Shown: one piece after another, positions 1-64,000 of the stretch
Layout of the letters: every line of letters begins with the position of its first letter
How positions within the stretch are numbered: position 1 is the stretch's first letter
DNA from: an uncultured Clostridia bacterium
GTDB taxonomy: Bacteria; Bacillota; Clostridia; Christensenellales; UBA1242
Assembly (NCBI GenBank): GCA_946496065.1
Contig: CAMMFF010000002.1
Location: forward strand, 35,916-99,915
Direction of reading: 5' to 3'
Length of the DNA: 64,000 bases
The notes under the pieces: model-generated
Databases searched by the model: none
What the model saw: only the letters and a program-made list of their open reading frames with translations
Told to the model about the DNA's origin: nothing
Translations under genes and position numbers: made by a program

Positions 1-344
1 GCATCCTCGGAAAGAAGTTTTTCAACGATAGTTGCAGAATAAGGCGCAACAAAATCTTCCAAAAACTTGCTTGCACAACTCATTTTTTTACCCTTATACA
101 AAATGTTGTCTTTGATTGCAACAGGAACACCTGCCAAAGCACCCAACTTTTCTTTTTTTGAAACCTTCGCATCAATTTCTTTTGCTTTGTCAATTGCATC
201 ATAAAAGATTTCAATCATGGCATTTAAATCTTTTTTATCTTCACATTGTTTAATGAAAAATCTAACAATTTCTTCACTGGACATTTTTCCAGAAGCGATG
301 CCATCACGAAGTTCCAAAAGCGAAAATTTTGAATAATCCATCAT
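1..344 (-). CDS. gatA: Asp-tRNA(Asn)/Glu-tRNA(Gln) amidotransferase subunit A, N-terminal part (runs off window start)
   Basis: Not in the ORF track. My minus-strand translation from the ATG at 344 reads MMDYSKFSLLELRDGIASGKMSSEEIVRFFIKQCEDKKDLNAMIEIFYDAIDKAKEIDAKVSKKEKLGALAGVPVAIKDNILYKGKKMSCASKFLEDFVAPYSATIVEKLLSEDA and is open to position 1. GVPxAIKDN is the GatA/amidase-type motif. ATGA start/stop overlap with gatC. Confidence 0.9.
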   Translation of the reverse strand, partial: MMDYSKFSLLELRDGIASGKMSSEEIVRFFIKQCEDKKDLNAMIEIFYDAIDKAKEIDAKVSKKEKLGALAGVPVAIKDNILYKGKKMSCASKFLEDFVAPYSATIVEKLLSED

Positions 345-613
345 TCCACCACCAGCGGAGTTACATAACATCCGTCCTTTTGTTTTGGTGTGTTCATAAG
401 CACCTCTTGTTGACTCATGCTGTCTTTTGGCTCGTCACTTCTCAATTGCGACAAAGAAATTGGATTATCTTTTTCCAAATCGTCAGGCAATTCCAATTGC
501 TTAATTTCATCAACAAAAGCGACAATACTGTCAAAGTCTTTTTCGAAGCTTGATTTCTCTTCTTCAGAGAATTTAAGCTTGCTTAAATATTCCAAATGTT
601 CAATTTTCTCCAT
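341..613 (-). CDS. gatC: Asp-tRNA(Asn)/Glu-tRNA(Gln) amidotransferase subunit C
   Basis: 90-aa ORF with GatC-like size and sequence (LSKLKFSEEEKSSFEKDFDSIVAFVDEI...LRSDEP). SD AAAGGAG lies upstream. It sits between aspS and gatA. Confidence 0.9.
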   Translation of the reverse strand: MEKIEHLEYLSKLKFSEEEKSSFEKDFDSIVAFVDEIKQLELPDDLEKDNPISLSQLRSDEPKDSMSQQEVLMNTPKQKDGCYVTPLVVE

Positions 614-625
614 ACCTTTTCTCCT

Positions 626-1924
626 TTAAGGAACCAATCGACTTGGTCCACGGAATACAAAAATAGAATCTTTAATGCTTGACAAATCAAGAAGTCTGGC
701 AATAAATCTGTCAATTCCAAAACCAATACCACCATGAGGAGGACAACCATATTTAAAGAATTCCAAATACCCAGCCATTTTGTCAGGATCAATGCCTTTT
801 TCTGCAATTTGTTTTTTCAAAACTTCATATCTATGTTCTCTGACAGCACCACTGTTCATTTCCCAACCACGGTAGAGAAGATCCAAGGACATACAATCCA
901 ATGAGTCATCGTCATATCTTTTTGAATAGAATGCACGAGCTTCTGCAGGATAGTCTGTAATGAAAACAAGTTCGCTTCCAAGATAATCTCTTGCATATTC
1001 ACATATCAACTTTTCAGCCTCAGGATCAAGGTCAAGTTGTTTTGCTTCAGGTACATCAATTCCATAAACTTCTTTAAAAATTTTGAATACATCACAAAGT
1101 TTGATTCTTGGAATTCTGTCAGTAGGAAGTTTGATTTCTGTGTCAAAAACAGATTTAATCAAACTGCCATATTTGTCTTTGACTTTTTGCAAAACATACA
1201 AAATCCAATCTTCTTCAAAATCCATAATCTCATGATGAGATTTGACGTCAGCAATTTCAAAATCGACACAAGTGCTTTCAGCGGTGTGACGAGCAGTATA
1301 AGATTTCTCTGCACGATAATAAGGTCCAATTTCAAAAACTTTTTCAAAACCAGATGCGATTGCCATTTGTTTGTAGAACTGTGGACTTTGTGTCAGATAT
1401 GCTTTTTGACCATAGTAATCAACTGCAAAAACTTCCGCACCACCCTCACTGCATTGAGAGGAAATTTTTGGAGTGTGAATTTCAATGAAACCATGCTCAA
1501 CAAAATATTCTCTCATCACATGCTCAACATAGGTTCTAATTTCAAACACCAATCTTTTTTTCTCATCACGAAGGTCAATCCAACGATAATCCAACTTCAA
1601 TTCTGGAGCACTTTCACTGTCGATTGGCATGTTTTGAGCAACACTTTCGACCGTGACCTCTTTTGGCAAAAATTCGACTCCACCAAGTTTAACAAAATCT
1701 GCTTTCACAGCTGTTCCCATAACTCTGATAACGCTGTCTCTCATAAGACCAGCCAAAGTTTTGGCAAGTTCTGGCATTTTAGCCTTTTCAATGGTAACTT
1801 GAATTTGTCCACTTCTATCTCTCAGGACAAGAAATAACATAGTTTTTTGTTCTCTGAATTTTTCAATCCAACCAGATATCTCACATTCAACACCGACTTC
1901 AACATCTTTAATTTCAGTTTTCAT
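626..1924 (-). CDS. aspS: Aspartate--tRNA ligase, archaeal/class IIb short type (probably non-discriminating Asp/Asn)
   Basis: 432 aa. GFIEIHTPKI, EGGAEVF...AYLTQSPQFYKQ, FKYGCPPHGGIGFGIDR and C-terminal RLVP match my memory of archaeal-type AspRS better than AsnRS. Directly followed by gatCA. SD AAGGGAG. Confidence 0.85.
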   Translation of the reverse strand: MKTEIKDVEVGVECEISGWIEKFREQKTMLFLVLRDRSGQIQVTIEKAKMPELAKTLAGLMRDSVIRVMGTAVKADFVKLGGVEFLPKEVTVESVAQNMPIDSESAPELKLDYRWIDLRDEKKRLVFEIRTYVEHVMREYFVEHGFIEIHTPKISSQCSEGGAEVFAVDYYGQKAYLTQSPQFYKQMAIASGFEKVFEIGPYYRAEKSYTARHTAESTCVDFEIADVKSHHEIMDFEEDWILYVLQKVKDKYGSLIKSVFDTEIKLPTDRIPRIKLCDVFKIFKEVYGIDVPEAKQLDLDPEAEKLICEYARDYLGSELVFITDYPAEARAFYSKRYDDDSLDCMSLDLLYRGWEMNSGAVREHRYEVLKKQIAEKGIDPDKMAGYLEFFKYGCPPHGGIGFGIDRFIARLLDLSSIKDSIFVFRGPSRLVP

Positions 1925-1994
1925 AATAAACTCCCTTTTATTTTATCAAATTTTAATTAATATTAAAAATAAATATATTACTTTTTATAAATTT

Positions 1995-2051
1995 CTAAAT
2001 CAAACTCACCTCGCCCAACAGGGCGTTAATTTTATATCTCAAAAATTTCAT
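1995..2051 (-). other. Second SD-preceded mini-ORF (18 codons, MKFLRYKINALLGEVSLI) in the aspS leader, containing hairpin CGCCC-TGTT-GGGCG
   Basis: AAAGGAG, 7 nt, then ATG at 2051; TAG at 1997..1995. The hairpin lies at 2012..2025. Function unknown. Confidence 0.3.
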
Positions 2052-2083
2052 AACATTTCTCCTTTAAAGACAAAAATTATAAC

Positions 2084-2114
2084 AAAAAAACGGAGTAGGT
2101 TCTCTCCTACTCCG
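2084..2114 (-). terminator. Intrinsic terminator inside the aspS leader (attenuator terminator)
   Basis: Minus strand reads CGGAGTAGG-AGAGAA-CCTACTCCG followed by TTTTTTT. It lies 25 nt after the leader-ORF stop and about 160 nt before the aspS ATG. Confidence 0.8.
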
Positions 2115-2139
2115 CCAATCAACTTTTTTCTGTCAACTG

Positions 2140-2226
2140 TTAATCAACAACGCAAAAGGAACCCATTAAGTTTAATGTGTTATTATTGTTATTATTGTTG
2201 TTGTTAACAGTAACAAAACTAAACAT
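2140..2226 (-). CDS. Asn-rich leader peptide (28 aa: MFSFVTVNNNNNNNNNTLNLMGSFCVVD)
   Basis: Not in the ORF track because it is too short. SD AAAGGAG lies 6 nt before the ATG at 2226. Nine consecutive Asn codons (AAC AAC AAC AAT AAT AAC AAT AAT AAC). TAA at 2142..2140. A terminator follows. Confidence 0.55.
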   Translation of the reverse strand: MFSFVTVNNNNNNNNNTLNLMGSFCVVD

Positions 2227-2254
2227 AACCTGCTCCTTTAAAAATTATATTATC

Positions 2255-2283
2255 ATTTTAATAGAAAAATTTGCATTTGTCAA
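2255..2283 (-). promoter_or_regulatory. Sigma-A-type promoter of the leader-aspS-gatCA unit
   Basis: Minus strand: TTGACA (2283..2278), 17 nt, TAAAAT (2260..2255). Confidence 0.6.
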
Positions 2284-2304
2284 GACTATTTTAATATAAC
2301 AATT

Positions 2305-2907
2305 TTAATACTGCAGAATTTTTTGATCATTTTGAGATTCATCTTTTCGCTCTTTAGCAAAAAAATCTCTTATTTTTCTCCAACTTTGAAAAGTTGATAA
2401 ATTGCCCTTTTTTAATCTTTTACCATTCTTTTTCACAATTGGTGAAAACAAAATTGGAATGGCACTTATCTCTTTTTGAACACTCTTACATGTCATCTCA
2501 ATGTCATCAATAAAATAATCTAATCTTGCAAATTTAACAAAATCAACTTTATTGTTGCACCCTAAAATCAATTTATCGTATTTTACTCCACTTCGCTTTA
2601 AAACATCAACAGTCATCGCCACAACAGATTTGAAACAAGGTCTATTTGAAACAAAATAAATCTCATAACCTCTTTGAGAAAGTTCATTAATAGTTTTTAC
2701 TGCATTTGTATAGAATGTATATTCATTTGGGTTTAAAAATTTGAAAATCTTATTAATAACCGAGCATTTATATATTTTTTCATCTGTAATTACATGATAA
2801 TTCAAAATCTTACCTCTATTAAAATTAAAGGTATTCATCCATCTATAAATTATAGAATTACAACTAAATAAAGTTTTATCTAAATCAATCCCTATTTTCT
2901 TTTTCAT
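2305..2907 (-). CDS. HAD-superfamily hydrolase/phosphatase
   Basis: N-terminal motif IGIDLDKTL (DxDxT). Later FVSNR and FIDD motifs fit HAD motifs II-IV. I place the start at ATG 2907. The track start at 2943 is a TTG that coincides with the -35 box. Confidence 0.7.
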   Translation of the reverse strand: MKKKIGIDLDKTLFSCNSIIYRWMNTFNFNRGKILNYHVITDEKIYKCSVINKIFKFLNPNEYTFYTNAVKTINELSQRGYEIYFVSNRPCFKSVVAMTVDVLKRSGVKYDKLILGCNNKVDFVKFARLDYFIDDIEMTCKSVQKEISAIPILFSPIVKKNGKRLKKGNLSTFQSWRKIRDFFAKERKDESQNDQKILQY

Positions 2908-2914
2908 ATTGAAA

Positions 2915-2943
2915 ATTATATAATAAATTAAAACATTTTTCAA
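2915..2943 (-). promoter_or_regulatory. Consensus promoter positioned for a leaderless HAD mRNA
   Basis: Minus strand: TTGAAA, 17 nt, TATAAT, then only 7 nt (TTTCAAT) before ATG 2907. No SD. Confidence 0.5.
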
Positions 2944-2954
2944 GCCCTAAAATG

Positions 2955-2985
2955 ACGAAATAAAAAACAAGTGCTTAGCACTTGT
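2955..2985 (-). terminator. Intrinsic terminator after rpoC
   Basis: ACAAGTGC-TAA-GCACTTGT followed by TTTTTTATTT on the minus strand, starting 3 nt after the rpoC stop. Confidence 0.8.
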
Positions 2986-2987
2986 TT

Positions 2988-5900
2988 TTATCCAACATTT
3001 TCTTCTGTTTCAACCTTAACAGGAACAACAGTTCTATATTTCTTAAGTCCAGTACCAGCAGGAATAAGTTTTCCAATGATAACATTTTCCTTAATACCCA
3101 TAAGATTGTCGACCTTGCCTTTGATGGCAGCATCTGTCAAAACCCTTGATGTTTCCTGGAATGATGAAGCAGAAAGGAATGATTCAGTAGAAAGAGAAGC
3201 TTTTGTGATACCCAAAAGAATTCTTCTTGCAATAGCAGGTTTTCCACCGGCCTTCAAAACTCTTTCATTTTCTTCATCACAACGAGAAATGTCAACAATT
3301 TCACCAGAAAGAAGATTTGTGTCTCCAGAATCTTCAATCTTAACTTTCTTAAGCATCTGTCTGATGATGATTTCGATATGTTTGTCATTAACCTTAACAT
3401 CTTGACCACGATAAACAGAGATAACTTCTGAAAGCAAATATTGTTGAAGCCCTTTAAGACCTTTTGTCACAAGCAAATCTGTTGGGTTGATTGCACCAGC
3501 AGTAAGTTGAGTTCCTGGTTCAACAGTTTCACCATTCTTAACTTTGAGAACGGCAGGTTTTCTAACTTCATAATCAATGTCGCCTTCGCCTGTCACAATT
3601 GTGATCAAATAGTTCTTAGCATCTTCTTTGATGTGAACCTTTCCAGAAACTTCTGAAAGCAAACATTCACCCTTAGGTCTTCTTGCTTCAAAGATTTCTT
3701 CAACTCTAGGAAGACCTTGAGTAATATCGGCAGCAACCGCAGCACCACCAGTGTGGAAAGTTCTCATTGTAAGCTGTGTACCAGGTTCGCCAATTGATTG
3801 AGCAGCAATAATACCAACTGCTTCACCCAATGTAACCATATCCTTGCCAGCAAGGTTTCTTCCGTAACATTTTGCACAAACGCCATGTTTGCAACGGCAA
3901 GTGATAAGAGAACGAATTTGAACTTCTTTGATTCCAGCTTTTGTCACTCTTGCGGCTTGTTCTTTGGAAATCATAGTGTTTGCAGGAACGATAACTTCCT
4001 TAGTCTTAGGATCAACGATGTCATCAACTGCAACTCTTCCATAGATTCTTTCTTCCAAAGTTTCTTGAACAAAACCGTCTTTAACAAGGTCAGAAACCAT
4101 AACACCCTTAACTTTTTCACCAGCATCAGCAAAGCAGTCTTCTGTTGTGATGACAACATCTTGAGCAATATCAACAAGTCTTCTTGTCAAATAACCAGAG
4201 TCAGCAGTTTTAAGAGCGGTGTCTGACAAACCTTTTCTTGAACCACGAGAGTTGATGAAATATTCAATTGGTGTCAAACCTTGTTTGAATGAAGATTTGA
4301 TAGGTGTATCGTTCTTAACACCGGAAGCTGTGGCTTTAATACCAATCATACCACAGTCTTGGTTCAACTGAACGGCGTTACCACGAGCACCAGAACCAAC
4401 CATCAAGTTGAATGGATTGAATGTATCCATATCTTTAACAACAGCATTTTGAACCTGTTGAACTGCATCGTTCCAAATTGCAACGTTTTCATTGATCTTT
4501 TCGTCAAGAGTGATAAGACCACGACGAAGCAATTTTTCATTTTCAAGAACTTTTGATTCAGCTTCTTTCAATATCTCCGCTTTTTCCTTTGGTTCTTGAA
4601 TGTCATAAATATTAACAGAGATAGAAGCCAAAGTTGAATATTTATAACCAATATCTTTAAGTCTATCAACAAGTTTAGAACATTCTGTTGTTCCAAATTT
4701 ATCATAACAATCAGCAACAAGTTTGCCCAAATCCTTTTTCTTAACAGGTTTGTTGATTTCAAGGTCGCAAACATTTTCTGGATTGCTTCTGTCAACATAT
4801 CCCAAGTTTTGTGGAATGATGTTGTTGAACAAAATTCTACCAACAGTAGTTGTAACTCTCTTTGTATATGTCTTTCCGTCAACTTCTTTTGAAAGTCTGA
4901 CAGTGATTTCTGCTTGCAAATCCAAATTCTTTGTTTGGTATGCATAGATAACTTCGTTCTTAGAAGCGAAGATGGATCCTTCACCCTTTGCACCTGGCTT
5001 AATCAAAGTCAAGTAATAGCAACCAAGAACAACGTCTTGAGCAGGAGTAACGATAGGTTCACCATCAGCAAGTTTCAAAATGTTGTTAGAAGCGAGCATC
5101 AAAGTTCTTGCTTCTGTTCTTGCATCGATAGAAAGAGGAATATGAACAGGCATTTGGTCACCGTCGAAGTCAGCGTTGAATGCGGCACACACAGATGGGT
5201 GAAGCTTAATCGCCTTTCCTTCAACGAGAACTGGTTCAAATGCTTGAACTGAAAGTCTGTGAAGAGTTGGGGCACGGTTCAAGAGAACTGGGTGATCTTT
5301 GATAACATCAGCCAAAACGTCCCAAACAATAGGCTTTTCTCTTTCAATCATACGTTTAGCACTCTTGATATTGTTTGATTGATTCATATCAATAAGTCTG
5401 TTGATGATAAAAGGTTTGAAAAGTTCAAGAGCCATTTCTTTTGGAAGACCGCATTGATACATCTTAAGTTCAGGACCAACAACGATAACTGAACGACCAG
5501 AATAGTCAACACGCTTACCAAGAAGGTTTTGTCTGAATCTACCTTGTTTACCGCCAAGCATAGCAGTAAGTGATTTCAAATCTCTTTGCTTGCTGCCTTG
5601 AACAGGTTTTCCACGTTTACCATTGTCAATCAAGTTGTCAACAGCTTCTTGAAGCATTCTCTTTTCGTTTCTGATGATGACATCAGGAGCTCCAAGTTCC
5701 ATCAATTTTTTCAAACGATTGTTTCTGTTGATAACACGACGATACAAATCGTTCAAGTCACTTGTTGCATATCTACCACCGTCCAATGGAACCATAGGAC
5801 GCAAATCTGGTGGAAGAACAGGAATAACATCAAGAACCATCCAAGTTGGATTGTTTCCACTCTTTCTGAAAGATTCAACAACATCAAGTTTCTTTGCAGC

Positions 5901-6518
5901 CTTAACCTTTCTTTGTCCTTTTGATGTTTTGATTTCTTCTTTCAAAGCAGCACTTTCTTTTTCAAGGTCAATGTCGCCAAGCAATTTCTTGATTGCCTCA
6001 GCGCCCATTCCAGCATCAAAACTGCCATAACCATATTTTTCAATAGCGTCACGATATTCCTTATCATTCAAGATTTGTTTGTATTCCAAATCTGTGTTTT
6101 TAGGGTCTGTAACGATGTAGTTGATATAATAAACTACTTGTTCCAAAGTTTTTGGAGTCAAGTCAAGGAGAGTTCCAATTCTTGAAGGAATAGATCTGAA
6201 ATACCAAAGATGAGTGCAAGGAGCAGCAAGTTCAATGTGTCCCATTCTTTCACGACGAACTTTTGATCTTGTAACTTCAACCCCACATTTGTCACAGACA
6301 ACACCACGGTAACGAATTCTCTTATATTTACCGCAGTGACATTCCCAGTCCTTCTTAGGTCCAAAAATCTTTTCGCAGAAAAGACCGTCCTTTTCAGGTT
6401 TCTGAGTTCTGTAATTGATAGTTTCAGGTTTTGTTACTTCGCCATGAGACCATTCTCTGATTTTTTCAGGTGAAGCAATTCCTATTTTAATTTTTTCAAA
6501 GTTGTTAAGTTCAAACAT
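2988..6518 (-). CDS. rpoC: DNA-directed RNA polymerase subunit beta'
   Basis: 1176 aa. Zn-finger [23 protein letters not shown], catalytic NADFDGDQM, and the trigger-loop region are all unmistakably RpoC. Confidence 0.99.
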
Positions 6519-6613
6519 ATCAAATTCCCCTTAATTTTTTCATGTGAACATATGCTCACTTATTTTTCAAATGTTTTCACATTCAAAAACTCATAAAGTT
6601 TGGTTCCCCAGAA

Positions 6614-9600
6614 CTATTCGTCAAAATCTCCAAAATCATCGAAGAGGTCAATATCTTCAAGACTTGAAGGCATTGCAGTTTCTTCTTCAATTTCTTTTTG
6701 AACTTCTGTCTTTTCGTCAGTGTCAGAAATCATATCATCAATGTCAATTGTGACATTCTTCAAATCTTTCTCAACATCTGCGTCAAGTCCAACTTTGTCT
6801 TGTTCGTCCTGAGAGAGTTCTGGAAGTTCAATCTCTTCATCATTTTCTGTCAAAATCTTGACATCAAGTGCAAGAGCCTGCAATTCCTTAACCAAAACTT
6901 TGAAGCTTTCTGGAATTCCAGGTTCAGCAATAGGTTGACCTTTGACAATAGCTTCAAAAGTTTTAACTCTTCCGACAACATCATCGGACTTAACAGTAAG
7001 CATTTCTTGAAGAACATGAGAAGCACCATAAGCTTCCAAAGCCCAAACTTCCATTTCACCAAATCTTTGGCCACCGAAGAGCGCTTTACCGCCGAGTGGT
7101 TGTTGAGTGATGAGTGAGTATGGTCCAATTGAACGAGCATGAATCTTGCTGTCAACCATGTGGTTAAGTTTAAGCATATATTTCATACCAATAGTGGTTT
7201 TGTTTTCAAAAGGTTCCCCTGTTCTGCCGTCGTAAAGTTGAACTTTGCCATCAGCAGGGAAGTTGTTTTCAACCAAAAGTTGTTGAATCTTTTCTGCATC
7301 AGCACCATCAAAGTCAGGAGTTGCAACTTTCCAACCAAGTGAGCCAGCAACAAGACCCAAGTGAACTTCCAAAACTTGTCCCAAGTTCATACGAGAAGGA
7401 ACGCCAAGTGGGTTGAGAACGATGTCAAGAGGACGACCATTAGCCATGAATGGCATATCAGCTTCTGGCATAACGATTGAGATACAACCTTTGTTTCCGT
7501 AACGTCCACTCATTTTGTCGCCGACAGAGAGTTTTCTCTTCTGAGCGATAAAAACTTTAACAAGTTCATTAACTCCTGGTTCAAGTTCGTCTTTGTTCTT
7601 TCTGCTGAACACTTGAACATCAACGACAACACCACCCTTACCATGTTGAACACGAAGTGATGTGTCTCTAACTTCTCTAGCCTTTTCACCAAAGATAGCA
7701 CGAAGCAATCTTTCTTCAGGAGAGAGTTCAGTTTCACCCTTAGGAGTAACTTTTCCAACCAAGATATCTCCCGCTCTAACCTCAGCACCAATTCTGATGA
7801 TACCATTTTCGTCAAGGTTCTTGAGAGCATCTTCACCAAGATTTGGAATATCTCTTGTGATTTGTTCGTCACCAAGTTTTGTTGTTCTACATTTCAATTC
7901 TTCAACTTTCAAACAGATTGAAGTAAAGACATCTTCCTTGACCAATCTTTCATTGATAAGGATAGCGTCTTCGTAGTTGTAACCTTCCCAGTTCATGTAT
8001 CCAACAAGGACGTTCTTTCCAAGAGCAAGTTCTCCGTTATCAGTTGAATATCCATCAATAATAACTTCGCCTTTCTTAACTTTTTCACCTTTAACAACGC
8101 AAGGTTTTTGGTTGAAGCAGGTTTCGTCATTAGTTTTGTCAAATTTAATCAAGTTGTAGATGTCGATGTCGCCTTTAACATTCTTAACACGAACTTCGTC
8201 AGCACTGACATAAACAACTTCGCCGTCTTCTCTTGCAAGTTGAGTATATCCACAATCATGAGCAACAATTGCTTCCATTCCAGTTCCAACGATTGGAGCT
8301 TCTGGTCTAAGAAGAGGCACTGCCTGACGTTGCATGTTTGCACCCATCAACGCTCTGTTCGCTTCGTTTGAGTTAACGAAAGGAATAAGTGATGTAGCAA
8401 CAGAAATGAATTGTCTTGGAGAAGCATCAACAAAATCAACTTGTCTTGCAGGCACTTCGATTGCGTAATCTTTGTGACGGCAAACAACTCTCTTGTTGAT
8501 GAATCTTCCTTCTTCATCAAGTGGTTCAGTTGCTTGTGCGATGTATGCTGTGTCTTCAATGTCAGCCATGAAGTATTCACATTTGTCAGAAACCTTTCCT
8601 GTTTCTTTGTCAACTCTTCTATATGGAGTTTCAAGGAAACCATATTCGTTAACCTTTGCATAACTTGTCAAAGTGTTAACAAGACCGATGGCCTGACCTT
8701 CAGGAGTTTCAATAGGACAAATTCTTCCATAGTTTGTGTAGTGAATATCACGAACTTCGGCATCAGCTCTTTCCTTCTTAATACCTCCAGGACCAACTGC
8801 GGAAACACGACGTTTTTGTGTGATTCCAGAAAGTGGGTTAACTTGATCCATAAGTTGAGAAAGCTGAGAAGATGCAACGAAATCTCTGAGCGCTCTATTG
8901 ATTGCTTTAGGGTTGACAATTTGTCTTGGAGTAACTTCAGAAAGTTCCTTTCCTTGCAAAGTTTCTCTGATGTTTGCAACAAGTTTTGTCACACCACTAC
9001 GGAAGTGGTCATAGAAAAGTTCGCCAACTGTTGCAATTCTCTTGTTTGACAAGTGTTCAATCTTGTCTGTCTTTGCAATATCTTCCAAAACATCAAGATA
9101 CATGCTTATTGCTGCCAAGATGTCGTCCATAGTGAGAGTTGTGATCATCAAATCCTTAGCATGTTCTTTGATTGCTTGCATTCTCTTTTCTTTTGTTTTG
9201 TTTTCTTTCAAAATTTCAGCAAGAACTGGATAATAAACTTCTTCCAAAATTCCGAGAGATTTTTCATCACAAGGGAAAACATCAGAAAGTTTAACTCTGT
9301 TGTTTCCTCTCATTAAATATTTTTTGTCTGGAAGTTGAATCCAAACTTCATTCACACCACTAGCTTTGATTTTGTGAGCAATTTCTGGAGTTGCTTCTTG
9401 TCCAGCCTTAGCGATGATTTCGCCATCTGGAGAGATGACATCTTCTGCCAAGATATGTCCCAAAACTCTTCTTTCAATAGAGAATTTTTTGTTAAGGTTA
9501 TATCTTCCAACTCTTGAAAGGTTGTACCATTGTTCTGAGAAGAACCAAAGGTTCAAATAACTTCTGGTTGTTTCAGCAGATGGAACATCAGCTGGTCTTG

Positions 9601-10318
9601 TCTTTCTAGCAAATTCCAAAAGGGCTTCTTCTTGAGTGTTTTGTGTTTCTTTTTCAAGAACATTTTTGATAAGTCTGTGACCACCAAACAATTTTGAAAT
9701 TTCATCAGCAGTGTAACCAAAACACTTAAGGAAAAGTCCAAGTGTGATTTTGTGTTTTCTGTCAAGAACAACTTTGAGAACTTCATTTGCTCCCTGTTCA
9801 AATTCAATGTACATACCACGCTTAGGAATGATTTGTCCGTGGAGAGTGGTGTTGTCTCTTGTCTTATCTCTCAAAAGATAGTAATTTGGAGATTTGATAA
9901 TTTGATTAACAACAACTCTTTCAACGCCATTGAAAATGAAAGAACAATCTTCGGTCATATAAGGAATATCACCCAAGAAAACAACATCTTCAACTGCCTG
10001 ACCAGTTTCTTCAACAACAAAACGAGTCTTGACATTGAGTGGAATAGAATAAGTTGCACTTCTTCTCTTGCACTCTTTTTTTGAATATTTTGGCTCTTTG
10101 TCCATCACAACATCAAGGAAATAGAGTTTTGCTTTTCCAGAATAATCAACGACAGGAGAAAATTCATCAAGAACTTCCTTGATGCCGTTTTCAATGAAAT
10201 CTTTATATGAATTTCTTTGGATTTCAAGAAGAGGTGGAATATCGATATAGTCTTTGAGTTGAGCAAAGGTATATCTTTCCGTTTTTCCGAATTTTTGTTT
10301 TTTCATGATATCAGACAT
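6614..10318 (-). CDS. rpoB: DNA-directed RNA polymerase subunit beta
   Basis: 1234 aa with canonical RpoB blocks ([33 protein letters not shown]). SD GAGGAG. Confidence 0.99.
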
Positions 10319-10331
10319 AATACACTCCTCA

Positions 10332-10380
10332 AAAAATTAAAAAAAGGAAATATGGGGGCACAGAAACCTCCTTATTCCCT
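10332..10380 (-). terminator. Terminator-like hairpin (candidate attenuator) in the rpoB 5' leader
   Basis: Minus strand: GGGAATAAGGAGG-TTTCTGTG-CCCCCATATTTCC (12 pairs with 2 mismatches) followed by TTTTTTTAATTTTTT. It ends 13 nt before the rpoB SD. Confidence 0.5.
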
Positions 10381-10437
10381 GATTTTTAAGTTAAAAATGG
10401 TAAAAATTTTTTCAACATTGCGCCAACTAACCAATTA

Positions 10438-10466
10438 ATTATAACAATTTGGCATCAGAAAGTCAA
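10438..10466 (-). promoter_or_regulatory. rpoB proximal promoter
   Basis: Minus strand: TTGACT, 17 nt, TATAAT. Confidence 0.6.
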
Positions 10467-10504
10467 TAGATTTTAAAAACTTTTTTAAATAATTTTCTAC
10501 GAGA

Positions 10505-10534
10505 ATTATACCATAAAAAATTAAAATTAATCAA
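10505..10534 (-). promoter_or_regulatory. rpoB distal promoter (extended -10)
   Basis: Minus strand: TTGATT, 18 nt, TGG-TATAAT. Confidence 0.45.
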
Positions 10535-10568
10535 ACGAATTCAACAAAAAATTTATTTTGTATAAAAA

Positions 10569-11246
10569 TTATAAGTCTCTTTGTCGAATTTCACGTTTTT
10601 GATTGTCAACTTTAGTTTGTTCTTTTATTGATTTCTTAAGATCCCTAATTGGATTTTTGCTTTCTTCAAAAGGAGCAACCCATCTATGATATAATCTACC
10701 GCCGTATGGTTCATCAGAGACATATTTTGTTGAATCCACTCCATTAGAAACCTGAACATTTTTTTCCATTTTTTGGTTCTTGAGAATTTTTTTTGCATCC
10801 TTAATAAGTTTTTTAGAGATTGTAACTTTCGCTTTTCCCCCAATTAGCGATTTTTTGATGTCTAAACCATTACTTTCAAGTGCAGATTTCAATGTTGTTT
10901 TTATTTCTGTACCAACATTTGGACCATCTGTATATGTTTTTATTTCTTCACAGTCAATTTTTGCACCATTTGCCAACAACAAATTAATCATTCTTAAGTC
11001 TTCTTGTTCTATCGCATGAATTAAAAATGGTCTTTTAACTTTAAAATGCTCAAGTGTGCCACCATTTTCCAATGCATCTTCTTCTCTCATGAATGTCTCA
11101 CCCTTTGCATTAGGACCAATTGAAAAACCATTTGCAACAGCAAATTCATTAACATTTGCTCCCAAATCAATGGCTTCTTGTGCCTCTTCCAAATCTCTAT
11201 CTTCTATAGCCCTCAACAGTTTTAAATTAAGCTCATCTTTAACCAT
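10569..11246 (-). CDS. Ankyrin-repeat protein with basic C-terminal tail
   Basis: Repeat signatures LLRAIEDRDLEEAQEAIDLGANVN and LIHAIEQEDLRMINLLLANGAKID. Start placed at ATG 11246 behind SD GGAGG. No signal peptide. Confidence 0.7.
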   Translation of the reverse strand: MVKDELNLKLLRAIEDRDLEEAQEAIDLGANVNEFAVANGFSIGPNAKGETFMREEDALENGGTLEHFKVKRPFLIHAIEQEDLRMINLLLANGAKIDCEEIKTYTDGPNVGTEIKTTLKSALESNGLDIKKSLIGGKAKVTISKKLIKDAKKILKNQKMEKNVQVSNGVDSTKYVSDEPYGGRLYHRWVAPFEESKNPIRDLKKSIKEQTKVDNQKREIRQRDL

Positions 11247-11278
11247 TTTAATTACCTCCAACAAATCTTTTCTCAACA

Positions 11279-11306
11279 ATTATACATAAAAAACTTATTT
11301 TGTCAA
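11279..11306 (-). promoter_or_regulatory. Promoter of the ankyrin gene
   Basis: Minus strand: TTGACA, 16 nt, TG-TATAAT. Confidence 0.55.
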
Positions 11307-11320
11307 TGGCTTAATCGAAT

Positions 11321-11350
11321 AAAAAAGGAAGCAAAACCGCCTCCTTTTTT
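11321..11350 (-). terminator. Intrinsic terminator after the 3,563-aa gene
   Basis: Minus strand: AAGGAGGC-GGTTTT-GCTTCCTT followed by TTTT. It overlaps the TAA stop. Confidence 0.75.
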
Positions 11351-14300
11351 ATATTGAACTTGAAGTGAGTGTAGGATCACCATACAAATTAAGCCTCAAA
11401 TAAGAGCCCGCTTTTAAAGCTGGATCTGTAGTCTCAAAACTAATATCACAATAATATTTGACATTATTTGAACTAAGTGAAGTTGCAAGAATTGTTTGCA
11501 AAGTTTCTCCAGTTTCATTCTCTTTTGTTTCAATGGTTAACCCTGGAATCTCATTCTCATCTGCCAAAACTTTCGCCGTTAATTTTAAATTTGTCAAAGA
11601 TTGAGACATGTCAAGGGCTTTATTTTCGCCAGTTAAAGATATGTAACAATTTGATACAGAGTGAGAAATTGAACTCTTGTTCGCGCCAACAATACCACCA
11701 ACATATATATCAATACTCGTACCATAAAGATAAACTATCGAATTTGCAGAAATAATAAAGTTGTTTGTTTTGTACACTGCTTCTCCACTTGCACTTGCAC
11801 TTTCATCCAAGCTTGAAGAAAGATTTATGATAGAGTTTGAACCAACATTTCCAACAAGTCCACCAATACCAACTTCAGCCAATCTATGTCCATAAACATA
11901 CATATTTGCATTGACGTTGACATCTGTGAAATAGATTGTGTTTGAAGGAGCATTAATATAACCAACAACACCACCAATGTAAGTGAAACCAGTAAGATTT
12001 GCATTCACTGTCACATTATCAAATTCAGATGGCCCTGTAACAAGACCTGCAATTCCACCGAGATATTCAACTCCAGTGCTTGCACTTTCATTGCTTATGG
12101 TGATTGATTGTGACATCTCAATGTTTGAAATGTTTCCACCACTGACAAGTCCAGCATAACCACCCAATGCAGTAGGCATATTAGGTGTTTTCATAAAGTT
12201 TGTAAATGGTTCAAGCATTCCAACAACTTTCACGTCATCAACAGTTCCTTTTGACTCGCCAACAACCAATCCACCATAGGAATAGGCATTGACAAGCATT
12301 CCACTTTGCATTTCAACAAGAATTTTTGAAACGTTCACATTTTCATCGATAAGACCAAACACAAGCCCTGCCTTGTCGCCCAAAACAGAAACCACAGTAT
12401 CTGTTTCACAATCATAGATTGAACCTGTTCCGCTTGCAACACCAATCAATGAACCTGCAAATGAATAAGACGAGTATTCCAACAAACCTGAATTGAAATC
12501 ATTTGAAGATGATTGATATCTTGCTTTTGCACTATATTGTGAATAAAGATTTTGAATGTTGTAGCGTCCAATTGCAAGACCGACCGCACCACCAACAATG
12601 TTCTTGCCAACAACGACAATTTGCTCTGAAGTTGAGCGAGTCAAGTTGACATTGTAGATGTTTCCACTGTCAACCTTACCGACCACTGCTCCAACAACAT
12701 CAGTGTTAGAGAATGAAACGGCTTGTGGATTGATGTTGAAGTTCATAATTGTTCCAACCGCGTCAAGAATTGTTGAACTTCCAAGTTCTGCAAACATACC
12801 TGCGGAGGTCATTGCCTCACTAGAAACCAAAGACATTCCAGAAATTGTCATGAAGTTTCCTTCCAAATATCCCATAAACTTTGTTTTGTAAAGCTTGCTG
12901 TTATAAAGGTATTCTGAATAGTCTATGTCAGAAATAATTCTATAATATGAATAGTTGTAATTTGCAGCATTATTCTCTTGCAAAATGTAATTTTCCATAT
13001 TTTCTGCACTGCTTATCAAAATTGGATTATAAACACTTCCAAGAGGATTACTGTTTGATGTGTATGTGTAAATATATTTTGCAGAAGTTGCTCCAGTTAC
13101 ATCATCGACGATGGTTTCAATTCTTTCAAGTTCTCTTTGAGAGAAAGCCACAATGTTTGGAGCAACAAGTTCCAATCTTTCAGTGTTAAAGACAGAACCA
13201 TTAAAGTTTGCCAAATTGCCAGCATCATCATTAAAGAACCAAACAGAACTGATTTCTCTTCCTTCAGCAACGACATATGATGAGAAGAATTTTTCAAGTC
13301 CGCCCTCTCCAAATTCCGCAGTGGTCAAAGGTGTGATATCCGTGTTTTCATTCAAAGTAATTTCCCCAATGCTTACATTGATGTCAACAGTTTGACCTCC
13401 AACAACAGACACATCACTTTCTGAAAGATAATAACAATCTTCAATTATGCCACTTTCGTCATCATTGTATCTAGCAAAGCCATAGTTTGAGGTCTGTTCA
13501 CTTTCCAAAACACTTGTAGAGAAACATCTTTCAACATTTCCAGAGTTTTCATAGACAAAACCCGAAGCAAACGCACCACTTTGTCTAAGTGTGATGTTGG
13601 AATAACAATCTTCCACGCTTCCGCTGTTTGTATAAACAAAACCGGAAATATTGTAACTTGATTGAATTGAATTGTCTTCTCCATAATAGAACATCATGTT
13701 GATTGTTGCCTGTCCGCTGACATATGATGTGTGGATTTCACCACTGTTTGAAACAGCAAAACCCGCAGTAAATTCACTTGTGGTGTTTGTTTCATTTTTA
13801 AGTGATGCACCCAAGTAATATGAACTTGCAATAATACCCGAATTTTGTCCGACAAAGCCTGCCAAGTTAACATTACAGAAAATGTTAATCTTAGAACGAG
13901 AATTTGTGATGTATCCTGTATTGTTTGCAACAAGTCCTGCAACATATGAAGTTTGAGCTGTTGTTGCACAAACTACGGACAAACATTCACTTCCCGTTGA
14001 ACTTCCAATGTGGCAGTTTGTGATGATTCCATTATTTGTTGCTGCAAGCAGTCCAACGTTAAATGTGCTTACATTCATTCTTATAACAACATCACTTGTC
14101 ATCATGATTGTGACATTTTGCAAGATAGAGTCTTCGGCAACTGATGAGAACACACCAAAATCAGAAAGAGTGTCATAAGAATATGTCCCTGCCATACGGA
14201 GATAATATCCATTTCCGTCAAGTCCAGCAATATTTGCAGTGATTGGAGAGAATTGTTCCAATCCATTTGCTGAAGCATATTCACTGCCTGGCAAAGTTAT

Positions 14301-17300
14301 GTCATTCAACAAGATGTACCATTCACCATCTTTCATATCCAAAAATTCTTCATATGTTTCAATAGGAATTGGGCTGTCTTCTGTGCTTTGTTGATGAACA
14401 TCAAACGAGAACACTGTATAAATTGGATTTGAATTTGTTGAAATTGAACTGTAAGCATACAAACCATTTTTCATTGTGTAGTTTGCACTTGCAGAGAAAT
14501 GATAGATGTCACTTTCAGACTCATAAATTCTCAGCGGTGTAACCACAAAAGAATTTATTGAGTAATAATCTGTTCTGATTGTCCTGCCTTCAGCAAGTTC
14601 TGTTGCTTCTCCGTTCAGGTAAACAGTCCATTTGATATTCTGCGTCATGTCTGCCACAAAATCTTCAACTTCTCTGTTTACAACAGCATTAGAGTCATCA
14701 TATTCCATAAACTCTTTAATGGCAAATTCCAAGGTATAAGGATTTCCAATGGCCGTTGAAATCACACCATTTTCCATGCCCTTGACAATGTCTTCATAGA
14801 CTCCATCGACATAGACATAATTCAAAACATATTCCATAACATAAATTGTCAGTGTGTCGGTCGTTGTTACAGTGACATTGTCAACGGTTTTTGTTGCAAC
14901 TGTATTAATTTCAATTTTATAACCAACATCATTGTTGTAATTGATGCTTTCAGATGTGACACTCAAAACATATTGACCATTAACTTTGGAAACATTTGCA
15001 ATAAAGTCATTGGTTGAAGTGATAGAAATTTGGTCTTCACTGAATCCATAATAATCCAAATTCAAATTGTAAGAAAGTCCACGGGCAACATAATAAACCC
15101 CACCAAAATCTTCTTTGTCTGCAAATGACAATTTTGCATAACTTCCAAGTTTTGTTTTAAGCATGATTGTTGAAGGCATTGAATATTGACCTTCATTTCC
15201 ATAAGTCACAGAAACGTCAAATCCAACATCAACACCATCATCAACATTGTTTGAAGGCATGTAATATGAAATATAAATTTTGCCTGTGTAACTTACAGAT
15301 GAATTTTCACCATTATCTTCAAAACTTTCATTCAAAGAATTGAAAAGGTCAATCATTTCTTGATATGCAAAACTGAAAGTTCCATTTGTGTATCTTCCAA
15401 ATGTCTGTGCCAAAACATATTCTTTGCTTGCATCAGCATTGATTTTTTCATAAGCAAATGTGAAGGTTGCTTCACTCGCTCTCTCAAGATAATTTGCTGC
15501 ATTGTTTGTTATAGAGAATTCATCAAAGACCGCTTCAACTGGATCAAGAGAAATCTCCAAAATTCCTCTTTGAGAAGGAACCACGATTTCATCTGCAACG
15601 GAAATATCATTGAAGTTTGAATAGTTATTAACGCTTACATAGTTGATTTCAGCTTCGTCGAGCAAAATCTTGAAAGAATATGTCACACCATTTTCAAGTT
15701 CACTGCAATAGAGATGAACGGTGTATTCCCCATAAATATCATTTTCGAATCTGTTTAAGAACTTATCTCCACTTGCATTGATTTGACAACTGAATTCAAA
15801 GACATTCTCACCTGTTCTTGAAAATCTCAAATTGAACAAATCAGATTGAGTGATTGTGTTCATGTAAGAAAGCCAAGCATCTTCACGATTTTCAGCGGTA
15901 TCAAATTGTGTCAAATTCTCTGGCAGTCTGTCTTGAACCAAACTTCCATTCTTATCAAAAATTTGATAGAAAACAAGTTCATTCTTGTTTGTAGAAACAA
16001 CCGTCACAGTGTCCTTGAATGTGTTGTTTGTCTGCATTGAGTGATATTTTGAATTTGTTCTTATTGATGTTGCAGATTCTTTGTATGTGACATTCAAATT
16101 GATGGTAGATTTGTCAAGTGCATAATAGAATTCATATTTTTCTGTTCCAATTTGAATGACAACCTTGAGCATTGGCGTCAAACTGTAAGTGTCAACATCT
16201 CCCTCATTTACAGTTTTTGATTTATCCTTGAAGAAAACAATGGTTTGTTTGTTGATTTGCACTGAAGAGAAATATGGTTGTTCATAATACGAACCAATGT
16301 CATTGACATCAGGATTTGTCACAAGCACATAAGAATTTGTTTCTGCATCATATGTGAAATATTCCTTTCCATCAACAATCGCCGTGTCAGAAGTTTGCAC
16401 ATATTCTGTTTTTTGTGCAGATGGCACTTCAATTTGAGTGTTTTTAGAAAGGTTATAACTTACATTTTTGTATGTCAACACACCTCCAGTAGTGATTGTA
16501 AATTTGTCACCATTATATGTCACACCGTCATTCAAATTGTATGTTGGAACAACATGAACATTGGTATTTGAATTTCCATAAATGTTCAAATTGCTTCCGT
16601 CGGTGATGTTAACACCATTGATGTTTCCACTGGTATAGAAAATTGAAGAAGAAACATCTTTATCAAAATAGTTGACAATGTAAATGTAGATTACTCTTGA
16701 TTGAACAACATTCAAAATGCTTGTCAAAGTGATTGTCGCAAGGCCCGTTCCTTTAACAGTCAAATTTCCATTGACATCAACTGATAATATGTTTGAATTT
16801 GAAGATGTGATGTTGACATCTTGACTTCCCAATGAGAAAGGATAGAAGTTTGAATTTGGATTGATAAAGTTCAAATCTTCAATTTCATCTTGAGCACTTG
16901 CATTGCCTTCTTCATAAAGTTTTCCTTGAACTGAGAAGTAATACATAAAGTAAACGCCAACATCAGCAGTTGCACCACCACTTGGTGTCATAGCGTATTC
17001 ACTCTCGTCCAAAGCCAAGTCAACTTCTTTGAATTCAAACCTGTATGATTGAGTGATATGAATTCCATCTGAAGCCACATTGAGAATGATGTAATCGCCA
17101 TAATAATTTGCAACAGAAACAGAATTGTCCACAACAACATCAGTGCTTTCAACCTCTGTAAAATCTCTCTTCAAATATGAGTATGCCTTAAACGAATAGG
17201 TTGCATAACTTCTTGAGTTTCTTGTTGAGTTTCCAACTGCATAGAAAGTAGTTTTTGAAAGTTCTGTATCATCTGGCAAATTGTCCAATCTCTTGAATTT

Positions 17301-20300
17301 GATTATTGATGATGCATAGAAGTTGTTTCTTCCATCATCAACCGCTTCAATAACATTGCCTGTGCCAAAATTTGTGTAAACACTGTAATCAACAGCATAG
17401 GTGTCATAACCAGCAATTCCACCAACATATTCATTTGCTCTGAGGAAGACTCTTGAAGTGTTGTTCAATACATCAATTGTTGCAACCTTCAATGTGTCAG
17501 CATAACCAACAATCCCACCAACAGCATCAATATAATTCACGGTTTCAGATGTGTCAATCTCTCCACCAACAAGCAAATTGGATATGGTGTTTCCAGTCAT
17601 AGGCATATCAGTATCAAGCAAAATTTCATTCAAACTTGTTGTTCCTGTGTTATAAGTCGCAACACCGACAGCACCACCAACATAAATCTTGTCATAGTCG
17701 TTATAATTCTTTGTTCCAGTGACAGAAATCATTGTGTATGCCGAATAAGCAGCATAGCCATAAAGTTTCAAACTTGAAGAAGAAATCTTTTTAATAACCC
17801 CAGAAGAAGCACCTGCGATACCACCAGCATAGACATTTGTTGAGGCAGTTGCAATATTGACAAATCCTTCATAATAAGCCAGGTTTTTGCTGTTTTGTCC
17901 AGTGTAATCTCTGCTGCTTAAAAGAACATTTCCTTCATCATCATATTTGATTCTGTTTCCATTTTCGTCAATGGCATACTTATCTTTGTCAACAAAAATT
18001 TTATTATCAGCATCATCAATGATGTAGTTATTTCCATTTTCATCTGAATAAATGACTTTATCGCTATAGATTTTGTAGTTATATCCCGTGCCGTCATATT
18101 TTGTAAAGTCTTGAATTATGCTTCCATAATTCACTCCGGCAACCGCACCAAAATACAGCACTCTTTGACTTTGCACCATGTTGATTGAGGACTCGCCAAT
18201 TCTCACACCAACATTTATCATCTCACCTTTATTTACAGCGGACAAAAGTCCAACATAAGCCCTTGAAGAAACATTCAAATCAAATTCACCAGAGAAAGAA
18301 ACATTTTCTATCGTTGGCGTAACCAAATCTGAATTTGGATCATCTGCATCAACCCTATAAGGTGCATTCAATTGAGCAATAAGTCCTGTGTAGAGAATAT
18401 CCACACTTCCGCTGATGGTTTCTTTTCTGACAGTTGCAGAGAAGTTATTTTCCGAGACAACAATATTTGTTATCGCTGCCTGGGAGTTTGAACCAATAAT
18501 TGAACCACTAAATCCATAAAGAACGTTTTTTCCATCAACATTCAAAATTCCAATAGGTGTAAAGTTTCTAACAGTTGACATATCAATAACTGTGGAAATT
18601 TCGTAGTGGCTCTTCAAAGTTGTTTCATTTGCATTGATTCCAACCACATCTTCTGCAGTTTCAAGCAAATAAGGATTTGCTCTTGAACCATTTCTATATT
18701 GCACATCAATGACAATCGGCTGCAATTCAGATGCAATTGATGTGTAAGAGTCTCCCCATTCAGCAGGATAGATATAAATTCTTCCAGTCAAATAGTCCTC
18801 AATGTTAACAATGTTGTCTTTATTTTCATTGAAGAAATCTTCACAAGAAAGATTAACCGTATAAACACCGCTTGCACTTTCAGAAGTGTCAATGTTCCAA
18901 GTAACCATGTTAACATAAGGGTTTCCATTTGTTCTCACAAATTCCACTCTAACATTTTTATTGGTTGAAGTTGTTGGATATGTGTAAACCCCGATGCTGT
19001 AATTCAATGCGTTGTTTGAGAAATTCAATTCTGTCAAGCTTGTTGCCAAAGAAATGCTTTCAACAGATTGATAAAGTCTTGTCTCAATCTGACAATCATA
19101 TTTCTTTGTTGAATTTCTCTGTCTAAGATTTGCACTTAAAGAAAGGTTGTAAACCGCCTGCATATTGTTTCTATATGTAAAGGAATCCATGTCGAAAGTT
19201 CCATAAGTGTCAATTGAATAGATGTTTGAGAATTCAACAGTATAAGTTGCAACAACATCTCCAATCTCGTTTCTGTCAACATATTCAAAATCACTTGATA
19301 AAAACATCAATCCATTTGTCAAAGCAAGCATAATGGTCTTTGTTTCCGACTTGGTTTGCCCATCAAGAACATATGTCTTTGTGACATTAACCTCTGTCAC
19401 TGTTGATGCAGTTGTGTAGGAATTATTTCCACTGCTTGAATAAACAACCTGAGCATAGAAATAGATAAATTTTCTGTTATATTTTTCGTAAACCATTTCT
19501 GTGTAGATTTGGTTATTGCTTATTGTGTAATTATAATAAGGATAATAAATATTCCCTTCATCATCTTCATCTTCAACAGGGATTGCATCTTCAAAAATGT
19601 CAACAAATGCTTTTTCATCAAAGAAATATTGATAGAAGTTCATTGAATTTGCATAATTTGCAACAGGTGTCAAAGTCGCTGTTTCATCTTCTTCCTGCAA
19701 ACTTCCCGAAACACCACCTGTAACGTAATAAACAACATTGTTCAAAGCAAAATTGTCGCCATTTTTCATGTAAAATTCGTCAACTAATGAGTATGAACTC
19801 ACATTGACATAAAGTTTGATTTCCTTAGATTTTGTTCTGAAATCTTCCACCTCAAGACCGGTCAAAGTGAATGTAATTTTTGTCATTCCATTGTCGAGAG
19901 TGGAGATTCGATAAGTGTTGTTAATTTTGGAAACAGAAACAAAACCACTTTCATTAGGAACATACTTGATTCCATCAGAGTTGACATTTGCTGTAATTGT
20001 AAATTGAGCCACATTGCCAAATGTCACCCCTGTTTTTGTGGAAGGATTCAAAATTTCAATGTTCAAAGCATTGTCAAAGTCAGCGTTATCTTCAACACTA
20101 TAATATGCTTCCGTAACCGATTCATTTCCCTCATTTGTAAGTTGAATGCTCGTCGTGTCAGATGAAAGTGTTTTGATGACATTAAATGTCAAATCAATTG
20201 GCATACCATTGTCAAGATAAACACGATAGACACCGATTCCAGTAAGTCTTGGCGTCAAAGACAAATTGAGATAGAATTTGTCGCCAACTTCGGTGTATGG

Positions 20301-22040
20301 ATTTTCATCATTTGTATCAATTTCCAACACATCAACACCACTTAAGAAAGTGTATGTTGTATATTGAAAAGCATGGTCTGCATAAACTTGCAAGTCAAAG
20401 TTTTTGCTTCCACTGTTATAATCCAAATAGAAATAATTGCTTGAATAATTCTCATCAACCAAAACAGAAGTTGCACCTGCAATGATACTGCAATTGATAT
20501 CAATTGTCAGTTCATCACCTTCTTGCAAAATGTTGCTTTTCAAGTGAACTGTGACAACCAAATTTGAAATTTGATTGATTCCCAACTTTCCTCTTATATA
20601 GAATGGTGTATCCAAGTCTGTATAGAGTCTGGCATCACCAGAATTTACCGTCATGTTGTTGTAAATAATATCGAGATATGTGCTGTCGTAAGTAAAGTAA
20701 ACCCCTTCATAATTTGGAGATGAAGAGTATCCAGAAATGACATCAATCAAAAGTTCGTTCCAACCAAATTCTGGATAACGATAATAGTTATACAAAATCA
20801 ATCTGTCCGGCTCAGAAGTGCCGTTAACCGTCAGCCCAGTTGGTGCAATTTGAATGTCAACAGTGTAATCTTTTCTTATGTTCACACTCTCATCATCAAT
20901 TCCCTGAGCAATGTCGTAGAAAATGTCAAAAGACAAGTTTGTTGTTGCCTGTGTTTGAGAATTTTGAGAAATTTTCAAATAATAAACAGTTCTATCCTCA
21001 TCATCTTCCGCTTCAAAATCAAAGAAATCAATATCAACATAATTATTTGATTGGGTTTTTGTCATCTTCAATGGAGAGTCAGCAATGGAGTTGTCCATCT
21101 CGATTTTCAAGACATATTGAACCATGTGAGTGTTGTTTGGAACAATGACAATTTCATCACTATCAAGCGGTTGAAAATCAACAGCCCCAGTGTTAATATC
21201 CATATAACCACCAGAGATTGTGGCGTTGATATCTGGCAAAACATAAACTGAAGCAACATCATAGACAATGTTTTCATAATCTTCATTGCCAACAGAGTGG
21301 TCATAGACTGCCATAAACAAAAACTCGCTCTGCAAATCTATTTCACTCTCGACACCATTCAAACTCAAAATCAAAGAATTGGTTTCATTTTTAACCAAAC
21401 TAACTTTGTCAAATTGTTGAATTGTTGCCTCTGCATAGTTGACACCATCAAAGAAACTTGCCAAACTCTCTTCCAAATCCAAGTTTGTCAAAGTGTATGT
21501 ATTGAAATTGATGTCACTTCTAGGTTGCAAATAATAATAAGTCAACTCTTTGTGTGTTGTGTTGCTGTCAAAAATAAACAAGTCAGAACTTGGAACAAAA
21601 TCTGTTTTGTTTGAAACATACAAAACACTGTTGTCAAACTCCATAGAAGAAGACCATTGTTCAACATAGACATCAACAACACACTCTTTTCCAGCCTCCA
21701 AAGTGCTGACAGAAAGCTCTCCATGTCCTCCAGCAACACCAGTGACAGTCACTTTGATTTCATTATTGCTTATGTAAACTGGATCAGAAACACTGAAAAC
21801 TGCAGTTTGCCCATCAGCACGAGGGTTGACTTGAATTTTGTTGCTGAAACCACTTTGATAGTTTTCAATTGTGAAGGTCAAATCAACACTTTCACCAACC
21901 TCCAATTCAATTGATTGCTTGTCAGAGACAAGAGAAATTTTGCTGTAATCCACCGAACAGCCAACAAAAAAGAAACCTGCAAACAAAAATGCAAACATTC
22001 CACAAATACTTATTAAAATGTTCTTAAAAACTTTTGTCAT
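11349..22040 (-). CDS. Giant surface lipoprotein (3,563 aa): Ig-like N-terminal domains plus three GLUG-motif beta-helix modules
   Basis: Uninterrupted 10.7-kb ORF with SD AAAGGAAG. Signal peptide with lipobox (FFFVGC). Big_2-like first domain. About 20 motifs of type Y[VI]GG[IV][AV]G..N.G.I by eye. Module entries: NPYLLETAEDVVGI... (aa ~1122), PIETYEEFLDM...LDGNGYYL, and NPILISSAENMENY... Confidence 0.9.
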   Translation of the reverse strand: MTKVFKNILISICGMFAFLFAGFFFVGCSVDYSKISLVSDKQSIELEVGESVDLTFTIENYQSGFSNKIQVNPRADGQTAVFSVSDPVYISNNEIKVTVTGVAGGHGELSVSTLEAGKECVVDVYVEQWSSSMEFDNSVLYVSNKTDFVPSSDLFIFDSNTTHKELTYYYLQPRSDINFNTYTLTNLDLEESLASFFDGVNYAEATIQQFDKVSLVKNETNSLILSLNGVESEIDLQSEFLFMAVYDHSVGNEDYENIVYDVASVYVLPDINATISGGYMDINTGAVDFQPLDSDEIVIVPNNTHMVQYVLKIEMDNSIADSPLKMTKTQSNNYVDIDFFDFEAEDDEDRTVYYLKISQNSQTQATTNLSFDIFYDIAQGIDDESVNIRKDYTVDIQIAPTGLTVNGTSEPDRLILYNYYRYPEFGWNELLIDVISGYSSSPNYEGVYFTYDSTYLDIIYNNMTVNSGDARLYTDLDTPFYIRGKLGINQISNLVVTVHLKSNILQEGDELTIDINCSIIAGATSVLVDENYSSNYFYLDYNSGSKNFDLQVYADHAFQYTTYTFLSGVDVLEIDTNDENPYTEVGDKFYLNLSLTPRLTGIGVYRVYLDNGMPIDLTFNVIKTLSSDTTSIQLTNEGNESVTEAYYSVEDNADFDNALNIEILNPSTKTGVTFGNVAQFTITANVNSDGIKYVPNESGFVSVSKINNTYRISTLDNGMTKITFTLTGLEVEDFRTKSKEIKLYVNVSSYSLVDEFYMKNGDNFALNNVVYYVTGGVSGSLQEEDETATLTPVANYANSMNFYQYFFDEKAFVDIFEDAIPVEDEDDEGNIYYPYYNYTISNNQIYTEMVYEKYNRKFIYFYAQVVYSSSGNNSYTTASTVTEVNVTKTYVLDGQTKSETKTIMLALTNGLMFLSSDFEYVDRNEIGDVVATYTVEFSNIYSIDTYGTFDMDSFTYRNNMQAVYNLSLSANLRQRNSTKKYDCQIETRLYQSVESISLATSLTELNFSNNALNYSIGVYTYPTTSTNKNVRVEFVRTNGNPYVNMVTWNIDTSESASGVYTVNLSCEDFFNENKDNIVNIEDYLTGRIYIYPAEWGDSYTSIASELQPIVIDVQYRNGSRANPYLLETAEDVVGINANETTLKSHYEISTVIDMSTVRNFTPIGILNVDGKNVLYGFSGSIIGSNSQAAITNIVVSENNFSATVRKETISGSVDILYTGLIAQLNAPYRVDADDPNSDLVTPTIENVSFSGEFDLNVSSRAYVGLLSAVNKGEMINVGVRIGESSINMVQSQRVLYFGAVAGVNYGSIIQDFTKYDGTGYNYKIYSDKVIYSDENGNNYIIDDADNKIFVDKDKYAIDENGNRIKYDDEGNVLLSSRDYTGQNSKNLAYYEGFVNIATASTNVYAGGIAGASSGVIKKISSSSLKLYGYAAYSAYTMISVTGTKNYNDYDKIYVGGAVGVATYNTGTTSLNEILLDTDMPMTGNTISNLLVGGEIDTSETVNYIDAVGGIVGYADTLKVATIDVLNNTSRVFLRANEYVGGIAGYDTYAVDYSVYTNFGTGNVIEAVDDGRNNFYASSIIKFKRLDNLPDDTELSKTTFYAVGNSTRNSRSYATYSFKAYSYLKRDFTEVESTDVVVDNSVSVANYYGDYIILNVASDGIHITQSYRFEFKEVDLALDESEYAMTPSGGATADVGVYFMYYFSVQGKLYEEGNASAQDEIEDLNFINPNSNFYPFSLGSQDVNITSSNSNILSVDVNGNLTVKGTGLATITLTSILNVVQSRVIYIYIVNYFDKDVSSSIFYTSGNINGVNITDGSNLNIYGNSNTNVHVVPTYNLNDGVTYNGDKFTITTGGVLTYKNVSYNLSKNTQIEVPSAQKTEYVQTSDTAIVDGKEYFTYDAETNSYVLVTNPDVNDIGSYYEQPYFSSVQINKQTIVFFKDKSKTVNEGDVDTYSLTPMLKVVIQIGTEKYEFYYALDKSTINLNVTYKESATSIRTNSKYHSMQTNNTFKDTVTVVSTNKNELVFYQIFDKNGSLVQDRLPENLTQFDTAENREDAWLSYMNTITQSDLFNLRFSRTGENVFEFSCQINASGDKFLNRFENDIYGEYTVHLYCSELENGVTYSFKILLDEAEINYVSVNNYSNFNDISVADEIVVPSQRGILEISLDPVEAVFDEFSITNNAANYLERASEATFTFAYEKINADASKEYVLAQTFGRYTNGTFSFAYQEMIDLFNSLNESFEDNGENSSVSYTGKIYISYYMPSNNVDDGVDVGFDVSVTYGNEGQYSMPSTIMLKTKLGSYAKLSFADKEDFGGVYYVARGLSYNLNLDYYGFSEDQISITSTNDFIANVSKVNGQYVLSVTSESINYNNDVGYKIEINTVATKTVDNVTVTTTDTLTIYVMEYVLNYVYVDGVYEDIVKGMENGVISTAIGNPYTLEFAIKEFMEYDDSNAVVNREVEDFVADMTQNIKWTVYLNGEATELAEGRTIRTDYYSINSFVVTPLRIYESESDIYHFSASANYTMKNGLYAYSSISTNSNPIYTVFSFDVHQQSTEDSPIPIETYEEFLDMKDGEWYILLNDITLPGSEYASANGLEQFSPITANIAGLDGNGYYLRMAGTYSYDTLSDFGVFSSVAEDSILQNVTIMMTSDVVIRMNVSTFNVGLLAATNNGIITNCHIGSSTGSECLSVVCATTAQTSYVAGLVANNTGYITNSRSKINIFCNVNLAGFVGQNSGIIASSYYLGASLKNETNTTSEFTAGFAVSNSGEIHTSYVSGQATINMMFYYGEDNSIQSSYNISGFVYTNSGSVEDCYSNITLRQSGAFASGFVYENSGNVERCFSTSVLESEQTSNYGFARYNDDESGIIEDCYYLSESDVSVVGGQTVDINVSIGEITLNENTDITPLTTAEFGEGGLEKFFSSYVVAEGREISSVWFFNDDAGNLANFNGSVFNTERLELVAPNIVAFSQRELERIETIVDDVTGATSAKYIYTYTSNSNPLGSVYNPILISSAENMENYILQENNAANYNYSYYRIISDIDYSEYLYNSKLYKTKFMGYLEGNFMTISGMSLVSSEAMTSAGMFAELGSSTILDAVGTIMNFNINPQAVSFSNTDVVGAVVGKVDSGNIYNVNLTRSTSEQIVVVGKNIVGGAVGLAIGRYNIQNLYSQYSAKARYQSSSNDFNSGLLEYSSYSFAGSLIGVASGTGSIYDCETDTVVSVLGDKAGLVFGLIDENVNVSKILVEMQSGMLVNAYSYGGLVVGESKGTVDDVKVVGMLEPFTNFMKTPNMPTALGGYAGLVSGGNISNIEMSQSITISNESASTGVEYLGGIAGLVTGPSEFDNVTVNANLTGFTYIGGVVGYINAPSNTIYFTDVNVNANMYVYGHRLAEVGIGGLVGNVGSNSIINLSSSLDESASASGEAVYKTNNFIISANSIVYLYGTSIDIYVGGIVGANKSSISHSVSNCYISLTGENKALDMSQSLTNLKLTAKVLADENEIPGLTIETKENETGETLQTILATSLSSNNVKYYCDISFETTDPALKAGSYLRLNLYGDPTLTSSSI

Positions 22041-22090
22041 AGACTTCCTTTTAATTTGAATGTAAACAACTTATGATATCAAACGATAAT

Positions 22091-24799
22091 CTATTTCCCT
22101 TCAAACAATTGTTTCACATAATCTTGCGCAATAATCTGCACTGTCGTTCTTGCAGAAGGACTTGTAATCAAGAATGCTTGACCAACGCCCGCAGTAACGA
22201 TTGAGTTTTGCTCTTCTTCATTGATACCACCAGATTTTTCATACAACTGAACAAGGTCGTTGATATCTGCCGGAGCAAGCGAGAAAATAAGAGAGTATTG
22301 ACACGCGTTAATAACCGCAGTTGATTGACGCCTGATTTCTTCAGTTCCAACGAAGTCGGAAATGTTCTGAGTAATGATGATTTGCATACCGCCATACTTT
22401 CTGATACGCTTAGCCATTTGAGCCATGAAGTCCAAAGCGATAGGATATTTTGGGTTAATGAAGATATGCGCCTCATCAACCGCAACAATAATCTTTCTGT
22501 TCTTACGATACTTTTTGTTGAAATCCTTGTTGTTAATGATTTCGTTGTTCAAATATCTAAATACCAAAAGCATTTGGGCGTTTGTAACAGTTGGGTTGTT
22601 TCCAGCAACAAGGGATTGGAAGTTGAATGTAACGAAGTTTTCGTTTGTTTCAATAGATGTTGGGCCATTCCACAGAGAGCTGTTTCTTCCGCCTGTTGCA
22701 AATTTTTTGATGTAAGTTTCAACCGTCATCAAGTTTCTCAAGGAGAATTCATCCTTGGCTGTTTTAATTCTTTTCAAAATCAAATCATAAAGAGCATCAA
22801 AAGTTGGATAATCTTCTGGTTTAAGCCTTGCAAGGTTTGTTCTGTAGTCAATGCCAAACTCCTTATACATATCAATGATAAGAGAGTTCAAAACTTCAAA
22901 CGCGTCAGCATTGATTCCTTCCAAAATAACTCTGAAGAATTGTTCCAAGAACTGCAAGTGTTGAGAGAAAGAGTCATCAACTTTCTTTGTAACAACTTTT
23001 TTCTTCTCAATTTTTCTTCCAAAAGCATCATATTCTTCTTCATCTTCATCTTCGTCTTCTTCCTCGTCCTCAGACGCCTCCAAAGAAGCAATAACGTGGA
23101 AAGGATTGATGATACCATGAATGGAAGAACCAACATCAATAAACTTACCACCAAGGTTTCTTGTCAAGTCTTGATATTCGTTTTCTGGGTCAAGAATGAA
23201 AATCTTACAGTTGTCAGCAGCAAGGTTTGTCAACAATGTTTTTGTTGCATAACTCTTACCAGAACCAGATTTCCCAATAACCATCATGTTTGAGTTAACT
23301 CTTTCTCTGTCTCTCTTGAAGAAGTCAACAAAAACAGGATATTCGTTGTCCCCGATGTAAATTCCATTAGGGTCTTGCAAAGCATTTGAAATAAATGGGA
23401 AAGTTGCTGCGAGTGTCGAAGTTGGAATTCCTCTCATAGTGCTTTTGAAAGAATCCCTTTTTGAGACATTGGAAGAAATAAATCCATCAATTTGTCTTGA
23501 AAAAAGTTCTGAATATTTGAACCCCTGTTGCTTAAGCATCGCTCTGACATCTTTCTTTGCGGCATCTTCAGCAACAATGTATGTGTTGACATTGAAAAGT
23601 TGTTGGTTGTTATTTTTTAAACTTACAAGCAAATCTCTCAAAGTTTCAAGGTGAGTTTGAAGTTCAATTTGAGCAGAGCTTCTTCCAACTTTATAGAGTT
23701 TTGCTTCCATTTCCATGATTGCACGGTCAATTTGTTTTTCTGAGTCAAGTTTTGGAATTGGAGAGAATTTCATAACAACCTTAGTTCTGTCCAAAAGGAA
23801 AAATTGTGCGCCCCATGCGTTTCCAACCTGCAAAGGATAGTCAATCAAGTTGTAGCAACGATAGCATTGGTTGTCAAGGAAGTAACGCGCAATGTTGAAT
23901 TTGATTTTGTCAGGGGTTGCCCAGTTTATGTATTCTGAAATTGGAATGATTTCCAAATCTCTTTCATCAAAGTTTTTCCCAAGATTTGCCTTCAAGAAGA
24001 CAACCAAGTCAGTTCCTTCCAATCTTTTTGCAATGATAGGGTTCAAAGAAGAAGCCATCGCATTGATCATACCAGAAGTGGTATTTTCCAAAATTTCCAT
24101 ATCTTTGTCATAAACAATCAAATAGAAATGGTCTTTGAAAATTTTGGACTGTCTGTTCATAAATTCATACAAAGAAACTCTTTCTTCAAAAATAGGAGCA
24201 CGAGCGTCAATTTCTGCCTGAGAAATTTGTCCATCATATTGCATATCATACAAAACATCATACTTATGGTTTTCGTTGTAGATATATCTGTCCAAAATCA
24301 TTGGCTTGCTGATTTTGATGATTGAACAAGTTTGATCACCATTAAGTCTTCGAAGAGCATTTGCAAAACTCTCAATGACGTTATCTTGATAATATTCAGT
24401 AAGCAAAGTAAAGAACATTGGTTGCACTTCAATAACTTGTGCATAATATTGTCCAAAGTTGATAAATCTGTCTTGATAGATGCTTTCGTATGCAATCATT
24501 TCATGAATGTCAGATTTTTTCTTTTCTCCGTCACCCTTTGAGAATTTTTTCTTCTGAACGGAATAGCGAAGCAAAAAAACCAACGTGTTATAAAAACGAG
24601 TGTCATCAGTGAATTTGAAGAACATTGAAACTGCAATAATACACCAAGCGACACCAATCCAGATATGTAATTCAAAGTTTGCCATAAACAAAATGATGGC
24701 AATCACAGCAAAAATCAAGCCCAACAAAATATCAAGCCCTGTGACACCTCTGACAAATTCTGATTTAACTTTTGTCTTTCTAGGAATAACTCTAACCAT
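22091..24799 (-). CDS. PrgI/VirB3-like two-TM segment fused to a VirB4/TrsE-family (AAA_10/DUF87-like) secretion ATPase
   Basis: 902 aa. N-terminus IPRKTKVKSEFVRGVTGLDIL plus two hydrophobic helices (PrgI-like). Walker A VIGKSGSGKSYATK, then ILDPENEYQDL. Walker B IVAVDEAHIF, then IIITQNISDF. SD GAGGGG. There is a 50-nt gap and no terminator before the giant gene. Confidence 0.8.
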   Translation of the reverse strand: MVRVIPRKTKVKSEFVRGVTGLDILLGLIFAVIAIILFMANFELHIWIGVAWCIIAVSMFFKFTDDTRFYNTLVFLLRYSVQKKKFSKGDGEKKKSDIHEMIAYESIYQDRFINFGQYYAQVIEVQPMFFTLLTEYYQDNVIESFANALRRLNGDQTCSIIKISKPMILDRYIYNENHKYDVLYDMQYDGQISQAEIDARAPIFEERVSLYEFMNRQSKIFKDHFYLIVYDKDMEILENTTSGMINAMASSLNPIIAKRLEGTDLVVFLKANLGKNFDERDLEIIPISEYINWATPDKIKFNIARYFLDNQCYRCYNLIDYPLQVGNAWGAQFFLLDRTKVVMKFSPIPKLDSEKQIDRAIMEMEAKLYKVGRSSAQIELQTHLETLRDLLVSLKNNNQQLFNVNTYIVAEDAAKKDVRAMLKQQGFKYSELFSRQIDGFISSNVSKRDSFKSTMRGIPTSTLAATFPFISNALQDPNGIYIGDNEYPVFVDFFKRDRERVNSNMMVIGKSGSGKSYATKTLLTNLAADNCKIFILDPENEYQDLTRNLGGKFIDVGSSIHGIINPFHVIASLEASEDEEEDEDEDEEEYDAFGRKIEKKKVVTKKVDDSFSQHLQFLEQFFRVILEGINADAFEVLNSLIIDMYKEFGIDYRTNLARLKPEDYPTFDALYDLILKRIKTAKDEFSLRNLMTVETYIKKFATGGRNSSLWNGPTSIETNENFVTFNFQSLVAGNNPTVTNAQMLLVFRYLNNEIINNKDFNKKYRKNRKIIVAVDEAHIFINPKYPIALDFMAQMAKRIRKYGGMQIIITQNISDFVGTEEIRRQSTAVINACQYSLIFSLAPADINDLVQLYEKSGGINEEEQNSIVTAGVGQAFLITSPSARTTVQIIAQDYVKQLFEGK

Positions 24800-25133
24800 A
24801 CTTCCCCTCTTGTTTTAGATTTTTTTAAACAAGAAGCAAATTTTCCGTATAAGCGGAAATTGTTTTCCAAATCCACAATCAAACATCGTCAGTTCATAAG
24901 CCAAATCAATCTGCTTCTTTTACTTGTTATTATGATACTACAAATGACTTCAAAAATACAAATAAAATAAATAAAAAAATGACAATATATAAAATATATT
25001 TCCAAAAAATTACACCCGAAATTATTTTAAAAATTTCTTTTGATAAGTTTCTTATTCAAAAAATAAAATAAAAACAACAATCATCGTACAATTAAGCACA
25101 ATTAAATCTATAGCAAAAACCAACAAAAATAAC

Positions 25134-25172
25134 AAAAAAATGCAAAAAAAACAATTTTTAATGCATTTTTTT
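25134..25172 (-). terminator. AT-rich hairpin terminator downstream of the PRC-barrel gene
   Basis: AAAAAAATGCA-N17-TGCATTTTTTT. The sequence is symmetric, so it could act on both strands. Confidence 0.4.
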
Positions 25173-25206
25173 AAATTTTTCGCAATTTTTAAACTATTTT
25201 TATTTT

Positions 25207-25872
25207 TTATCTTTTAATTGCAAAAAACAATTGGTTTAATCGGTTATGTTTTTTAGCCTTCGCAACAACATTCTTTGAAATAGTCTCCCCCTTGGAAATT
25301 ATTCTCTCGTTGTTGTATCCAAAGATGTCTTCTCCAACAACTTTGCCGACATAAAAACTTGAAGACAATGTCACTTTCTCTGGCATAGTCAAACTTTGAG
25401 AAGATTGAATTTGCACCAAACCATCTCCTTGAAGTTTTGGAAACCCTTTCTTTGTTTGAGTTTTCCTTTTCTTCTTAAATTCAACCATAACAACATCATT
25501 TCCAACATTTTTGATATGACGAGTCAAAATTTCGCACTTGTCAGTCAAAATTTTCTCCAACTTGTTTTTGTGGAACTTCGAACTGACAATCTTGCCCAAA
25601 AACACTCCTCTATCATCAAAAACAAATCTCCCTATCAAAGATTTTGGACGATTTGAAGAAAATTCAAGTTTAGACACATCTTCAATAATAATCACAAAAT
25701 CACTCGAAGCAACAACATCTTCTTTTTTCAAGAACAATTCACTTTCCGTTTCTTCGTCAACAACATAATAACCCTTAATCACAAACTCTTGAAAATCTAT
25801 TGCGATATCCAAAATATAGCCCACAATCTCTCCACTGGTTTGCGATAAAACAATTTTAGAAATATTATCCAC
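25207..25872 (-). CDS. PRC-barrel domain protein (YlmC/YmxH-like, duplicated barrel)
   Basis: 221 aa. N-terminal SGEIVGYILDIAIDFQEFVIKGYYV resembles PRC-barrel sporulation proteins. GTG start behind SD AAGGAG. Confidence 0.5.
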   Translation of the reverse strand: MDNISKIVLSQTSGEIVGYILDIAIDFQEFVIKGYYVVDEETESELFLKKEDVVASSDFVIIIEDVSKLEFSSNRPKSLIGRFVFDDRGVFLGKIVSSKFHKNKLEKILTDKCEILTRHIKNVGNDVVMVEFKKKRKTQTKKGFPKLQGDGLVQIQSSQSLTMPEKVTLSSSFYVGKVVGEDIFGYNNERIISKGETISKNVVAKAKKHNRLNQLFFAIKR

Positions 25873-26006
25873 AACAAACTCCTTATATTTATGTATGCAA
25901 GCATTTTCAAGAATAGAAAAACATTCCCAAAAATCTCAATATTCTCTGATTTTCAACAACAACCTTCAAAATCATATAATTTCAAAACCAAAGCATCAAC
26001 AAACAT

Positions 26007-26035
26007 TTTGACTTTTGCAAAGAACTATGATAAAA
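26007..26035 (+). promoter_or_regulatory. Promoter of the DUF1858 gene
   Basis: TTGACT, 17 nt, TAAAAT, with TG at -14/-15. Confidence 0.55.
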
Positions 26036-26061
26036 TATTTGCATTAGGAGATGAGAAAAAT

Positions 26062-26268
26062 ATGAAAAAGAAAAAAACAATCACAAAAGATATGACAATT
26101 GGCGAAGTTCTTTCAATTGACGAAAACTTGGCAGAAATATTCCTTGGCTTTGGCATGCATTGTGTATCTTGCCCAGTAAGCCAGATGGAAACAATTGAAG
26201 AAGCAAGTGCCGTTCATGGCGTTGACACTGAATTTTTGCTTAAAAAACTCAATGAAAATGTCAAATAA
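26062..26268 (+). CDS. DUF1858 / hybrid-cluster-protein-associated redox disulfide domain protein
   Basis: 68 aa from ATG 26062: KDMTIGEVLSIDENLAEIFLGFGMHCVSCPVSQMETIEEASAVHGVD matches the family pattern (GMHC.gCP...ESieEAa.vHGiD). The longer track ORF start is implausible. Confidence 0.8.
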   Translation: MKKKKTITKDMTIGEVLSIDENLAEIFLGFGMHCVSCPVSQMETIEEASAVHGVDTEFLLKKLNENVK

Positions 26269-26284
26269 CAAAAAATAATAAAAT

Positions 26285-26314
26285 AAAAAAACTGCATAAA
26301 TTGCAGTTTTTTTT
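26285..26314. terminator. Bidirectional terminator between the convergent DUF1858 and hflX genes
   Basis: A-run, CTGCA-TAAAT-TGCAG, T8. The stem is short. Confidence 0.6.
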
Positions 26315-27398
26315 AAAGCCCCAAACAATTTTTTATACATTTTTTCAATTTTTCAACGTTGTCTTTTTTCTTGACAGAAAACAAAATTTGATTTTTTTCA
26401 ATCTCGATTGGTTTCTTCAACAAATCACTTTTGTTCAAAATAACCACTCTGTTGTCGGTTGCTCCAATATCGTCCAAAATTTTGTTTGTAATTTCAATGT
26501 TCTTCTTATAAAACTCATCTGCGACATCAACAACGTGCAAAATCAAATCAGCATTTTTGACTTCTTCCAAAGTTGCAGAAAAACTTTCAACAAGTTCATG
26601 TGGCAATTTGCTTATGAATCCAACAGTGTCAGTCAGCAAACAAAACTTGCCATCATCAAGAAACAGTCTTCGACTTGTTGTATCCAGTGTTGCAAACAAT
26701 TTGTCATCAGCATAAATGTTTTCTTTTGTCAACAAATTGAAAATAGAACTTTTTCCAGCATTTGTGTAACCACCCAAAACAACACTTTTGATACCATTCT
26801 TCTCTCTCAAAATTTTGTTCTGTTTTCTACTGTTTTTAATCTTCTCAATTTCGTTTTCCAAGGTCACAATTTCTTTTTCAAGTTTTCTTCTGTCAAGTTC
26901 AAGTTTGGTTTCCCCAGGTCCACGCATACCAGCACCCTTTCCGCCAAATCTGCCCTGACTTCCCTGCAAGGAAGAAAGTCTTGTCAAAAGGTATTTGTTT
27001 TGTGCAAGTTTGACTTCAATTTTTCCTTCACTTGACTTAGCATTCAAGGCAAAGATGTCTATAATGAGCAAAATTCTGTCCAAAACTTTGATTCCGAGTT
27101 CGTCAGAAATGTTTCTAAGTTGCGAACCCGTCAACTGAAAATCTACGACCAAACAATCACAAGGATTCTGTCTTAAAAATTCTTTAATTTCTTCAAGTTT
27201 GCCACTCCCCATGATTGTTCTTCTGTTGAAAGCGTCAATTTTCTGACTGAAAATCTTGACAACTTCCATTCCCGCAGAAAAACACAATCTGCTTATTTCA
27301 GCAAATTGATATTCTTTTTCTTTGTCGTTTTCAATTGGACAAAAAATTATTGCTTTTTCAATTTCTTCTTCTTGAATTTGATGCATTTTCTTACTCAT
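26313..27398 (-). CDS. hflX: GTPase HflX
   Basis: 361 aa. G1 GGYTNAGKSSIFN, G3 DTVGFISKLPHELVESFSATLEE, G4 NKSD. HflX N-terminal domain layout. Confidence 0.93.
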   Translation of the reverse strand: MSKKMHQIQEEEIEKAIIFCPIENDKEKEYQFAEISRLCFSAGMEVVKIFSQKIDAFNRRTIMGSGKLEEIKEFLRQNPCDCLVVDFQLTGSQLRNISDELGIKVLDRILLIIDIFALNAKSSEGKIEVKLAQNKYLLTRLSSLQGSQGRFGGKGAGMRGPGETKLELDRRKLEKEIVTLENEIEKIKNSRKQNKILREKNGIKSVVLGGYTNAGKSSIFNLLTKENIYADDKLFATLDTTSRRLFLDDGKFCLLTDTVGFISKLPHELVESFSATLEEVKNADLILHVVDVADEFYKKNIEITNKILDDIGATDNRVVILNKSDLLKKPIEIEKNQILFSVKKKDNVEKLKKCIKNCLGL

Positions 27399-27489
27399 AA
27401 GATGATTATACCAACATTTTGAACAAATTCAAAATCTATACAACAAAAAAATAAAGACAAAAGAGCCTTTATTTCTCATTTTTATTGAT

Positions 27490-28158
27490 TTATTCAGATT
27501 TTGCAAGAACCGAACCATCTTCTGTTGAAATTATGATTGAATAATTTTCATTGTCCACATTCAAAACAGTAAAACACCAGAAAACACCATCAAAGTTGTT
27601 CGCTTTCTTGTCCAAAACTCTCAAATAACATTCAGCATTAAGTCCCGCATATGTCTTTTTTGCGGTTATCTTGTCTTCCATCTCAATGCTTGCAATTTCA
27701 AGCGCCTTGTTGTAATCCACGACAAAGTTCGAAGAAAGACATTCAAGATTCAAGGTTATCCCTTCGTAAACAACAGAAATTTGTTCATTGCCAGAAAGTT
27801 CTTTTTCCAAATCTACTAAATAAGCACTGTTCAAAGAATTGATTTCAAGTTCCACTTCGCTTGCCTGTCCATCAATTGAGATTGTCGCCTTAATCACTTT
27901 TGAAGAAATAGGATTTGTCAAATTCAAACTTAAGAGAGCAAAATCAACACTCTCTCCACTTTTTCCATTCAAAAGATAGTCCTTCTCCCTTTGTCCAGAA
28001 GACAACGAGCAATAAAATCCGTCTGTTTCTCCAAAATAATAGACCTTTGAAAGTTCTGACATATTATCTTTGACATGATTTACCGTCGTTTTCCCGCAGG
28101 CAAAACAAGTCAAACCTACACAGACCAGCATCAACATAAGCACAATTTTCTTTTTCAT
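27490..28158 (-). CDS. Putative lipoprotein, unknown function
   Basis: Signal peptide MKKKIVLMLMLVCVGLTCFAC-G. ATG 28158 lies behind SD GAGG. The track start is a GTG inside the SD. Confidence 0.6.
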   Translation of the reverse strand: MKKKIVLMLMLVCVGLTCFACGKTTVNHVKDNMSELSKVYYFGETDGFYCSLSSGQREKDYLLNGKSGESVDFALLSLNLTNPISSKVIKATISIDGQASEVELEINSLNSAYLVDLEKELSGNEQISVVYEGITLNLECLSSNFVVDYNKALEIASIEMEDKITAKKTYAGLNAECYLRVLDKKANNFDGVFWCFTVLNVDNENYSIIISTEDGSVLAKSE

Positions 28159-28250
28159 AGTCACCTCACAAAATATTTATCATATTTCATTAATATGTTT
28201 GTTAAAATTGCAAAATGTGTTAAAATAATGTAGAAAAAGAGGTATTATTG

Positions 28251-29171
28251 ATGAAAACATTAAAATATTATTTCAAAGATTGCAACAAAAATGGCTATTG
28301 TCTTGGTGCATACAATTTCATTAATATGGAAACACTGAAGGCAATATGTGAAGGTTGCAAAAAAAGCCAATCTCCAGCATTAGTGTCAGTCAGTGAAGGC
28401 GCATTGTCATATATGGGAGAAAACTTTATAAAATCCTTGTTTGACAGTGCAAAAAAGACATACAAACTTCCAATCTTTTTGCATCTTGACCACGGAAAAA
28501 GTTATGAGGTCTGCAAAAAAGCTGTTGATTTGGGGTTTGATAGCGTGATGATTGATGGAAGTGCTTTATCCTTTGAAGACAACATCAAATTAACAAAAAA
28601 AGTGGTCAGTTATGCTCATAAAAAAGGTGTGTTTGTTGAAGCAGAACTTGGAGTCTTAGCCGGAGTTGAAGACACAGTGAGTGCAGAAAAGAACATCTAC
28701 ACCGATCCAAAAAGTGCAAAGGAATTTGTTGAAAAAACAGGTTGCGATACTTTGGCTGTTGCCATCGGCACAAGCCATGGTGCTTACAAATTCAAAGGCG
28801 AACAAAAGTTGCGTTTTGACATCTTGAAACAAATTGAAAAAGAGATTCCAAACACCCCACTTGTTTTGCACGGAGCATCAAGCGTGCCACAAAAATATGT
28901 CGAAACAATAAATGAATATGGTGGAGACATGACTGGCGCAGTTGGAATTCCAGAAAAATTCTTGGCAACGGCTGCCTCAAAACATCACATCTACAAAATC
29001 AACTGCGACACAGACATTCGCCTGGCTTACATGGCAACCTTAAGAAAACACCTAAAAGAAAATCCAAAAAATTTTGATATCAGAAAACCAAACACTTTGG
29101 CAATTGAAGAAATCGCAAACATGGTCGCAGAAAAGAACAAAAAAGTTTTCAAAAACAACGGCAGAATATAA
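28251..29171 (+). CDS. fba: Class II fructose-1,6-bisphosphate aldolase
   Basis: HLDHG, GTSHGAYKF and LVLHGASSVP motifs. About 306 aa. SD AGAGG. Confidence 0.93.
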   Translation: MKTLKYYFKDCNKNGYCLGAYNFINMETLKAICEGCKKSQSPALVSVSEGALSYMGENFIKSLFDSAKKTYKLPIFLHLDHGKSYEVCKKAVDLGFDSVMIDGSALSFEDNIKLTKKVVSYAHKKGVFVEAELGVLAGVEDTVSAEKNIYTDPKSAKEFVEKTGCDTLAVAIGTSHGAYKFKGEQKLRFDILKQIEKEIPNTPLVLHGASSVPQKYVETINEYGGDMTGAVGIPEKFLATAASKHHIYKINCDTDIRLAYMATLRKHLKENPKNFDIRKPNTLAIEEIANMVAEKNKKVFKNNGRI

Positions 29172-29177
29172 TCTAAA

Positions 29178-29918
29178 ATGAAAAAGAAAGAAAAAATATC
29201 ACACGAAGGACATCGTGAAAGATTGTTAAATCTTGTTTACAATGTTGGGCTGGAAAATGTCAGTGAAGTGCAAGCGGTTGAATACTTCTTGACATATGTT
29301 TTTCCTCGTGGTGATGTCAACCCACTTGCTCACACACTCCTGAATCGCTTTGGAAATTTCGCAAATATTGTTGATGCGGACTATAATGAACTAATGAAAA
29401 TTGACGGCATCAACGACCGTAGTGCAAAAAGAATCAAGATGATACGTGGTTTCTTCACATATTATCCTTTTGTTAGAATGAAAAAGAGAATAAGTTTGAA
29501 GAACAATCGCGAGTTTTACAGATTCTTAAGTGGCCTTTTGAGATTTGAAGAAACCGAAAATCTTTACATTTTCGCCATAGACCACAGTTTCAAACTTCTT
29601 CAAAAACGCAGTTATGACCTAAACAAGGTTAGACAAGTTGGGATTCAACCAATGGATTTATATAACTACATCTCTTCAACCAAGGCGACATATCTTGCAG
29701 TTGCACACAATCATCCACACGGAACAGCAGAGCCATCTAAGGACGACCATCAAGCAGTCAAATACATTGAACAACTCTTGCAAAATGTTGATTGTAAACT
29801 TCTGGACAGCTTCATTGTTGGAGAAGACGGAATTTACAGCGAACGTAACGATGGTTTCATAGAAAATTTTGACGAAGAAAACATAATAGATTTTCTGGAC
29901 ACATCATCAATAAAATAA
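29178..29918 (+). CDS. radC: RadC-like JAB/MPN domain protein (paralogue 1)
   Basis: 246 aa. N-terminal HEGHRERL plus an HhH-like ELMKIDGINDRSAKRI. JAMM motif AHNHPHG..EPSKDD. Starts 6 nt after fba. Confidence 0.85.
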   Translation: MKKKEKISHEGHRERLLNLVYNVGLENVSEVQAVEYFLTYVFPRGDVNPLAHTLLNRFGNFANIVDADYNELMKIDGINDRSAKRIKMIRGFFTYYPFVRMKKRISLKNNREFYRFLSGLLRFEETENLYIFAIDHSFKLLQKRSYDLNKVRQVGIQPMDLYNYISSTKATYLAVAHNHPHGTAEPSKDDHQAVKYIEQLLQNVDCKLLDSFIVGEDGIYSERNDGFIENFDEENIIDFLDTSSIK

Positions 29919-29945
29919 GGCATGAACACATCTCATGCCTTTTTC
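29919..29945. terminator. Terminator between the convergent radC-1 and MBL genes
   Basis: GGCATGA-ACACATC-TCATGCC followed by TTTTT. An A/T run also lies on the other side. Confidence 0.75.
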
Positions 29946-29957
29946 ATTTGTTTTTTT

Positions 29958-30743
29958 CTATTTTTTCAATTTAAACAATGTTGTCGGTCTTGTCAATGCC
30001 ACATCAATTTTGAAAGTTTCTCCTTCAATCAGTCCATTACCTGCCAATTTGGAAGATATGTAATTGAATGCCAACTCTGGCGTGTTGTTTTCCTTGCTTA
30101 AATGAGACAGAACAATTTGTCTTGTCCCAGTCGTGACAAGTTTTTCAATAAACTCGGCTGACGCATCATTTGACAAGTGCCCATTCTTTCCGGCAATACG
30201 CATCTTCAAAGTCAGAGGATACTTCGCGCAATTTTTGAGCATATTGATGTCGTGATTTGCTTCCAAATAGACAAGTTGACTTCCCTGAACACCTTTCAAT
30301 ATTCTTTCATCTGTGTGCCCAAGATCGGTCAGAATGCTGATTTTTTTGTTATCCTCAGAAATTGAAAATCCAAAGCACTTGACATCGTGTGGAACTTCAA
30401 TCGGAGAGATAACCAAATCTTTGACAGCAAATGTGTCTGTGAAAATCTTTTTATTTTTATCAGGAACTTTTTGCAGTTTGTCATAAAGCCCCGCCCAGAC
30501 TTCGTCATGGGCATAAACAGGAATGTTGAACTTTCTGCTGAAAACATCAACTCCTTTGATGTGGTCAACATGTTCATGAGTGATTACAATTCCATCAATC
30601 TGATTCCCGTCAATTCCAATCATTGAAAGGCGGTTTTGAGTTTCTTTGCATGAAAGACCATCATCGACCAAAATTCGGGCGTTGTCAGTTTCAACATATG
30701 TCAAATTTCCGTCACTTCCAGATGACAAATTAATCACTCTCAT
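29958..30743 (-). CDS. MBL-fold metallo-hydrolase (YycJ/WalJ-like)
   Basis: 261 aa. HEHVDH (HxHxDH) motif with later conserved His/Asp positions. Confidence 0.85.
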   Translation of the reverse strand: MRVINLSSGSDGNLTYVETDNARILVDDGLSCKETQNRLSMIGIDGNQIDGIVITHEHVDHIKGVDVFSRKFNIPVYAHDEVWAGLYDKLQKVPDKNKKIFTDTFAVKDLVISPIEVPHDVKCFGFSISEDNKKISILTDLGHTDERILKGVQGSQLVYLEANHDINMLKNCAKYPLTLKMRIAGKNGHLSNDASAEFIEKLVTTGTRQIVLSHLSKENNTPELAFNYISSKLAGNGLIEGETFKIDVALTRPTTLFKLKK

Positions 30744-30799
30744 TGTGCATATATTTTACAACATTTCATTGTCATTTGTCAATTTTCTTATGACACCCA

Positions 30800-30834
30800 A
30801 AATAAAGAAAAATCATGCAAAATCACTGCATGAT
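30800..30834 (-). terminator. Intrinsic terminator after uvrA
   Basis: Minus strand: ATCATGCA-GTGATTT-TGCATGAT followed by TTTTCTTTATTTT. Confidence 0.7.
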
Positions 30835-30864
30835 TGATTCTCTTGAAAAAGCATTTTCAAAACA

Positions 30865-33684
30865 CTACTTATTTTCCAAAATTTTCTTTAAGAATTTTCC
30901 TGTCCAACTTCTTTCGCACTCAGCAATTTCTTCAGGAGTTCCTGTCGCAACAATCGTTCCGCCCTCATCTCCACCTTCCGGTCCAATGTCAATGATGTAG
31001 TCAGCACACTTAATGACATCAAGATTGTGCTCAATGACAACAACCGAATTGCCGTTTCCAATCAAGCGGTCAAGAATGGCAATCAACTTCTTCACATCAT
31101 ACATATGAAGTCCAGTTGTTGGTTCGTCCAAAATATACATCGTCTTTCCGGTGTCCTTTCTTGAAAGTTCTGTTGCAAGTTTAACTCTTTGCGCTTCACC
31201 TCCTGACAAAGTGGTCGCAGGCTGACCAAGTTTGATGTAAGAAAGACCAACATCATAAAGTGCTTGAATTTTGTTTTTAATTGAAGGAATGTTTTCAAAA
31301 AATTTCAAAGCTTCTTCAACCGTCATATCAAGCACATCGCTGATTGTTTTGCCTTTGTATTTCACTTCAAGGGTTTCACGATTGTATCTCTTTCCATGGC
31401 AAACCTCACAAGGAACAGTGATGTCAGGCAAGAAATACATCTCAATTTCTTTCACACCAGCACCTTCACAAGCTTCACATCTTCCGCCCTTGATGTTGAA
31501 ACTGAATCTTCCAGAATTAAACCCACGAGCTTTTGCATCTGGTGTTGCAGCAAACAAATCTCTGATTGCCGTAAACACACCAGTGTAAGTTGCAGGATTG
31601 CTTCTTGGCGTTCTTCCAATTGGTGCTTGGTCAATGTTGATAACCTTGTCCAAAACTTCGACATTCTTGATTTCTTTAAATTCCCCAAGTTCAAGTTTGC
31701 TGTTGTTCAAAAGATTTGAAAGATAAGGGAACAAAATTCCATTAATCAAACTTGATTTTCCACTTCCAGAAACACCTGTGACAACGGTCAAAATTCCAGT
31801 TGGGATTTTCACATCAATGTTTTTGAGATTGTTTTCTCTTGCCCCAACGATTGTCAAAAAGTCTTTTGGCTTTCTTCTTGTCGCTGGAATCTCAATTTTT
31901 TCATCACCTCTCAAAAATTTTGCAGTGATTGAATTTTTGTTCTTCAAAACTTGTTCCACAGTTCCGCAAGCAACAATCTCTCCGCCATGCACACCTGCAT
32001 AAGGGCCAACATCAACCAAATAATCTGCCGCCCTAATGGTGTCCTCATCATGTTCAACAACAATCAAAGTGTTTCCGAGATCCTTCAATTTTTTAAGTGT
32101 GTTGAGAAGTTTTTCATTATCTCTTTGATGGAGTCCAATTGAAGGTTCATCCAAGATATACAAAACGCCAACAAGTCCGCTTCCAATTTGAGTTGCCAAT
32201 CTAATTCTTTGTGCTTCGCCACCTGACAAACTTTCTGCAGAACGATTTAATGTCAAATAAGAAAGCCCAACATCTTGCAAAAAGTTAAGTCTCGCCAAAA
32301 TTTCTTTCAAAATAGGTTCAGCAATTTGTGTTTTGACCTTATTTAAATTCAAATTTTCAAAAATTGGAATTAAATTTCTGACGCTTTGACTGCAATAATC
32401 GTCAATGTCCTTTCTATTTATTTTCACAGAAAGAGCAGATTCGTTCAAACGTTTGCCATGACAAACACTGCAAGTTTGCTCTCTCATAAATCTTCCAATT
32501 TCAAATTTGACATATTCACTTGTTGTTTCTTTATATCTTCTTCTGAGATTGTTGACAATACCTTCAAAAACCACAGAAATCATTCTCTTCCCGTGTTCAT
32601 TGTCAACTTCAACATCAATCTTTTCACTGCCTGAACCATACAGCAAAATTTTAATTTTATCTTTAGAAAGTTCATTGACAGGTTTGTCCAAATCTATGTC
32701 AAATACCTTCGACAACGCAACAAAATATGCTTTTGCCATAGAACCCTCTTCCATTCTCCAACCAGTCAAATTAAATGCACCTTGATTGATGGACAAATTC
32801 GAATTTTTAAGCACAATACCTTCATCAATGTCAAGTGTGTAACCAAGTCCCGTACAATTTGGGCAGGCTCCATATGGAGCATTGAATGAGAACAATCTTG
32901 GCGTGATCTCTTCCAACGTCCAACCACATTCTGGACAGGCATAGTTGGTGGAATATAATTCTCTTTTGTCGTCAGTCGCAACAACAACCAAACCATCAGC
33001 CAACTTCAACGCTGTTTCCAAACTGCCTGCAAGTCTTGTGTCTTTTCCTTCTTTCAAAGTTATTCTGTCGATGACAACATTGATGTTGTGTTTGATGTTT
33101 TTGTCAAGAGAGATAGTTTCATCCAATGTAAAAACATTTCCGTCCACTTCAACACGGACGTAACCACTTCTTTTGAGAGAATCCAAAAGTTTTTCGTGCC
33201 TTCCTTTTTGACCACGGATAACTGGAGCAAGCACAGTGATTTTTGCGCCTTCTCCAAGTTCTTTGATGCTGTCAACAATTTGGTCAACCGTTTGCTGCTT
33301 AACTTCTCTGTTGCAGTGTGGACAATATGGGGTTCCAACACGAGCAAAAAGCAAACGCAAATAATCATAAATCTCTGTCACAGTTCCAACTGTCGAACGA
33401 GGGTTTCTGTTTGTTGTTTTTTGGTCAATTGAAATTGCAGGAGAAAGTCCTTCAATAACTTCCACGTCTGGCTTTTGAGCTGCTCCCAAAAATTGACGAG
33501 CATAAGAAGACAAACTTTCAATATAACGTCTTTGCCCTTCAGCAAAAATAGTTCCAAAAGCCAATGATGACTTGCCCGAACCACTGACACCAGTAAAGAC
33601 AATGAATTTGTCTCTTGGCAGTTCAAGACTGACATTTTTAAGATTGTTTTCTTTTGCACCTTTAATTATGATAGAATTTTTCAT
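30865..33684 (-). CDS. uvrA: Excinuclease ABC subunit A
   Basis: 939 aa with two ABC modules (GVSGSGKSSL twice) and Zn-finger cysteines (CPHC, CPECG, CEACEGAG). Confidence 0.99.
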   Translation of the reverse strand: MKNSIIIKGAKENNLKNVSLELPRDKFIVFTGVSGSGKSSLAFGTIFAEGQRRYIESLSSYARQFLGAAQKPDVEVIEGLSPAISIDQKTTNRNPRSTVGTVTEIYDYLRLLFARVGTPYCPHCNREVKQQTVDQIVDSIKELGEGAKITVLAPVIRGQKGRHEKLLDSLKRSGYVRVEVDGNVFTLDETISLDKNIKHNINVVIDRITLKEGKDTRLAGSLETALKLADGLVVVATDDKRELYSTNYACPECGWTLEEITPRLFSFNAPYGACPNCTGLGYTLDIDEGIVLKNSNLSINQGAFNLTGWRMEEGSMAKAYFVALSKVFDIDLDKPVNELSKDKIKILLYGSGSEKIDVEVDNEHGKRMISVVFEGIVNNLRRRYKETTSEYVKFEIGRFMREQTCSVCHGKRLNESALSVKINRKDIDDYCSQSVRNLIPIFENLNLNKVKTQIAEPILKEILARLNFLQDVGLSYLTLNRSAESLSGGEAQRIRLATQIGSGLVGVLYILDEPSIGLHQRDNEKLLNTLKKLKDLGNTLIVVEHDEDTIRAADYLVDVGPYAGVHGGEIVACGTVEQVLKNKNSITAKFLRGDEKIEIPATRRKPKDFLTIVGARENNLKNIDVKIPTGILTVVTGVSGSGKSSLINGILFPYLSNLLNNSKLELGEFKEIKNVEVLDKVINIDQAPIGRTPRSNPATYTGVFTAIRDLFAATPDAKARGFNSGRFSFNIKGGRCEACEGAGVKEIEMYFLPDITVPCEVCHGKRYNRETLEVKYKGKTISDVLDMTVEEALKFFENIPSIKNKIQALYDVGLSYIKLGQPATTLSGGEAQRVKLATELSRKDTGKTMYILDEPTTGLHMYDVKKLIAILDRLIGNGNSVVVIEHNLDVIKCADYIIDIGPEGGDEGGTIVATGTPEEIAECERSWTGKFLKKILENK

Positions 33685-33712
33685 TTTTACTCCATTAAAA
33701 TATCTTCATATT

Positions 33713-33741
33713 ATTATACCACAAAATCACACACTTAACAA
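33713..33741 (-). promoter_or_regulatory. uvrA promoter
   Basis: Minus strand: TTGTTA, 17 nt, TGG-TATAAT. Confidence 0.5.
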
Positions 33742-33756
33742 GTATAAAATAAATAA

Positions 33757-33793
33757 CAAAAAAAGAAAATAACCAGCATTTTCGGTTATCTTC
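33757..33793 (-). terminator. Intrinsic terminator after uvrB
   Basis: Minus strand: GAAGATAACC-GAAAATGCT-GGTTATTTTC followed by TTTTTTT. Confidence 0.7.
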
Positions 33794-33816
33794 TTTTAAA
33801 CTTATTTACAATTTTC

Positions 33817-35787
33817 TTATTCAATCTTATCCTTACGATTCAGTCGTTTCTTAAGGTTGTTTATCTTATTTCTAAGCTCAATCGCTCTTTCAAAATCCAG
33901 TTGAGAAGATGCGATTTTCATCATAGAAGTCAAGCGGTCAATTTCTTTTGGGATATCCTTTTTGGCGATTGAATTTTCGCTGACCTTCTTGCTTATATCC
34001 AAGGTGTTCTTGACTTCTTTAATAATTGTTTTTGGCACAATTCCATGCTTTTGATTGTAAGCCTCTTGCAAACTTCGACGTCTTTCTGTTTCATCAATCG
34101 CATTTTTCATTGACTTTGTGACCGTGTCAGCAAACATGATAACTCTTCCATTCGCATTTCTTGCTGCTCTTCCAATTGTCTGAATCAAAGCCCCTTCACT
34201 ACGCAAAAAGCCTTCTTTATCCGCGTCTAAAATGCAAACAAGTTCAACTTCAGGCATATCAAGTCCCTCTCTCAAAAGGTTGATTCCAACCAAGATGTCA
34301 AATTCTCCCTGTCTCAAACCATTGATAATTTCCACTCTTTCCATTGTGTCAATTTCTGAGTGCAAATATTTCACCTTAAACTCTCTGTCCGCCAAATATG
34401 TCGTCAAACTTTCTGCCATTTTTTTTGTCAGAGTTGTGACAAGGATTCTGGCACCTCTTTCAATTGTCTTTCTGCACTCTTCCATCAAAACTTCAATTTG
34501 GTTTTTGATTGGTTTGAGTTCAATTTTAGGGTCAAGGAGTCCAGTCGGTCTGATAACTTGCTCAACAACTTGTTCTGCCTTTTCAAGTTCGTAAGGTCCG
34601 GGTGTTGCAGAAACATAAATTGTCTGCTTAAGTCTCTTTTCAAATTCATCAAATTTCAAAGGTCTGTTGTCTCTGGCCGCTTCTAAACGAAATCCATATT
34701 CAACTAATGAATTTTTTCTTGCCCTGTCACCATTGTACATTGCACGTATTTGAGGCAGTGTCATATGACTTTCATCAATAATAGTCAAAAAATCTTTTGG
34801 AAAATAATCAATAAGCGTGAAAGGTGGTTCTCCTGGTTTTCTGCCGTCAAAATATCTTGAATAATTTTCAATGCCACTGCAATAGCCAACTTCTTTCATC
34901 ATTTCAAGATCATAAGCCACACGCTGTCCAATTCTTTCCGCTTCCAATGGTTTGTTTTCTGCTTCAAATTTTTTTATTGCCTTTTCTCTGTCCTGCTCAA
35001 TCTCTGCAATGGCATTCTTCAATGTGTTGCTCCCTACGGCATAATGTGTTGCAGGATAAATTGCCACATAACTCACTTCGTTAAGCAAATTTCCACTTAC
35101 AGGATCAAATTCAAAAATCTTTTCAACTTCGTCACCAAAAAATCTGACACGAATTGCCATTTCGCTTTGGTTTGCAGGAAAAATGTCAACAACATCCCCC
35201 TTTACTCTGAAAGTGGTTCTTTTAAAGTCAATATCATTTCTAGTATATTGAATCGCAATCAAATGATTAATCAAATCATCTCTGTCATATTCTTCACCCT
35301 CTCTTAATGAGATGTGCAAATTGTGATATTCTTCAGGGCTTCCCAAACCATAAATGCAAGAAACAGAAGCCACAACAATAGTGTCTCGACGCTCAAGAAG
35401 TGAAGATGTTGCAGACGAACGAAGTTTATCAATATCTTCATTGACACTCATATCTTTTTCGATGTATGTGTCAGTTGAAACAATGTAGGCTTCTGGTTGG
35501 TAATAATCATAATATGAAACAAAATATTCCACACGATTGTTTGGAAAAAATTCACGAAATTCATTGCAAAGTTGAGCAGCCAATGTTTTGTTATGTGCAA
35601 TAACAAGCGTAGGCTTTTGCACTTTTTGAATTATGTTTGCCATAGTAAAGGTTTTCCCAGAACCCGTTACCCCAAGCAAAACCTGGTCTTTCAAACCATC
35701 TTCAATTCCATTGACAAGTTTTTCAATTGCTTCAGGCTGGTCTCCCGCCGGCTTATATTTAGATTTTAACTCAAACTTTTCTTCCAT
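33817..35787 (-). CDS. uvrB: Excinuclease ABC subunit B
   Basis: 656 aa. [17 protein letters not shown] and DESH motifs, plus the C-terminal UVR domain ([13 protein letters not shown]). Confidence 0.99.
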
Positions 35788-35878
35788 GTTTGTATTTTAA
35801 CACATTTTATCAAAAAAAACTATACAAATTAGAACGCAAAACAGAAATTTTATCACTCTATATCAACAATTCTCAAAA

Positions 35879-36262
35879 TTATTTAAATATCGCTTTCAAA
35901 ATCATACCAAAAACAAAGCTGACCGTTGCCAAAAACATACTGCGGAGGATTAGAAGTCCAAAAGTTCTTCTGTTTTTCCTGGTATCTGTATTAAACGTCT
36001 GCCCACTTTTCTTCAAGTTTACACAATAAAAATATCCCTTTTTGCTGTCCGAAACCACAAAATCAATATAATTTTCATTTGAAAGTTCCACCATGATCTC
36101 ATCAATTTCCTCCACAGAAAGAACATACTTTTTTGATAAGGCCTGCGTAATTTCTTGCGGAGAAATAAGATATGTCCTTTTCTGTTGACACTTTGAACAT
36201 AAATATGACATAACCATTTTTTCTTTTTTAGTCATAACAGCCTTTTTCTTTAATTTTTCCAA
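35879..36262 (-). CDS. Small C-terminally membrane-anchored protein, winged-helix-like N-terminus (tentative); paralogue A
   Basis: 127-aa ORF. The real start may be an internal ATG near 36235. Basic linker (TRKNRR) followed by one C-terminal TM helix. Alignable by eye with the divergent neighbour. Confidence 0.5.
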   Translation of the reverse strand: MEKLKKKAVMTKKEKMVMSYLCSKCQQKRTYLISPQEITQALSKKYVLSVEEIDEIMVELSNENYIDFVVSDSKKGYFYCVNLKKSGQTFNTDTRKNRRTFGLLILRSMFLATVSFVFGMILKAIFK

Positions 36263-36292
36263 AATTAGCTCAATTTATGCGGAAATCAAAAG

Positions 36293-36715
36293 ATGTATAA
36301 GAACATAATAAAAAGCAAAACTAAGATTATGATAGACACAAAATCGAAACTTGTTCTGAAAATTCTCGCAAATGAATGTAGCGATGGAAACTATAAAATT
36401 GTCGAAGTTTCGGACATAATAATGTCTCTTCCTCGACATTTCAGAATGGATAGCGAAGCGGTCAAACACATCTTGACACACCTTGAGCGCCAAGATTTTA
36501 TTTCAATCAAATATGATGACGATGACGTATATTGCCTGGCAGTTCTCCCTTGTGGATTTGAAGTGCTGGAAAATGACAAACCCAAATACATCAAAAAGGA
36601 AAAAACAAAAGAAAAGAAATTAAATATAGCAACCATACTTCTCAGTTTTCTATCTGCTCTGGTTGGAACAACCTTAGGCATAATAATCTGCTATTTCCTT
36701 TTAAAACTTTTCTAA
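36293..36715 (+). CDS. Small C-terminally membrane-anchored protein, winged-helix-like N-terminus (tentative); paralogue B
   Basis: 140-aa ORF. The real start may be ATG 36329 (MIDTKSKLVLKIL...). Lys-rich linker followed by a C-terminal TM helix. Confidence 0.5.
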   Translation: MYKNIIKSKTKIMIDTKSKLVLKILANECSDGNYKIVEVSDIIMSLPRHFRMDSEAVKHILTHLERQDFISIKYDDDDVYCLAVLPCGFEVLENDKPKYIKKEKTKEKKLNIATILLSFLSALVGTTLGIIICYFLLKLF

Positions 36716-36729
36716 AAAATGTTTTCAAA

Positions 36730-36760
36730 CAAAAAAACTCAGCTTTCGCTGAGTTTTAAT
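36730..36760. terminator. Bidirectional terminator between paralogue B and radC-2
   Basis: AAAAAAACTCAGC-TTTC-GCTGAGTTTTAATTTT. Confidence 0.75.
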
Positions 36761-36761
36761 T

Positions 36762-37502
36762 TTATTTAACAACCGAACTGAATGCCTCTTTAAGTTGTTC
36801 AATGTCATAATAATGCCTAACTATTTGGTTGGCTTTCATGCTGTAAACACCCTCTTCTCCAACTATGTATGAATCAATAAAATTAACTCCACAAGTTGTG
36901 CAAAGATTATTAATGATGTCAAAGCCCTCTTTGTCTTCTTCAGAAGGCACTGCTTTCCCATATGGATGACAGTGAGCAACCACAAGAGAAACAGGTTTTG
37001 AAGTTGCCATAAACTTGGTCAATTCCAAAACAGGAATTCCGACCATGCTTGAATTGTGCATATTAATTCGTCGCTTGTGCGTAATAATGTTTCCAGCACT
37101 GATGGCAAGAATGAGCATATTTTCAGCGGTACGAAAACGTAAATGGTCTTCAATGACATCAATAATGTCGCCGATGTTTTTAACAACATATTTTCTGCCC
37201 ATTTTTGCAGAAGTGTAGTAATAGAACAACTCGCCAAACATACTGATTTTCTTGGCAGCACGTTCATTGATTCCATCAATTCTCATAAGATCATTGACAT
37301 CAGCATCAACAATTTGAGCAAAGGTTTCGTATTCTTCCAAAAGACGATGAGCGAGAGGGTTGACATCTCCACGAGGGAAGATATAAGTCAAGAAAAACTC
37401 AACGACTTGAATATCACTCATATTGTCAACCCCTGCATTCAGGGCCAAATCCAGCAATCTCACACGATGCCCCTCGTGCAATTTCCCATCATTTTTCTTC
37501 AT
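36762..37502 (-). CDS. radC: RadC-like JAB/MPN domain protein (paralogue 2)
   Basis: 246 aa, colinear with paralogue 1 (HEGHRVRL, FLTYIFPRGDVNPLAH, LMRIDGINERAAKKI, AHCHPYG..VPSEED). SD AGGAG. Starts 20 nt after the giant-gene stop. Confidence 0.85.
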   Translation of the reverse strand: MKKNDGKLHEGHRVRLLDLALNAGVDNMSDIQVVEFFLTYIFPRGDVNPLAHRLLEEYETFAQIVDADVNDLMRIDGINERAAKKISMFGELFYYYTSAKMGRKYVVKNIGDIIDVIEDHLRFRTAENMLILAISAGNIITHKRRINMHNSSMVGIPVLELTKFMATSKPVSLVVAHCHPYGKAVPSEEDKEGFDIINNLCTTCGVNFIDSYIVGEEGVYSMKANQIVRHYYDIEQLKEAFSSVVK

Positions 37503-37522
37503 AAAAATCTCCTATCTTTCAA

Positions 37523-40500
37523 TCAATTATAAGGTGAACCTGAGTAACCGAAACTACCACCTGAATTTATTATTTCACCACTCGTCCATGCCATTTTGTA
37601 AACTTTATTAACTGTGCACCAACTTCCGGCAAATCTATAAAAATATGCATCTGTCTGTGTACTTACATAAATTTTACTTACTGCAACCTGTCCACCAGCA
37701 ATAATTTCATCACCAGAGCCACCACCAGCACCACCAACAAGAGTTGCATTTGTTGTGCTAAAATCAATTTCACTAATTGCGGATTCAATCAACTCACTCT
37801 GCATTTCTCTATAAGATGCTGGAGTTTCCATTGCGCCACCTTCTCTAATATTTCTATAATACTCATCACTCTGTGTAATGAAAGTTGAATCATACATAAA
37901 TCCATATCCAATACCATAATTTCTCAATTCTGATGGGGTTACACCAGTATTATTGCTTCCATCTTCTCCAGCACCACCGCCATTACTACTTCCGCCGCCG
38001 CCAGAAGAGTAAAGAGTGCCATTAATAATTCTTCCAAATCCTCCAATTCCTCCATTGCCGCCACAAGATTTATCTGATTTGGAATTTTGTTTCAACCCAT
38101 TTTCTATAGTGTCAGATCCGTCTTTTGTCAATTCTGCAGAATCGGTTGGTGTGGAACCTCTTTTGCCACCGCCACCGCCGCCAAGAGCTTTGTTGCTGGC
38201 AGTATCAAAATTACCATTTTCTCCGTTACCACCATTTCCAGCAACACCATTTATGCCTAGTCTATAATATCCATCAAATGTTTCGCTTTGAATGGTAATA
38301 CTGCCTCCAATTCCACTAGAATCACCACCATTTCCGGTATCGCCAGCATTTTTACCATCAAGCCCATCATTTCCGTTACCACCATTTCCGGCAATGAGAA
38401 TATTAGATGAATTATATTCAAATGGAATATTTTCTTCCGTTTCTTTTTTCTCATTAGTTATAGCTTTATTGTTAACCATAACATTATCAATAAGCTTTGT
38501 TGAGACATTGCTGTCACTTTCAGAATCCAAGCCAGTCATTACCACGTAACTATTTATTTTTAATGTTGCAATATTATTTGCGTTTGTACTTATAGTTGAA
38601 CGAACACTAATATTACCAGATTCTGCATTGATATTTCTTATATTACCAAACAAACTTACATTTAAAATATTTGCATTGTTGCTAAGTGTCAACATTGACA
38701 AATTGTCACTTGACGCTGACAGTGCAGAAACAATACCTATAATATTTAAATTTTTAATATCTTTATTATTCGTGGCGAACAACGATATCTCTGTTCCATT
38801 ATTTCCGTCACTTATATATGTAATGTTATACCCATTACCAATGATGACCTTTGTATTTTCTTTAAAGGTCAAAACTCCCAAACTAATATCATCTGCCATA
38901 ATAATATATTCAAAAGATTGTTCGCTTTTTTCACTTGCAGTTGGAAGAATCACTGTTGCTTCTATTGATTTTCTATATCTGTAATAATAATATTGAGGAG
39001 TATAAGTAGAAGCATCAATTCTTGTTGTGTCTGATTTTTGCCAACGATTTTCATTTTCAACACGATACTCAAAAGTCCCCGCATTCACGGCATCTGTACA
39101 ATTCAAAAACTCTTCATTTTTAGAATAAGTGTTAATCTTATAAGAATCCTCTGCCTTAATATATGTTGTGCCTGTAAATTTAATCGAATCAAAAGGATCA
39201 TTATCTTCAACACCATTACTATCTAAATTATTTCTTGCAAACAAAAGTGTGTTTTCGTCAAAATAAGCACAAATTAAGTCAACATAAATGCACTTAAATG
39301 AGCCACCCAGAGGTTTTATTGTTTCATTAGGTGTATAAGAACTAAAGCGATCCAAAACTAAAGTTTCTGTTGTTTTTTTCCATGTGAAACCATTGTTATC
39401 ATCATAGTTTATTGCTGTATAAACATCCATCTCATTATTTAACATCTTTTCCAAATTGGTGACAAATTTTCTAGAATTTCTCCATTTGTCTCCCTGTCCA
39501 ATAGAACTGGTATTTGTCAAATAGTATTCGACAGATATCGTTCCACAACTATAAATTTTATATTTATAACTATATGCTGAAGCAGTGTCTTGAAAATTTC
39601 CACCTTCTGTACAATAATAAGTTTCTTTTTGGTTACAAATAGGACATGTTTCTGTACCAGAGGTTATAACATAATTATAAGTATAATCATATGTAGAAAG
39701 TGCACTTTCTTTTATATTATAAGTATAGGATATTGTGCTATTTAATTGTTTCGTTCCATTTGCATTACTGATCAAATATCCCGTCTCGCCTTTGCTTGCA
39801 TCAATATTTTTTGTAGTCTCAGTCATCAATATCGAGAACTTGTCGATTTGCGAAATAGTTGCTTCATTAAGAGTAATTGTATCATTATTCCTTAAATAGC
39901 CTTGAGTAACAACCTTATTGACATTTTGACTTGACATAGTCAATTCATATCCAGCATCTTCTCCTAAGTTTTTCAAAGTGCCATTTGTAATTTTATAAGT
40001 ATAAGTTACTTCTTGAATAACAAAATCCATACCTAATAGTGTGTTTGTTATTCTTCTAACGCCATTTCCTTCTGGTTCATTGTTGAAATCTGATCCATGA
40101 TAATATCCATCAGCCCCAAAATTTCCATTATCTATTGCAGATGAATTATAACTAAATTCTATATTATTTTGACTTTCTGTATCAGAATGAGCTCTTAAAC
40201 GATACCAGATTTCAGAATTAATTCTATCATAATAAATCTTAAAATTAGCAATGCTTTCAAAGAAACTTCCCAACTCTGTTGTATAATCTTTTAATAAATC
40301 AGAATCAGAATTTTCATCAATTACCACTTCTTCGCCACTGGAAATATCAGCTTTTCTAACATATAAATATGGAACATCGCCTTCATATGCTATTTCAAAT
40401 TTATAGCCATCAACTATATCATTATTGATTTTAAGCACTGAGTTTTCGTAATGAACATCAAAAATGTTTTCAACTCCAAGAGCAAATCTTGATCTAGAAC

Positions 40501-43500
40501 CATAATCATTCAAAACTTGAGCTAACGAAATTTTTATTCCAGTAACATAATTAAGTCCATCTTTTGTTGTAATTATGGTTGTATAAGCATTGCTTGCCAT
40601 ATTAATTGTACTTTCACTATACCCAACAAATCTGGCAGTTTCAGTGTCGTCATCATTAACAATTGAAAATTCAGCATTTCTTTCTACTAGATTTATTGAA
40701 CCTGTGAAGTCAATTTCATATTTTTCCTCTTTGGTTATAGTAATAGACAATAATTTGTTGTCAAATTCATTTAAATTGCCTCTGCATGTAAGATAAATAC
40801 CATTATCATCGTAAGATAATTTTAAATTCGATAAGTTTGTATCTCCCACTTTTGCAACAACAGTATAATTTCCACTAGTTGCAGAATTATTAATTTCATC
40901 TATTGTACTTGTCAACAGACCAATCTGTCCACTATCGTCTTCAAGTTTAACCTTTATTTGTCCTCCACTTAATGTTACATTATTCTTCCCTAATAAAATT
41001 GATTGTTCGGCAATTCTATAATTCATTGTATAACTAATGTTACCAGAAACTTCCCTATCAAAATACAGTTCAAAGTTTATTTTGACATAGTCACCCTCAG
41101 AATCTGCATTTCCAGAAGCATCTGTTCTTTCAAAATCAATTATAGAAAACTGTGGAGAAACATTAACACCATTCACCAAAACATTTCCAATGGTAAAATT
41201 ATTCTTAGAAAGGTTATTATAATCAATTTTATTGCTTGAAATATTCAATATTGATGATGCTTCATATTTGAATGGTGCATAAACTGTTTTAATATTTGCA
41301 GAGTTATAAACAACTGCCGCATTTTCTCCGTTAACAGTGAAATATTTCATAGAACTGCCATTTTCTTTATTTGATTGTATTTGTTCTATTTGATCTTCAG
41401 CTAGTTCTTTAATTGATTGATTTATATTTTCATCATTTCCATCCAAATATTCGTTAGAATTTCTATAAACAACACCATTAGAACACCCAACAACTCCATT
41501 AACAAAACTTTCATCTTCAACGCTTAATAATTCATCATATCTCGTAAAGACAACAGATTCATAATATGTTGTAGATGATGCCATTGTATATATATCATCA
41601 TTAAATATACTATTAAAATCACTGTCTGCTCTGCTAAAATTAATTTTCATATTAGATTCAGTTGCTTTTCCATTACTTAAATCATAAATTCCTCTATAAT
41701 ATGAATAGTTAGGTTTATTACCCCAATACGGATAAGATGTTTCAGCATTACCATAACCATCTTGTTGTTTTTCATTATATGCAATTTCATTCACATATCC
41801 ACTTTTGTCTCCAAATGTACCAAATCCAACATATCGTCTTGTAATCTGATCCTGCATATAAATACGTGATGCATATCCATAAGAATCATAAGCATTTATA
41901 TAAATATCTTCTTTGTCATCATCTCCCTTATCAATAGAATAAATAGCTTCATAATCACCATTACCATCCAATATAGTTTTTCTATCAAATGTCAGTTTTT
42001 CCGTTAAAACAATTTTCCCAAGATTACCATCGTTTTTAATATTATTTGTACTTGAAGCACTATCGGTTATATCACTACCTTCCATTAAATAACCAACACC
42101 AAATGCAAAAACTTGTCTAACTGCATTCGGATTATATGTTAAAGTTACATTATAAACCAATGGATCAGGATTATTGCTATATTCGGTTGTTTCTTCAACT
42201 CCACTATCTTTTTTTACAGTAATTTCATATTTGTTTTTATCATTAGTCTCTGCTTTCCCAATTGCTTGAACTGGGCCGTCATTCACACATGATGAAACAG
42301 TCGTGTATTCTCCATAGCCAACAATTCCTCCGGCCATTGAGAATGTGCTGCTCGTGTTTCCTGCACCGACCAAACCAGTGTTGTAGTTATTTTCCAAAGT
42401 TACTTTCGAATCAGTTGCTCCAGCAGTATACCCAACAATTCCTCCGGCAACCACATTTTTTGAATCAGATATAGTATATTGACTTAAAACTGCGTTTGTG
42501 TTATATGAGCTTGAAATTGTTGTTCCACTTTCTGCATAACCAACAATTCCTCCGGCAATACCATTCAAACTTGTTGTATTTTTGCCATCTCCCAACTTAT
42601 CAGTTTGGATGTATTGATAAGGAGAAGCAGCAATGTTTGCACCTGACACTGTGTTTTTATTACTATCATATTTTGTTAATATATTTGTTGAACTATCAAC
42701 AGTTTGAATAATTTGCCCATTATTTGAAGCATATTCAATTTTTCCGCTAACACTTTCTCCATTAACAGTCCCGTTTGCCAAATATCCAACAACGCCACCA
42801 ACGATGGAATTTTTTGAAGTAGAGATATTAACAACAGCATCAACATTGGAAGCTGTTCCTTCCAAAACACCAACAATCCCGCCAATGTATTTTGTTGATG
42901 ACTCATTAGTAATTTCACCATTTACACTAACATTATCAATATTGCCTTCAAAAACATTAGCCAAAATTCCAAATATTTCACTATTTGGTTTATCAATGTT
43001 TGCATTTGAAATTCTTAAATTTCTAACTTCTCCAATAAAAGTACCAAAAAGTCCAGAAGTTGATGTACCTGAAAGGTCAAGAGTAACATTTTGTCCGTCA
43101 ATAACTAAATTATAATTAGGATCTCCTAAATTTTTTCCCACTTCCGATACAACAAAACTATATCTTAAAACAAACTTATAGTCTTGATCGTAATTTGTAT
43201 TTTGGTTTGCCCCATCTACAACATTGTATTCCACTGTGTCATACATTTGGTCAAATTTACCTTGGTTAAGAACGCCCATATACCAATTGCTATTTTCTCC
43301 ACCATAGGTATCACCATTACTGATTATTTCATCATAAGTAATAGGATTATATTCCCTAGTAGTAACAGTATTTGAATCTTCCCCAATTGTCGTTTCTATC
43401 AACTCATATGTAGTAGTATTTTTCAAATAACCAAAACCATGGGAAGCATAACCATAGTTCACATAACGATTAAAATACCATGTGTGTAAGGTTTGTAATT

Positions 43501-46500
43501 TCTCATCTTTATTCCCAATAATCAAAGAATTCTGTGAAATTCCATTAACAGTTGTTTCTGTTTCACCTTCACCTGTTTTGTATCCATAATAAGGAATTGA
43601 GAGACTATCCATTTCATATGGAGTTCCATACTCATTATCCAAAACTTCATTGCTTCCGCTAATTACATTGCTAATAACATTGAGTCCTGTGCTTTCACTT
43701 TCAGAATTAAATTCATTAATAAATGAAGATTTGTGTTCAAACTCAGAACCTAAGGCATTATTTCTCTTAATCTGAGAAATTGAATAGCAATCCATAACAT
43801 CAGCACTAGTTGTTGAAGCATTATTGTTCCCACTATTTGCAAATGTATAAATGTCCACATCAACATATGTTTCCAAAAGTCCAGAAGAATATGTTGATTT
43901 GATTGTCGTGTTTTGGTCTGCCATATTTGCAATTCCAGACAAAATTCCACCTTCGGATGCTCTGTAAGTGATGTCAGCGTCAACATAACTTTCACTGATT
44001 GATCCATTTAACATGAGACCAGCCATACCACCAAGATGGAGTTGCGAATTTTCTCCACCAACTGAAAGTTCTCCTTTGACTCCAACACCATAAATGAATG
44101 AACTGCCTTTCATTGTGCCAGCAACACCACCGTATGCGGTATATGATTTGCCAGTTTCACCATTGACATCAGCTGAGGAAATTTCCAAATTCATAATAAG
44201 TCCTGCAACAACATTGAAGTTTGGTTTTTGATCTTTCAATTTTTCAGAATCACTTGTATCAAAACCTTCACCCATATTGTTGATAAGAGCACCATAACCA
44301 AGCGCTTTATTAGTGTCTGTATTTGTTGAAGAATATACATTATCATCCGTTCTGGTGATGATGTGTCCATTTCCGATTATTGCATAATTTTTCAAATTGT
44401 CAGCAATTGGTCTTGATGTTGAAACATTTTCGGTAACTGCAACCCAAGTAATGTTATGCAAACTTCCTTCAATTGTCACAAAATAATCTTCGTCGTCATC
44501 ATCACTTACTTTGATTTGGTTATTTTCATTGCTTTGACTCCATTCATATGGACTCAATTTATGTCCATTAACAATATTATTGAAGTCGATGCCTTTGTCT
44601 TGGAATCCATCCAAAATGTTTTCATTAGAATATAGATTTGAACTATTAGCCCCCGTATTATCAGTGCCTTCACCTGGAGTTCCTTCGCGTTGAGTGTCAT
44701 AAATGTTTGTATAACCATAATAATTGTCTGTTACACTGCCATATGCTATATCTTGATTTCCAGACTCTTCTTGATATGCCATACAAACAGAAGAATTATA
44801 TTTGTTTCCAGAGAATTGAACAATCGAACTATTTGCTCCAACAATGGCATTTGTATTTGATATTAAACTTGTTTTTTTGTTTTCGTCTTCCGACAAGCCA
44901 TTCTCATCTTCAGCCAATCTTTCATTGAAGGACGTCATAAGAGAATAACAGTTGCTTACTGCTATGTATGAACCTTTTCCAACAATTCCGCCAAAATTGT
45001 AAGTTGCCAATCTAGAATTATAAGAATAAGAGCCCTGTGTATTTTTTATGCCATTTGAAAGATAATTAACAAACACATCACCATATGTGTAACAATTCGA
45101 AATTGTATAGTACCTAACAGAATTTAAAGTATCATTTTCTAAAGAAGTCGTGTTGTTATATTCACCAACAATACCGCCTACAGTGACATTCTCTGGCAAG
45201 TTATATGTCTTATCATCTTTTTCTTGTCCATAAATCTTGACAGCACCACCATAGATAACTCCCGAGATTGTGATAGCTTTGTCTTGATTTGTGTAATCTT
45301 CTCTTTCAATGTAACCTATTGCACCACCAAAGGTTAAATCTTTAACAGAAGCCAAAACCGTTCCGTTATATTGCAAATATATTTGCGAAGTGTTAACTGA
45401 AGATGAAGCTGGATTTCCATTTCCTCCATTTTCTCCGTCAACATTTGTCATTTTTCCAACAAGTCCGCCAATATAAGCATGAGCATGAGCATTCACTGAT
45501 GCCAAATCAGGTTCTTTAACAGATATATTTATGTCATTAACCATTGATGAATTAACAATCAATGCTCCAGTTGTCTGACCGATAACTCCACCTAAATACA
45601 CTTCTTTATCAGCTTCAGTTAGATTTTTTGTTGTTGCTTCTTTACCAATTTGAACATCAATATTTCCAGAAACGTTGCAACTTCCTGTCACAGTGATTGT
45701 TGCACCACTGACATAGCCAAAGAATCCACCTATATTGCCTATATCAATTACATCAGCGTTATTTTCTGTTTCAATGATGAATGGAGTAAGTCCAGCTACA
45801 TCTGTTTCTTGATTGTTGTAAGAATACAAGTTCTGGTCAAACAAAGTCTCGCCCGTATCTTCGTCAACGACGTAATCATTTGCCACACTTGCGAGATCAT
45901 TCTTCTTTCCAACACTGAAATCAATTGAAAAGCTTTGAATTGAAGTTGAAGAATTTACAGATCCAGCAATACCTCCAATATATGTTTGTTTGCTTGTAAC
46001 ATCTCCAACTTGATATACACCACCAGACAAAGCAACCGCACTGGTTCCTGTATTGGAAATTGTTAAATAAGAATTCACAATATTTCCAAATGCAACACCA
46101 GCATAAAGGCTGTCAACATTTGACTGTTGATTAATGTCCAATGCATTGATTGAACCAGAATTTTCGTCACTATTTATCAATTCAACTGCATCTACCGCTT
46201 CAATCTCTCCAGCAAATCCTCCAATATAAGCTTTCTTAGTGCCATCTGCATCTATATCGAAATTCAAATTTACATTTCCAACATTAGAAAGTCCCAAAGA
46301 TATTCTCGCTCTTCCTGTTCCTTTTGTAATCTTACCAGCATAAAGACCAGCATACAAACTTACGCTAACACTTGATTCTGAAGAATCATCTACAGAAAAA
46401 TCAATATTTGATTTTGCAGGCTCTTCGTCATCTTCTGCACCTTCATGCGCAATTTGAATTCCTTGAATATTAATTTGATTAAATGCTGAAGTTTGTTCAA

Positions 46501-49500
46501 TATATCCTGCCAACAATCCCATATAAATCTCATAATCTTTGTCAGAACTTCCACCATGAGTGAATTCTATTTCAGCATCATTTCTAAGGTTGATTGTGAT
46601 GTTGATAAATGATGTTCCGTGAGCATCTCTAGCAATCAGACCACCACTATACGCAGTATCAGATCCAATTGTCATTGTTTCTGTGCTAATCTCAATGTTA
46701 TTATTTGCTGTTATTTTTACATCTCTTAAAATTGTATCACCGGCACCACCATCAATTAAAGTGTATTTAATCGCAGAATCCTCATTTTCGCAGAGATAGA
46801 AATTGATTCCCTCAACTGTAGCATTATCTGTCAATCCATCAAAGAAAGGTTTGTTGATGATGATTCCGACTTTGTCAGCAGCATTGGTACCTGAACCAGC
46901 ATATCCACCAACAACTGTTCCATCGGATTCAGTAACCTCCTCTGTAACCATGCCTTCAGTATTGCTGTTTGCATAATCATAATATGAAATCAAAGTCCCA
47001 TGGAATCCTGAGATAGCTTCAAAAACATGATTAACTTCATTGCTGTCCTTGTACCCATTTCTCAAATCAATATCCTTATATTCATTGGTATCCTTATCAA
47101 CTTTTCCTCTCAAAATAACCGTTACACTGCTGTTTTCCATTGCTTGTAAAACTTCATCAGTGTTATATTGATCCCAGAAAATTACATTAAGAACTGGCAA
47201 AAGTTGAATATGTGGGAAGAGATTCTCTTCAGTGTGTTCCCAATATTCTTCACTCCAACCATTTGCAAGGAAATAACTATACATCTTGGCATAAGCATTT
47301 GACATCGTTGTCATTGATTGATCACCAATTGATTCAACATCAACCAACGCATTATACAATTTTTCACTTGTTCCATCGTCCCAAGATGTAGTAAATCCAT
47401 AAGGTTTTAAACTGAGAGTTACACTGTTTGACCCAAGTTCAACATTAGTGTATCCACCCACGGTATTTGATTGATGAGTGCCATACTCGTAACCTTTTGA
47501 AATGTCCAAATAATAGTTTTCTGAGTCAATCAAATACAAACTTGTTCCAAAAACAACATCATCATTATCTATATTATTATTAACAGATGAAACAACTTTT
47601 CCAACAAGCATAAAATGTCTATCACTTACATAACCACCTTCATCTTCTGTGCTTGCAGTTCTGTCTCCAACCAATTTAGAACCATTGTATGAGTAGTAGT
47701 TAACTGCCAAAACATTTTTCAACGCAACAACTGAAATATGTCCATCTGAAGTTCTTTCAAGTGCTCCAATAATGCCTGCACTGTAACCATTTCCAGTGGT
47801 TGAATCGATGTAAACATCTCCTGAAGCATAAACATCATTAAGATAGACATTAACTTTTTGAACAGGGTCAAGGAAAGTTAAGTCATATTGTGTATCCTTG
47901 TATCCAGCCAAGCCAATGATTCCACCAACTGCCAGTGTGAAATCTGAATGAGAAATTACATTCAATTTGCTATATCCAATATAGATATATCCACCACCCA
48001 TATAACCAACAAGTCCACCAATATAAAGCGGATTGTTGATGTTTGAAGCATAACCTTCATCACTTGGGGTATAAGAGAAGATTGACTGTTGACCTCTTTC
48101 CGCAGCCGTATTTCCACTATAATAACCATTTTCTGCTTCTTCAATTGTGTTTTGCAACTCTGATGCATAACTTGCAGAAACTGCAAACAAACCACCATAG
48201 TTTTCACCAATCAAACCACCAGCGAAAAGATTCTTTGAAATGATGTAAGATGGTTTTGACAAATTCATATCTGCATCAAGTTCAAGTGTTGCATCATAGA
48301 CCATTGTTGAATTTCCAACATATCCAAAAAGTCCACCAGCAACCTCACCATAGATATTGACAGAGTCTGAAACATGAACTGTGACAATGTCATAATCACT
48401 AACTTCCAAAGAAGAAGAGAACAAAACTGTTTCAGCATTCAAAGAGTCATAAATGTCAACATAGCCAGCAATTGCTCCAGCATAAGAAATTCTTGAAACA
48501 TAAGTTGAAATGGAATTTCCATTTGATGCATAACCTCTAAGAGTTGAGCCAACATTGCCTTCGTTAGAATTAACTCCTTTGCCACTTAAATAGAAAGCAG
48601 AATAAACATCAATATCCACAACATTAATATCACTCATCTTGCTTTCGCCAAACAACATTCCGACAACACCACCAACAACATTATTTCCCAAAATTGATGT
48701 CTTTGAAGTTGTCTGTGTTGTGACAGGAGAAAGACTGATTGATATGATTCTTGAATCTACCGCTGTTCCAGCCAAAGTTCCAACAATATTTGCCCTTGAA
48801 TTGTGGATTGAATCAACTATCAAATCCAAATTCATAATGACAGCACCATCAAGTTTTGCAAACAAACCAAAGTTTTCTGCCACTTCACTGCTACCCAAAC
48901 TGATGTTGGAAATTGTGAAACCATTTCCATCAAAAAGACCAGTGAATGTTTTCTTGGTTGTCTGTAACTTGATTGAGTTGTCATTCTCTGAATTTTGGTC
49001 GATTTCAGACATATCAATGTTGTTTACAATTCTGTAATTTCCAAAAACTTCTGTGTCACTGTAATATTCTTTGTAAGAAGAGATTTCTGTTGCACCCGCT
49101 TTTCCAGTTGCCATCGCAAAGTCATAAGCACTTCTGATAATGATTGGGTTGTTGTCACTTCCATAAGACAAATCAACACTTCTCATTGTATCTGCATCAA
49201 TTATTGACCTGTTGTAGAAAATTGATGTAACAGAACCATTTGTCACAGCATAACGATTTGAGAAAGAAATTTGATTTGCACTTACAAGCGTCAATTTTTC
49301 AGAGTTGGAAACGCTCCAAATTCCATTGTATGCTCCAGGTTCAGAAGCAAAACTGAAACCATAGAAAGTGTCCTCATTCATGACATCGCTGACGGACAAT
49401 GCACCTGATGTCACATTGTTTTGATTCGTGTCATCAATAAGAGATTCATTATAGAAATATGAGAAACTGATTGTGCCATAGTTCAAAGAATTTGCATAAT

Positions 49501-52500
49501 CATCAACGCCAGAGAATTGCATTTGACTGATATCTGACTTTGTGATGTCACAGGCAGCGTAACACAGAGTAACTTCCGCACTTTCACTGTTTATGTAAAC
49601 AAATCCGGCAACCAACGATGCTTTTGACTCACTGTTTTCAATGGCAATGTTGGAATATGAATTTTTAATCAAAGCATCATTTTGATAAACAAATCCACCA
49701 ACAATACCAATAGATGTGATGTTTGACAAGTTGTTGTAGATAACAATCTTTCCATCATCTGAAAGTTCTTCACCCTTTCCTTCAACATAGCTTCCTTGAA
49801 TGTTGTTGTGGTTGTAAACAGCAAAACCAGCAGTCAATGATGTCGTTGAAGCCATATCGTTATAAATTTGAATATTGTCAGCGAATGAAGCACTGATATA
49901 ACCCGAAGAAGCATTGTCATTAACAAAACCAGAAACTTCTCCTTGTCCTCTCAAAACAAACAGATTCAAGTCTTGTGTCTTGAGATAATTTGCTCCAGCA
50001 ATATCAATGATTTGTCTGAAACTGTCTCCGCCAACTCTGCTGTTGGTGATTGAAGCATTATTTGTTATCACAAAACCAGAAACAAGGCTCTCAATTCCCA
50101 AAGAAGAAACTATTCCTGAAGTGATTTCGATAGGATCGGTGTTGGTTCCCATTGTGTATCTAACAACCAAACCAGTTTCTCCAGAAATTGAACTTGATTG
50201 ATATTCTTCATCATAATAAGCCAAAACTTCACTGTTGTAAATGATACCGTTGTTTTCAATTGCAAAACCAGCAATGTTAATGTCTGTGTATTGCGAAATA
50301 TTGACAGTAATCTGACCACCATTATAAATGTTTACCCTAACATTTTTCAATGTGGTGTTTTCTGTAACAGTATTAAACAACGCCAAATTCAGCGAACTTC
50401 CTTCAGGATAAGCAAAACTGTTGATGTGAATTGTGTAACCATTTCCGTCAAGACTGTCAATCAAATCTGTGTCAAGAGGAGTGTAGTCTGTCAAAACAAT
50501 ATCATTCATCAAGATGTAATCATCTGCTTGCTCAGAATTTGTTGCATAATCAATGAATTCATCTGCGGTAAAGATTTGAGTTGGAGTGTCTTCATCTGAC
50601 CAAACTTCAACAACAATCAAGAAGTAATAATCATAATACATCTCAATTCCTTGATATGTGATTGTTGTCCTAAGTTTCATCAACTGTCTTCCAGTTCTAA
50701 GACCAGTAACTGTCAAATAACTGTAAGGCGTTCCATCTTCATATCTACCTTCTGCTTCGTCGATTCTGAAAATGCCATTTTGAACAATTCCAGAACCATT
50801 GCAGATTGCAGTGGAGTTGTTTTCGTCTGTTGCATACCAAAGTTGATATTTCAATGAAATTTCTTCATAAACTCCGGTTTGTTCATTCAAATCATAGTTG
50901 ATGTAATATCCCACTTCTTCATCTTTGTATGTGTTGTTAAGTTCAAAGCGGGCTCTCTTTTCCATAATTGCTTCAACAGCTGCAACTTCACTGGCATCAT
51001 TTTGGTCATAATTATACGTTTCAGGGTCGAATGGATAATCAAAACTCAAAGTATCTGTCGCATTGATATACGAATAGAACACGTCATAAGTCTGTCCATT
51101 ATATGTTGAGGTTCCACCACTTGAAGAAACTTTGATATTGTTTCCATCAACAGAGAAATCAACCAAACAAATTGTTGCACGGCTTTCTTTGATTTCAGTA
51201 TTGTTGTTTACAACCCTCTTCACAGTTGCACAAACATAGAAGATTCCGCTGTCTTTGTTTTCCGTCAATTTTGCATCAACATACGCAGAAATTGTTGCCG
51301 TGTAAACCTTATATGTGTCAAATTCTTCCACAACGGCCGCAGAAAGACTAATATTTGCACCATTGTTTTGCAAATACAAATCTTCAAGTTCTTGATTTTT
51401 GTCAACTGTCACAGTAACAGTCGCGCTGCCACCCTTTGCAAGAACATATGTAGAAGCGCCATTAACTTTGATGTTTGCACTTTGCAAATAATCAATGTTA
51501 AGGTTATGGGTTCCTGAAATCAAAGGTGTATTTCCATTATAGTATGTCAAAGTAAACTGCAAAGAGCTTGATGTTTCAAAAGCACTTGAAACATAAACCC
51601 TGAAATAGAACACTCCATTTCCTGTTCTATCTTCATCAGTCAAAGTGACTTCAATTCCGTTTTCGATAAGTGAAGTAGAATTTGAGTTAATATAATATCC
51701 ATATCTAGAGTTGTAAGCAAGTTTAGAAATGTTTACAGTTCCTGTTGTTCCACTTCCGCCCGAAACAGAATATGTCAATCTAAACTTTGTCATCATAGCA
51801 TAAGCAGGATCAACAGTAACTGCTATAATTGCATCAGATGAAGGTGTCAAAGTGTTTGTAATTTCATCTGCAGGAATCAAATACAGAACAGAATTTCTGA
51901 TTTGTCTGCTTTCAATATTATAAGTTGAAATGCTGATATCCTCAATTTCTTGAGTCATAACAGTAAGCCCAACAGTTTTCAAATAATTTGTATTTGAAGA
52001 TTGACTTTCGGCATTGACCTTAAGAGTCAAATCATCATAAATTTGGTCAATCAAATGTTTGTTGGCATCATCAATTCTCACCCAAACTCTAAACGAGAAT
52101 CCAGTTTCTGTTGGTGTTCTTGTCCAAGAAACATTGAGTGTCAATTTGCTGTCAACAACAAACTTTGCAGCATATTCATCTGACGAAATTTCATTTGAAA
52201 TTTCAATTTCTCCATACTGCAAACCAAACACAAGGTTGTCATTTTCGGCGTCAGTTTCAAGAGAAACATCAAAAACAGCATATTGGGAAGGTTTAACAAT
52301 GAGATTTGTTGCATTGTTAATCACCAAAGATGTTGCTCCATTATAGACCGAAACGTCAAAATTTCTGTTTCTATTTGTTTTGATTGCATTTGAATAATCA
52401 CTATCATTTGCAACATCGTCAACGACAATGTATGCTTCAACTTCTGTGACATCACCATTTTCATGATTCTTATTTCCCAAAAGTGTCAAGGAGTTATTGC

Positions 52501-55500
52501 TCTTAGAAACAGTCACATAGTCTTTTGTAACAGCTTCTTCTCCGGAATCATCTGTGTATGTGTTTCCAGTCAAATTATAGTCAACAGTAAAGGTATCTTT
52601 CGCAGTTGAATATCCCGTTCCATTCAAATAGATTGTGTTGTTCATGTTGAACATAATCGTTCTTGAATTGTTCAGTCCAGTCTGCAACAAAACTGTTTGA
52701 CTGTCTTTAAGTTCAACAGAATCAATCGTTGTTGAAAGTTCTGGAAGATAATTCAAAATGACAAATTTAAATGTCTTATATGAAGTGAAATTCATTTTTG
52801 AATGAACATTAAGTTCAATCTCTGTCACACTCTTAGACAAAACTCTGATTGAATTTGAATTGATTGAAATGTTTTTACTTTCACTTGTGATAAGCAAACT
52901 CTTTGCTTGCTCTGCAGTCACACCAAACAAATCTGCAACAGAAATTGTGTTGTAGCTTGTGAGTGCAGATTGTTCTGCAGAGTCAGAAATTGTCACAGTT
53001 GGACTGTAAACAAACAAAATTCCCTTATCATTTCCGGCACTCAAAGACTTCAATGGTGAAACATTGTTTGCAATGTTTACATTTGCAACATCAACAGCCG
53101 CACTTTGAGTTGTGTTTTTGAGATACATAAATCCAAAGTTGATTTCATCATCAACATCAACAGTTTCCCAAATGTCAGAACTCAATCTTGCAACCAAGTT
53201 GCTCCATTTCTCACCCTGAGTTGGATTGTTGTAATCTGAAGGGATATCTGTTATTTGCAAAACATTAGAGTCCCCAATTTGTTCTGTGTCACCATAATAA
53301 ATTTGATTTGTGTATGCAAAAGTTGCGTTAACAAAAATTCTTGTGTTAATTGCAGCAGTGCTTGTTGTCCCATTGTAATATGTGATGTAAGAATTTTTGA
53401 AAGTAATCATTTGAGCACTTGTATTAGACTCAACTGGTGCTCTCAAACTGCCCATAAATGCGAAACTTTCATTGACAACAGCGCCAGCTTCAAAGGCAGC
53501 CAAGAACGCACCTTTTGTTGCAGTGCTGTTTGCAAAGACATTATTAATTGCACAGCTTCCTGCTTCCATCAAAGAATATGCATAAGCATAAGATTTTTCA
53601 ATAATACTTGTTGCTCCACCAAAACCAACAATACCACCAACAGCACCTGTTGTTGTGATTTTGTTGCTTGCTGTCACTGACGAATTGCCGTTTTGTGTCA
53701 CAAAGTTATAGAATTCAACGCCACAATTTTCAATAGTTTTTTGATTGTTTCCTGCAATTCCACCGACATACATTCCATTTGTTGCATTGATTGTCACACC
53801 ATATGAATATGTGTTTTTGATTGTTCCAAAGTTGTATCCTGCAATTCCACCAACATAAGAAGCAGTTGCATTCAAAGTGCTGCTCTTATATTCTCCGTCA
53901 GCATAATAAACATCAACAGAAACGCCATCAATTATTCCATAATTTGTGTTGGCAACAAAGCCAGCAGATTCAGTTCCAGCACTTGTCACATTTCCAGCAA
54001 AGATAAGATTTTTAATCACACCTTTTTCAAGCAATGTGTTAACAAAACTTTGGCTGTTTCCTTCAAAAGTTAATGTGATTGTGTCATCTTTTCCAAAGAA
54101 CATACCGCTAAATTCATTATAACTTTCCCAATTTGTCAGAGTGATGTTGTTCATGATTCTGTAATATTTTGCAGTATCAATATTCTTTAGGTCTGCTTCG
54201 TTGTAAACCCTAATAGCAGTCCCCTCACTCATACCATCAGCGATAGTAATGGCAATTTTAACAATCAAATCTTTGTAATAAATTTTCACACCATCGTTGT
54301 TGTAGAAATAAGTCGAAAATTCGTCATTTTCATTAATCAACTTGTCATAATAACTGTCAAATTCGGATAATCTTATTGTTTTTGCAGTCTCAACAATTTC
54401 TCCTGCCTCATCTTCAGTGTATTTATAAACCAACACTTGATCAACACCATCAACGGTCTTAATCATGTCATTAGGGAGCAAATACAAATTTCCATAACCA
54501 CCCTTGCTTGTGTTGATGTTAAGGTTGAAAGTCTGCCCAATAGAAGAAGTTGTGATTGAAAGGTCACTGCTTGAACCATAAGATGCAAAATACGCATAAG
54601 CCAAACTTGTGTCATTTGCATCACTTGGAGAAACAGATGTTGAAATTGTAAAACTTCTCTCACTGCTTACCGTTGTTGTCAAATTCAAATAAATTTCATT
54701 ATCTTCAGTTTGGTTAAGCCATTGAACACTTTCAATTCTCTTAACATTTCTGATTTCAATTTGAATTTCTGTTTTTCTTTCAAAACCATTTTCGTCCATA
54801 TAAGAAATGGTCAAAATGTCACGCACAGATGTCTGCATATTTGTTGAGTTTGCCGTGATTCTAAATTTGAGATATCTTCCAGAGGAAGCAAATGAAATGT
54901 TGCTTATCTCATAATATCTGTTTTTCAAATAATTTCCGTCTTGCGTTCCTTCAAAATCATCTAAAGCTGATGTGAAATTGAAGTAAGAAAGGTCATTTGA
55001 ATATGTTGGAACTTTCTCATCTGGACGCATAGAAACTGTAACGTCAACTCTTGAAAGCCCAATGTCGCTTTGACTTAATGTTTCGGTTGTGTAAAGCAAT
55101 GCCGTTTTAACATCAGAAGAAAGATATCTAACAGAATAGAAACTTTCCAATGCGAAAAATCTTGCAAGCACGATTTCATTGTGTTCTTCATCATAGCCAC
55201 TAAACAAAACACAAACATAACCTTTAAAAGCATTGTCAGTCAAGCTCAATCTGCTTTCATTGATTGTGAAATAAAGTCCATTGTTGTCTTCAAAATATCT
55301 GTAATAATTCAATGCAATAGTGTTCAAATCATTCGAACTGAACAATTCCTCCGCTCTAGCCAATGCCTCGTTATCGTCAATAATTCCTTCAGCAACCTTA
55401 ACAGCTGCAACCAATGTGTCAAAAGAAAGCATTTTATATGAAATTGCTGTTTCTGATAAAGATGCATTTTGATAATTTGTGTTCAAAGGAATGCTAGTTC

Positions 55501-57556
55501 CCGCTTCAAGCATCAATTTTGAAAGAGAACTAGACTGTCTTGTAGCATCACTATCAATCAAACCTGCCAATTCAACAAAATTTTGAACAGTTTGCTCGTC
55601 TTTATAAACATCAGACGATGCCTTATCCGCATTTGAAATTGATGCTAATGACAAAGGAACAAAAGCATGAATTCCAAATTTTGCAGAAGTTTTCCCTGTC
55701 ACATGTTCAAACCAAAAATTGGTTGATGAATCAAAATTGTAACCATTTAAAGAAACAGTAAATCTGACAATGACATAAACACCTTCGTCAGGATCCAAAC
55801 TTGAAGAAACATATTGAATGTCAGAAAATATAAATCTTGAATTTTCGTCACTCTTAAGAGTCAAGCCAGAAATTGTTGACAAATCTTTGATTTTAACATT
55901 GAAAGTCATCGATTTTGATGCATTAACACTTGAAGAAATGTAAGTCGTTGAAGGGATATCTTCGTCATTGGCATCTGTTATTGTCAAATTTTCATCTTCG
56001 GAAATACGATAGAAATTCATTGTAAGCGAAGTGCTTGCATCAGCATTACTTACAGAAACAAATCTGAATTCAACTCCTTCCAAAATGTCAAATTCACTTC
56101 CGCTCGCAACATAGATGTCAGAGTTGTTCAAAATTATTGGAGAAGTGTAAACACTTGAACCTGCTTCATGTGTGAATGTCAATTCTTGTCCACGATAATA
56201 AACCTTAATGACTGAAGAAACAGGATTGTTTTCGTCAAGTGCCAAGTTTTTCAAAGCATCTTGATTTAAGTCAACAGAGATGTAATACATGCTGTTATCA
56301 ATTGCCACTTCAGTTGGAAGAACTGTTGTAGAAATTTGATATCCATTGCCTGTCTCATAATTTGAGAAAACATCAATAACATTATTGTTCAAGATGTCAC
56401 CATTTGCATTTGAAACTTCAATTCTTGTTGCAGAATAGAAAGTGTCCAAAACGGCAGTCGAACCATCAGAAACCAAATCAAAGTTATAGTCCTTATAACC
56501 AATCTTGAAATAAAAATAGAATGTTCCAAATTTGTTGATTGATGACTTGTCCAATGCATCAATTGTGAAATTATATGTAATTTTATTTGTTGCTTCATCG
56601 ACAACTGGTGCGTCGATTTCCAAAGTCAAATAATTTTCATATTCAGATTTGCTCAAAGTTTGCAAATCACCATTGTCAAGTTTTTCATAAACAACTGGTG
56701 ACAAACTTATCTCATAAGGTGTGTTAATGACAATTGAACCTTCAACGCTTGATAAATTTGAATTGTTTCTCGTCAATTTGAATGTTGCTTCATTTGTCGC
56801 AACAGAATTGTTTTGATACAAAGCAACTCCATCAATGGTCAAATTGTTGATTGTACTCTTTTCCAACACCTCAAATCTGACAGTGTTATAAACATTTGTG
56901 TTGTTTGCAAATGATGCTCTCAAGTTGATGTATGACATATCAAAATCTTCATTCACATACAAAACATCACCTTGAATGGTTGCATACAAAATTCCGTCTT
57001 TAACAAATTGTTGAGAATTTTCTTCTTCAGAATCTTCAAAACTCCAAATAATGTCACAAACATTTGCGGTCACTGGTTCCAAACTGAAATAATCATCAAC
57101 GTTAAGTTTTTTCTCAACACCCTTTGTCACAAAAAGATTTGTCCTTCCATCGACGCTATCTTCAGACAAAGTTTTAATTTCTTCCAAAACGGTCATAACA
57201 TGGACACTGACAATTTTGCTCTGCTTGCTGTCTTCTTTTGCTGAAACCTTAACTTCTGCTTCACCACTCTTATCAGCATAGATTGTGAAAGAATAGTTGC
57301 TCGAATTTTTCACAGTAACAGGAGAAAGCCTAATACTATCTCCACCTTTCAAGATTTCAACGTTAATCCCCGAGGAAGAATTTTCAAGAGAAACATCAAT
57401 CACCTTTGATTGATAGTTTTCCGCCTGTTCATCATTTGTATAAATGACAACTTCTTCCGTAGAAACAGAAAGCGAAACTTTCTTTTCACATGCGGAAAGT
57501 AAAACTCCTCCCAAAATCATAAAAACACTCAAAATTCCCAGAGCAAATTTTTTCAT
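37523..57556 (-). CDS. Giant surface lipoprotein (~6,677 aa): Ig-like N-terminal domains, many GLUG-motif beta-helix modules, Gly-rich C-terminal module
   Basis: Uninterrupted 20-kb ORF. I place the start at ATG 57556 behind SD AGGAGG (MKKFALGILSVFMILGGVLLSAC = lipobox). At least two dozen GG[IL][AV]G-type motifs by eye. Module entries such as GTAIRVYNEADLKNI (aa ~1112), PTQIFTADEFIDYA, NPIIIRSAYDFAMA, and FTGLFDGNGFTISNISL. Confidence 0.9.
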   Translation of the reverse strand: MKKFALGILSVFMILGGVLLSACEKKVSLSVSTEEVVIYTNDEQAENYQSKVIDVSLENSSSGINVEILKGGDSIRLSPVTVKNSSNYSFTIYADKSGEAEVKVSAKEDSKQSKIVSVHVMTVLEEIKTLSEDSVDGRTNLFVTKGVEKKLNVDDYFSLEPVTANVCDIIWSFEDSEEENSQQFVKDGILYATIQGDVLYVNEDFDMSYINLRASFANNTNVYNTVRFEVLEKSTINNLTIDGVALYQNNSVATNEATFKLTRNNSNLSSVEGSIVINTPYEISLSPVVYEKLDNGDLQTLSKSEYENYLTLEIDAPVVDEATNKITYNFTIDALDKSSINKFGTFYFYFKIGYKDYNFDLVSDGSTAVLDTFYSATRIEVSNANGDILNNNVIDVFSNYETGNGYQISTTVLPTEVAIDNSMYYISVDLNQDALKNLALDENNPVSSVIKVYYRGQELTFTHEAGSSVYTSPIILNNSDIYVASGSEFDILEGVEFRFVSVSNADASTSLTMNFYRISEDENLTITDANDEDIPSTTYISSSVNASKSMTFNVKIKDLSTISGLTLKSDENSRFIFSDIQYVSSSLDPDEGVYVIVRFTVSLNGYNFDSSTNFWFEHVTGKTSAKFGIHAFVPLSLASISNADKASSDVYKDEQTVQNFVELAGLIDSDATRQSSSLSKLMLEAGTSIPLNTNYQNASLSETAISYKMLSFDTLVAAVKVAEGIIDDNEALARAEELFSSNDLNTIALNYYRYFEDNNGLYFTINESRLSLTDNAFKGYVCVLFSGYDEEHNEIVLARFFALESFYSVRYLSSDVKTALLYTTETLSQSDIGLSRVDVTVSMRPDEKVPTYSNDLSYFNFTSALDDFEGTQDGNYLKNRYYEISNISFASSGRYLKFRITANSTNMQTSVRDILTISYMDENGFERKTEIQIEIRNVKRIESVQWLNQTEDNEIYLNLTTTVSSERSFTISTSVSPSDANDTSLAYAYFASYGSSSDLSITTSSIGQTFNLNINTSKGGYGNLYLLPNDMIKTVDGVDQVLVYKYTEDEAGEIVETAKTIRLSEFDSYYDKLINENDEFSTYFYNNDGVKIYYKDLIVKIAITIADGMSEGTAIRVYNEADLKNIDTAKYYRIMNNITLTNWESYNEFSGMFFGKDDTITLTFEGNSQSFVNTLLEKGVIKNLIFAGNVTSAGTESAGFVANTNYGIIDGVSVDVYYADGEYKSSTLNATASYVGGIAGYNFGTIKNTYSYGVTINATNGMYVGGIAGNNQKTIENCGVEFYNFVTQNGNSSVTASNKITTTGAVGGIVGFGGATSIIEKSYAYAYSLMEAGSCAINNVFANSTATKGAFLAAFEAGAVVNESFAFMGSLRAPVESNTSAQMITFKNSYITYYNGTTSTAAINTRIFVNATFAYTNQIYYGDTEQIGDSNVLQITDIPSDYNNPTQGEKWSNLVARLSSDIWETVDVDDEINFGFMYLKNTTQSAAVDVANVNIANNVSPLKSLSAGNDKGILFVYSPTVTISDSAEQSALTSYNTISVADLFGVTAEQAKSLLITSESKNISINSNSIRVLSKSVTEIELNVHSKMNFTSYKTFKFVILNYLPELSTTIDSVELKDSQTVLLQTGLNNSRTIMFNMNNTIYLNGTGYSTAKDTFTVDYNLTGNTYTDDSGEEAVTKDYVTVSKSNNSLTLLGNKNHENGDVTEVEAYIVVDDVANDSDYSNAIKTNRNRNFDVSVYNGATSLVINNATNLIVKPSQYAVFDVSLETDAENDNLVFGLQYGEIEISNEISSDEYAAKFVVDSKLTLNVSWTRTPTETGFSFRVWVRIDDANKHLIDQIYDDLTLKVNAESQSSNTNYLKTVGLTVMTQEIEDISISTYNIESRQIRNSVLYLIPADEITNTLTPSSDAIIAVTVDPAYAMMTKFRLTYSVSGGSGTTGTVNISKLAYNSRYGYYINSNSTSLIENGIEVTLTDEDRTGNGVFYFRVYVSSAFETSSSLQFTLTYYNGNTPLISGTHNLNIDYLQSANIKVNGASTYVLAKGGSATVTVTVDKNQELEDLYLQNNGANISLSAAVVEEFDTYKVYTATISAYVDAKLTENKDSGIFYVCATVKRVVNNNTEIKESRATICLVDFSVDGNNIKVSSSGGTSTYNGQTYDVFYSYINATDTLSFDYPFDPETYNYDQNDASEVAAVEAIMEKRARFELNNTYKDEEVGYYINYDLNEQTGVYEEISLKYQLWYATDENNSTAICNGSGIVQNGIFRIDEAEGRYEDGTPYSYLTVTGLRTGRQLMKLRTTITYQGIEMYYDYYFLIVVEVWSDEDTPTQIFTADEFIDYATNSEQADDYILMNDIVLTDYTPLDTDLIDSLDGNGYTIHINSFAYPEGSSLNLALFNTVTENTTLKNVRVNIYNGGQITVNISQYTDINIAGFAIENNGIIYNSEVLAYYDEEYQSSSISGETGLVVRYTMGTNTDPIEITSGIVSSLGIESLVSGFVITNNASITNSRVGGDSFRQIIDIAGANYLKTQDLNLFVLRGQGEVSGFVNDNASSGYISASFADNIQIYNDMASTTSLTAGFAVYNHNNIQGSYVEGKGEELSDDGKIVIYNNLSNITSIGIVGGFVYQNDALIKNSYSNIAIENSESKASLVAGFVYINSESAEVTLCYAACDITKSDISQMQFSGVDDYANSLNYGTISFSYFYNESLIDDTNQNNVTSGALSVSDVMNEDTFYGFSFASEPGAYNGIWSVSNSEKLTLVSANQISFSNRYAVTNGSVTSIFYNRSIIDADTMRSVDLSYGSDNNPIIIRSAYDFAMATGKAGATEISSYKEYYSDTEVFGNYRIVNNIDMSEIDQNSENDNSIKLQTTKKTFTGLFDGNGFTISNISLGSSEVAENFGLFAKLDGAVIMNLDLIVDSIHNSRANIVGTLAGTAVDSRIISISLSPVTTQTTSKTSILGNNVVGGVVGMLFGESKMSDINVVDIDVYSAFYLSGKGVNSNEGNVGSTLRGYASNGNSISTYVSRISYAGAIAGYVDIYDSLNAETVLFSSSLEVSDYDIVTVHVSDSVNIYGEVAGGLFGYVGNSTMVYDATLELDADMNLSKPSYIISKNLFAGGLIGENYGGLFAVSASYASELQNTIEEAENGYYSGNTAAERGQQSIFSYTPSDEGYASNINNPLYIGGLVGYMGGGYIYIGYSKLNVISHSDFTLAVGGIIGLAGYKDTQYDLTFLDPVQKVNVYLNDVYASGDVYIDSTTGNGYSAGIIGALERTSDGHISVVALKNVLAVNYYSYNGSKLVGDRTASTEDEGGYVSDRHFMLVGKVVSSVNNNIDNDDVVFGTSLYLIDSENYYLDISKGYEYGTHQSNTVGGYTNVELGSNSVTLSLKPYGFTTSWDDGTSEKLYNALVDVESIGDQSMTTMSNAYAKMYSYFLANGWSEEYWEHTEENLFPHIQLLPVLNVIFWDQYNTDEVLQAMENSSVTVILRGKVDKDTNEYKDIDLRNGYKDSNEVNHVFEAISGFHGTLISYYDYANSNTEGMVTEEVTESDGTVVGGYAGSGTNAADKVGIIINKPFFDGLTDNATVEGINFYLCENEDSAIKYTLIDGGAGDTILRDVKITANNNIEISTETMTIGSDTAYSGGLIARDAHGTSFINITINLRNDAEIEFTHGGSSDKDYEIYMGLLAGYIEQTSAFNQINIQGIQIAHEGAEDDEEPAKSNIDFSVDDSSESSVSVSLYAGLYAGKITKGTGRARISLGLSNVGNVNLNFDIDADGTKKAYIGGFAGEIEAVDAVELINSDENSGSINALDINQQSNVDSLYAGVAFGNIVNSYLTISNTGTSAVALSGGVYQVGDVTSKQTYIGGIAGSVNSSTSIQSFSIDFSVGKKNDLASVANDYVVDEDTGETLFDQNLYSYNNQETDVAGLTPFIIETENNADVIDIGNIGGFFGYVSGATITVTGSCNVSGNIDVQIGKEATTKNLTEADKEVYLGGVIGQTTGALIVNSSMVNDINISVKEPDLASVNAHAHAYIGGLVGKMTNVDGENGGNGNPASSSVNTSQIYLQYNGTVLASVKDLTFGGAIGYIEREDYTNQDKAITISGVIYGGAVKIYGQEKDDKTYNLPENVTVGGIVGEYNNTTSLENDTLNSVRYYTISNCYTYGDVFVNYLSNGIKNTQGSYSYNSRLATYNFGGIVGKGSYIAVSNCYSLMTSFNERLAEDENGLSEDENKKTSLISNTNAIVGANSSIVQFSGNKYNSSVCMAYQEESGNQDIAYGSVTDNYYGYTNIYDTQREGTPGEGTDNTGANSSNLYSNENILDGFQDKGIDFNNIVNGHKLSPYEWSQSNENNQIKVSDDDDEDYFVTIEGSLHNITWVAVTENVSTSRPIADNLKNYAIIGNGHIITRTDDNVYSSTNTDTNKALGYGALINNMGEGFDTSDSEKLKDQKPNFNVVAGLIMNLEISSADVNGETGKSYTAYGGVAGTMKGSSFIYGVGVKGELSVGGENSQLHLGGMAGLMLNGSISESYVDADITYRASEGGILSGIANMADQNTTIKSTYSSGLLETYVDVDIYTFANSGNNNASTTSADVMDCYSISQIKRNNALGSEFEHKSSFINEFNSESESTGLNVISNVISGSNEVLDNEYGTPYEMDSLSIPYYGYKTGEGETETTVNGISQNSLIIGNKDEKLQTLHTWYFNRYVNYGYASHGFGYLKNTTTYELIETTIGEDSNTVTTREYNPITYDEIISNGDTYGGENSNWYMGVLNQGKFDQMYDTVEYNVVDGANQNTNYDQDYKFVLRYSFVVSEVGKNLGDPNYNLVIDGQNVTLDLSGTSTSGLFGTFIGEVRNLRISNANIDKPNSEIFGILANVFEGNIDNVSVNGEITNESSTKYIGGIVGVLEGTASNVDAVVNISTSKNSIVGGVVGYLANGTVNGESVSGKIEYASNNGQIIQTVDSSTNILTKYDSNKNTVSGANIAASPYQYIQTDKLGDGKNTTSLNGIAGGIVGYAESGTTISSSYNTNAVLSQYTISDSKNVVAGGIVGYTAGATDSKVTLENNYNTGLVGAGNTSSTFSMAGGIVGYGEYTTVSSCVNDGPVQAIGKAETNDKNKYEITVKKDSGVEETTEYSNNPDPLVYNVTLTYNPNAVRQVFAFGVGYLMEGSDITDSASSTNNIKNDGNLGKIVLTEKLTFDRKTILDGNGDYEAIYSIDKGDDDKEDIYINAYDSYGYASRIYMQDQITRRYVGFGTFGDKSGYVNEIAYNEKQQDGYGNAETSYPYWGNKPNYSYYRGIYDLSNGKATESNMKINFSRADSDFNSIFNDDIYTMASSTTYYESVVFTRYDELLSVEDESFVNGVVGCSNGVVYRNSNEYLDGNDENINQSIKELAEDQIEQIQSNKENGSSMKYFTVNGENAAVVYNSANIKTVYAPFKYEASSILNISSNKIDYNNLSKNNFTIGNVLVNGVNVSPQFSIIDFERTDASGNADSEGDYVKINFELYFDREVSGNISYTMNYRIAEQSILLGKNNVTLSGGQIKVKLEDDSGQIGLLTSTIDEINNSATSGNYTVVAKVGDTNLSNLKLSYDDNGIYLTCRGNLNEFDNKLLSITITKEEKYEIDFTGSINLVERNAEFSIVNDDDTETARFVGYSESTINMASNAYTTIITTKDGLNYVTGIKISLAQVLNDYGSRSRFALGVENIFDVHYENSVLKINNDIVDGYKFEIAYEGDVPYLYVRKADISSGEEVVIDENSDSDLLKDYTTELGSFFESIANFKIYYDRINSEIWYRLRAHSDTESQNNIEFSYNSSAIDNGNFGADGYYHGSDFNNEPEGNGVRRITNTLLGMDFVIQEVTYTYKITNGTLKNLGEDAGYELTMSSQNVNKVVTQGYLRNNDTITLNEATISQIDKFSILMTETTKNIDASKGETGYLISNANGTKQLNSTISYTYNIKESALSTYDYTYNYVITSGTETCPICNQKETYYCTEGGNFQDTASAYSYKYKIYSCGTISVEYYLTNTSSIGQGDKWRNSRKFVTNLEKMLNNEMDVYTAINYDDNNGFTWKKTTETLVLDRFSSYTPNETIKPLGGSFKCIYVDLICAYFDENTLLFARNNLDSNGVEDNDPFDSIKFTGTTYIKAEDSYKINTYSKNEEFLNCTDAVNAGTFEYRVENENRWQKSDTTRIDASTYTPQYYYYRYRKSIEATVILPTASEKSEQSFEYIIMADDISLGVLTFKENTKVIIGNGYNITYISDGNNGTEISLFATNNKDIKNLNIIGIVSALSASSDNLSMLTLSNNANILNVSLFGNIRNINAESGNISVRSTISTNANNIATLKINSYVVMTGLDSESDSNVSTKLIDNVMVNNKAITNEKKETEENIPFEYNSSNILIAGNGGNGNDGLDGKNAGDTGNGGDSSGIGGSITIQSETFDGYYRLGINGVAGNGGNGENGNFDTASNKALGGGGGGKRGSTPTDSAELTKDGSDTIENGLKQNSKSDKSCGGNGGIGGFGRIINGTLYSSGGGGSSNGGGAGEDGSNNTGVTPSELRNYGIGYGFMYDSTFITQSDEYYRNIREGGAMETPASYREMQSELIESAISEIDFSTTNATLVGGAGGGSGDEIIAGGQVAVSKIYVSTQTDAYFYRFAGSWCTVNKVYKMAWTSGEIINSGGSFGYSGSPYN

Positions 57557-57604
57557 GTGTCCTCCTAAAATAATATTTGCAATAAGCAAATTTTTATATT
57601 ATAT

Positions 57605-57634
57605 ATTATAAATAAATAGCAGACCCAAAGTCAA
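57605..57634 (-). promoter_or_regulatory. Promoter of the 20-kb gene
   Basis: Minus strand: TTGACT, 18 nt, TATAAT, about 45 nt upstream of the ATG. Confidence 0.5.
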
Positions 57635-57824
57635 ATTCTGACAAATAATTTTAAATAAAAACAAAAAAATTAAAATGGTTTCAAAAATAATTTTTTAACA
57701 ATTTTTCATAATTTTTAAATAATTTGGCTGAACAATTTTTAATACCACATACAAAAGGCATCAGATTTTTGTTTGAATTTTTAATTAAAAATATTTGTTA
57801 AAAAATAAAAAAATACAAAAAATT

Positions 57825-57860
57825 AACAAAAAAATGCCAAAAAATTGATTTTTTGGGCAT
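57825..57860 (-). terminator. Intrinsic terminator after spoIIID
   Basis: Minus strand: GCCCAAAAAA-TCAA-TTTTTTGGC followed by ATTTTTTTG. Confidence 0.6.
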
Positions 57861-57898
57861 TTTTTATGCATTTTTTAATATTTTTAAAAAATTATTTT

Positions 57899-58159
57899 TT
57901 ACAATTCTCTTTCTCTTGTTTCATATTTAAGCTTTGTAGACATTCCTCCACGTATATGTTTCTCCGCAAAATTGTGTTCCAAAATCTTTTGAACATCATC
58001 ATACATTTGTTTATCAACCTTTTGCAATCTCTTTGACAAATCGTTGTGAACAGTGCTTTTGCTCAATCCAAAAATTTGAGCAGTTTTTCTGATGGTATCC
58101 TGAGTCTGTGAAATGTGGCGAGCAACTTCCAAAGTTCTCTCTTTGATATAAGCTTTCAT
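57899..58159 (-). CDS. spoIIID: Sporulation transcriptional regulator SpoIIID
   Basis: MKAYIKERTLEVARHI...FGLSKSTVHNDLSKRL...HIRGGMSTKLKY is colinear with B. subtilis SpoIIID as I remember it (IKERT..., FGVSKSTVHKDL, RGGEATKLKY). Start at ATG 58159 behind SD GGGAGG. Confidence 0.85.
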   Translation of the reverse strand: MKAYIKERTLEVARHISQTQDTIRKTAQIFGLSKSTVHNDLSKRLQKVDKQMYDDVQKILEHNFAEKHIRGGMSTKLKYETREREL

Positions 58160-58275
58160 TTTTCCTCCCATAAGAATTTGATAATTCAAATCTCTTTGAA
58201 ATTGTCATAATAATTCTTATGAGAGAACTTGTCACATTATGCAAGATTTTGTCGAAATTCAAAAAACAACATCAT

Positions 58276-58303
58276 AAAAAAAATAGAACGACAAGCGTTC
58301 TAT
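58276..58303 (-). terminator. Intrinsic terminator after acpP
   Basis: Minus strand: TAGAACG-CTTG-TCGTTCTA followed by TTTTTTTT. The stop codon lies in the stem. Confidence 0.7.
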
Positions 58304-58530
58304 TTTTGACATTCTTCAATCAATTCAACGATTTGACCGATTGTTTTGATTTGGCTGATTTTTTCATCTGGAATTGTGATACCATATTCTTCTTCAAGAG
58401 TCATCAACATTTCAATAACATCCAAAGAATCTGCACCCAAATCTTCAATAATGTTTGATTCTGCGGTGATGGTGTCTTTAGAAATTCCAAGTTGTTCTGC
58501 AACCAATTCTTTTACCTTATCAATAATCAT
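58300..58530 (-). CDS. acpP: Acyl carrier protein
   Basis: 76 aa from ATG 58530 (SD GGAGG). Phosphopantetheine-attachment motif DLGADSLDVIE. Confidence 0.9.
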   Translation of the reverse strand: MIIDKVKELVAEQLGISKDTITAESNIIEDLGADSLDVIEMLMTLEEEYGITIPDEKISQIKTIGQIVELIEECQK

Positions 58531-58598
58531 GTCAACCTCCACGGGATTATAATACCATAATCTTCATGAAAAATCAACTAAATACGATTATTTCTCCA

Positions 58599-59156
58599 TT
58601 ACTTATTTTGCAAATCAAGGTAATTGTTTGGGTCAACTTCAACTCCGTCTTTCATGAGAACAAAATGTAAATGAGCTCCGTCCTTAGATTCGTTTGTCGC
58701 AGAATCTGAAGCATTTCCAATTTGTTGACCTTTCTTGACACTGTCACCTTCTTTAACTTGCACACTGTCACTCAAGGATGAATAAACGCTTACAAAACCA
58801 TCAGAATGACTTATTGTGACAACGTATCCATCCAATGAATTTGATTCCACAGAGTCAACTACTCCGTCATAGATTGAGAAAACTGCATCATTTTCAGAAG
58901 ATAAATCAATAGCAAGATGAATTTCCCATCTGTTAAGACTTTCATTCAACTGCAATCTGTCGTCAGCATAATCTTTCACAATCACAGCATCAGTCATTGG
59001 CAAACCAAATTCGATGTTGTTTGTTGACACCGGTTCCCCTTTTTGAACTCCCAAAGCAATTCCAAGTGCAAGTGCAAGAGAGAAAATGCACGCAAGACTC
59101 AATACTCCATATCTTTTGAATAATTTTTTGAATTTTCCTTCTTCTTTGATTTCCAT
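58599..59156 (-). CDS. Membrane-anchored M23/LytM-domain protein (SpoIIQ-like)
   Basis: N-terminal TM, then the LytM core (GYVVTISHSDGFVSVYSSL...VKKGQQIG...HLHFVLMKDGVEVDP). Adjacent to spoIIID, as spoIIQ is in Bacillus. Start at ATG 59156 behind SD GGAGG. Confidence 0.7.
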   Translation of the reverse strand: MEIKEEGKFKKLFKRYGVLSLACIFSLALALGIALGVQKGEPVSTNNIEFGLPMTDAVIVKDYADDRLQLNESLNRWEIHLAIDLSSENDAVFSIYDGVVDSVESNSLDGYVVTISHSDGFVSVYSSLSDSVQVKEGDSVKKGQQIGNASDSATNESKDGAHLHFVLMKDGVEVDPNNYLDLQNK

Positions 59157-59237
59157 ATTACCTCCATGCATTGATAATTGCCACAAAAAAGTTAAAATAA
59201 ACATAAAATTTGAATTTTTTTATAATTTTTTCAGAAA

Positions 59238-59702
59238 TTAATATCCTGTCAATATCATCGGAAAACCCACAACAATATTTCCATCAGCCACAGCAACTTG
59301 CATATTCACTTTTTTCCCATCCAAATAAACACAAGTTTGACAATAAGGAGTGTAACCACAATAAACAGTCAAATCTTCAATTTGAGAAGTGGAAACAATT
59401 TGACATTTTGTTTGCTTAAAAAGTTTGTCAACGTCATTTCCATTTAAGTAGAACTGAACAGCATCAGAATTATTGTTTAAGTTCTCCAAATTTTGCTTTG
59501 CGACATCAAGCGTGCAAAAATTGAAAAACTTGTCCCCACACGCAACCGATTCAACATCATCAATCTCTTGAAAATCGGATGCAGAAACAAAACAAACTTT
59601 TTCCACATTTTCAAGGCTATAAATCGGATTTGTTTCATTTTTTACCAGCAAAGTTGAGCACAAACAAGTCAAAATTAAGATAAAAACCAAAATTTTCTTC
59701 AT
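59238..59702 (-). CDS. Secreted Cys-rich protein, possibly YwmB-family
   Basis: Signal peptide. The C-terminus VNMQVAVADGNIVVGFPMILTGY resembles the YwmB-family ending (N.Q.A.....iGtPiIt.EY) from memory only. Confidence 0.35.
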   Translation of the reverse strand: MKKILVFILILTCLCSTLLVKNETNPIYSLENVEKVCFVSASDFQEIDDVESVACGDKFFNFCTLDVAKQNLENLNNNSDAVQFYLNGNDVDKLFKQTKCQIVSTSQIEDLTVYCGYTPYCQTCVYLDGKKVNMQVAVADGNIVVGFPMILTGY

Positions 59703-59785
59703 AATATATCTATTCCCACTTCATAAAAACTTAAACAAAAAAAGAAGTGCAAAAATCGCACTTCTTTCATATACTTGGATTAAAA

Positions 59786-60136
59786 TTATTTCACCAACAG
59801 ATAAATCAAAATTCCCAATGCCCCAAGCGAAACAATAAAACCTAACCAATAAAGAAAAGTTTTCATTCCACCGCTGGCTTTATGCTTAACCTTCTCTGCT
59901 TTTTCTGGTTTTTCCTTTTTCTTTTTTGTTTCAACCTTTTCTTGCTCAACATTTTCTGTCACTTTTTGCACATCGGAAACAGATTTCCCCGGTATTTCAA
60001 CGGTTTCAAAATTTGCATTCTCCACAGGTTTTTCTGCCACATTATTCTCATTTTTTGCTGGGGGAGGTGGCGGTGGTGGTGGCATATTTTTCAATTCTTT
60101 AGGTGGTGGTGGCATAACAATTTTCTTTTCTTCCAT
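59786..60136 (-). CDS. Proline-rich tail-anchored membrane protein
   Basis: 116 aa. PPPP and PPPPPPPP runs, a Lys/Glu-rich middle, and a single C-terminal TM (FLYWLGFIVSLGALGILIYLLV). Confidence 0.55.
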   Translation of the reverse strand: MEEKKIVMPPPPKELKNMPPPPPPPPAKNENNVAEKPVENANFETVEIPGKSVSDVQKVTENVEQEKVETKKKKEKPEKAEKVKHKASGGMKTFLYWLGFIVSLGALGILIYLLVK

Positions 60137-60196
60137 TTAAAACTCCTTGACCTACCATTATTTTATCTTATAACTACCAAAAAAGTCCAACAAATT

Positions 60197-60739
60197 TCAA
60201 TATTGTTGAACATTTTCCCAAATATTTTGATCATCGAACTTTGTTTCCAATGTTTCCACCACAAAAGTTAAGATATATTTTTCTTTACTCACAAAATCTG
60301 CATCTTTTGGCAAAACAAGATAGGTGCAAAATGTAATTTTATTTCCCCCATGCAACACATCATCATAATAATAATATCCATCTTCATATTTTTCAAAATG
60401 CTCACTTGTCACAAAGTCGAATTCGGTATCGCTGACAACTCCAAAAATTTTAGCTTTAACCCTCACCCTAACATCAGAATTTAGGTCTTGTGCATTTATT
60501 TGAATCACCTGCGGAATCGTCTCCCCAGGCAAAAATGAACCATCAAATGTAAATGACGCCACACTTGCCTGATTTGGATTGACTCCAATAGAAAACGAAT
60601 CTCCAACAGTTAGATCTGAATCTGAATTTAAGTATGATATTGAATAATAATAGCCACTTGCCCCCAAAATCAATGACAAAATCAACAAAAAAGACAGAAC
60701 AATAACTGCAAAAATCCAACCTACATTACTTTTCTTCAT
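60197..60739 (-). CDS. Secreted/anchored beta-sandwich-like protein, possibly TasA/camelysin-like (SipW-type signal)
   Basis: N-terminal TM/signal ending LILGASGYYYSISYLNSD (compare the ...GTYAYFSD pattern), then FLPGETIPQVIQINAQ. Weak, memory-based call. Confidence 0.3.
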   Translation of the reverse strand: MKKSNVGWIFAVIVLSFLLILSLILGASGYYYSISYLNSDSDLTVGDSFSIGVNPNQASVASFTFDGSFLPGETIPQVIQINAQDLNSDVRVRVKAKIFGVVSDTEFDFVTSEHFEKYEDGYYYYDDVLHGGNKITFCTYLVLPKDADFVSKEKYILTFVVETLETKFDDQNIWENVQQY

Positions 60740-60777
60740 GATAATAGTTTAAACTTTGCTTTTATTATTATTCTGTC

Positions 60778-62142
60778 CTAGATGTCTTTTTTCAGTTTTT
60801 TTCTTCGTTTATTGCGTTCTTGTCTGAAATTTTCTATTTGTACTCTTCTGAATTCTTGACTCTCTTCTTGAAGTGCAAATTTCTTTTTAACCCAGCGATA
60901 TTTTCGATTTCCATAAATTGTGTCATAAGATATCACTCCAATTCCCATAAGCAAATCAATGTAGAATGAACAAAATCTCCAAAGAAGCAATGCCCAGAAT
61001 GTGTAACCACCCAAATAATCATTAAACAATGCCGCAAATGTGATTTCATTCATACCACTTCCACCAGGAAGAGGAATGAAACTTGCCGCCAAGTCAATCA
61101 AAGCCGCATAAATAAAGAAGTCACCATAATTTCCAATGGCACCACCCTGATAAGGAAATGCCAAATAGATGAAATAAGGAATTGAGAACAAGAAAACAAA
61201 TCTAATGGTGTGCAATGCCAACTGCAGAAGGACATCCCATTTTGCCTTGCTATATTCCTTAATGATGTTTTGATAATCGGTAACAAAATTCATTACCTTA
61301 TCGTAATATTTATCATAGTCCTTCAAAATGTGCATTTTGACAAGCAGTTTCAATCCCCAGGACACAAGTTTTTGCCCCAATTTTTTCGAAACAGAAACAA
61401 AAACAATAAATGCAACTGCGACAAATGCCAAAATAAAACCTATGATACTTGCAACAGAAACAAATGTTTGAGAACTTCCATTAACAAACGACAAAACAAG
61501 GCACACAAAAGTAACAATCAGCCATGCAATTTGCTGAAAAACCAATTTTGCCATTGGAACCGAAAGAGAAGTCGACGCTGGCACATCTCTTGCATTAAGA
61601 TACGTCGCCATAAAACCCTGACCACCACCCGACATAGGAATGATAGCATCATAATATCTCAAAATTCCAAGCGATTTAAAAGATAAGAACCATCTTGAAC
61701 GCAATGTTTTTCTGTATATCATTCTGTGAATAGCAATAACATCGACAATAATGATTCCAGCCAAAAACACCAATGCGATGAAGATATAAAGAAAATCTAC
61801 ATCTTTCAGTCTTAAAGGAGTAAAGTCCTCTGTTGTGAAGATGTTCCAAATCAAGATTCCAACAACAAGAACAATGTTGAAAACAAAATAAAAAATGTTT
61901 AATATTTTCTTTTTCTTTGCCTTAGATTTGTCATTGATTTCTTTGTTTGCTTCTTCAATCTTCTCTTCAACTTTTTTATTTTCTTCTTCTGAAAGCTCTT
62001 CTTTTTTCAGTCTTTCAATTTGCTTATTTCTGTATTTTGTTTTTACGCGTGAAAAAAAATTCTGCTTCTTTTTTTGCCCTGTCATTTCAGCAGACTGCAA
62101 TTCTTCATCATTTTTTATTGGCTGTTTTTCCACATTACTCAT
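60778..62142 (-). CDS. UPF0104 / lysyl-PG-synthase-TM-like (flippase-like) integral membrane protein with Lys/Glu-rich N- and C-terminal tails
   Basis: 454 aa, multi-pass. Conserved PLPGGSGMNEITF motif typical of the family. Confidence 0.65.
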   Translation of the reverse strand: MSNVEKQPIKNDEELQSAEMTGQKKKQNFFSRVKTKYRNKQIERLKKEELSEEENKKVEEKIEEANKEINDKSKAKKKKILNIFYFVFNIVLVVGILIWNIFTTEDFTPLRLKDVDFLYIFIALVFLAGIIIVDVIAIHRMIYRKTLRSRWFLSFKSLGILRYYDAIIPMSGGGQGFMATYLNARDVPASTSLSVPMAKLVFQQIAWLIVTFVCLVLSFVNGSSQTFVSVASIIGFILAFVAVAFIVFVSVSKKLGQKLVSWGLKLLVKMHILKDYDKYYDKVMNFVTDYQNIIKEYSKAKWDVLLQLALHTIRFVFLFSIPYFIYLAFPYQGGAIGNYGDFFIYAALIDLAASFIPLPGGSGMNEITFAALFNDYLGGYTFWALLLWRFCSFYIDLLMGIGVISYDTIYGNRKYRWVKKKFALQEESQEFRRVQIENFRQERNKRRKKLKKDI

Positions 62143-62208
62143 TATATTTGCATTTTATCAAAAATAAACAACCCTTGTCAATTTAAACAAGAGTTGTTAT
62201 AGATTTTA

Positions 62209-64000
62209 TCAATATAAATCTTTCATATTATTTTCAATCGCTTCAATTTTTGTTGTTAATGAAGATCTAAGATAGTTCATATTCATGTTTTGGAAAATTG
62301 CAAAGTTATCTGTTGTAAGTTGTTCATAAATCTTGTCAAACAATGTCTTTTCTGAGAATATGTTCAATCTTGTTGATGCCAAAGCTCTGATGTTTTCTTG
62401 ATTTTTTGAAGCATCAAAATTTGCTGTTATTCCACTGAAAACATTCTTAATTTCGCCTGCATAGAAGAACATATAAAGTCCATCTTCTGCTCTAACAAAT
62501 TCAGTTGTGTCGCCTATTTTTGCTTCGTTGTTGTTATAAAGTTCCAAAATCACATCCAAAACATCTTCATTTCCACTGAATGTATCATTTGCCAAAACTT
62601 CATTTGAAGAATTAACACCAAAAACTGCATTATATTCAGCACCTTTCAATGTGTCATCATCATTATAAAGATAAAGGTATGGTCTGAAGGCATCAGCTTT
62701 GTCATAAGAAATTTGTTTGTTATATTCAGCAACATAAGTTTCCAAAGTTTTCCCTTCGGCTTCTGCTTCAGCAATTTGTTCTTCTGTCAAGTCAGAAACT
62801 GAAATATATTTGTATTTTGCAACATCTTGATTAATTTTGTTAAGCAAATTTTGTGCAGAAATTGTCTGATTAGTTTCTTCACCAGTTTCAGCATCTCTAA
62901 TTGTTGCACTAATGCTGTTGTACAAAACATCAAGTCTTTCTTTATATTCATTCAAACCAATTGATTGATTTTCCAAAGCAGTTTGAAGATTTGTGTATTC
63001 ATTCTTCTGTGCATCTGTCATTTCAAGTTTGATGTACGCAACATAGAAATAATTCGATGCCCCTTCGCCTTCCAAAATGTAATCAACACTTCCAACATCA
63101 GAAAGCATTGTGCTTGCATAGGTTTCCGTGTCTCCACCCAATTCATATGTTGCATAATCTGCTCTTACCTTTGCAGAATAATATGACAACACGTTTTCTA
63201 CAGTCACATTTGAAATATCTGCATCTTGATGAGATTGTCTGTTGTAGATAACTTCATATTTCTCAACAATATAGTTGTCTCTGATGATGCTGTGAACTCT
63301 GTCCATTTCAAACATGAACCATTCTTTGTCTGTTTTAAATTCTTTGTACCCATAATTGTCTTTAATGTCTGCAAGATAGTTGTTGAAAGCACTTCTCCAA
63401 TTTCTTGCACTTGTTGAATTGTCAGCTTCGGTCAAAGAATAAAGTTTGTTGTACATTGCTTCTTTGAAAACATAATTTCCTTCAGCATCTTTGTATTCAT
63501 AATCACAATAAACACCATCAGCATTTTGTCTGCCGTCATACGTTGCTCTGATAGTTGAAGCTGGAGTTGTTTTCTTGATTACATACTTTCCATTTGAACT
63601 TTTTTCAAGATAACCAGATTTCGCATAAGGTGTATAAACTGACGAATTTGAGTCTGAATTGGTCTCACTATCTTCCGGAGAAGAAATATCCAAAACTTCA
63701 TTCAAATATTCCTTCAAGTTTGAATACAATGCACTATAAGTTTCGTCCCAAATGTAAGTGGTTTCATTTCCGTTCAACATTTCGCCTTCGCTTGGGTTGG
63801 CTTCGTAATATTCCTCAACAGCCTTGATTGTCAAACGGTTGTCAACAATGGTTTCCAATGTTTGCTTAACTGCTTGTTCCATTGTGTATCCATAGTTGTC
63901 AACATAATTGTATCCATAACTGTTGTAAGCAGAAATCAAATCTCTTTTTGTGATGTTTTCTTTCTCCCCATCAGTGTATGTTATTGTTGCGACAACTGCT
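62209..64000 (-). CDS. Large hypothetical protein (over 596 aa, N-terminus beyond window end)
   Basis: The ORF stays open to position 64000. The track 'M' at 63939 is a TTG, and the upstream in-frame sequence reads AVVATITYTDGEKENITKRDL. I recognise no motif. Confidence 0.6.
   Translation of the reverse strand, partial: AVVATITYTDGEKENITKRDLISAYNSYGYNYVDNYGYTMEQAVKQTLETIVDNRLTIKAVEEYYEANPSEGEMLNGNETTYIWDETYSALYSNLKEYLNEVLDISSPEDSETNSDSNSSVYTPYAKSGYLEKSSNGKYVIKKTTPASTIRATYDGRQNADGVYCDYEYKDAEGNYVFKEAMYNKLYSLTEADNSTSARNWRSAFNNYLADIKDNYGYKEFKTDKEWFMFEMDRVHSIIRDNYIVEKYEVIYNRQSHQDADISNVTVENVLSYYSAKVRADYATYELGGDTETYASTMLSDVGSVDYILEGEGASNYFYVAYIKLEMTDAQKNEYTNLQTALENQSIGLNEYKERLDVLYNSISATIRDAETGEETNQTISAQNLLNKINQDVAKYKYISVSDLTEEQIAEAEAEGKTLETYVAEYNKQISYDKADAFRPYLYLYNDDDTLKGAEYNAVFGVNSSNEVLANDTFSGNEDVLDVILELYNNNEAKIGDTTEFVRAEDGLYMFFYAGEIKNVFSGITANFDASKNQENIRALASTRLNIFSEKTLFDKIYEQLTTDNFAIFQNMNMNYLRSSLTTKIEAIENNMKDLY

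Follow-up and report, generated by a model that had tools for sequence, protein, structure and literature searches.

A probable leader-peptide attenuator sensing Asn-tRNA(Asn) upstream of aspS-gatCAB in gut Clostridia

Leader-peptide attenuators are textbook regulatory elements responding to Trp, His, Thr, Leu, Ile/Val and Phe, familiar in E. coli from trpL, hisL, thrL, leuL, ilvL and pheL, and from pheM of the pheST synthetase operon. T-boxes read only the acylation state of the tRNA 3'-end, and EF-Tu selects against Asp-tRNA(Asn). Up to 2010, nearly all known leader peptides came from Proteobacteria and Actinobacteria (PMC2965389), and the same work predicted that His leader peptides take the place of T-boxes in front of hisS paralogues in Bacilli (Naville and Gautheret 2010, PMC2965389). 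In Clostridium acetobutylicum, the transamidation operon is under T-box control (Saad et al. 2012/2013, as cited in PMC4052509 and PMC4206432). A full-text literature search found no described case of an Asn or Asp leader-peptide attenuator, and no report of any leader-peptide attenuator on an indirect (transamidation) aminoacyl-tRNA route. The novelty claimed by the first-pass annotation of the locus described below is accordingly narrowed: no Asn leader-peptide attenuator was found described, but sensing of Asn-tRNA on a transamidation operon is already known by way of the T-box.

The 64-kb stretch of DNA analyzed here (the window) very probably carries a ribosome-mediated leader-peptide transcription attenuator in front of aspS-gatCAB, predicted from sequence and folding models to sense Asn-tRNA(Asn) and, in many of its relatives, also Asp-tRNA(Asp). 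Its most likely role, as modelled, is to switch on the enzymes that make Asn-tRNA(Asn) only upon shortage of Asn-tRNA(Asn) in gut Clostridia; the sequences compared throughout come from uncultured gut metagenome-assembled genomes (MAGs) and metagenomes. The mechanism is classical, and the Asn/Asp specificity is, as far as the literature search reached, the new part.

The elements of this leader can be read directly from the DNA, and the promoter, Shine-Dalgarno (SD) sequence, nine-Asn-codon ORF and terminator that had been noted upstream of aspS on the minus strand (to which all coordinates below refer) all lie where the first-pass annotation put them. The sigma-70-type promoter (2255..2283) joins a -35 box TTGACA (2283-2278) through a 17-nt spacer to a -10 box TAAAAT (2260-2255), a match to consensus at 11 of 12 positions, and a TTGACA/TATAAT-like pair is found at the equivalent relative position in the upstream sequences of most relatives. 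The SD sequence AAAGGAG (2233..2239) precedes the leader ORF (2140..2226), which begins with the ATG at 2226 and runs for 28 codons plus stop (MFSFVTVNNNNNNNNNTLNLMGSFCVVD). Region 1, the putative sensor (2179..2205), consists of nine consecutive Asn codons (AAC/AAT), and a tenth Asn codon follows at 2172-2170. The 9-bp terminator core CGGAGTAGG begins 25 nt past the leader stop codon and forms part of an intrinsic terminator (2084..2116) with a stem of 10-11 pairs (GGCGGAGUAGG / CCUACUCCGUU, 2116-2089), a loop AGAGAA and a T7 tract (2090-2084). The ATG of aspS at 1924 lies ~160 nt beyond the terminator. This gene (626..1924), the first of the predicted regulated operon, encodes an archaeal-type non-discriminating aspartate--tRNA(Asn) ligase, in agreement with its earlier assignment and with a score of 436 bits against the aspartate--tRNA(Asn) ligase model NF003483 (cutoff 353). 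It is followed, as had also been claimed, by gatC (341..613) and by the 5' part of gatA (1..341), encoding the GatA N-terminus, the remainder of which lies beyond the window edge; in locus L001, 98% identical to the window, gatB is next after gatA.

Chance is no explanation for the Asn run, which is the sole run of at least five AAY codons on either strand of the 64-kb window, against 0.06 expected from 200 first-order Markov simulations of the window at 35% G+C, none of which (0/200) produced a run of at least nine codons. The same leader layout stands upstream of aspS in 26 distinct loci whose AspRS identity spans ~46-98%. A check for conservation suggested with the original observation thus came out in its favor, as ORF, SD and Asn run are kept in these relatives while the remaining peptide drifts. 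A mini-ORF with a start codon and an in-frame Asn/Asp run is present in 26/26 loci, as is an intrinsic terminator (a hairpin, then a T-run) between leader ORF and aspS, and the core run measures 3-10 codons, with at least six in 25 of the 26 loci. Outside the run the leader peptides are otherwise unrelated. Gene callers annotate matching 29-aa ORFs in L163, L166 and L169, and the 29-aa 'hypothetical proteins' ahead of aspS in such genomes would be leader peptides. A metagenome scan added few extra close relatives; ten look-ups of contigs encoding relatives gave six new distinct leaders, one locus with no upstream DNA (L161), one duplicate of L006 (L162), and two loci, L168 (63% identity) and L170 (55% identity), with neither leader nor T-box upstream of aspS. 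A further candidate admitted by a relaxed Asn/Asp filter, L037, was rejected, its Asn-rich stretch lying inside a longer ORF.

The tie to aspS is exclusive: in 937 kb of related DNA searched on both strands, 32/32 runs rich in Asn codons are found no more than 450 nt upstream of an aspS on the same strand. This count speaks against a stand-alone gene whose product would be an Asn-rich peptide, for instance a secreted or modified one, and which would end at its own terminator, next to an aspS transcribed from a separate downstream promoter. Such a gene would account for the resemblance of ORF and terminator to a complete small transcription unit, for the calling of 29-aa ORFs in some assemblies, and for a TGnTATAAT-like extended -10 sequence (TGTTATAAT, 2084-2076) located just past the T-run. 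However, this box is not kept in relatives, and in a distant clade the terminator lies 21-51 nt from the aspS start in 8/9 loci (175 nt in L084), which leaves no space for a promoter. The peptide, moreover, has no conservation beyond the Asn run, since its apparent MGSF block reflects conservation of the nucleotides GGGUUCCUUU, which persist out of frame in L012 and after the stop codon in L005, L006 and L009, and the terminator loop is constrained as the complement of region 2, the antiterminator strand described below. We therefore consider a separate peptide gene highly improbable.

Codon usage within the run is informative as to what is being selected. Among the run codons of relatives (n=190), the middle base is always A (190/190), the first is A in 170 and G in 20, and the third is T in 121 and C in 69; this variation at the wobble position, with an invariant position 2 and a three-nt period, is, as judged from the sequences, a coding-type pattern. 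Asp codons are mixed into the Asn run in 12 loci, and Asp is the commonest of the interrupting residues (12/21), which, Asp being the second amino acid charged by AspRS, fits an enzyme substrate rather than base pairing. These features weigh on an alternative in which the leader is an RNA-only switch binding a protein, tRNA or metabolite, with the AAY repeats as a structural or ligand strand and the ORF incidental and untranslated. The leader does fold far better than shuffled sequences (z = -5.3), its Asn run is complementary to region 2, and more distant relatives carry a pure RNA sensor, the T-box, at the equivalent position. An incidental ORF is nevertheless hard to square with a run that is in frame in 26/26 loci and varies at wobble but never at position 2, with Asp codons as its commonest interruption, or with an SD and start codon ahead of the run in 24/25 checkable loci. 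The exception, L018, appears leaderless, with a -10 box 6 nt 5' of the ATG, and L019 was left out of the count because its contig ends 8 nt before the ATG. Nor does the leader match any Rfam model, and we give a purely RNA-based switch very little credence.

The previously reported absence of a T-box was borne out, as covariance models place neither a T-box nor any other Rfam family at the leader. Neither at the gathering threshold nor with the cutoff relaxed to E = 10 did the T-box model RF00230 match the window, and a T-box core regular expression gave zero matches in the leader-bearing genome loci (L001-L080), whereas T-boxes in other relatives were picked up by these searches at 119-149 bits. 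AAC-specifier T-boxes stand directly upstream of aspS in the more distant relatives L026, L029 and L054, and in L026 gatCAB was confirmed downstream of T-box and aspS. The Rfam leader families (His, Trp, Thr, Leu, Phe) likewise had no match when positions 1800-2500 were scanned with cmscan up to E = 10, the best hits being chance-level ones to mir-569 and a Streptococcus sRNA, far under thresholds, and the 64-kb window as a whole holds no Rfam match at gathering level.

A competing structure that excludes the terminator does exist, and in folding calculations its formation shifts with ribosome position as expected. In our model the antiterminator consists of the conserved block GGGUUCCUUUU...GUUGAUUAAC paired with GUUGAUUGGCGGAGUAGGAGAGAACCUA. 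Its 5' strand, region 2 (2139..2166, AUGGGUUCCUUUUGCGUUGUUGAUUAAC), spans codons 21-28 and the stop codon, and its 3' strand, region 3 (2096..2123), is made up of the terminator's 5' arm and loop together with the initial 4 nt of its 3' arm. The key pairing, absent from the first-pass annotation, joins GGGUUCC within region 2 (2164-2158) to GAACC in the terminator loop (2101-2097), and extends into the terminator 5' arm. Both partners are conserved as nucleotides. No block of the leader is better conserved than the U-rich GGGUUCCUUUU, which has invariant columns in a MAFFT alignment of whole leaders (A2), in which region 2 is well aligned and several terminators are misaligned. GGGUUCC, located 50-68 nt from the ATG, is kept irrespective of reading frame, be it in frame, out of frame or past the stop codon, while GGAA(A)CC or a near variant (GAACC in the window) sits at the terminator apex (2107-2098, GGAGAGAACC in the window) throughout the close clade despite differing stems.

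These alternative pairings are also supported by their energetics. The region 2:region 3 duplex of the window has a predicted stability of -19.3 kcal/mol (z = -4.6 vs shuffles), and the corresponding duplex is stabler than dinucleotide shuffles in 26/26 loci, with a mean z of -3.3. For the window, the antiterminator hairpin (2166-2096) has a dG of -27.1 and the terminator one of -17.5 kcal/mol; large parts of the antiterminator helix are rich in G-U pairs. In a swap test for co-evolution, cognate region 2/region 3 pairs reached -16.2 vs -12.3 kcal/mol for swapped pairs, a difference matched in 0/10,000 permutations and retained within clades (p = 0.0006 and 0.027), and this test is the only evidence of co-evolution, since the invariance of the GGGUUCC:GGAACC core means that no classical compensatory covariation can be counted. 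The pairing originally proposed, between the Asn run GTTAACAACAAC and the segment spanning the leader stop codon GTTGTTGATTAAC, is real but weak. With a best duplex between the run and the 3' region of only -8.9 kcal/mol, it was rejected, together with a second GTTGATT copy, as the core of the antiterminator; in the folding models these elements instead provide the 1:2 interaction and contribute to the base of the antiterminator.

Based on these structures, the following sequence of events may be envisaged. Transcription would start from the promoter at 2283-2255, and a ribosome would load onto the leader ORF. When Asn-tRNA(Asn) is plentiful, it would cross the nine Asn codons and move onto region 2 (2166-2139), so that with region 2 covered the terminator (2116-2089 and its U7 tract) would fold and transcription would end ~160 nt short of aspS. 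When Asn-tRNA(Asn) is scarce, the ribosome would stall within the Asn run and leave region 2 exposed to pair with 2123-2096 (terminator 5' arm, loop and first bases of the 3' arm), the terminator would not be nucleated, and RNA polymerase would read into aspS-gatCAB. For living cells, leader translation, ribosome stalling and read-through are the steps that we infer. Should the leader not be translated at all, the terminator would form, with region 2 paired to the SD and the Asn run. The SD is itself complementary to region 2 and is paired with GGGUUCCUUU in the full-length minimum free energy fold of the leader, suggesting that region 2 acts as an anti-SD in untranslated leader RNA.

The geometry relative to ribosome footprints can be read from each locus. 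In the window, region 2 starts inside the ORF, 15 nt downstream of where the last run codon begins, and across loci its distance from the last run codon is 15-26 nt. Region 2 lies within the ORF (as in 13/17 loci of the window's clade) or has its start 0-17 nt beyond the stop codon's first base; in L165 and L051, where this distance is 17 nt, its start coincides with the edge of the terminating ribosome's footprint. When the window's RNA 3' of the ribosome was folded, terminator probability was ~1.0 with codons 2-9 in the A site, 0.0-0.2 with codons 12-17 and 1.0 from codon 18 onward, and 0.99 without a ribosome. Relief in this equilibrium model is thus limited to stalls on codons 12-17, the last five Asn codons plus the Thr codon after them, and does not extend to the first Asn codons. 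Folds of co-transcriptionally truncated RNAs switch as expected for an attenuator. Full-leader equilibrium folding with a ribosome footprint favors the terminator at all positions in most relatives, implying that the switch must be kinetic, as for thrL and hisL; because these two E. coli leaders behave alike, this calculation is not diagnostic, and its place was taken by co-transcriptional truncation, by folds of just the RNA downstream of the ribosome, and by comparison of duplexes with shuffles and swaps.

Any slowing of the lead ribosome in the run would free region 2, and it may therefore be asked whether the translated ORF reports general translation capacity, or acts through nascent-peptide arrest of the ermC/secM type, rather than responding to Asn-tRNA(Asn) specifically. 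A conserved L-N-L-M-G-S-F block could be viewed as an arrest motif. Yet MGSF is missing in 13/26 peptides, and its conservation is accounted for by the RNA, leaving the Asn/Asp run as the sole feature common to all 26. The operon, furthermore, makes Asp-tRNA(Asn) and Asn-tRNA(Asn), and T-boxes found at this position use AAC, which argues for Asn specificity. A non-specific translation sensor or arrest peptide is in our estimation very unlikely, and an attenuator tuned to Asn-tRNA(Asn) continues to be the reading we favor.

Downstream of the terminator, a second SD (2065-2059) and a second mini-ORF (2051-1995, MKFLRYKINALLGEVSLI) form a further module (1995..2065), in which an in-frame Asn codon directly precedes the hairpin GCCC-UGUU-GGGC (motif at 2027-2012). 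The mini-ORF is present in 16/17 close-clade loci, always encoding N-A-x-x-G, and was not found in the distant clade; L012 holds three tandem copies of the module in a single frame. An RNAalifold analysis of the segment from terminator to aspS retained only two invariant pairs, located in the small GC hairpin. This second mini-ORF may be part of the regulatory leader. A more tentative proposal, and one we regard as rather doubtful, is a two-tier leader, in which the Asn/Asp attenuator displaced an ancestral or alternative Asn T-box, and the mini-ORF at 2051-1995 with its invariant GCCC-N4-GGGC hairpin constitutes an undescribed translation-coupled checkpoint on read-through transcripts, possibly targeting aspS translation, mRNA stability or Rho access. 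Displacement would be rationalized by a ribosome that, gated by EF-Tu, reads only finished Asn-tRNA(Asn), a T-box being blind to the difference from Asp-tRNA(Asn).

The same reasoning distinguishes the attenuator from its functional counterpart. Like the C. acetobutylicum T-box, the leader lies 5' of an operon for tRNA-dependent Asn-tRNA(Asn) formation and would report tRNA(Asn) charging through a terminator; unlike it, the window lacks a Stem I, a specifier loop and a T-box sequence, and sensing is proposed to proceed via a translating ribosome rather than by direct tRNA binding. Given EF-Tu discrimination and the T-box readout of acylation, the ribosome-based sensor should follow finished Asn-tRNA(Asn), while a T-box should not separate out the Asp-tRNA(Asn) intermediate. 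Under limiting GatCAB, with Asp-tRNA(Asn) building up, the former should induce the operon and the latter should not. Related gut Bacillota, in which aspS-gatCAB is fronted by either the leader or an AAC-specifier T-box, allow these two sensors of tRNA charging to be compared side by side, and an Asn/Asp run, a GGGUU-U-rich element and a terminator apex complementary to this element together provide a search signature for the family.

The Bacilli hisS leaders offer a parallel, as both are predicted leader-peptide attenuators on a Firmicutes aminoacyl-tRNA synthetase gene that alternate with a syntenic T-box; they differ in the amino acid sensed (His vs Asn/Asp), in gene family and in clade, and have no sequence relationship. 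With the E. coli leaders the locus shares a short SD-led ORF, a run of codons for the operon-linked amino acid followed by an intrinsic terminator, and mutually exclusive 1:2, 2:3 and 3:4 pairings among which ribosome position would pick antiterminator or terminator. By the same pipeline, the antiterminator z-scores of E. coli thrL (-3.2) and hisL (-2.7) compare with the -4.6 of the window. Unlike these leaders, that of the window would sense Asn, and those of its relatives often Asp too; its operon yields an aminoacyl-tRNA by an indirect route rather than a free amino acid; its hosts are Clostridia and other Bacillota; and its antiterminator strand, which in the window's clade usually lies within the ORF, engages a terminator loop that is itself conserved in sequence.

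The leader of the aspS operon runs on the minus strand between 2283 and 2084, and every element that the first-pass annotation had read there is present: a promoter matching the consensus at 11 of 12 positions (-35 TTGACA, 2283-2278; 17-nt spacer; -10 TAAAAT, 2260-2255), a Shine-Dalgarno sequence (SD; AAAGGAG, 2239-2233), a 28-codon ORF (2226-2140, product MFSFVTVNNNNNNNNNTLNLMGSFCVVD) with nine consecutive Asn codons (2205-2179) and a tenth at 2172-2170, and a terminator composed of a GC-rich hairpin (2116-2089) followed by T7. The Asn run is the only run of at least five AAY codons on either strand of the window, for which simulation predicts 0.06 such runs and zero runs of at least nine. 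The aspS start codon lies at 1924, and the genes claimed downstream (archaeal-type aspS, gatC, gatA) are confirmed: the synthetase matches NF003483, the model of non-discriminating aspartate--tRNA(Asn) ligases (436 bits, cutoff 353), and is followed in the window by GatC and the N-terminal part of GatA. The operon of L001, a locus with 98% identity, extends through gatA to gatB. AspRS and leader are 98% identical between window and L001 despite different adjoining upstream genes, a 212-aa HAD/acid-phosphatase-like ORF in the window (2305-2943) and a 332-aa ORF without a Pfam match in L001 (2636-3634), and a recent rearrangement seems to have had its endpoint right at the leader promoter. Elsewhere in the window, giant minus-strand ORFs of 3563 and 6688 aa (11349-22040 and 37523-57589) lie on either side of a VirB4-like conjugal-transfer ATPase (22091-24799; best match the Mbov_0397 ICE family, 573.5 bits, just below the 590 cutoff), with two RadC-family genes nearby (29178-29918, plus; 36762-37502, minus); the region may be an integrative conjugative element with giant surface proteins.

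Loci encoding AspRS relatives were collected from reference genomes and metagenomes (160 loci, with 10 more by exact-protein look-up). They come from uncultured gut bacteria of the Clostridia and other Bacillota, among which some bear the label 'Catabacter sp.' and one is Candidatus Caccovivens. Among loci with enough upstream sequence, all close relatives (68–98% AspRS identity) except L168 carry an Asn-run mini-ORF, hairpin and T-run upstream of aspS, and the same layout recurs in a second clade at ~46–51% identity, so that SD, ORF and Asn run are conserved across 26 distinct leaders. Of these, 24 have an SD before the ATG; L018 is apparently leaderless, and the contig of L019 ends too near the ATG to judge. 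The L018 ORF (3840-3931) lacks an SD and has a TATAAT box ending 6 nt before its ATG, a sequence arrangement from which the peptide would be translated from a leaderless mRNA. The peptides (for example MLMLINNNNNNNLNTLFIMGSFCIVD, MIRIIDNNNNNNCVSVTK, MTTLFCVINNNNNNNTATRLV, MFTLVNNNDNNNDNTI and MHVNNNDNNDF) have only the run in common. All 32 Asn-rich codon runs on both strands of the 937 kb of fetched DNA lie at most 450 nt upstream of aspS and on its strand. Their 190 codons have A at position 2 without exception, A (170) or G (20) at position 1, and C (69) or T (121) at position 3, a pattern indicating selection on codons and not on a pairing strand. The SD, the conserved frame and the variation at the wobble position make a switch operating through RNA alone unlikely, and a general translation sensor or arrest peptide is unlikely too, since the Asn/Asp run is the only universal feature. 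Of the 21 residues interrupting the runs, 12 are Asp, the other amino acid loaded onto tRNA by a non-discriminating AspRS. Two loci differ in their gene context: in L169 (126-1751) the aspS behind the Asn/Asp leader has no gatCAB after it, and L170 (1001-3290; 55% identity) has neither leader nor T-box and carries a 463-aa second class IIb synthetase gene, possibly asnS, after aspS.

Conservation in the leader peaks at a nucleotide string, GGGUUCCUUUU (2164-2154), which varies little or not at all among the 17 close-clade sequences and has GGGUUUUUAUUG as its distant-clade counterpart. Its sequence and distance from the ATG (50–68 nt) are kept regardless of reading frame: the string can encode M-G-S-F, be read in a different frame (L012) or follow the stop codon (L005, L006, L009), and its conservation is not a codon feature. 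Together with the bases that follow it forms region 2, the 5' antiterminator strand (2166-2139), which in every locus is complementary to region 3, comprising the terminator 5' arm, loop and first 3'-arm bases (2123-2096). Terminator stems vary between species; the close-clade apex nearly always contains GGAA(A)CC or a sequence very like it (in the window, GAACC), and that of the distant clade mostly contains a mimic of the Asn run, such as CAAUAAAAACCC. In all 26 loci the duplex of regions 2 and 3 has greater stability than those formed after dinucleotide shuffling of region 2 (mean z = -3.3; window, -19.3 kcal/mol, z = -4.6), and the E. coli leader-peptide attenuators thrL and hisL yield z = -3.2 and -2.7 in the same test. 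Cognate pairs reach -16.2 kcal/mol, as against -12.3 kcal/mol for pairs swapped between loci (matched by 0 of 10,000 permutations), and swapping within clades after removal of near-duplicates gave p = 0.0006 and 0.027. Counted from the first base of the final codon of the run, region 2 starts 15–26 nt downstream, beyond the footprint of a ribosome that stalls on that codon. Either it is contained in the ORF or its start is 0–17 nt past the first base of the stop codon, so that a ribosome having finished the run covers it. A small AU-rich hairpin, CAUUAAACUUAAUG (2164-2177, minus strand), abuts region 2 on its 5' side and is kept in the sub-clade with the peptide (T/A)LNLMGSF, where it might serve to pause the polymerase before the U-rich block.

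Equilibrium folding with the whole terminator is uninformative, since the terminator is preferred for nearly all ribosome positions, and thrL and hisL, run alongside as positive controls, show the same preference. When the RNA is truncated before the terminator 3' arm is complete, a long helix of regions 2 and 3 forms if region 2 is free, and the terminator 5' arm is unpaired when a ribosome occupies the stop codon; the window antiterminator hairpin (2166-2096) has -27.1 kcal/mol vs -17.5 kcal/mol for the terminator. With folding allowed only 3' of the lead ribosome, the probability of the window terminator is ~1.0 with the A-site on codons 2–9, 0.0–0.2 on codons 12–17 (the last five Asn codons and the next Thr) and again 1.0 from codon 18 on; without a ribosome it is 0.99, because the SD pairs with region 2. 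The predicted competitor of the terminator is thus this helix, responsive to ribosome position. Conservation, pairing and folding support the attenuator interpretation originally proposed, and sequence and modelling together make an Asn-sensing leader-peptide attenuator with trp/his-type logic highly probable. A ribosome stalled on the run (region 1) would expose region 2, whose pairing with region 3 would permit read-through into aspS, and a ribosome past the run would cover it; pairing of regions 1 and 2 together with that of 3 and 4, the terminator, would lead to termination.

The leader ORF is unlikely to be an independent gene for an Asn-rich peptide, since the peptide sequence is unconserved, as is the TGTTATAAT box after the terminator, and the terminator lies merely 21–51 nt from the aspS start in eight of the nine distant-clade loci. 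This extended -10-like box (2076-2084, minus strand), located straight after the terminator T-run, recurs in L001 and, as TGTTATAGG, in L011, but is not conserved in the remaining relatives, and a role as a dedicated promoter of aspS is therefore improbable. Also between terminator and aspS, a second SD-led mini-ORF occurs in 16 of the 17 close-clade loci. In the window it encodes MKFLRYKINALLGEVSLI (2051-1995, minus strand; 1995-2065 with its SD), and counterparts are found in L002, L004-L013, L163, L164, L166, L167 and L169; the distant clade and L165 lack it, and it has no match in Rfam. Its sole conserved part, U-AAY-GCC(C/G)-N3-5-GGGC, always read N-A-x-x-G, places an in-frame Asn codon immediately 5' of a GCCC-N4-GGGC hairpin, the motif appearing as three tandem copies in one frame in L012 and with two hairpins in L005 and L007. 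A possible role of the mini-ORF is that of a second, translation-coupled Asn checkpoint. No further conserved structure was found between terminator and aspS in the close clade.

Among loci with at least 300 nt upstream of aspS, 31 have the leader, 29 a T-box-like core and ~92 neither. All T-boxes tested in Rfam were confirmed (119–149 bits), those of L022, L024, L026, L027, L029 and L054 lying about 90–480 nt upstream of aspS, and that of L014 about 1.3 kb upstream, which may belong to another gene. By analogy with the glyQS layout, we take the specifier to be AAC (Asn) in L026, L029 and L054, and GAC (Asp) in L022. Loci with the leader (L016, L020) share the order aspS-gatCAB with one that has the AAC T-box (L026). 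A single MAG, JAFTYD01 (isolate RGIG4256), has aspS behind identical Asn-run leaders on two contigs (L016, L017) and another aspS behind the GAC-specifier T-box (L022), suggesting, unless the bin is mixed, two AspRS paralogues under separate Asn-tRNA and Asp-tRNA control.

Nowhere in the 64 kb does any Rfam family attain its gathering score, and a permissive scan of 1800-2500 returned chance-level matches only; the window leader is therefore without a T-box, in keeping with the first-pass annotation, which saw no T-box core, and is a member of no family described in Rfam. The further statement that no described Asn leader attenuator was known is not contradicted by full-text literature searches, which found no Asn or Asp leader peptide; the supplementary table of a Deinococcus deserti study, with 14 putative leader peptides of genes for synthetases and for biosynthesis, may hold such a case. 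For the exchange of a T-box and a leader peptide before a synthetase gene, hisS of Bacilli is a precedent (PMC2965389), and the closest functional relative of the window leader is the T-box on the Clostridium acetobutylicum transamidation operon (Saad et al. 2012, 2013, as described in PMC4052509 and PMC4206432). By mechanism, the leader displays each sequence-testable defining feature of leader-peptide attenuators, and is of this known kind, not a new kind of regulator.
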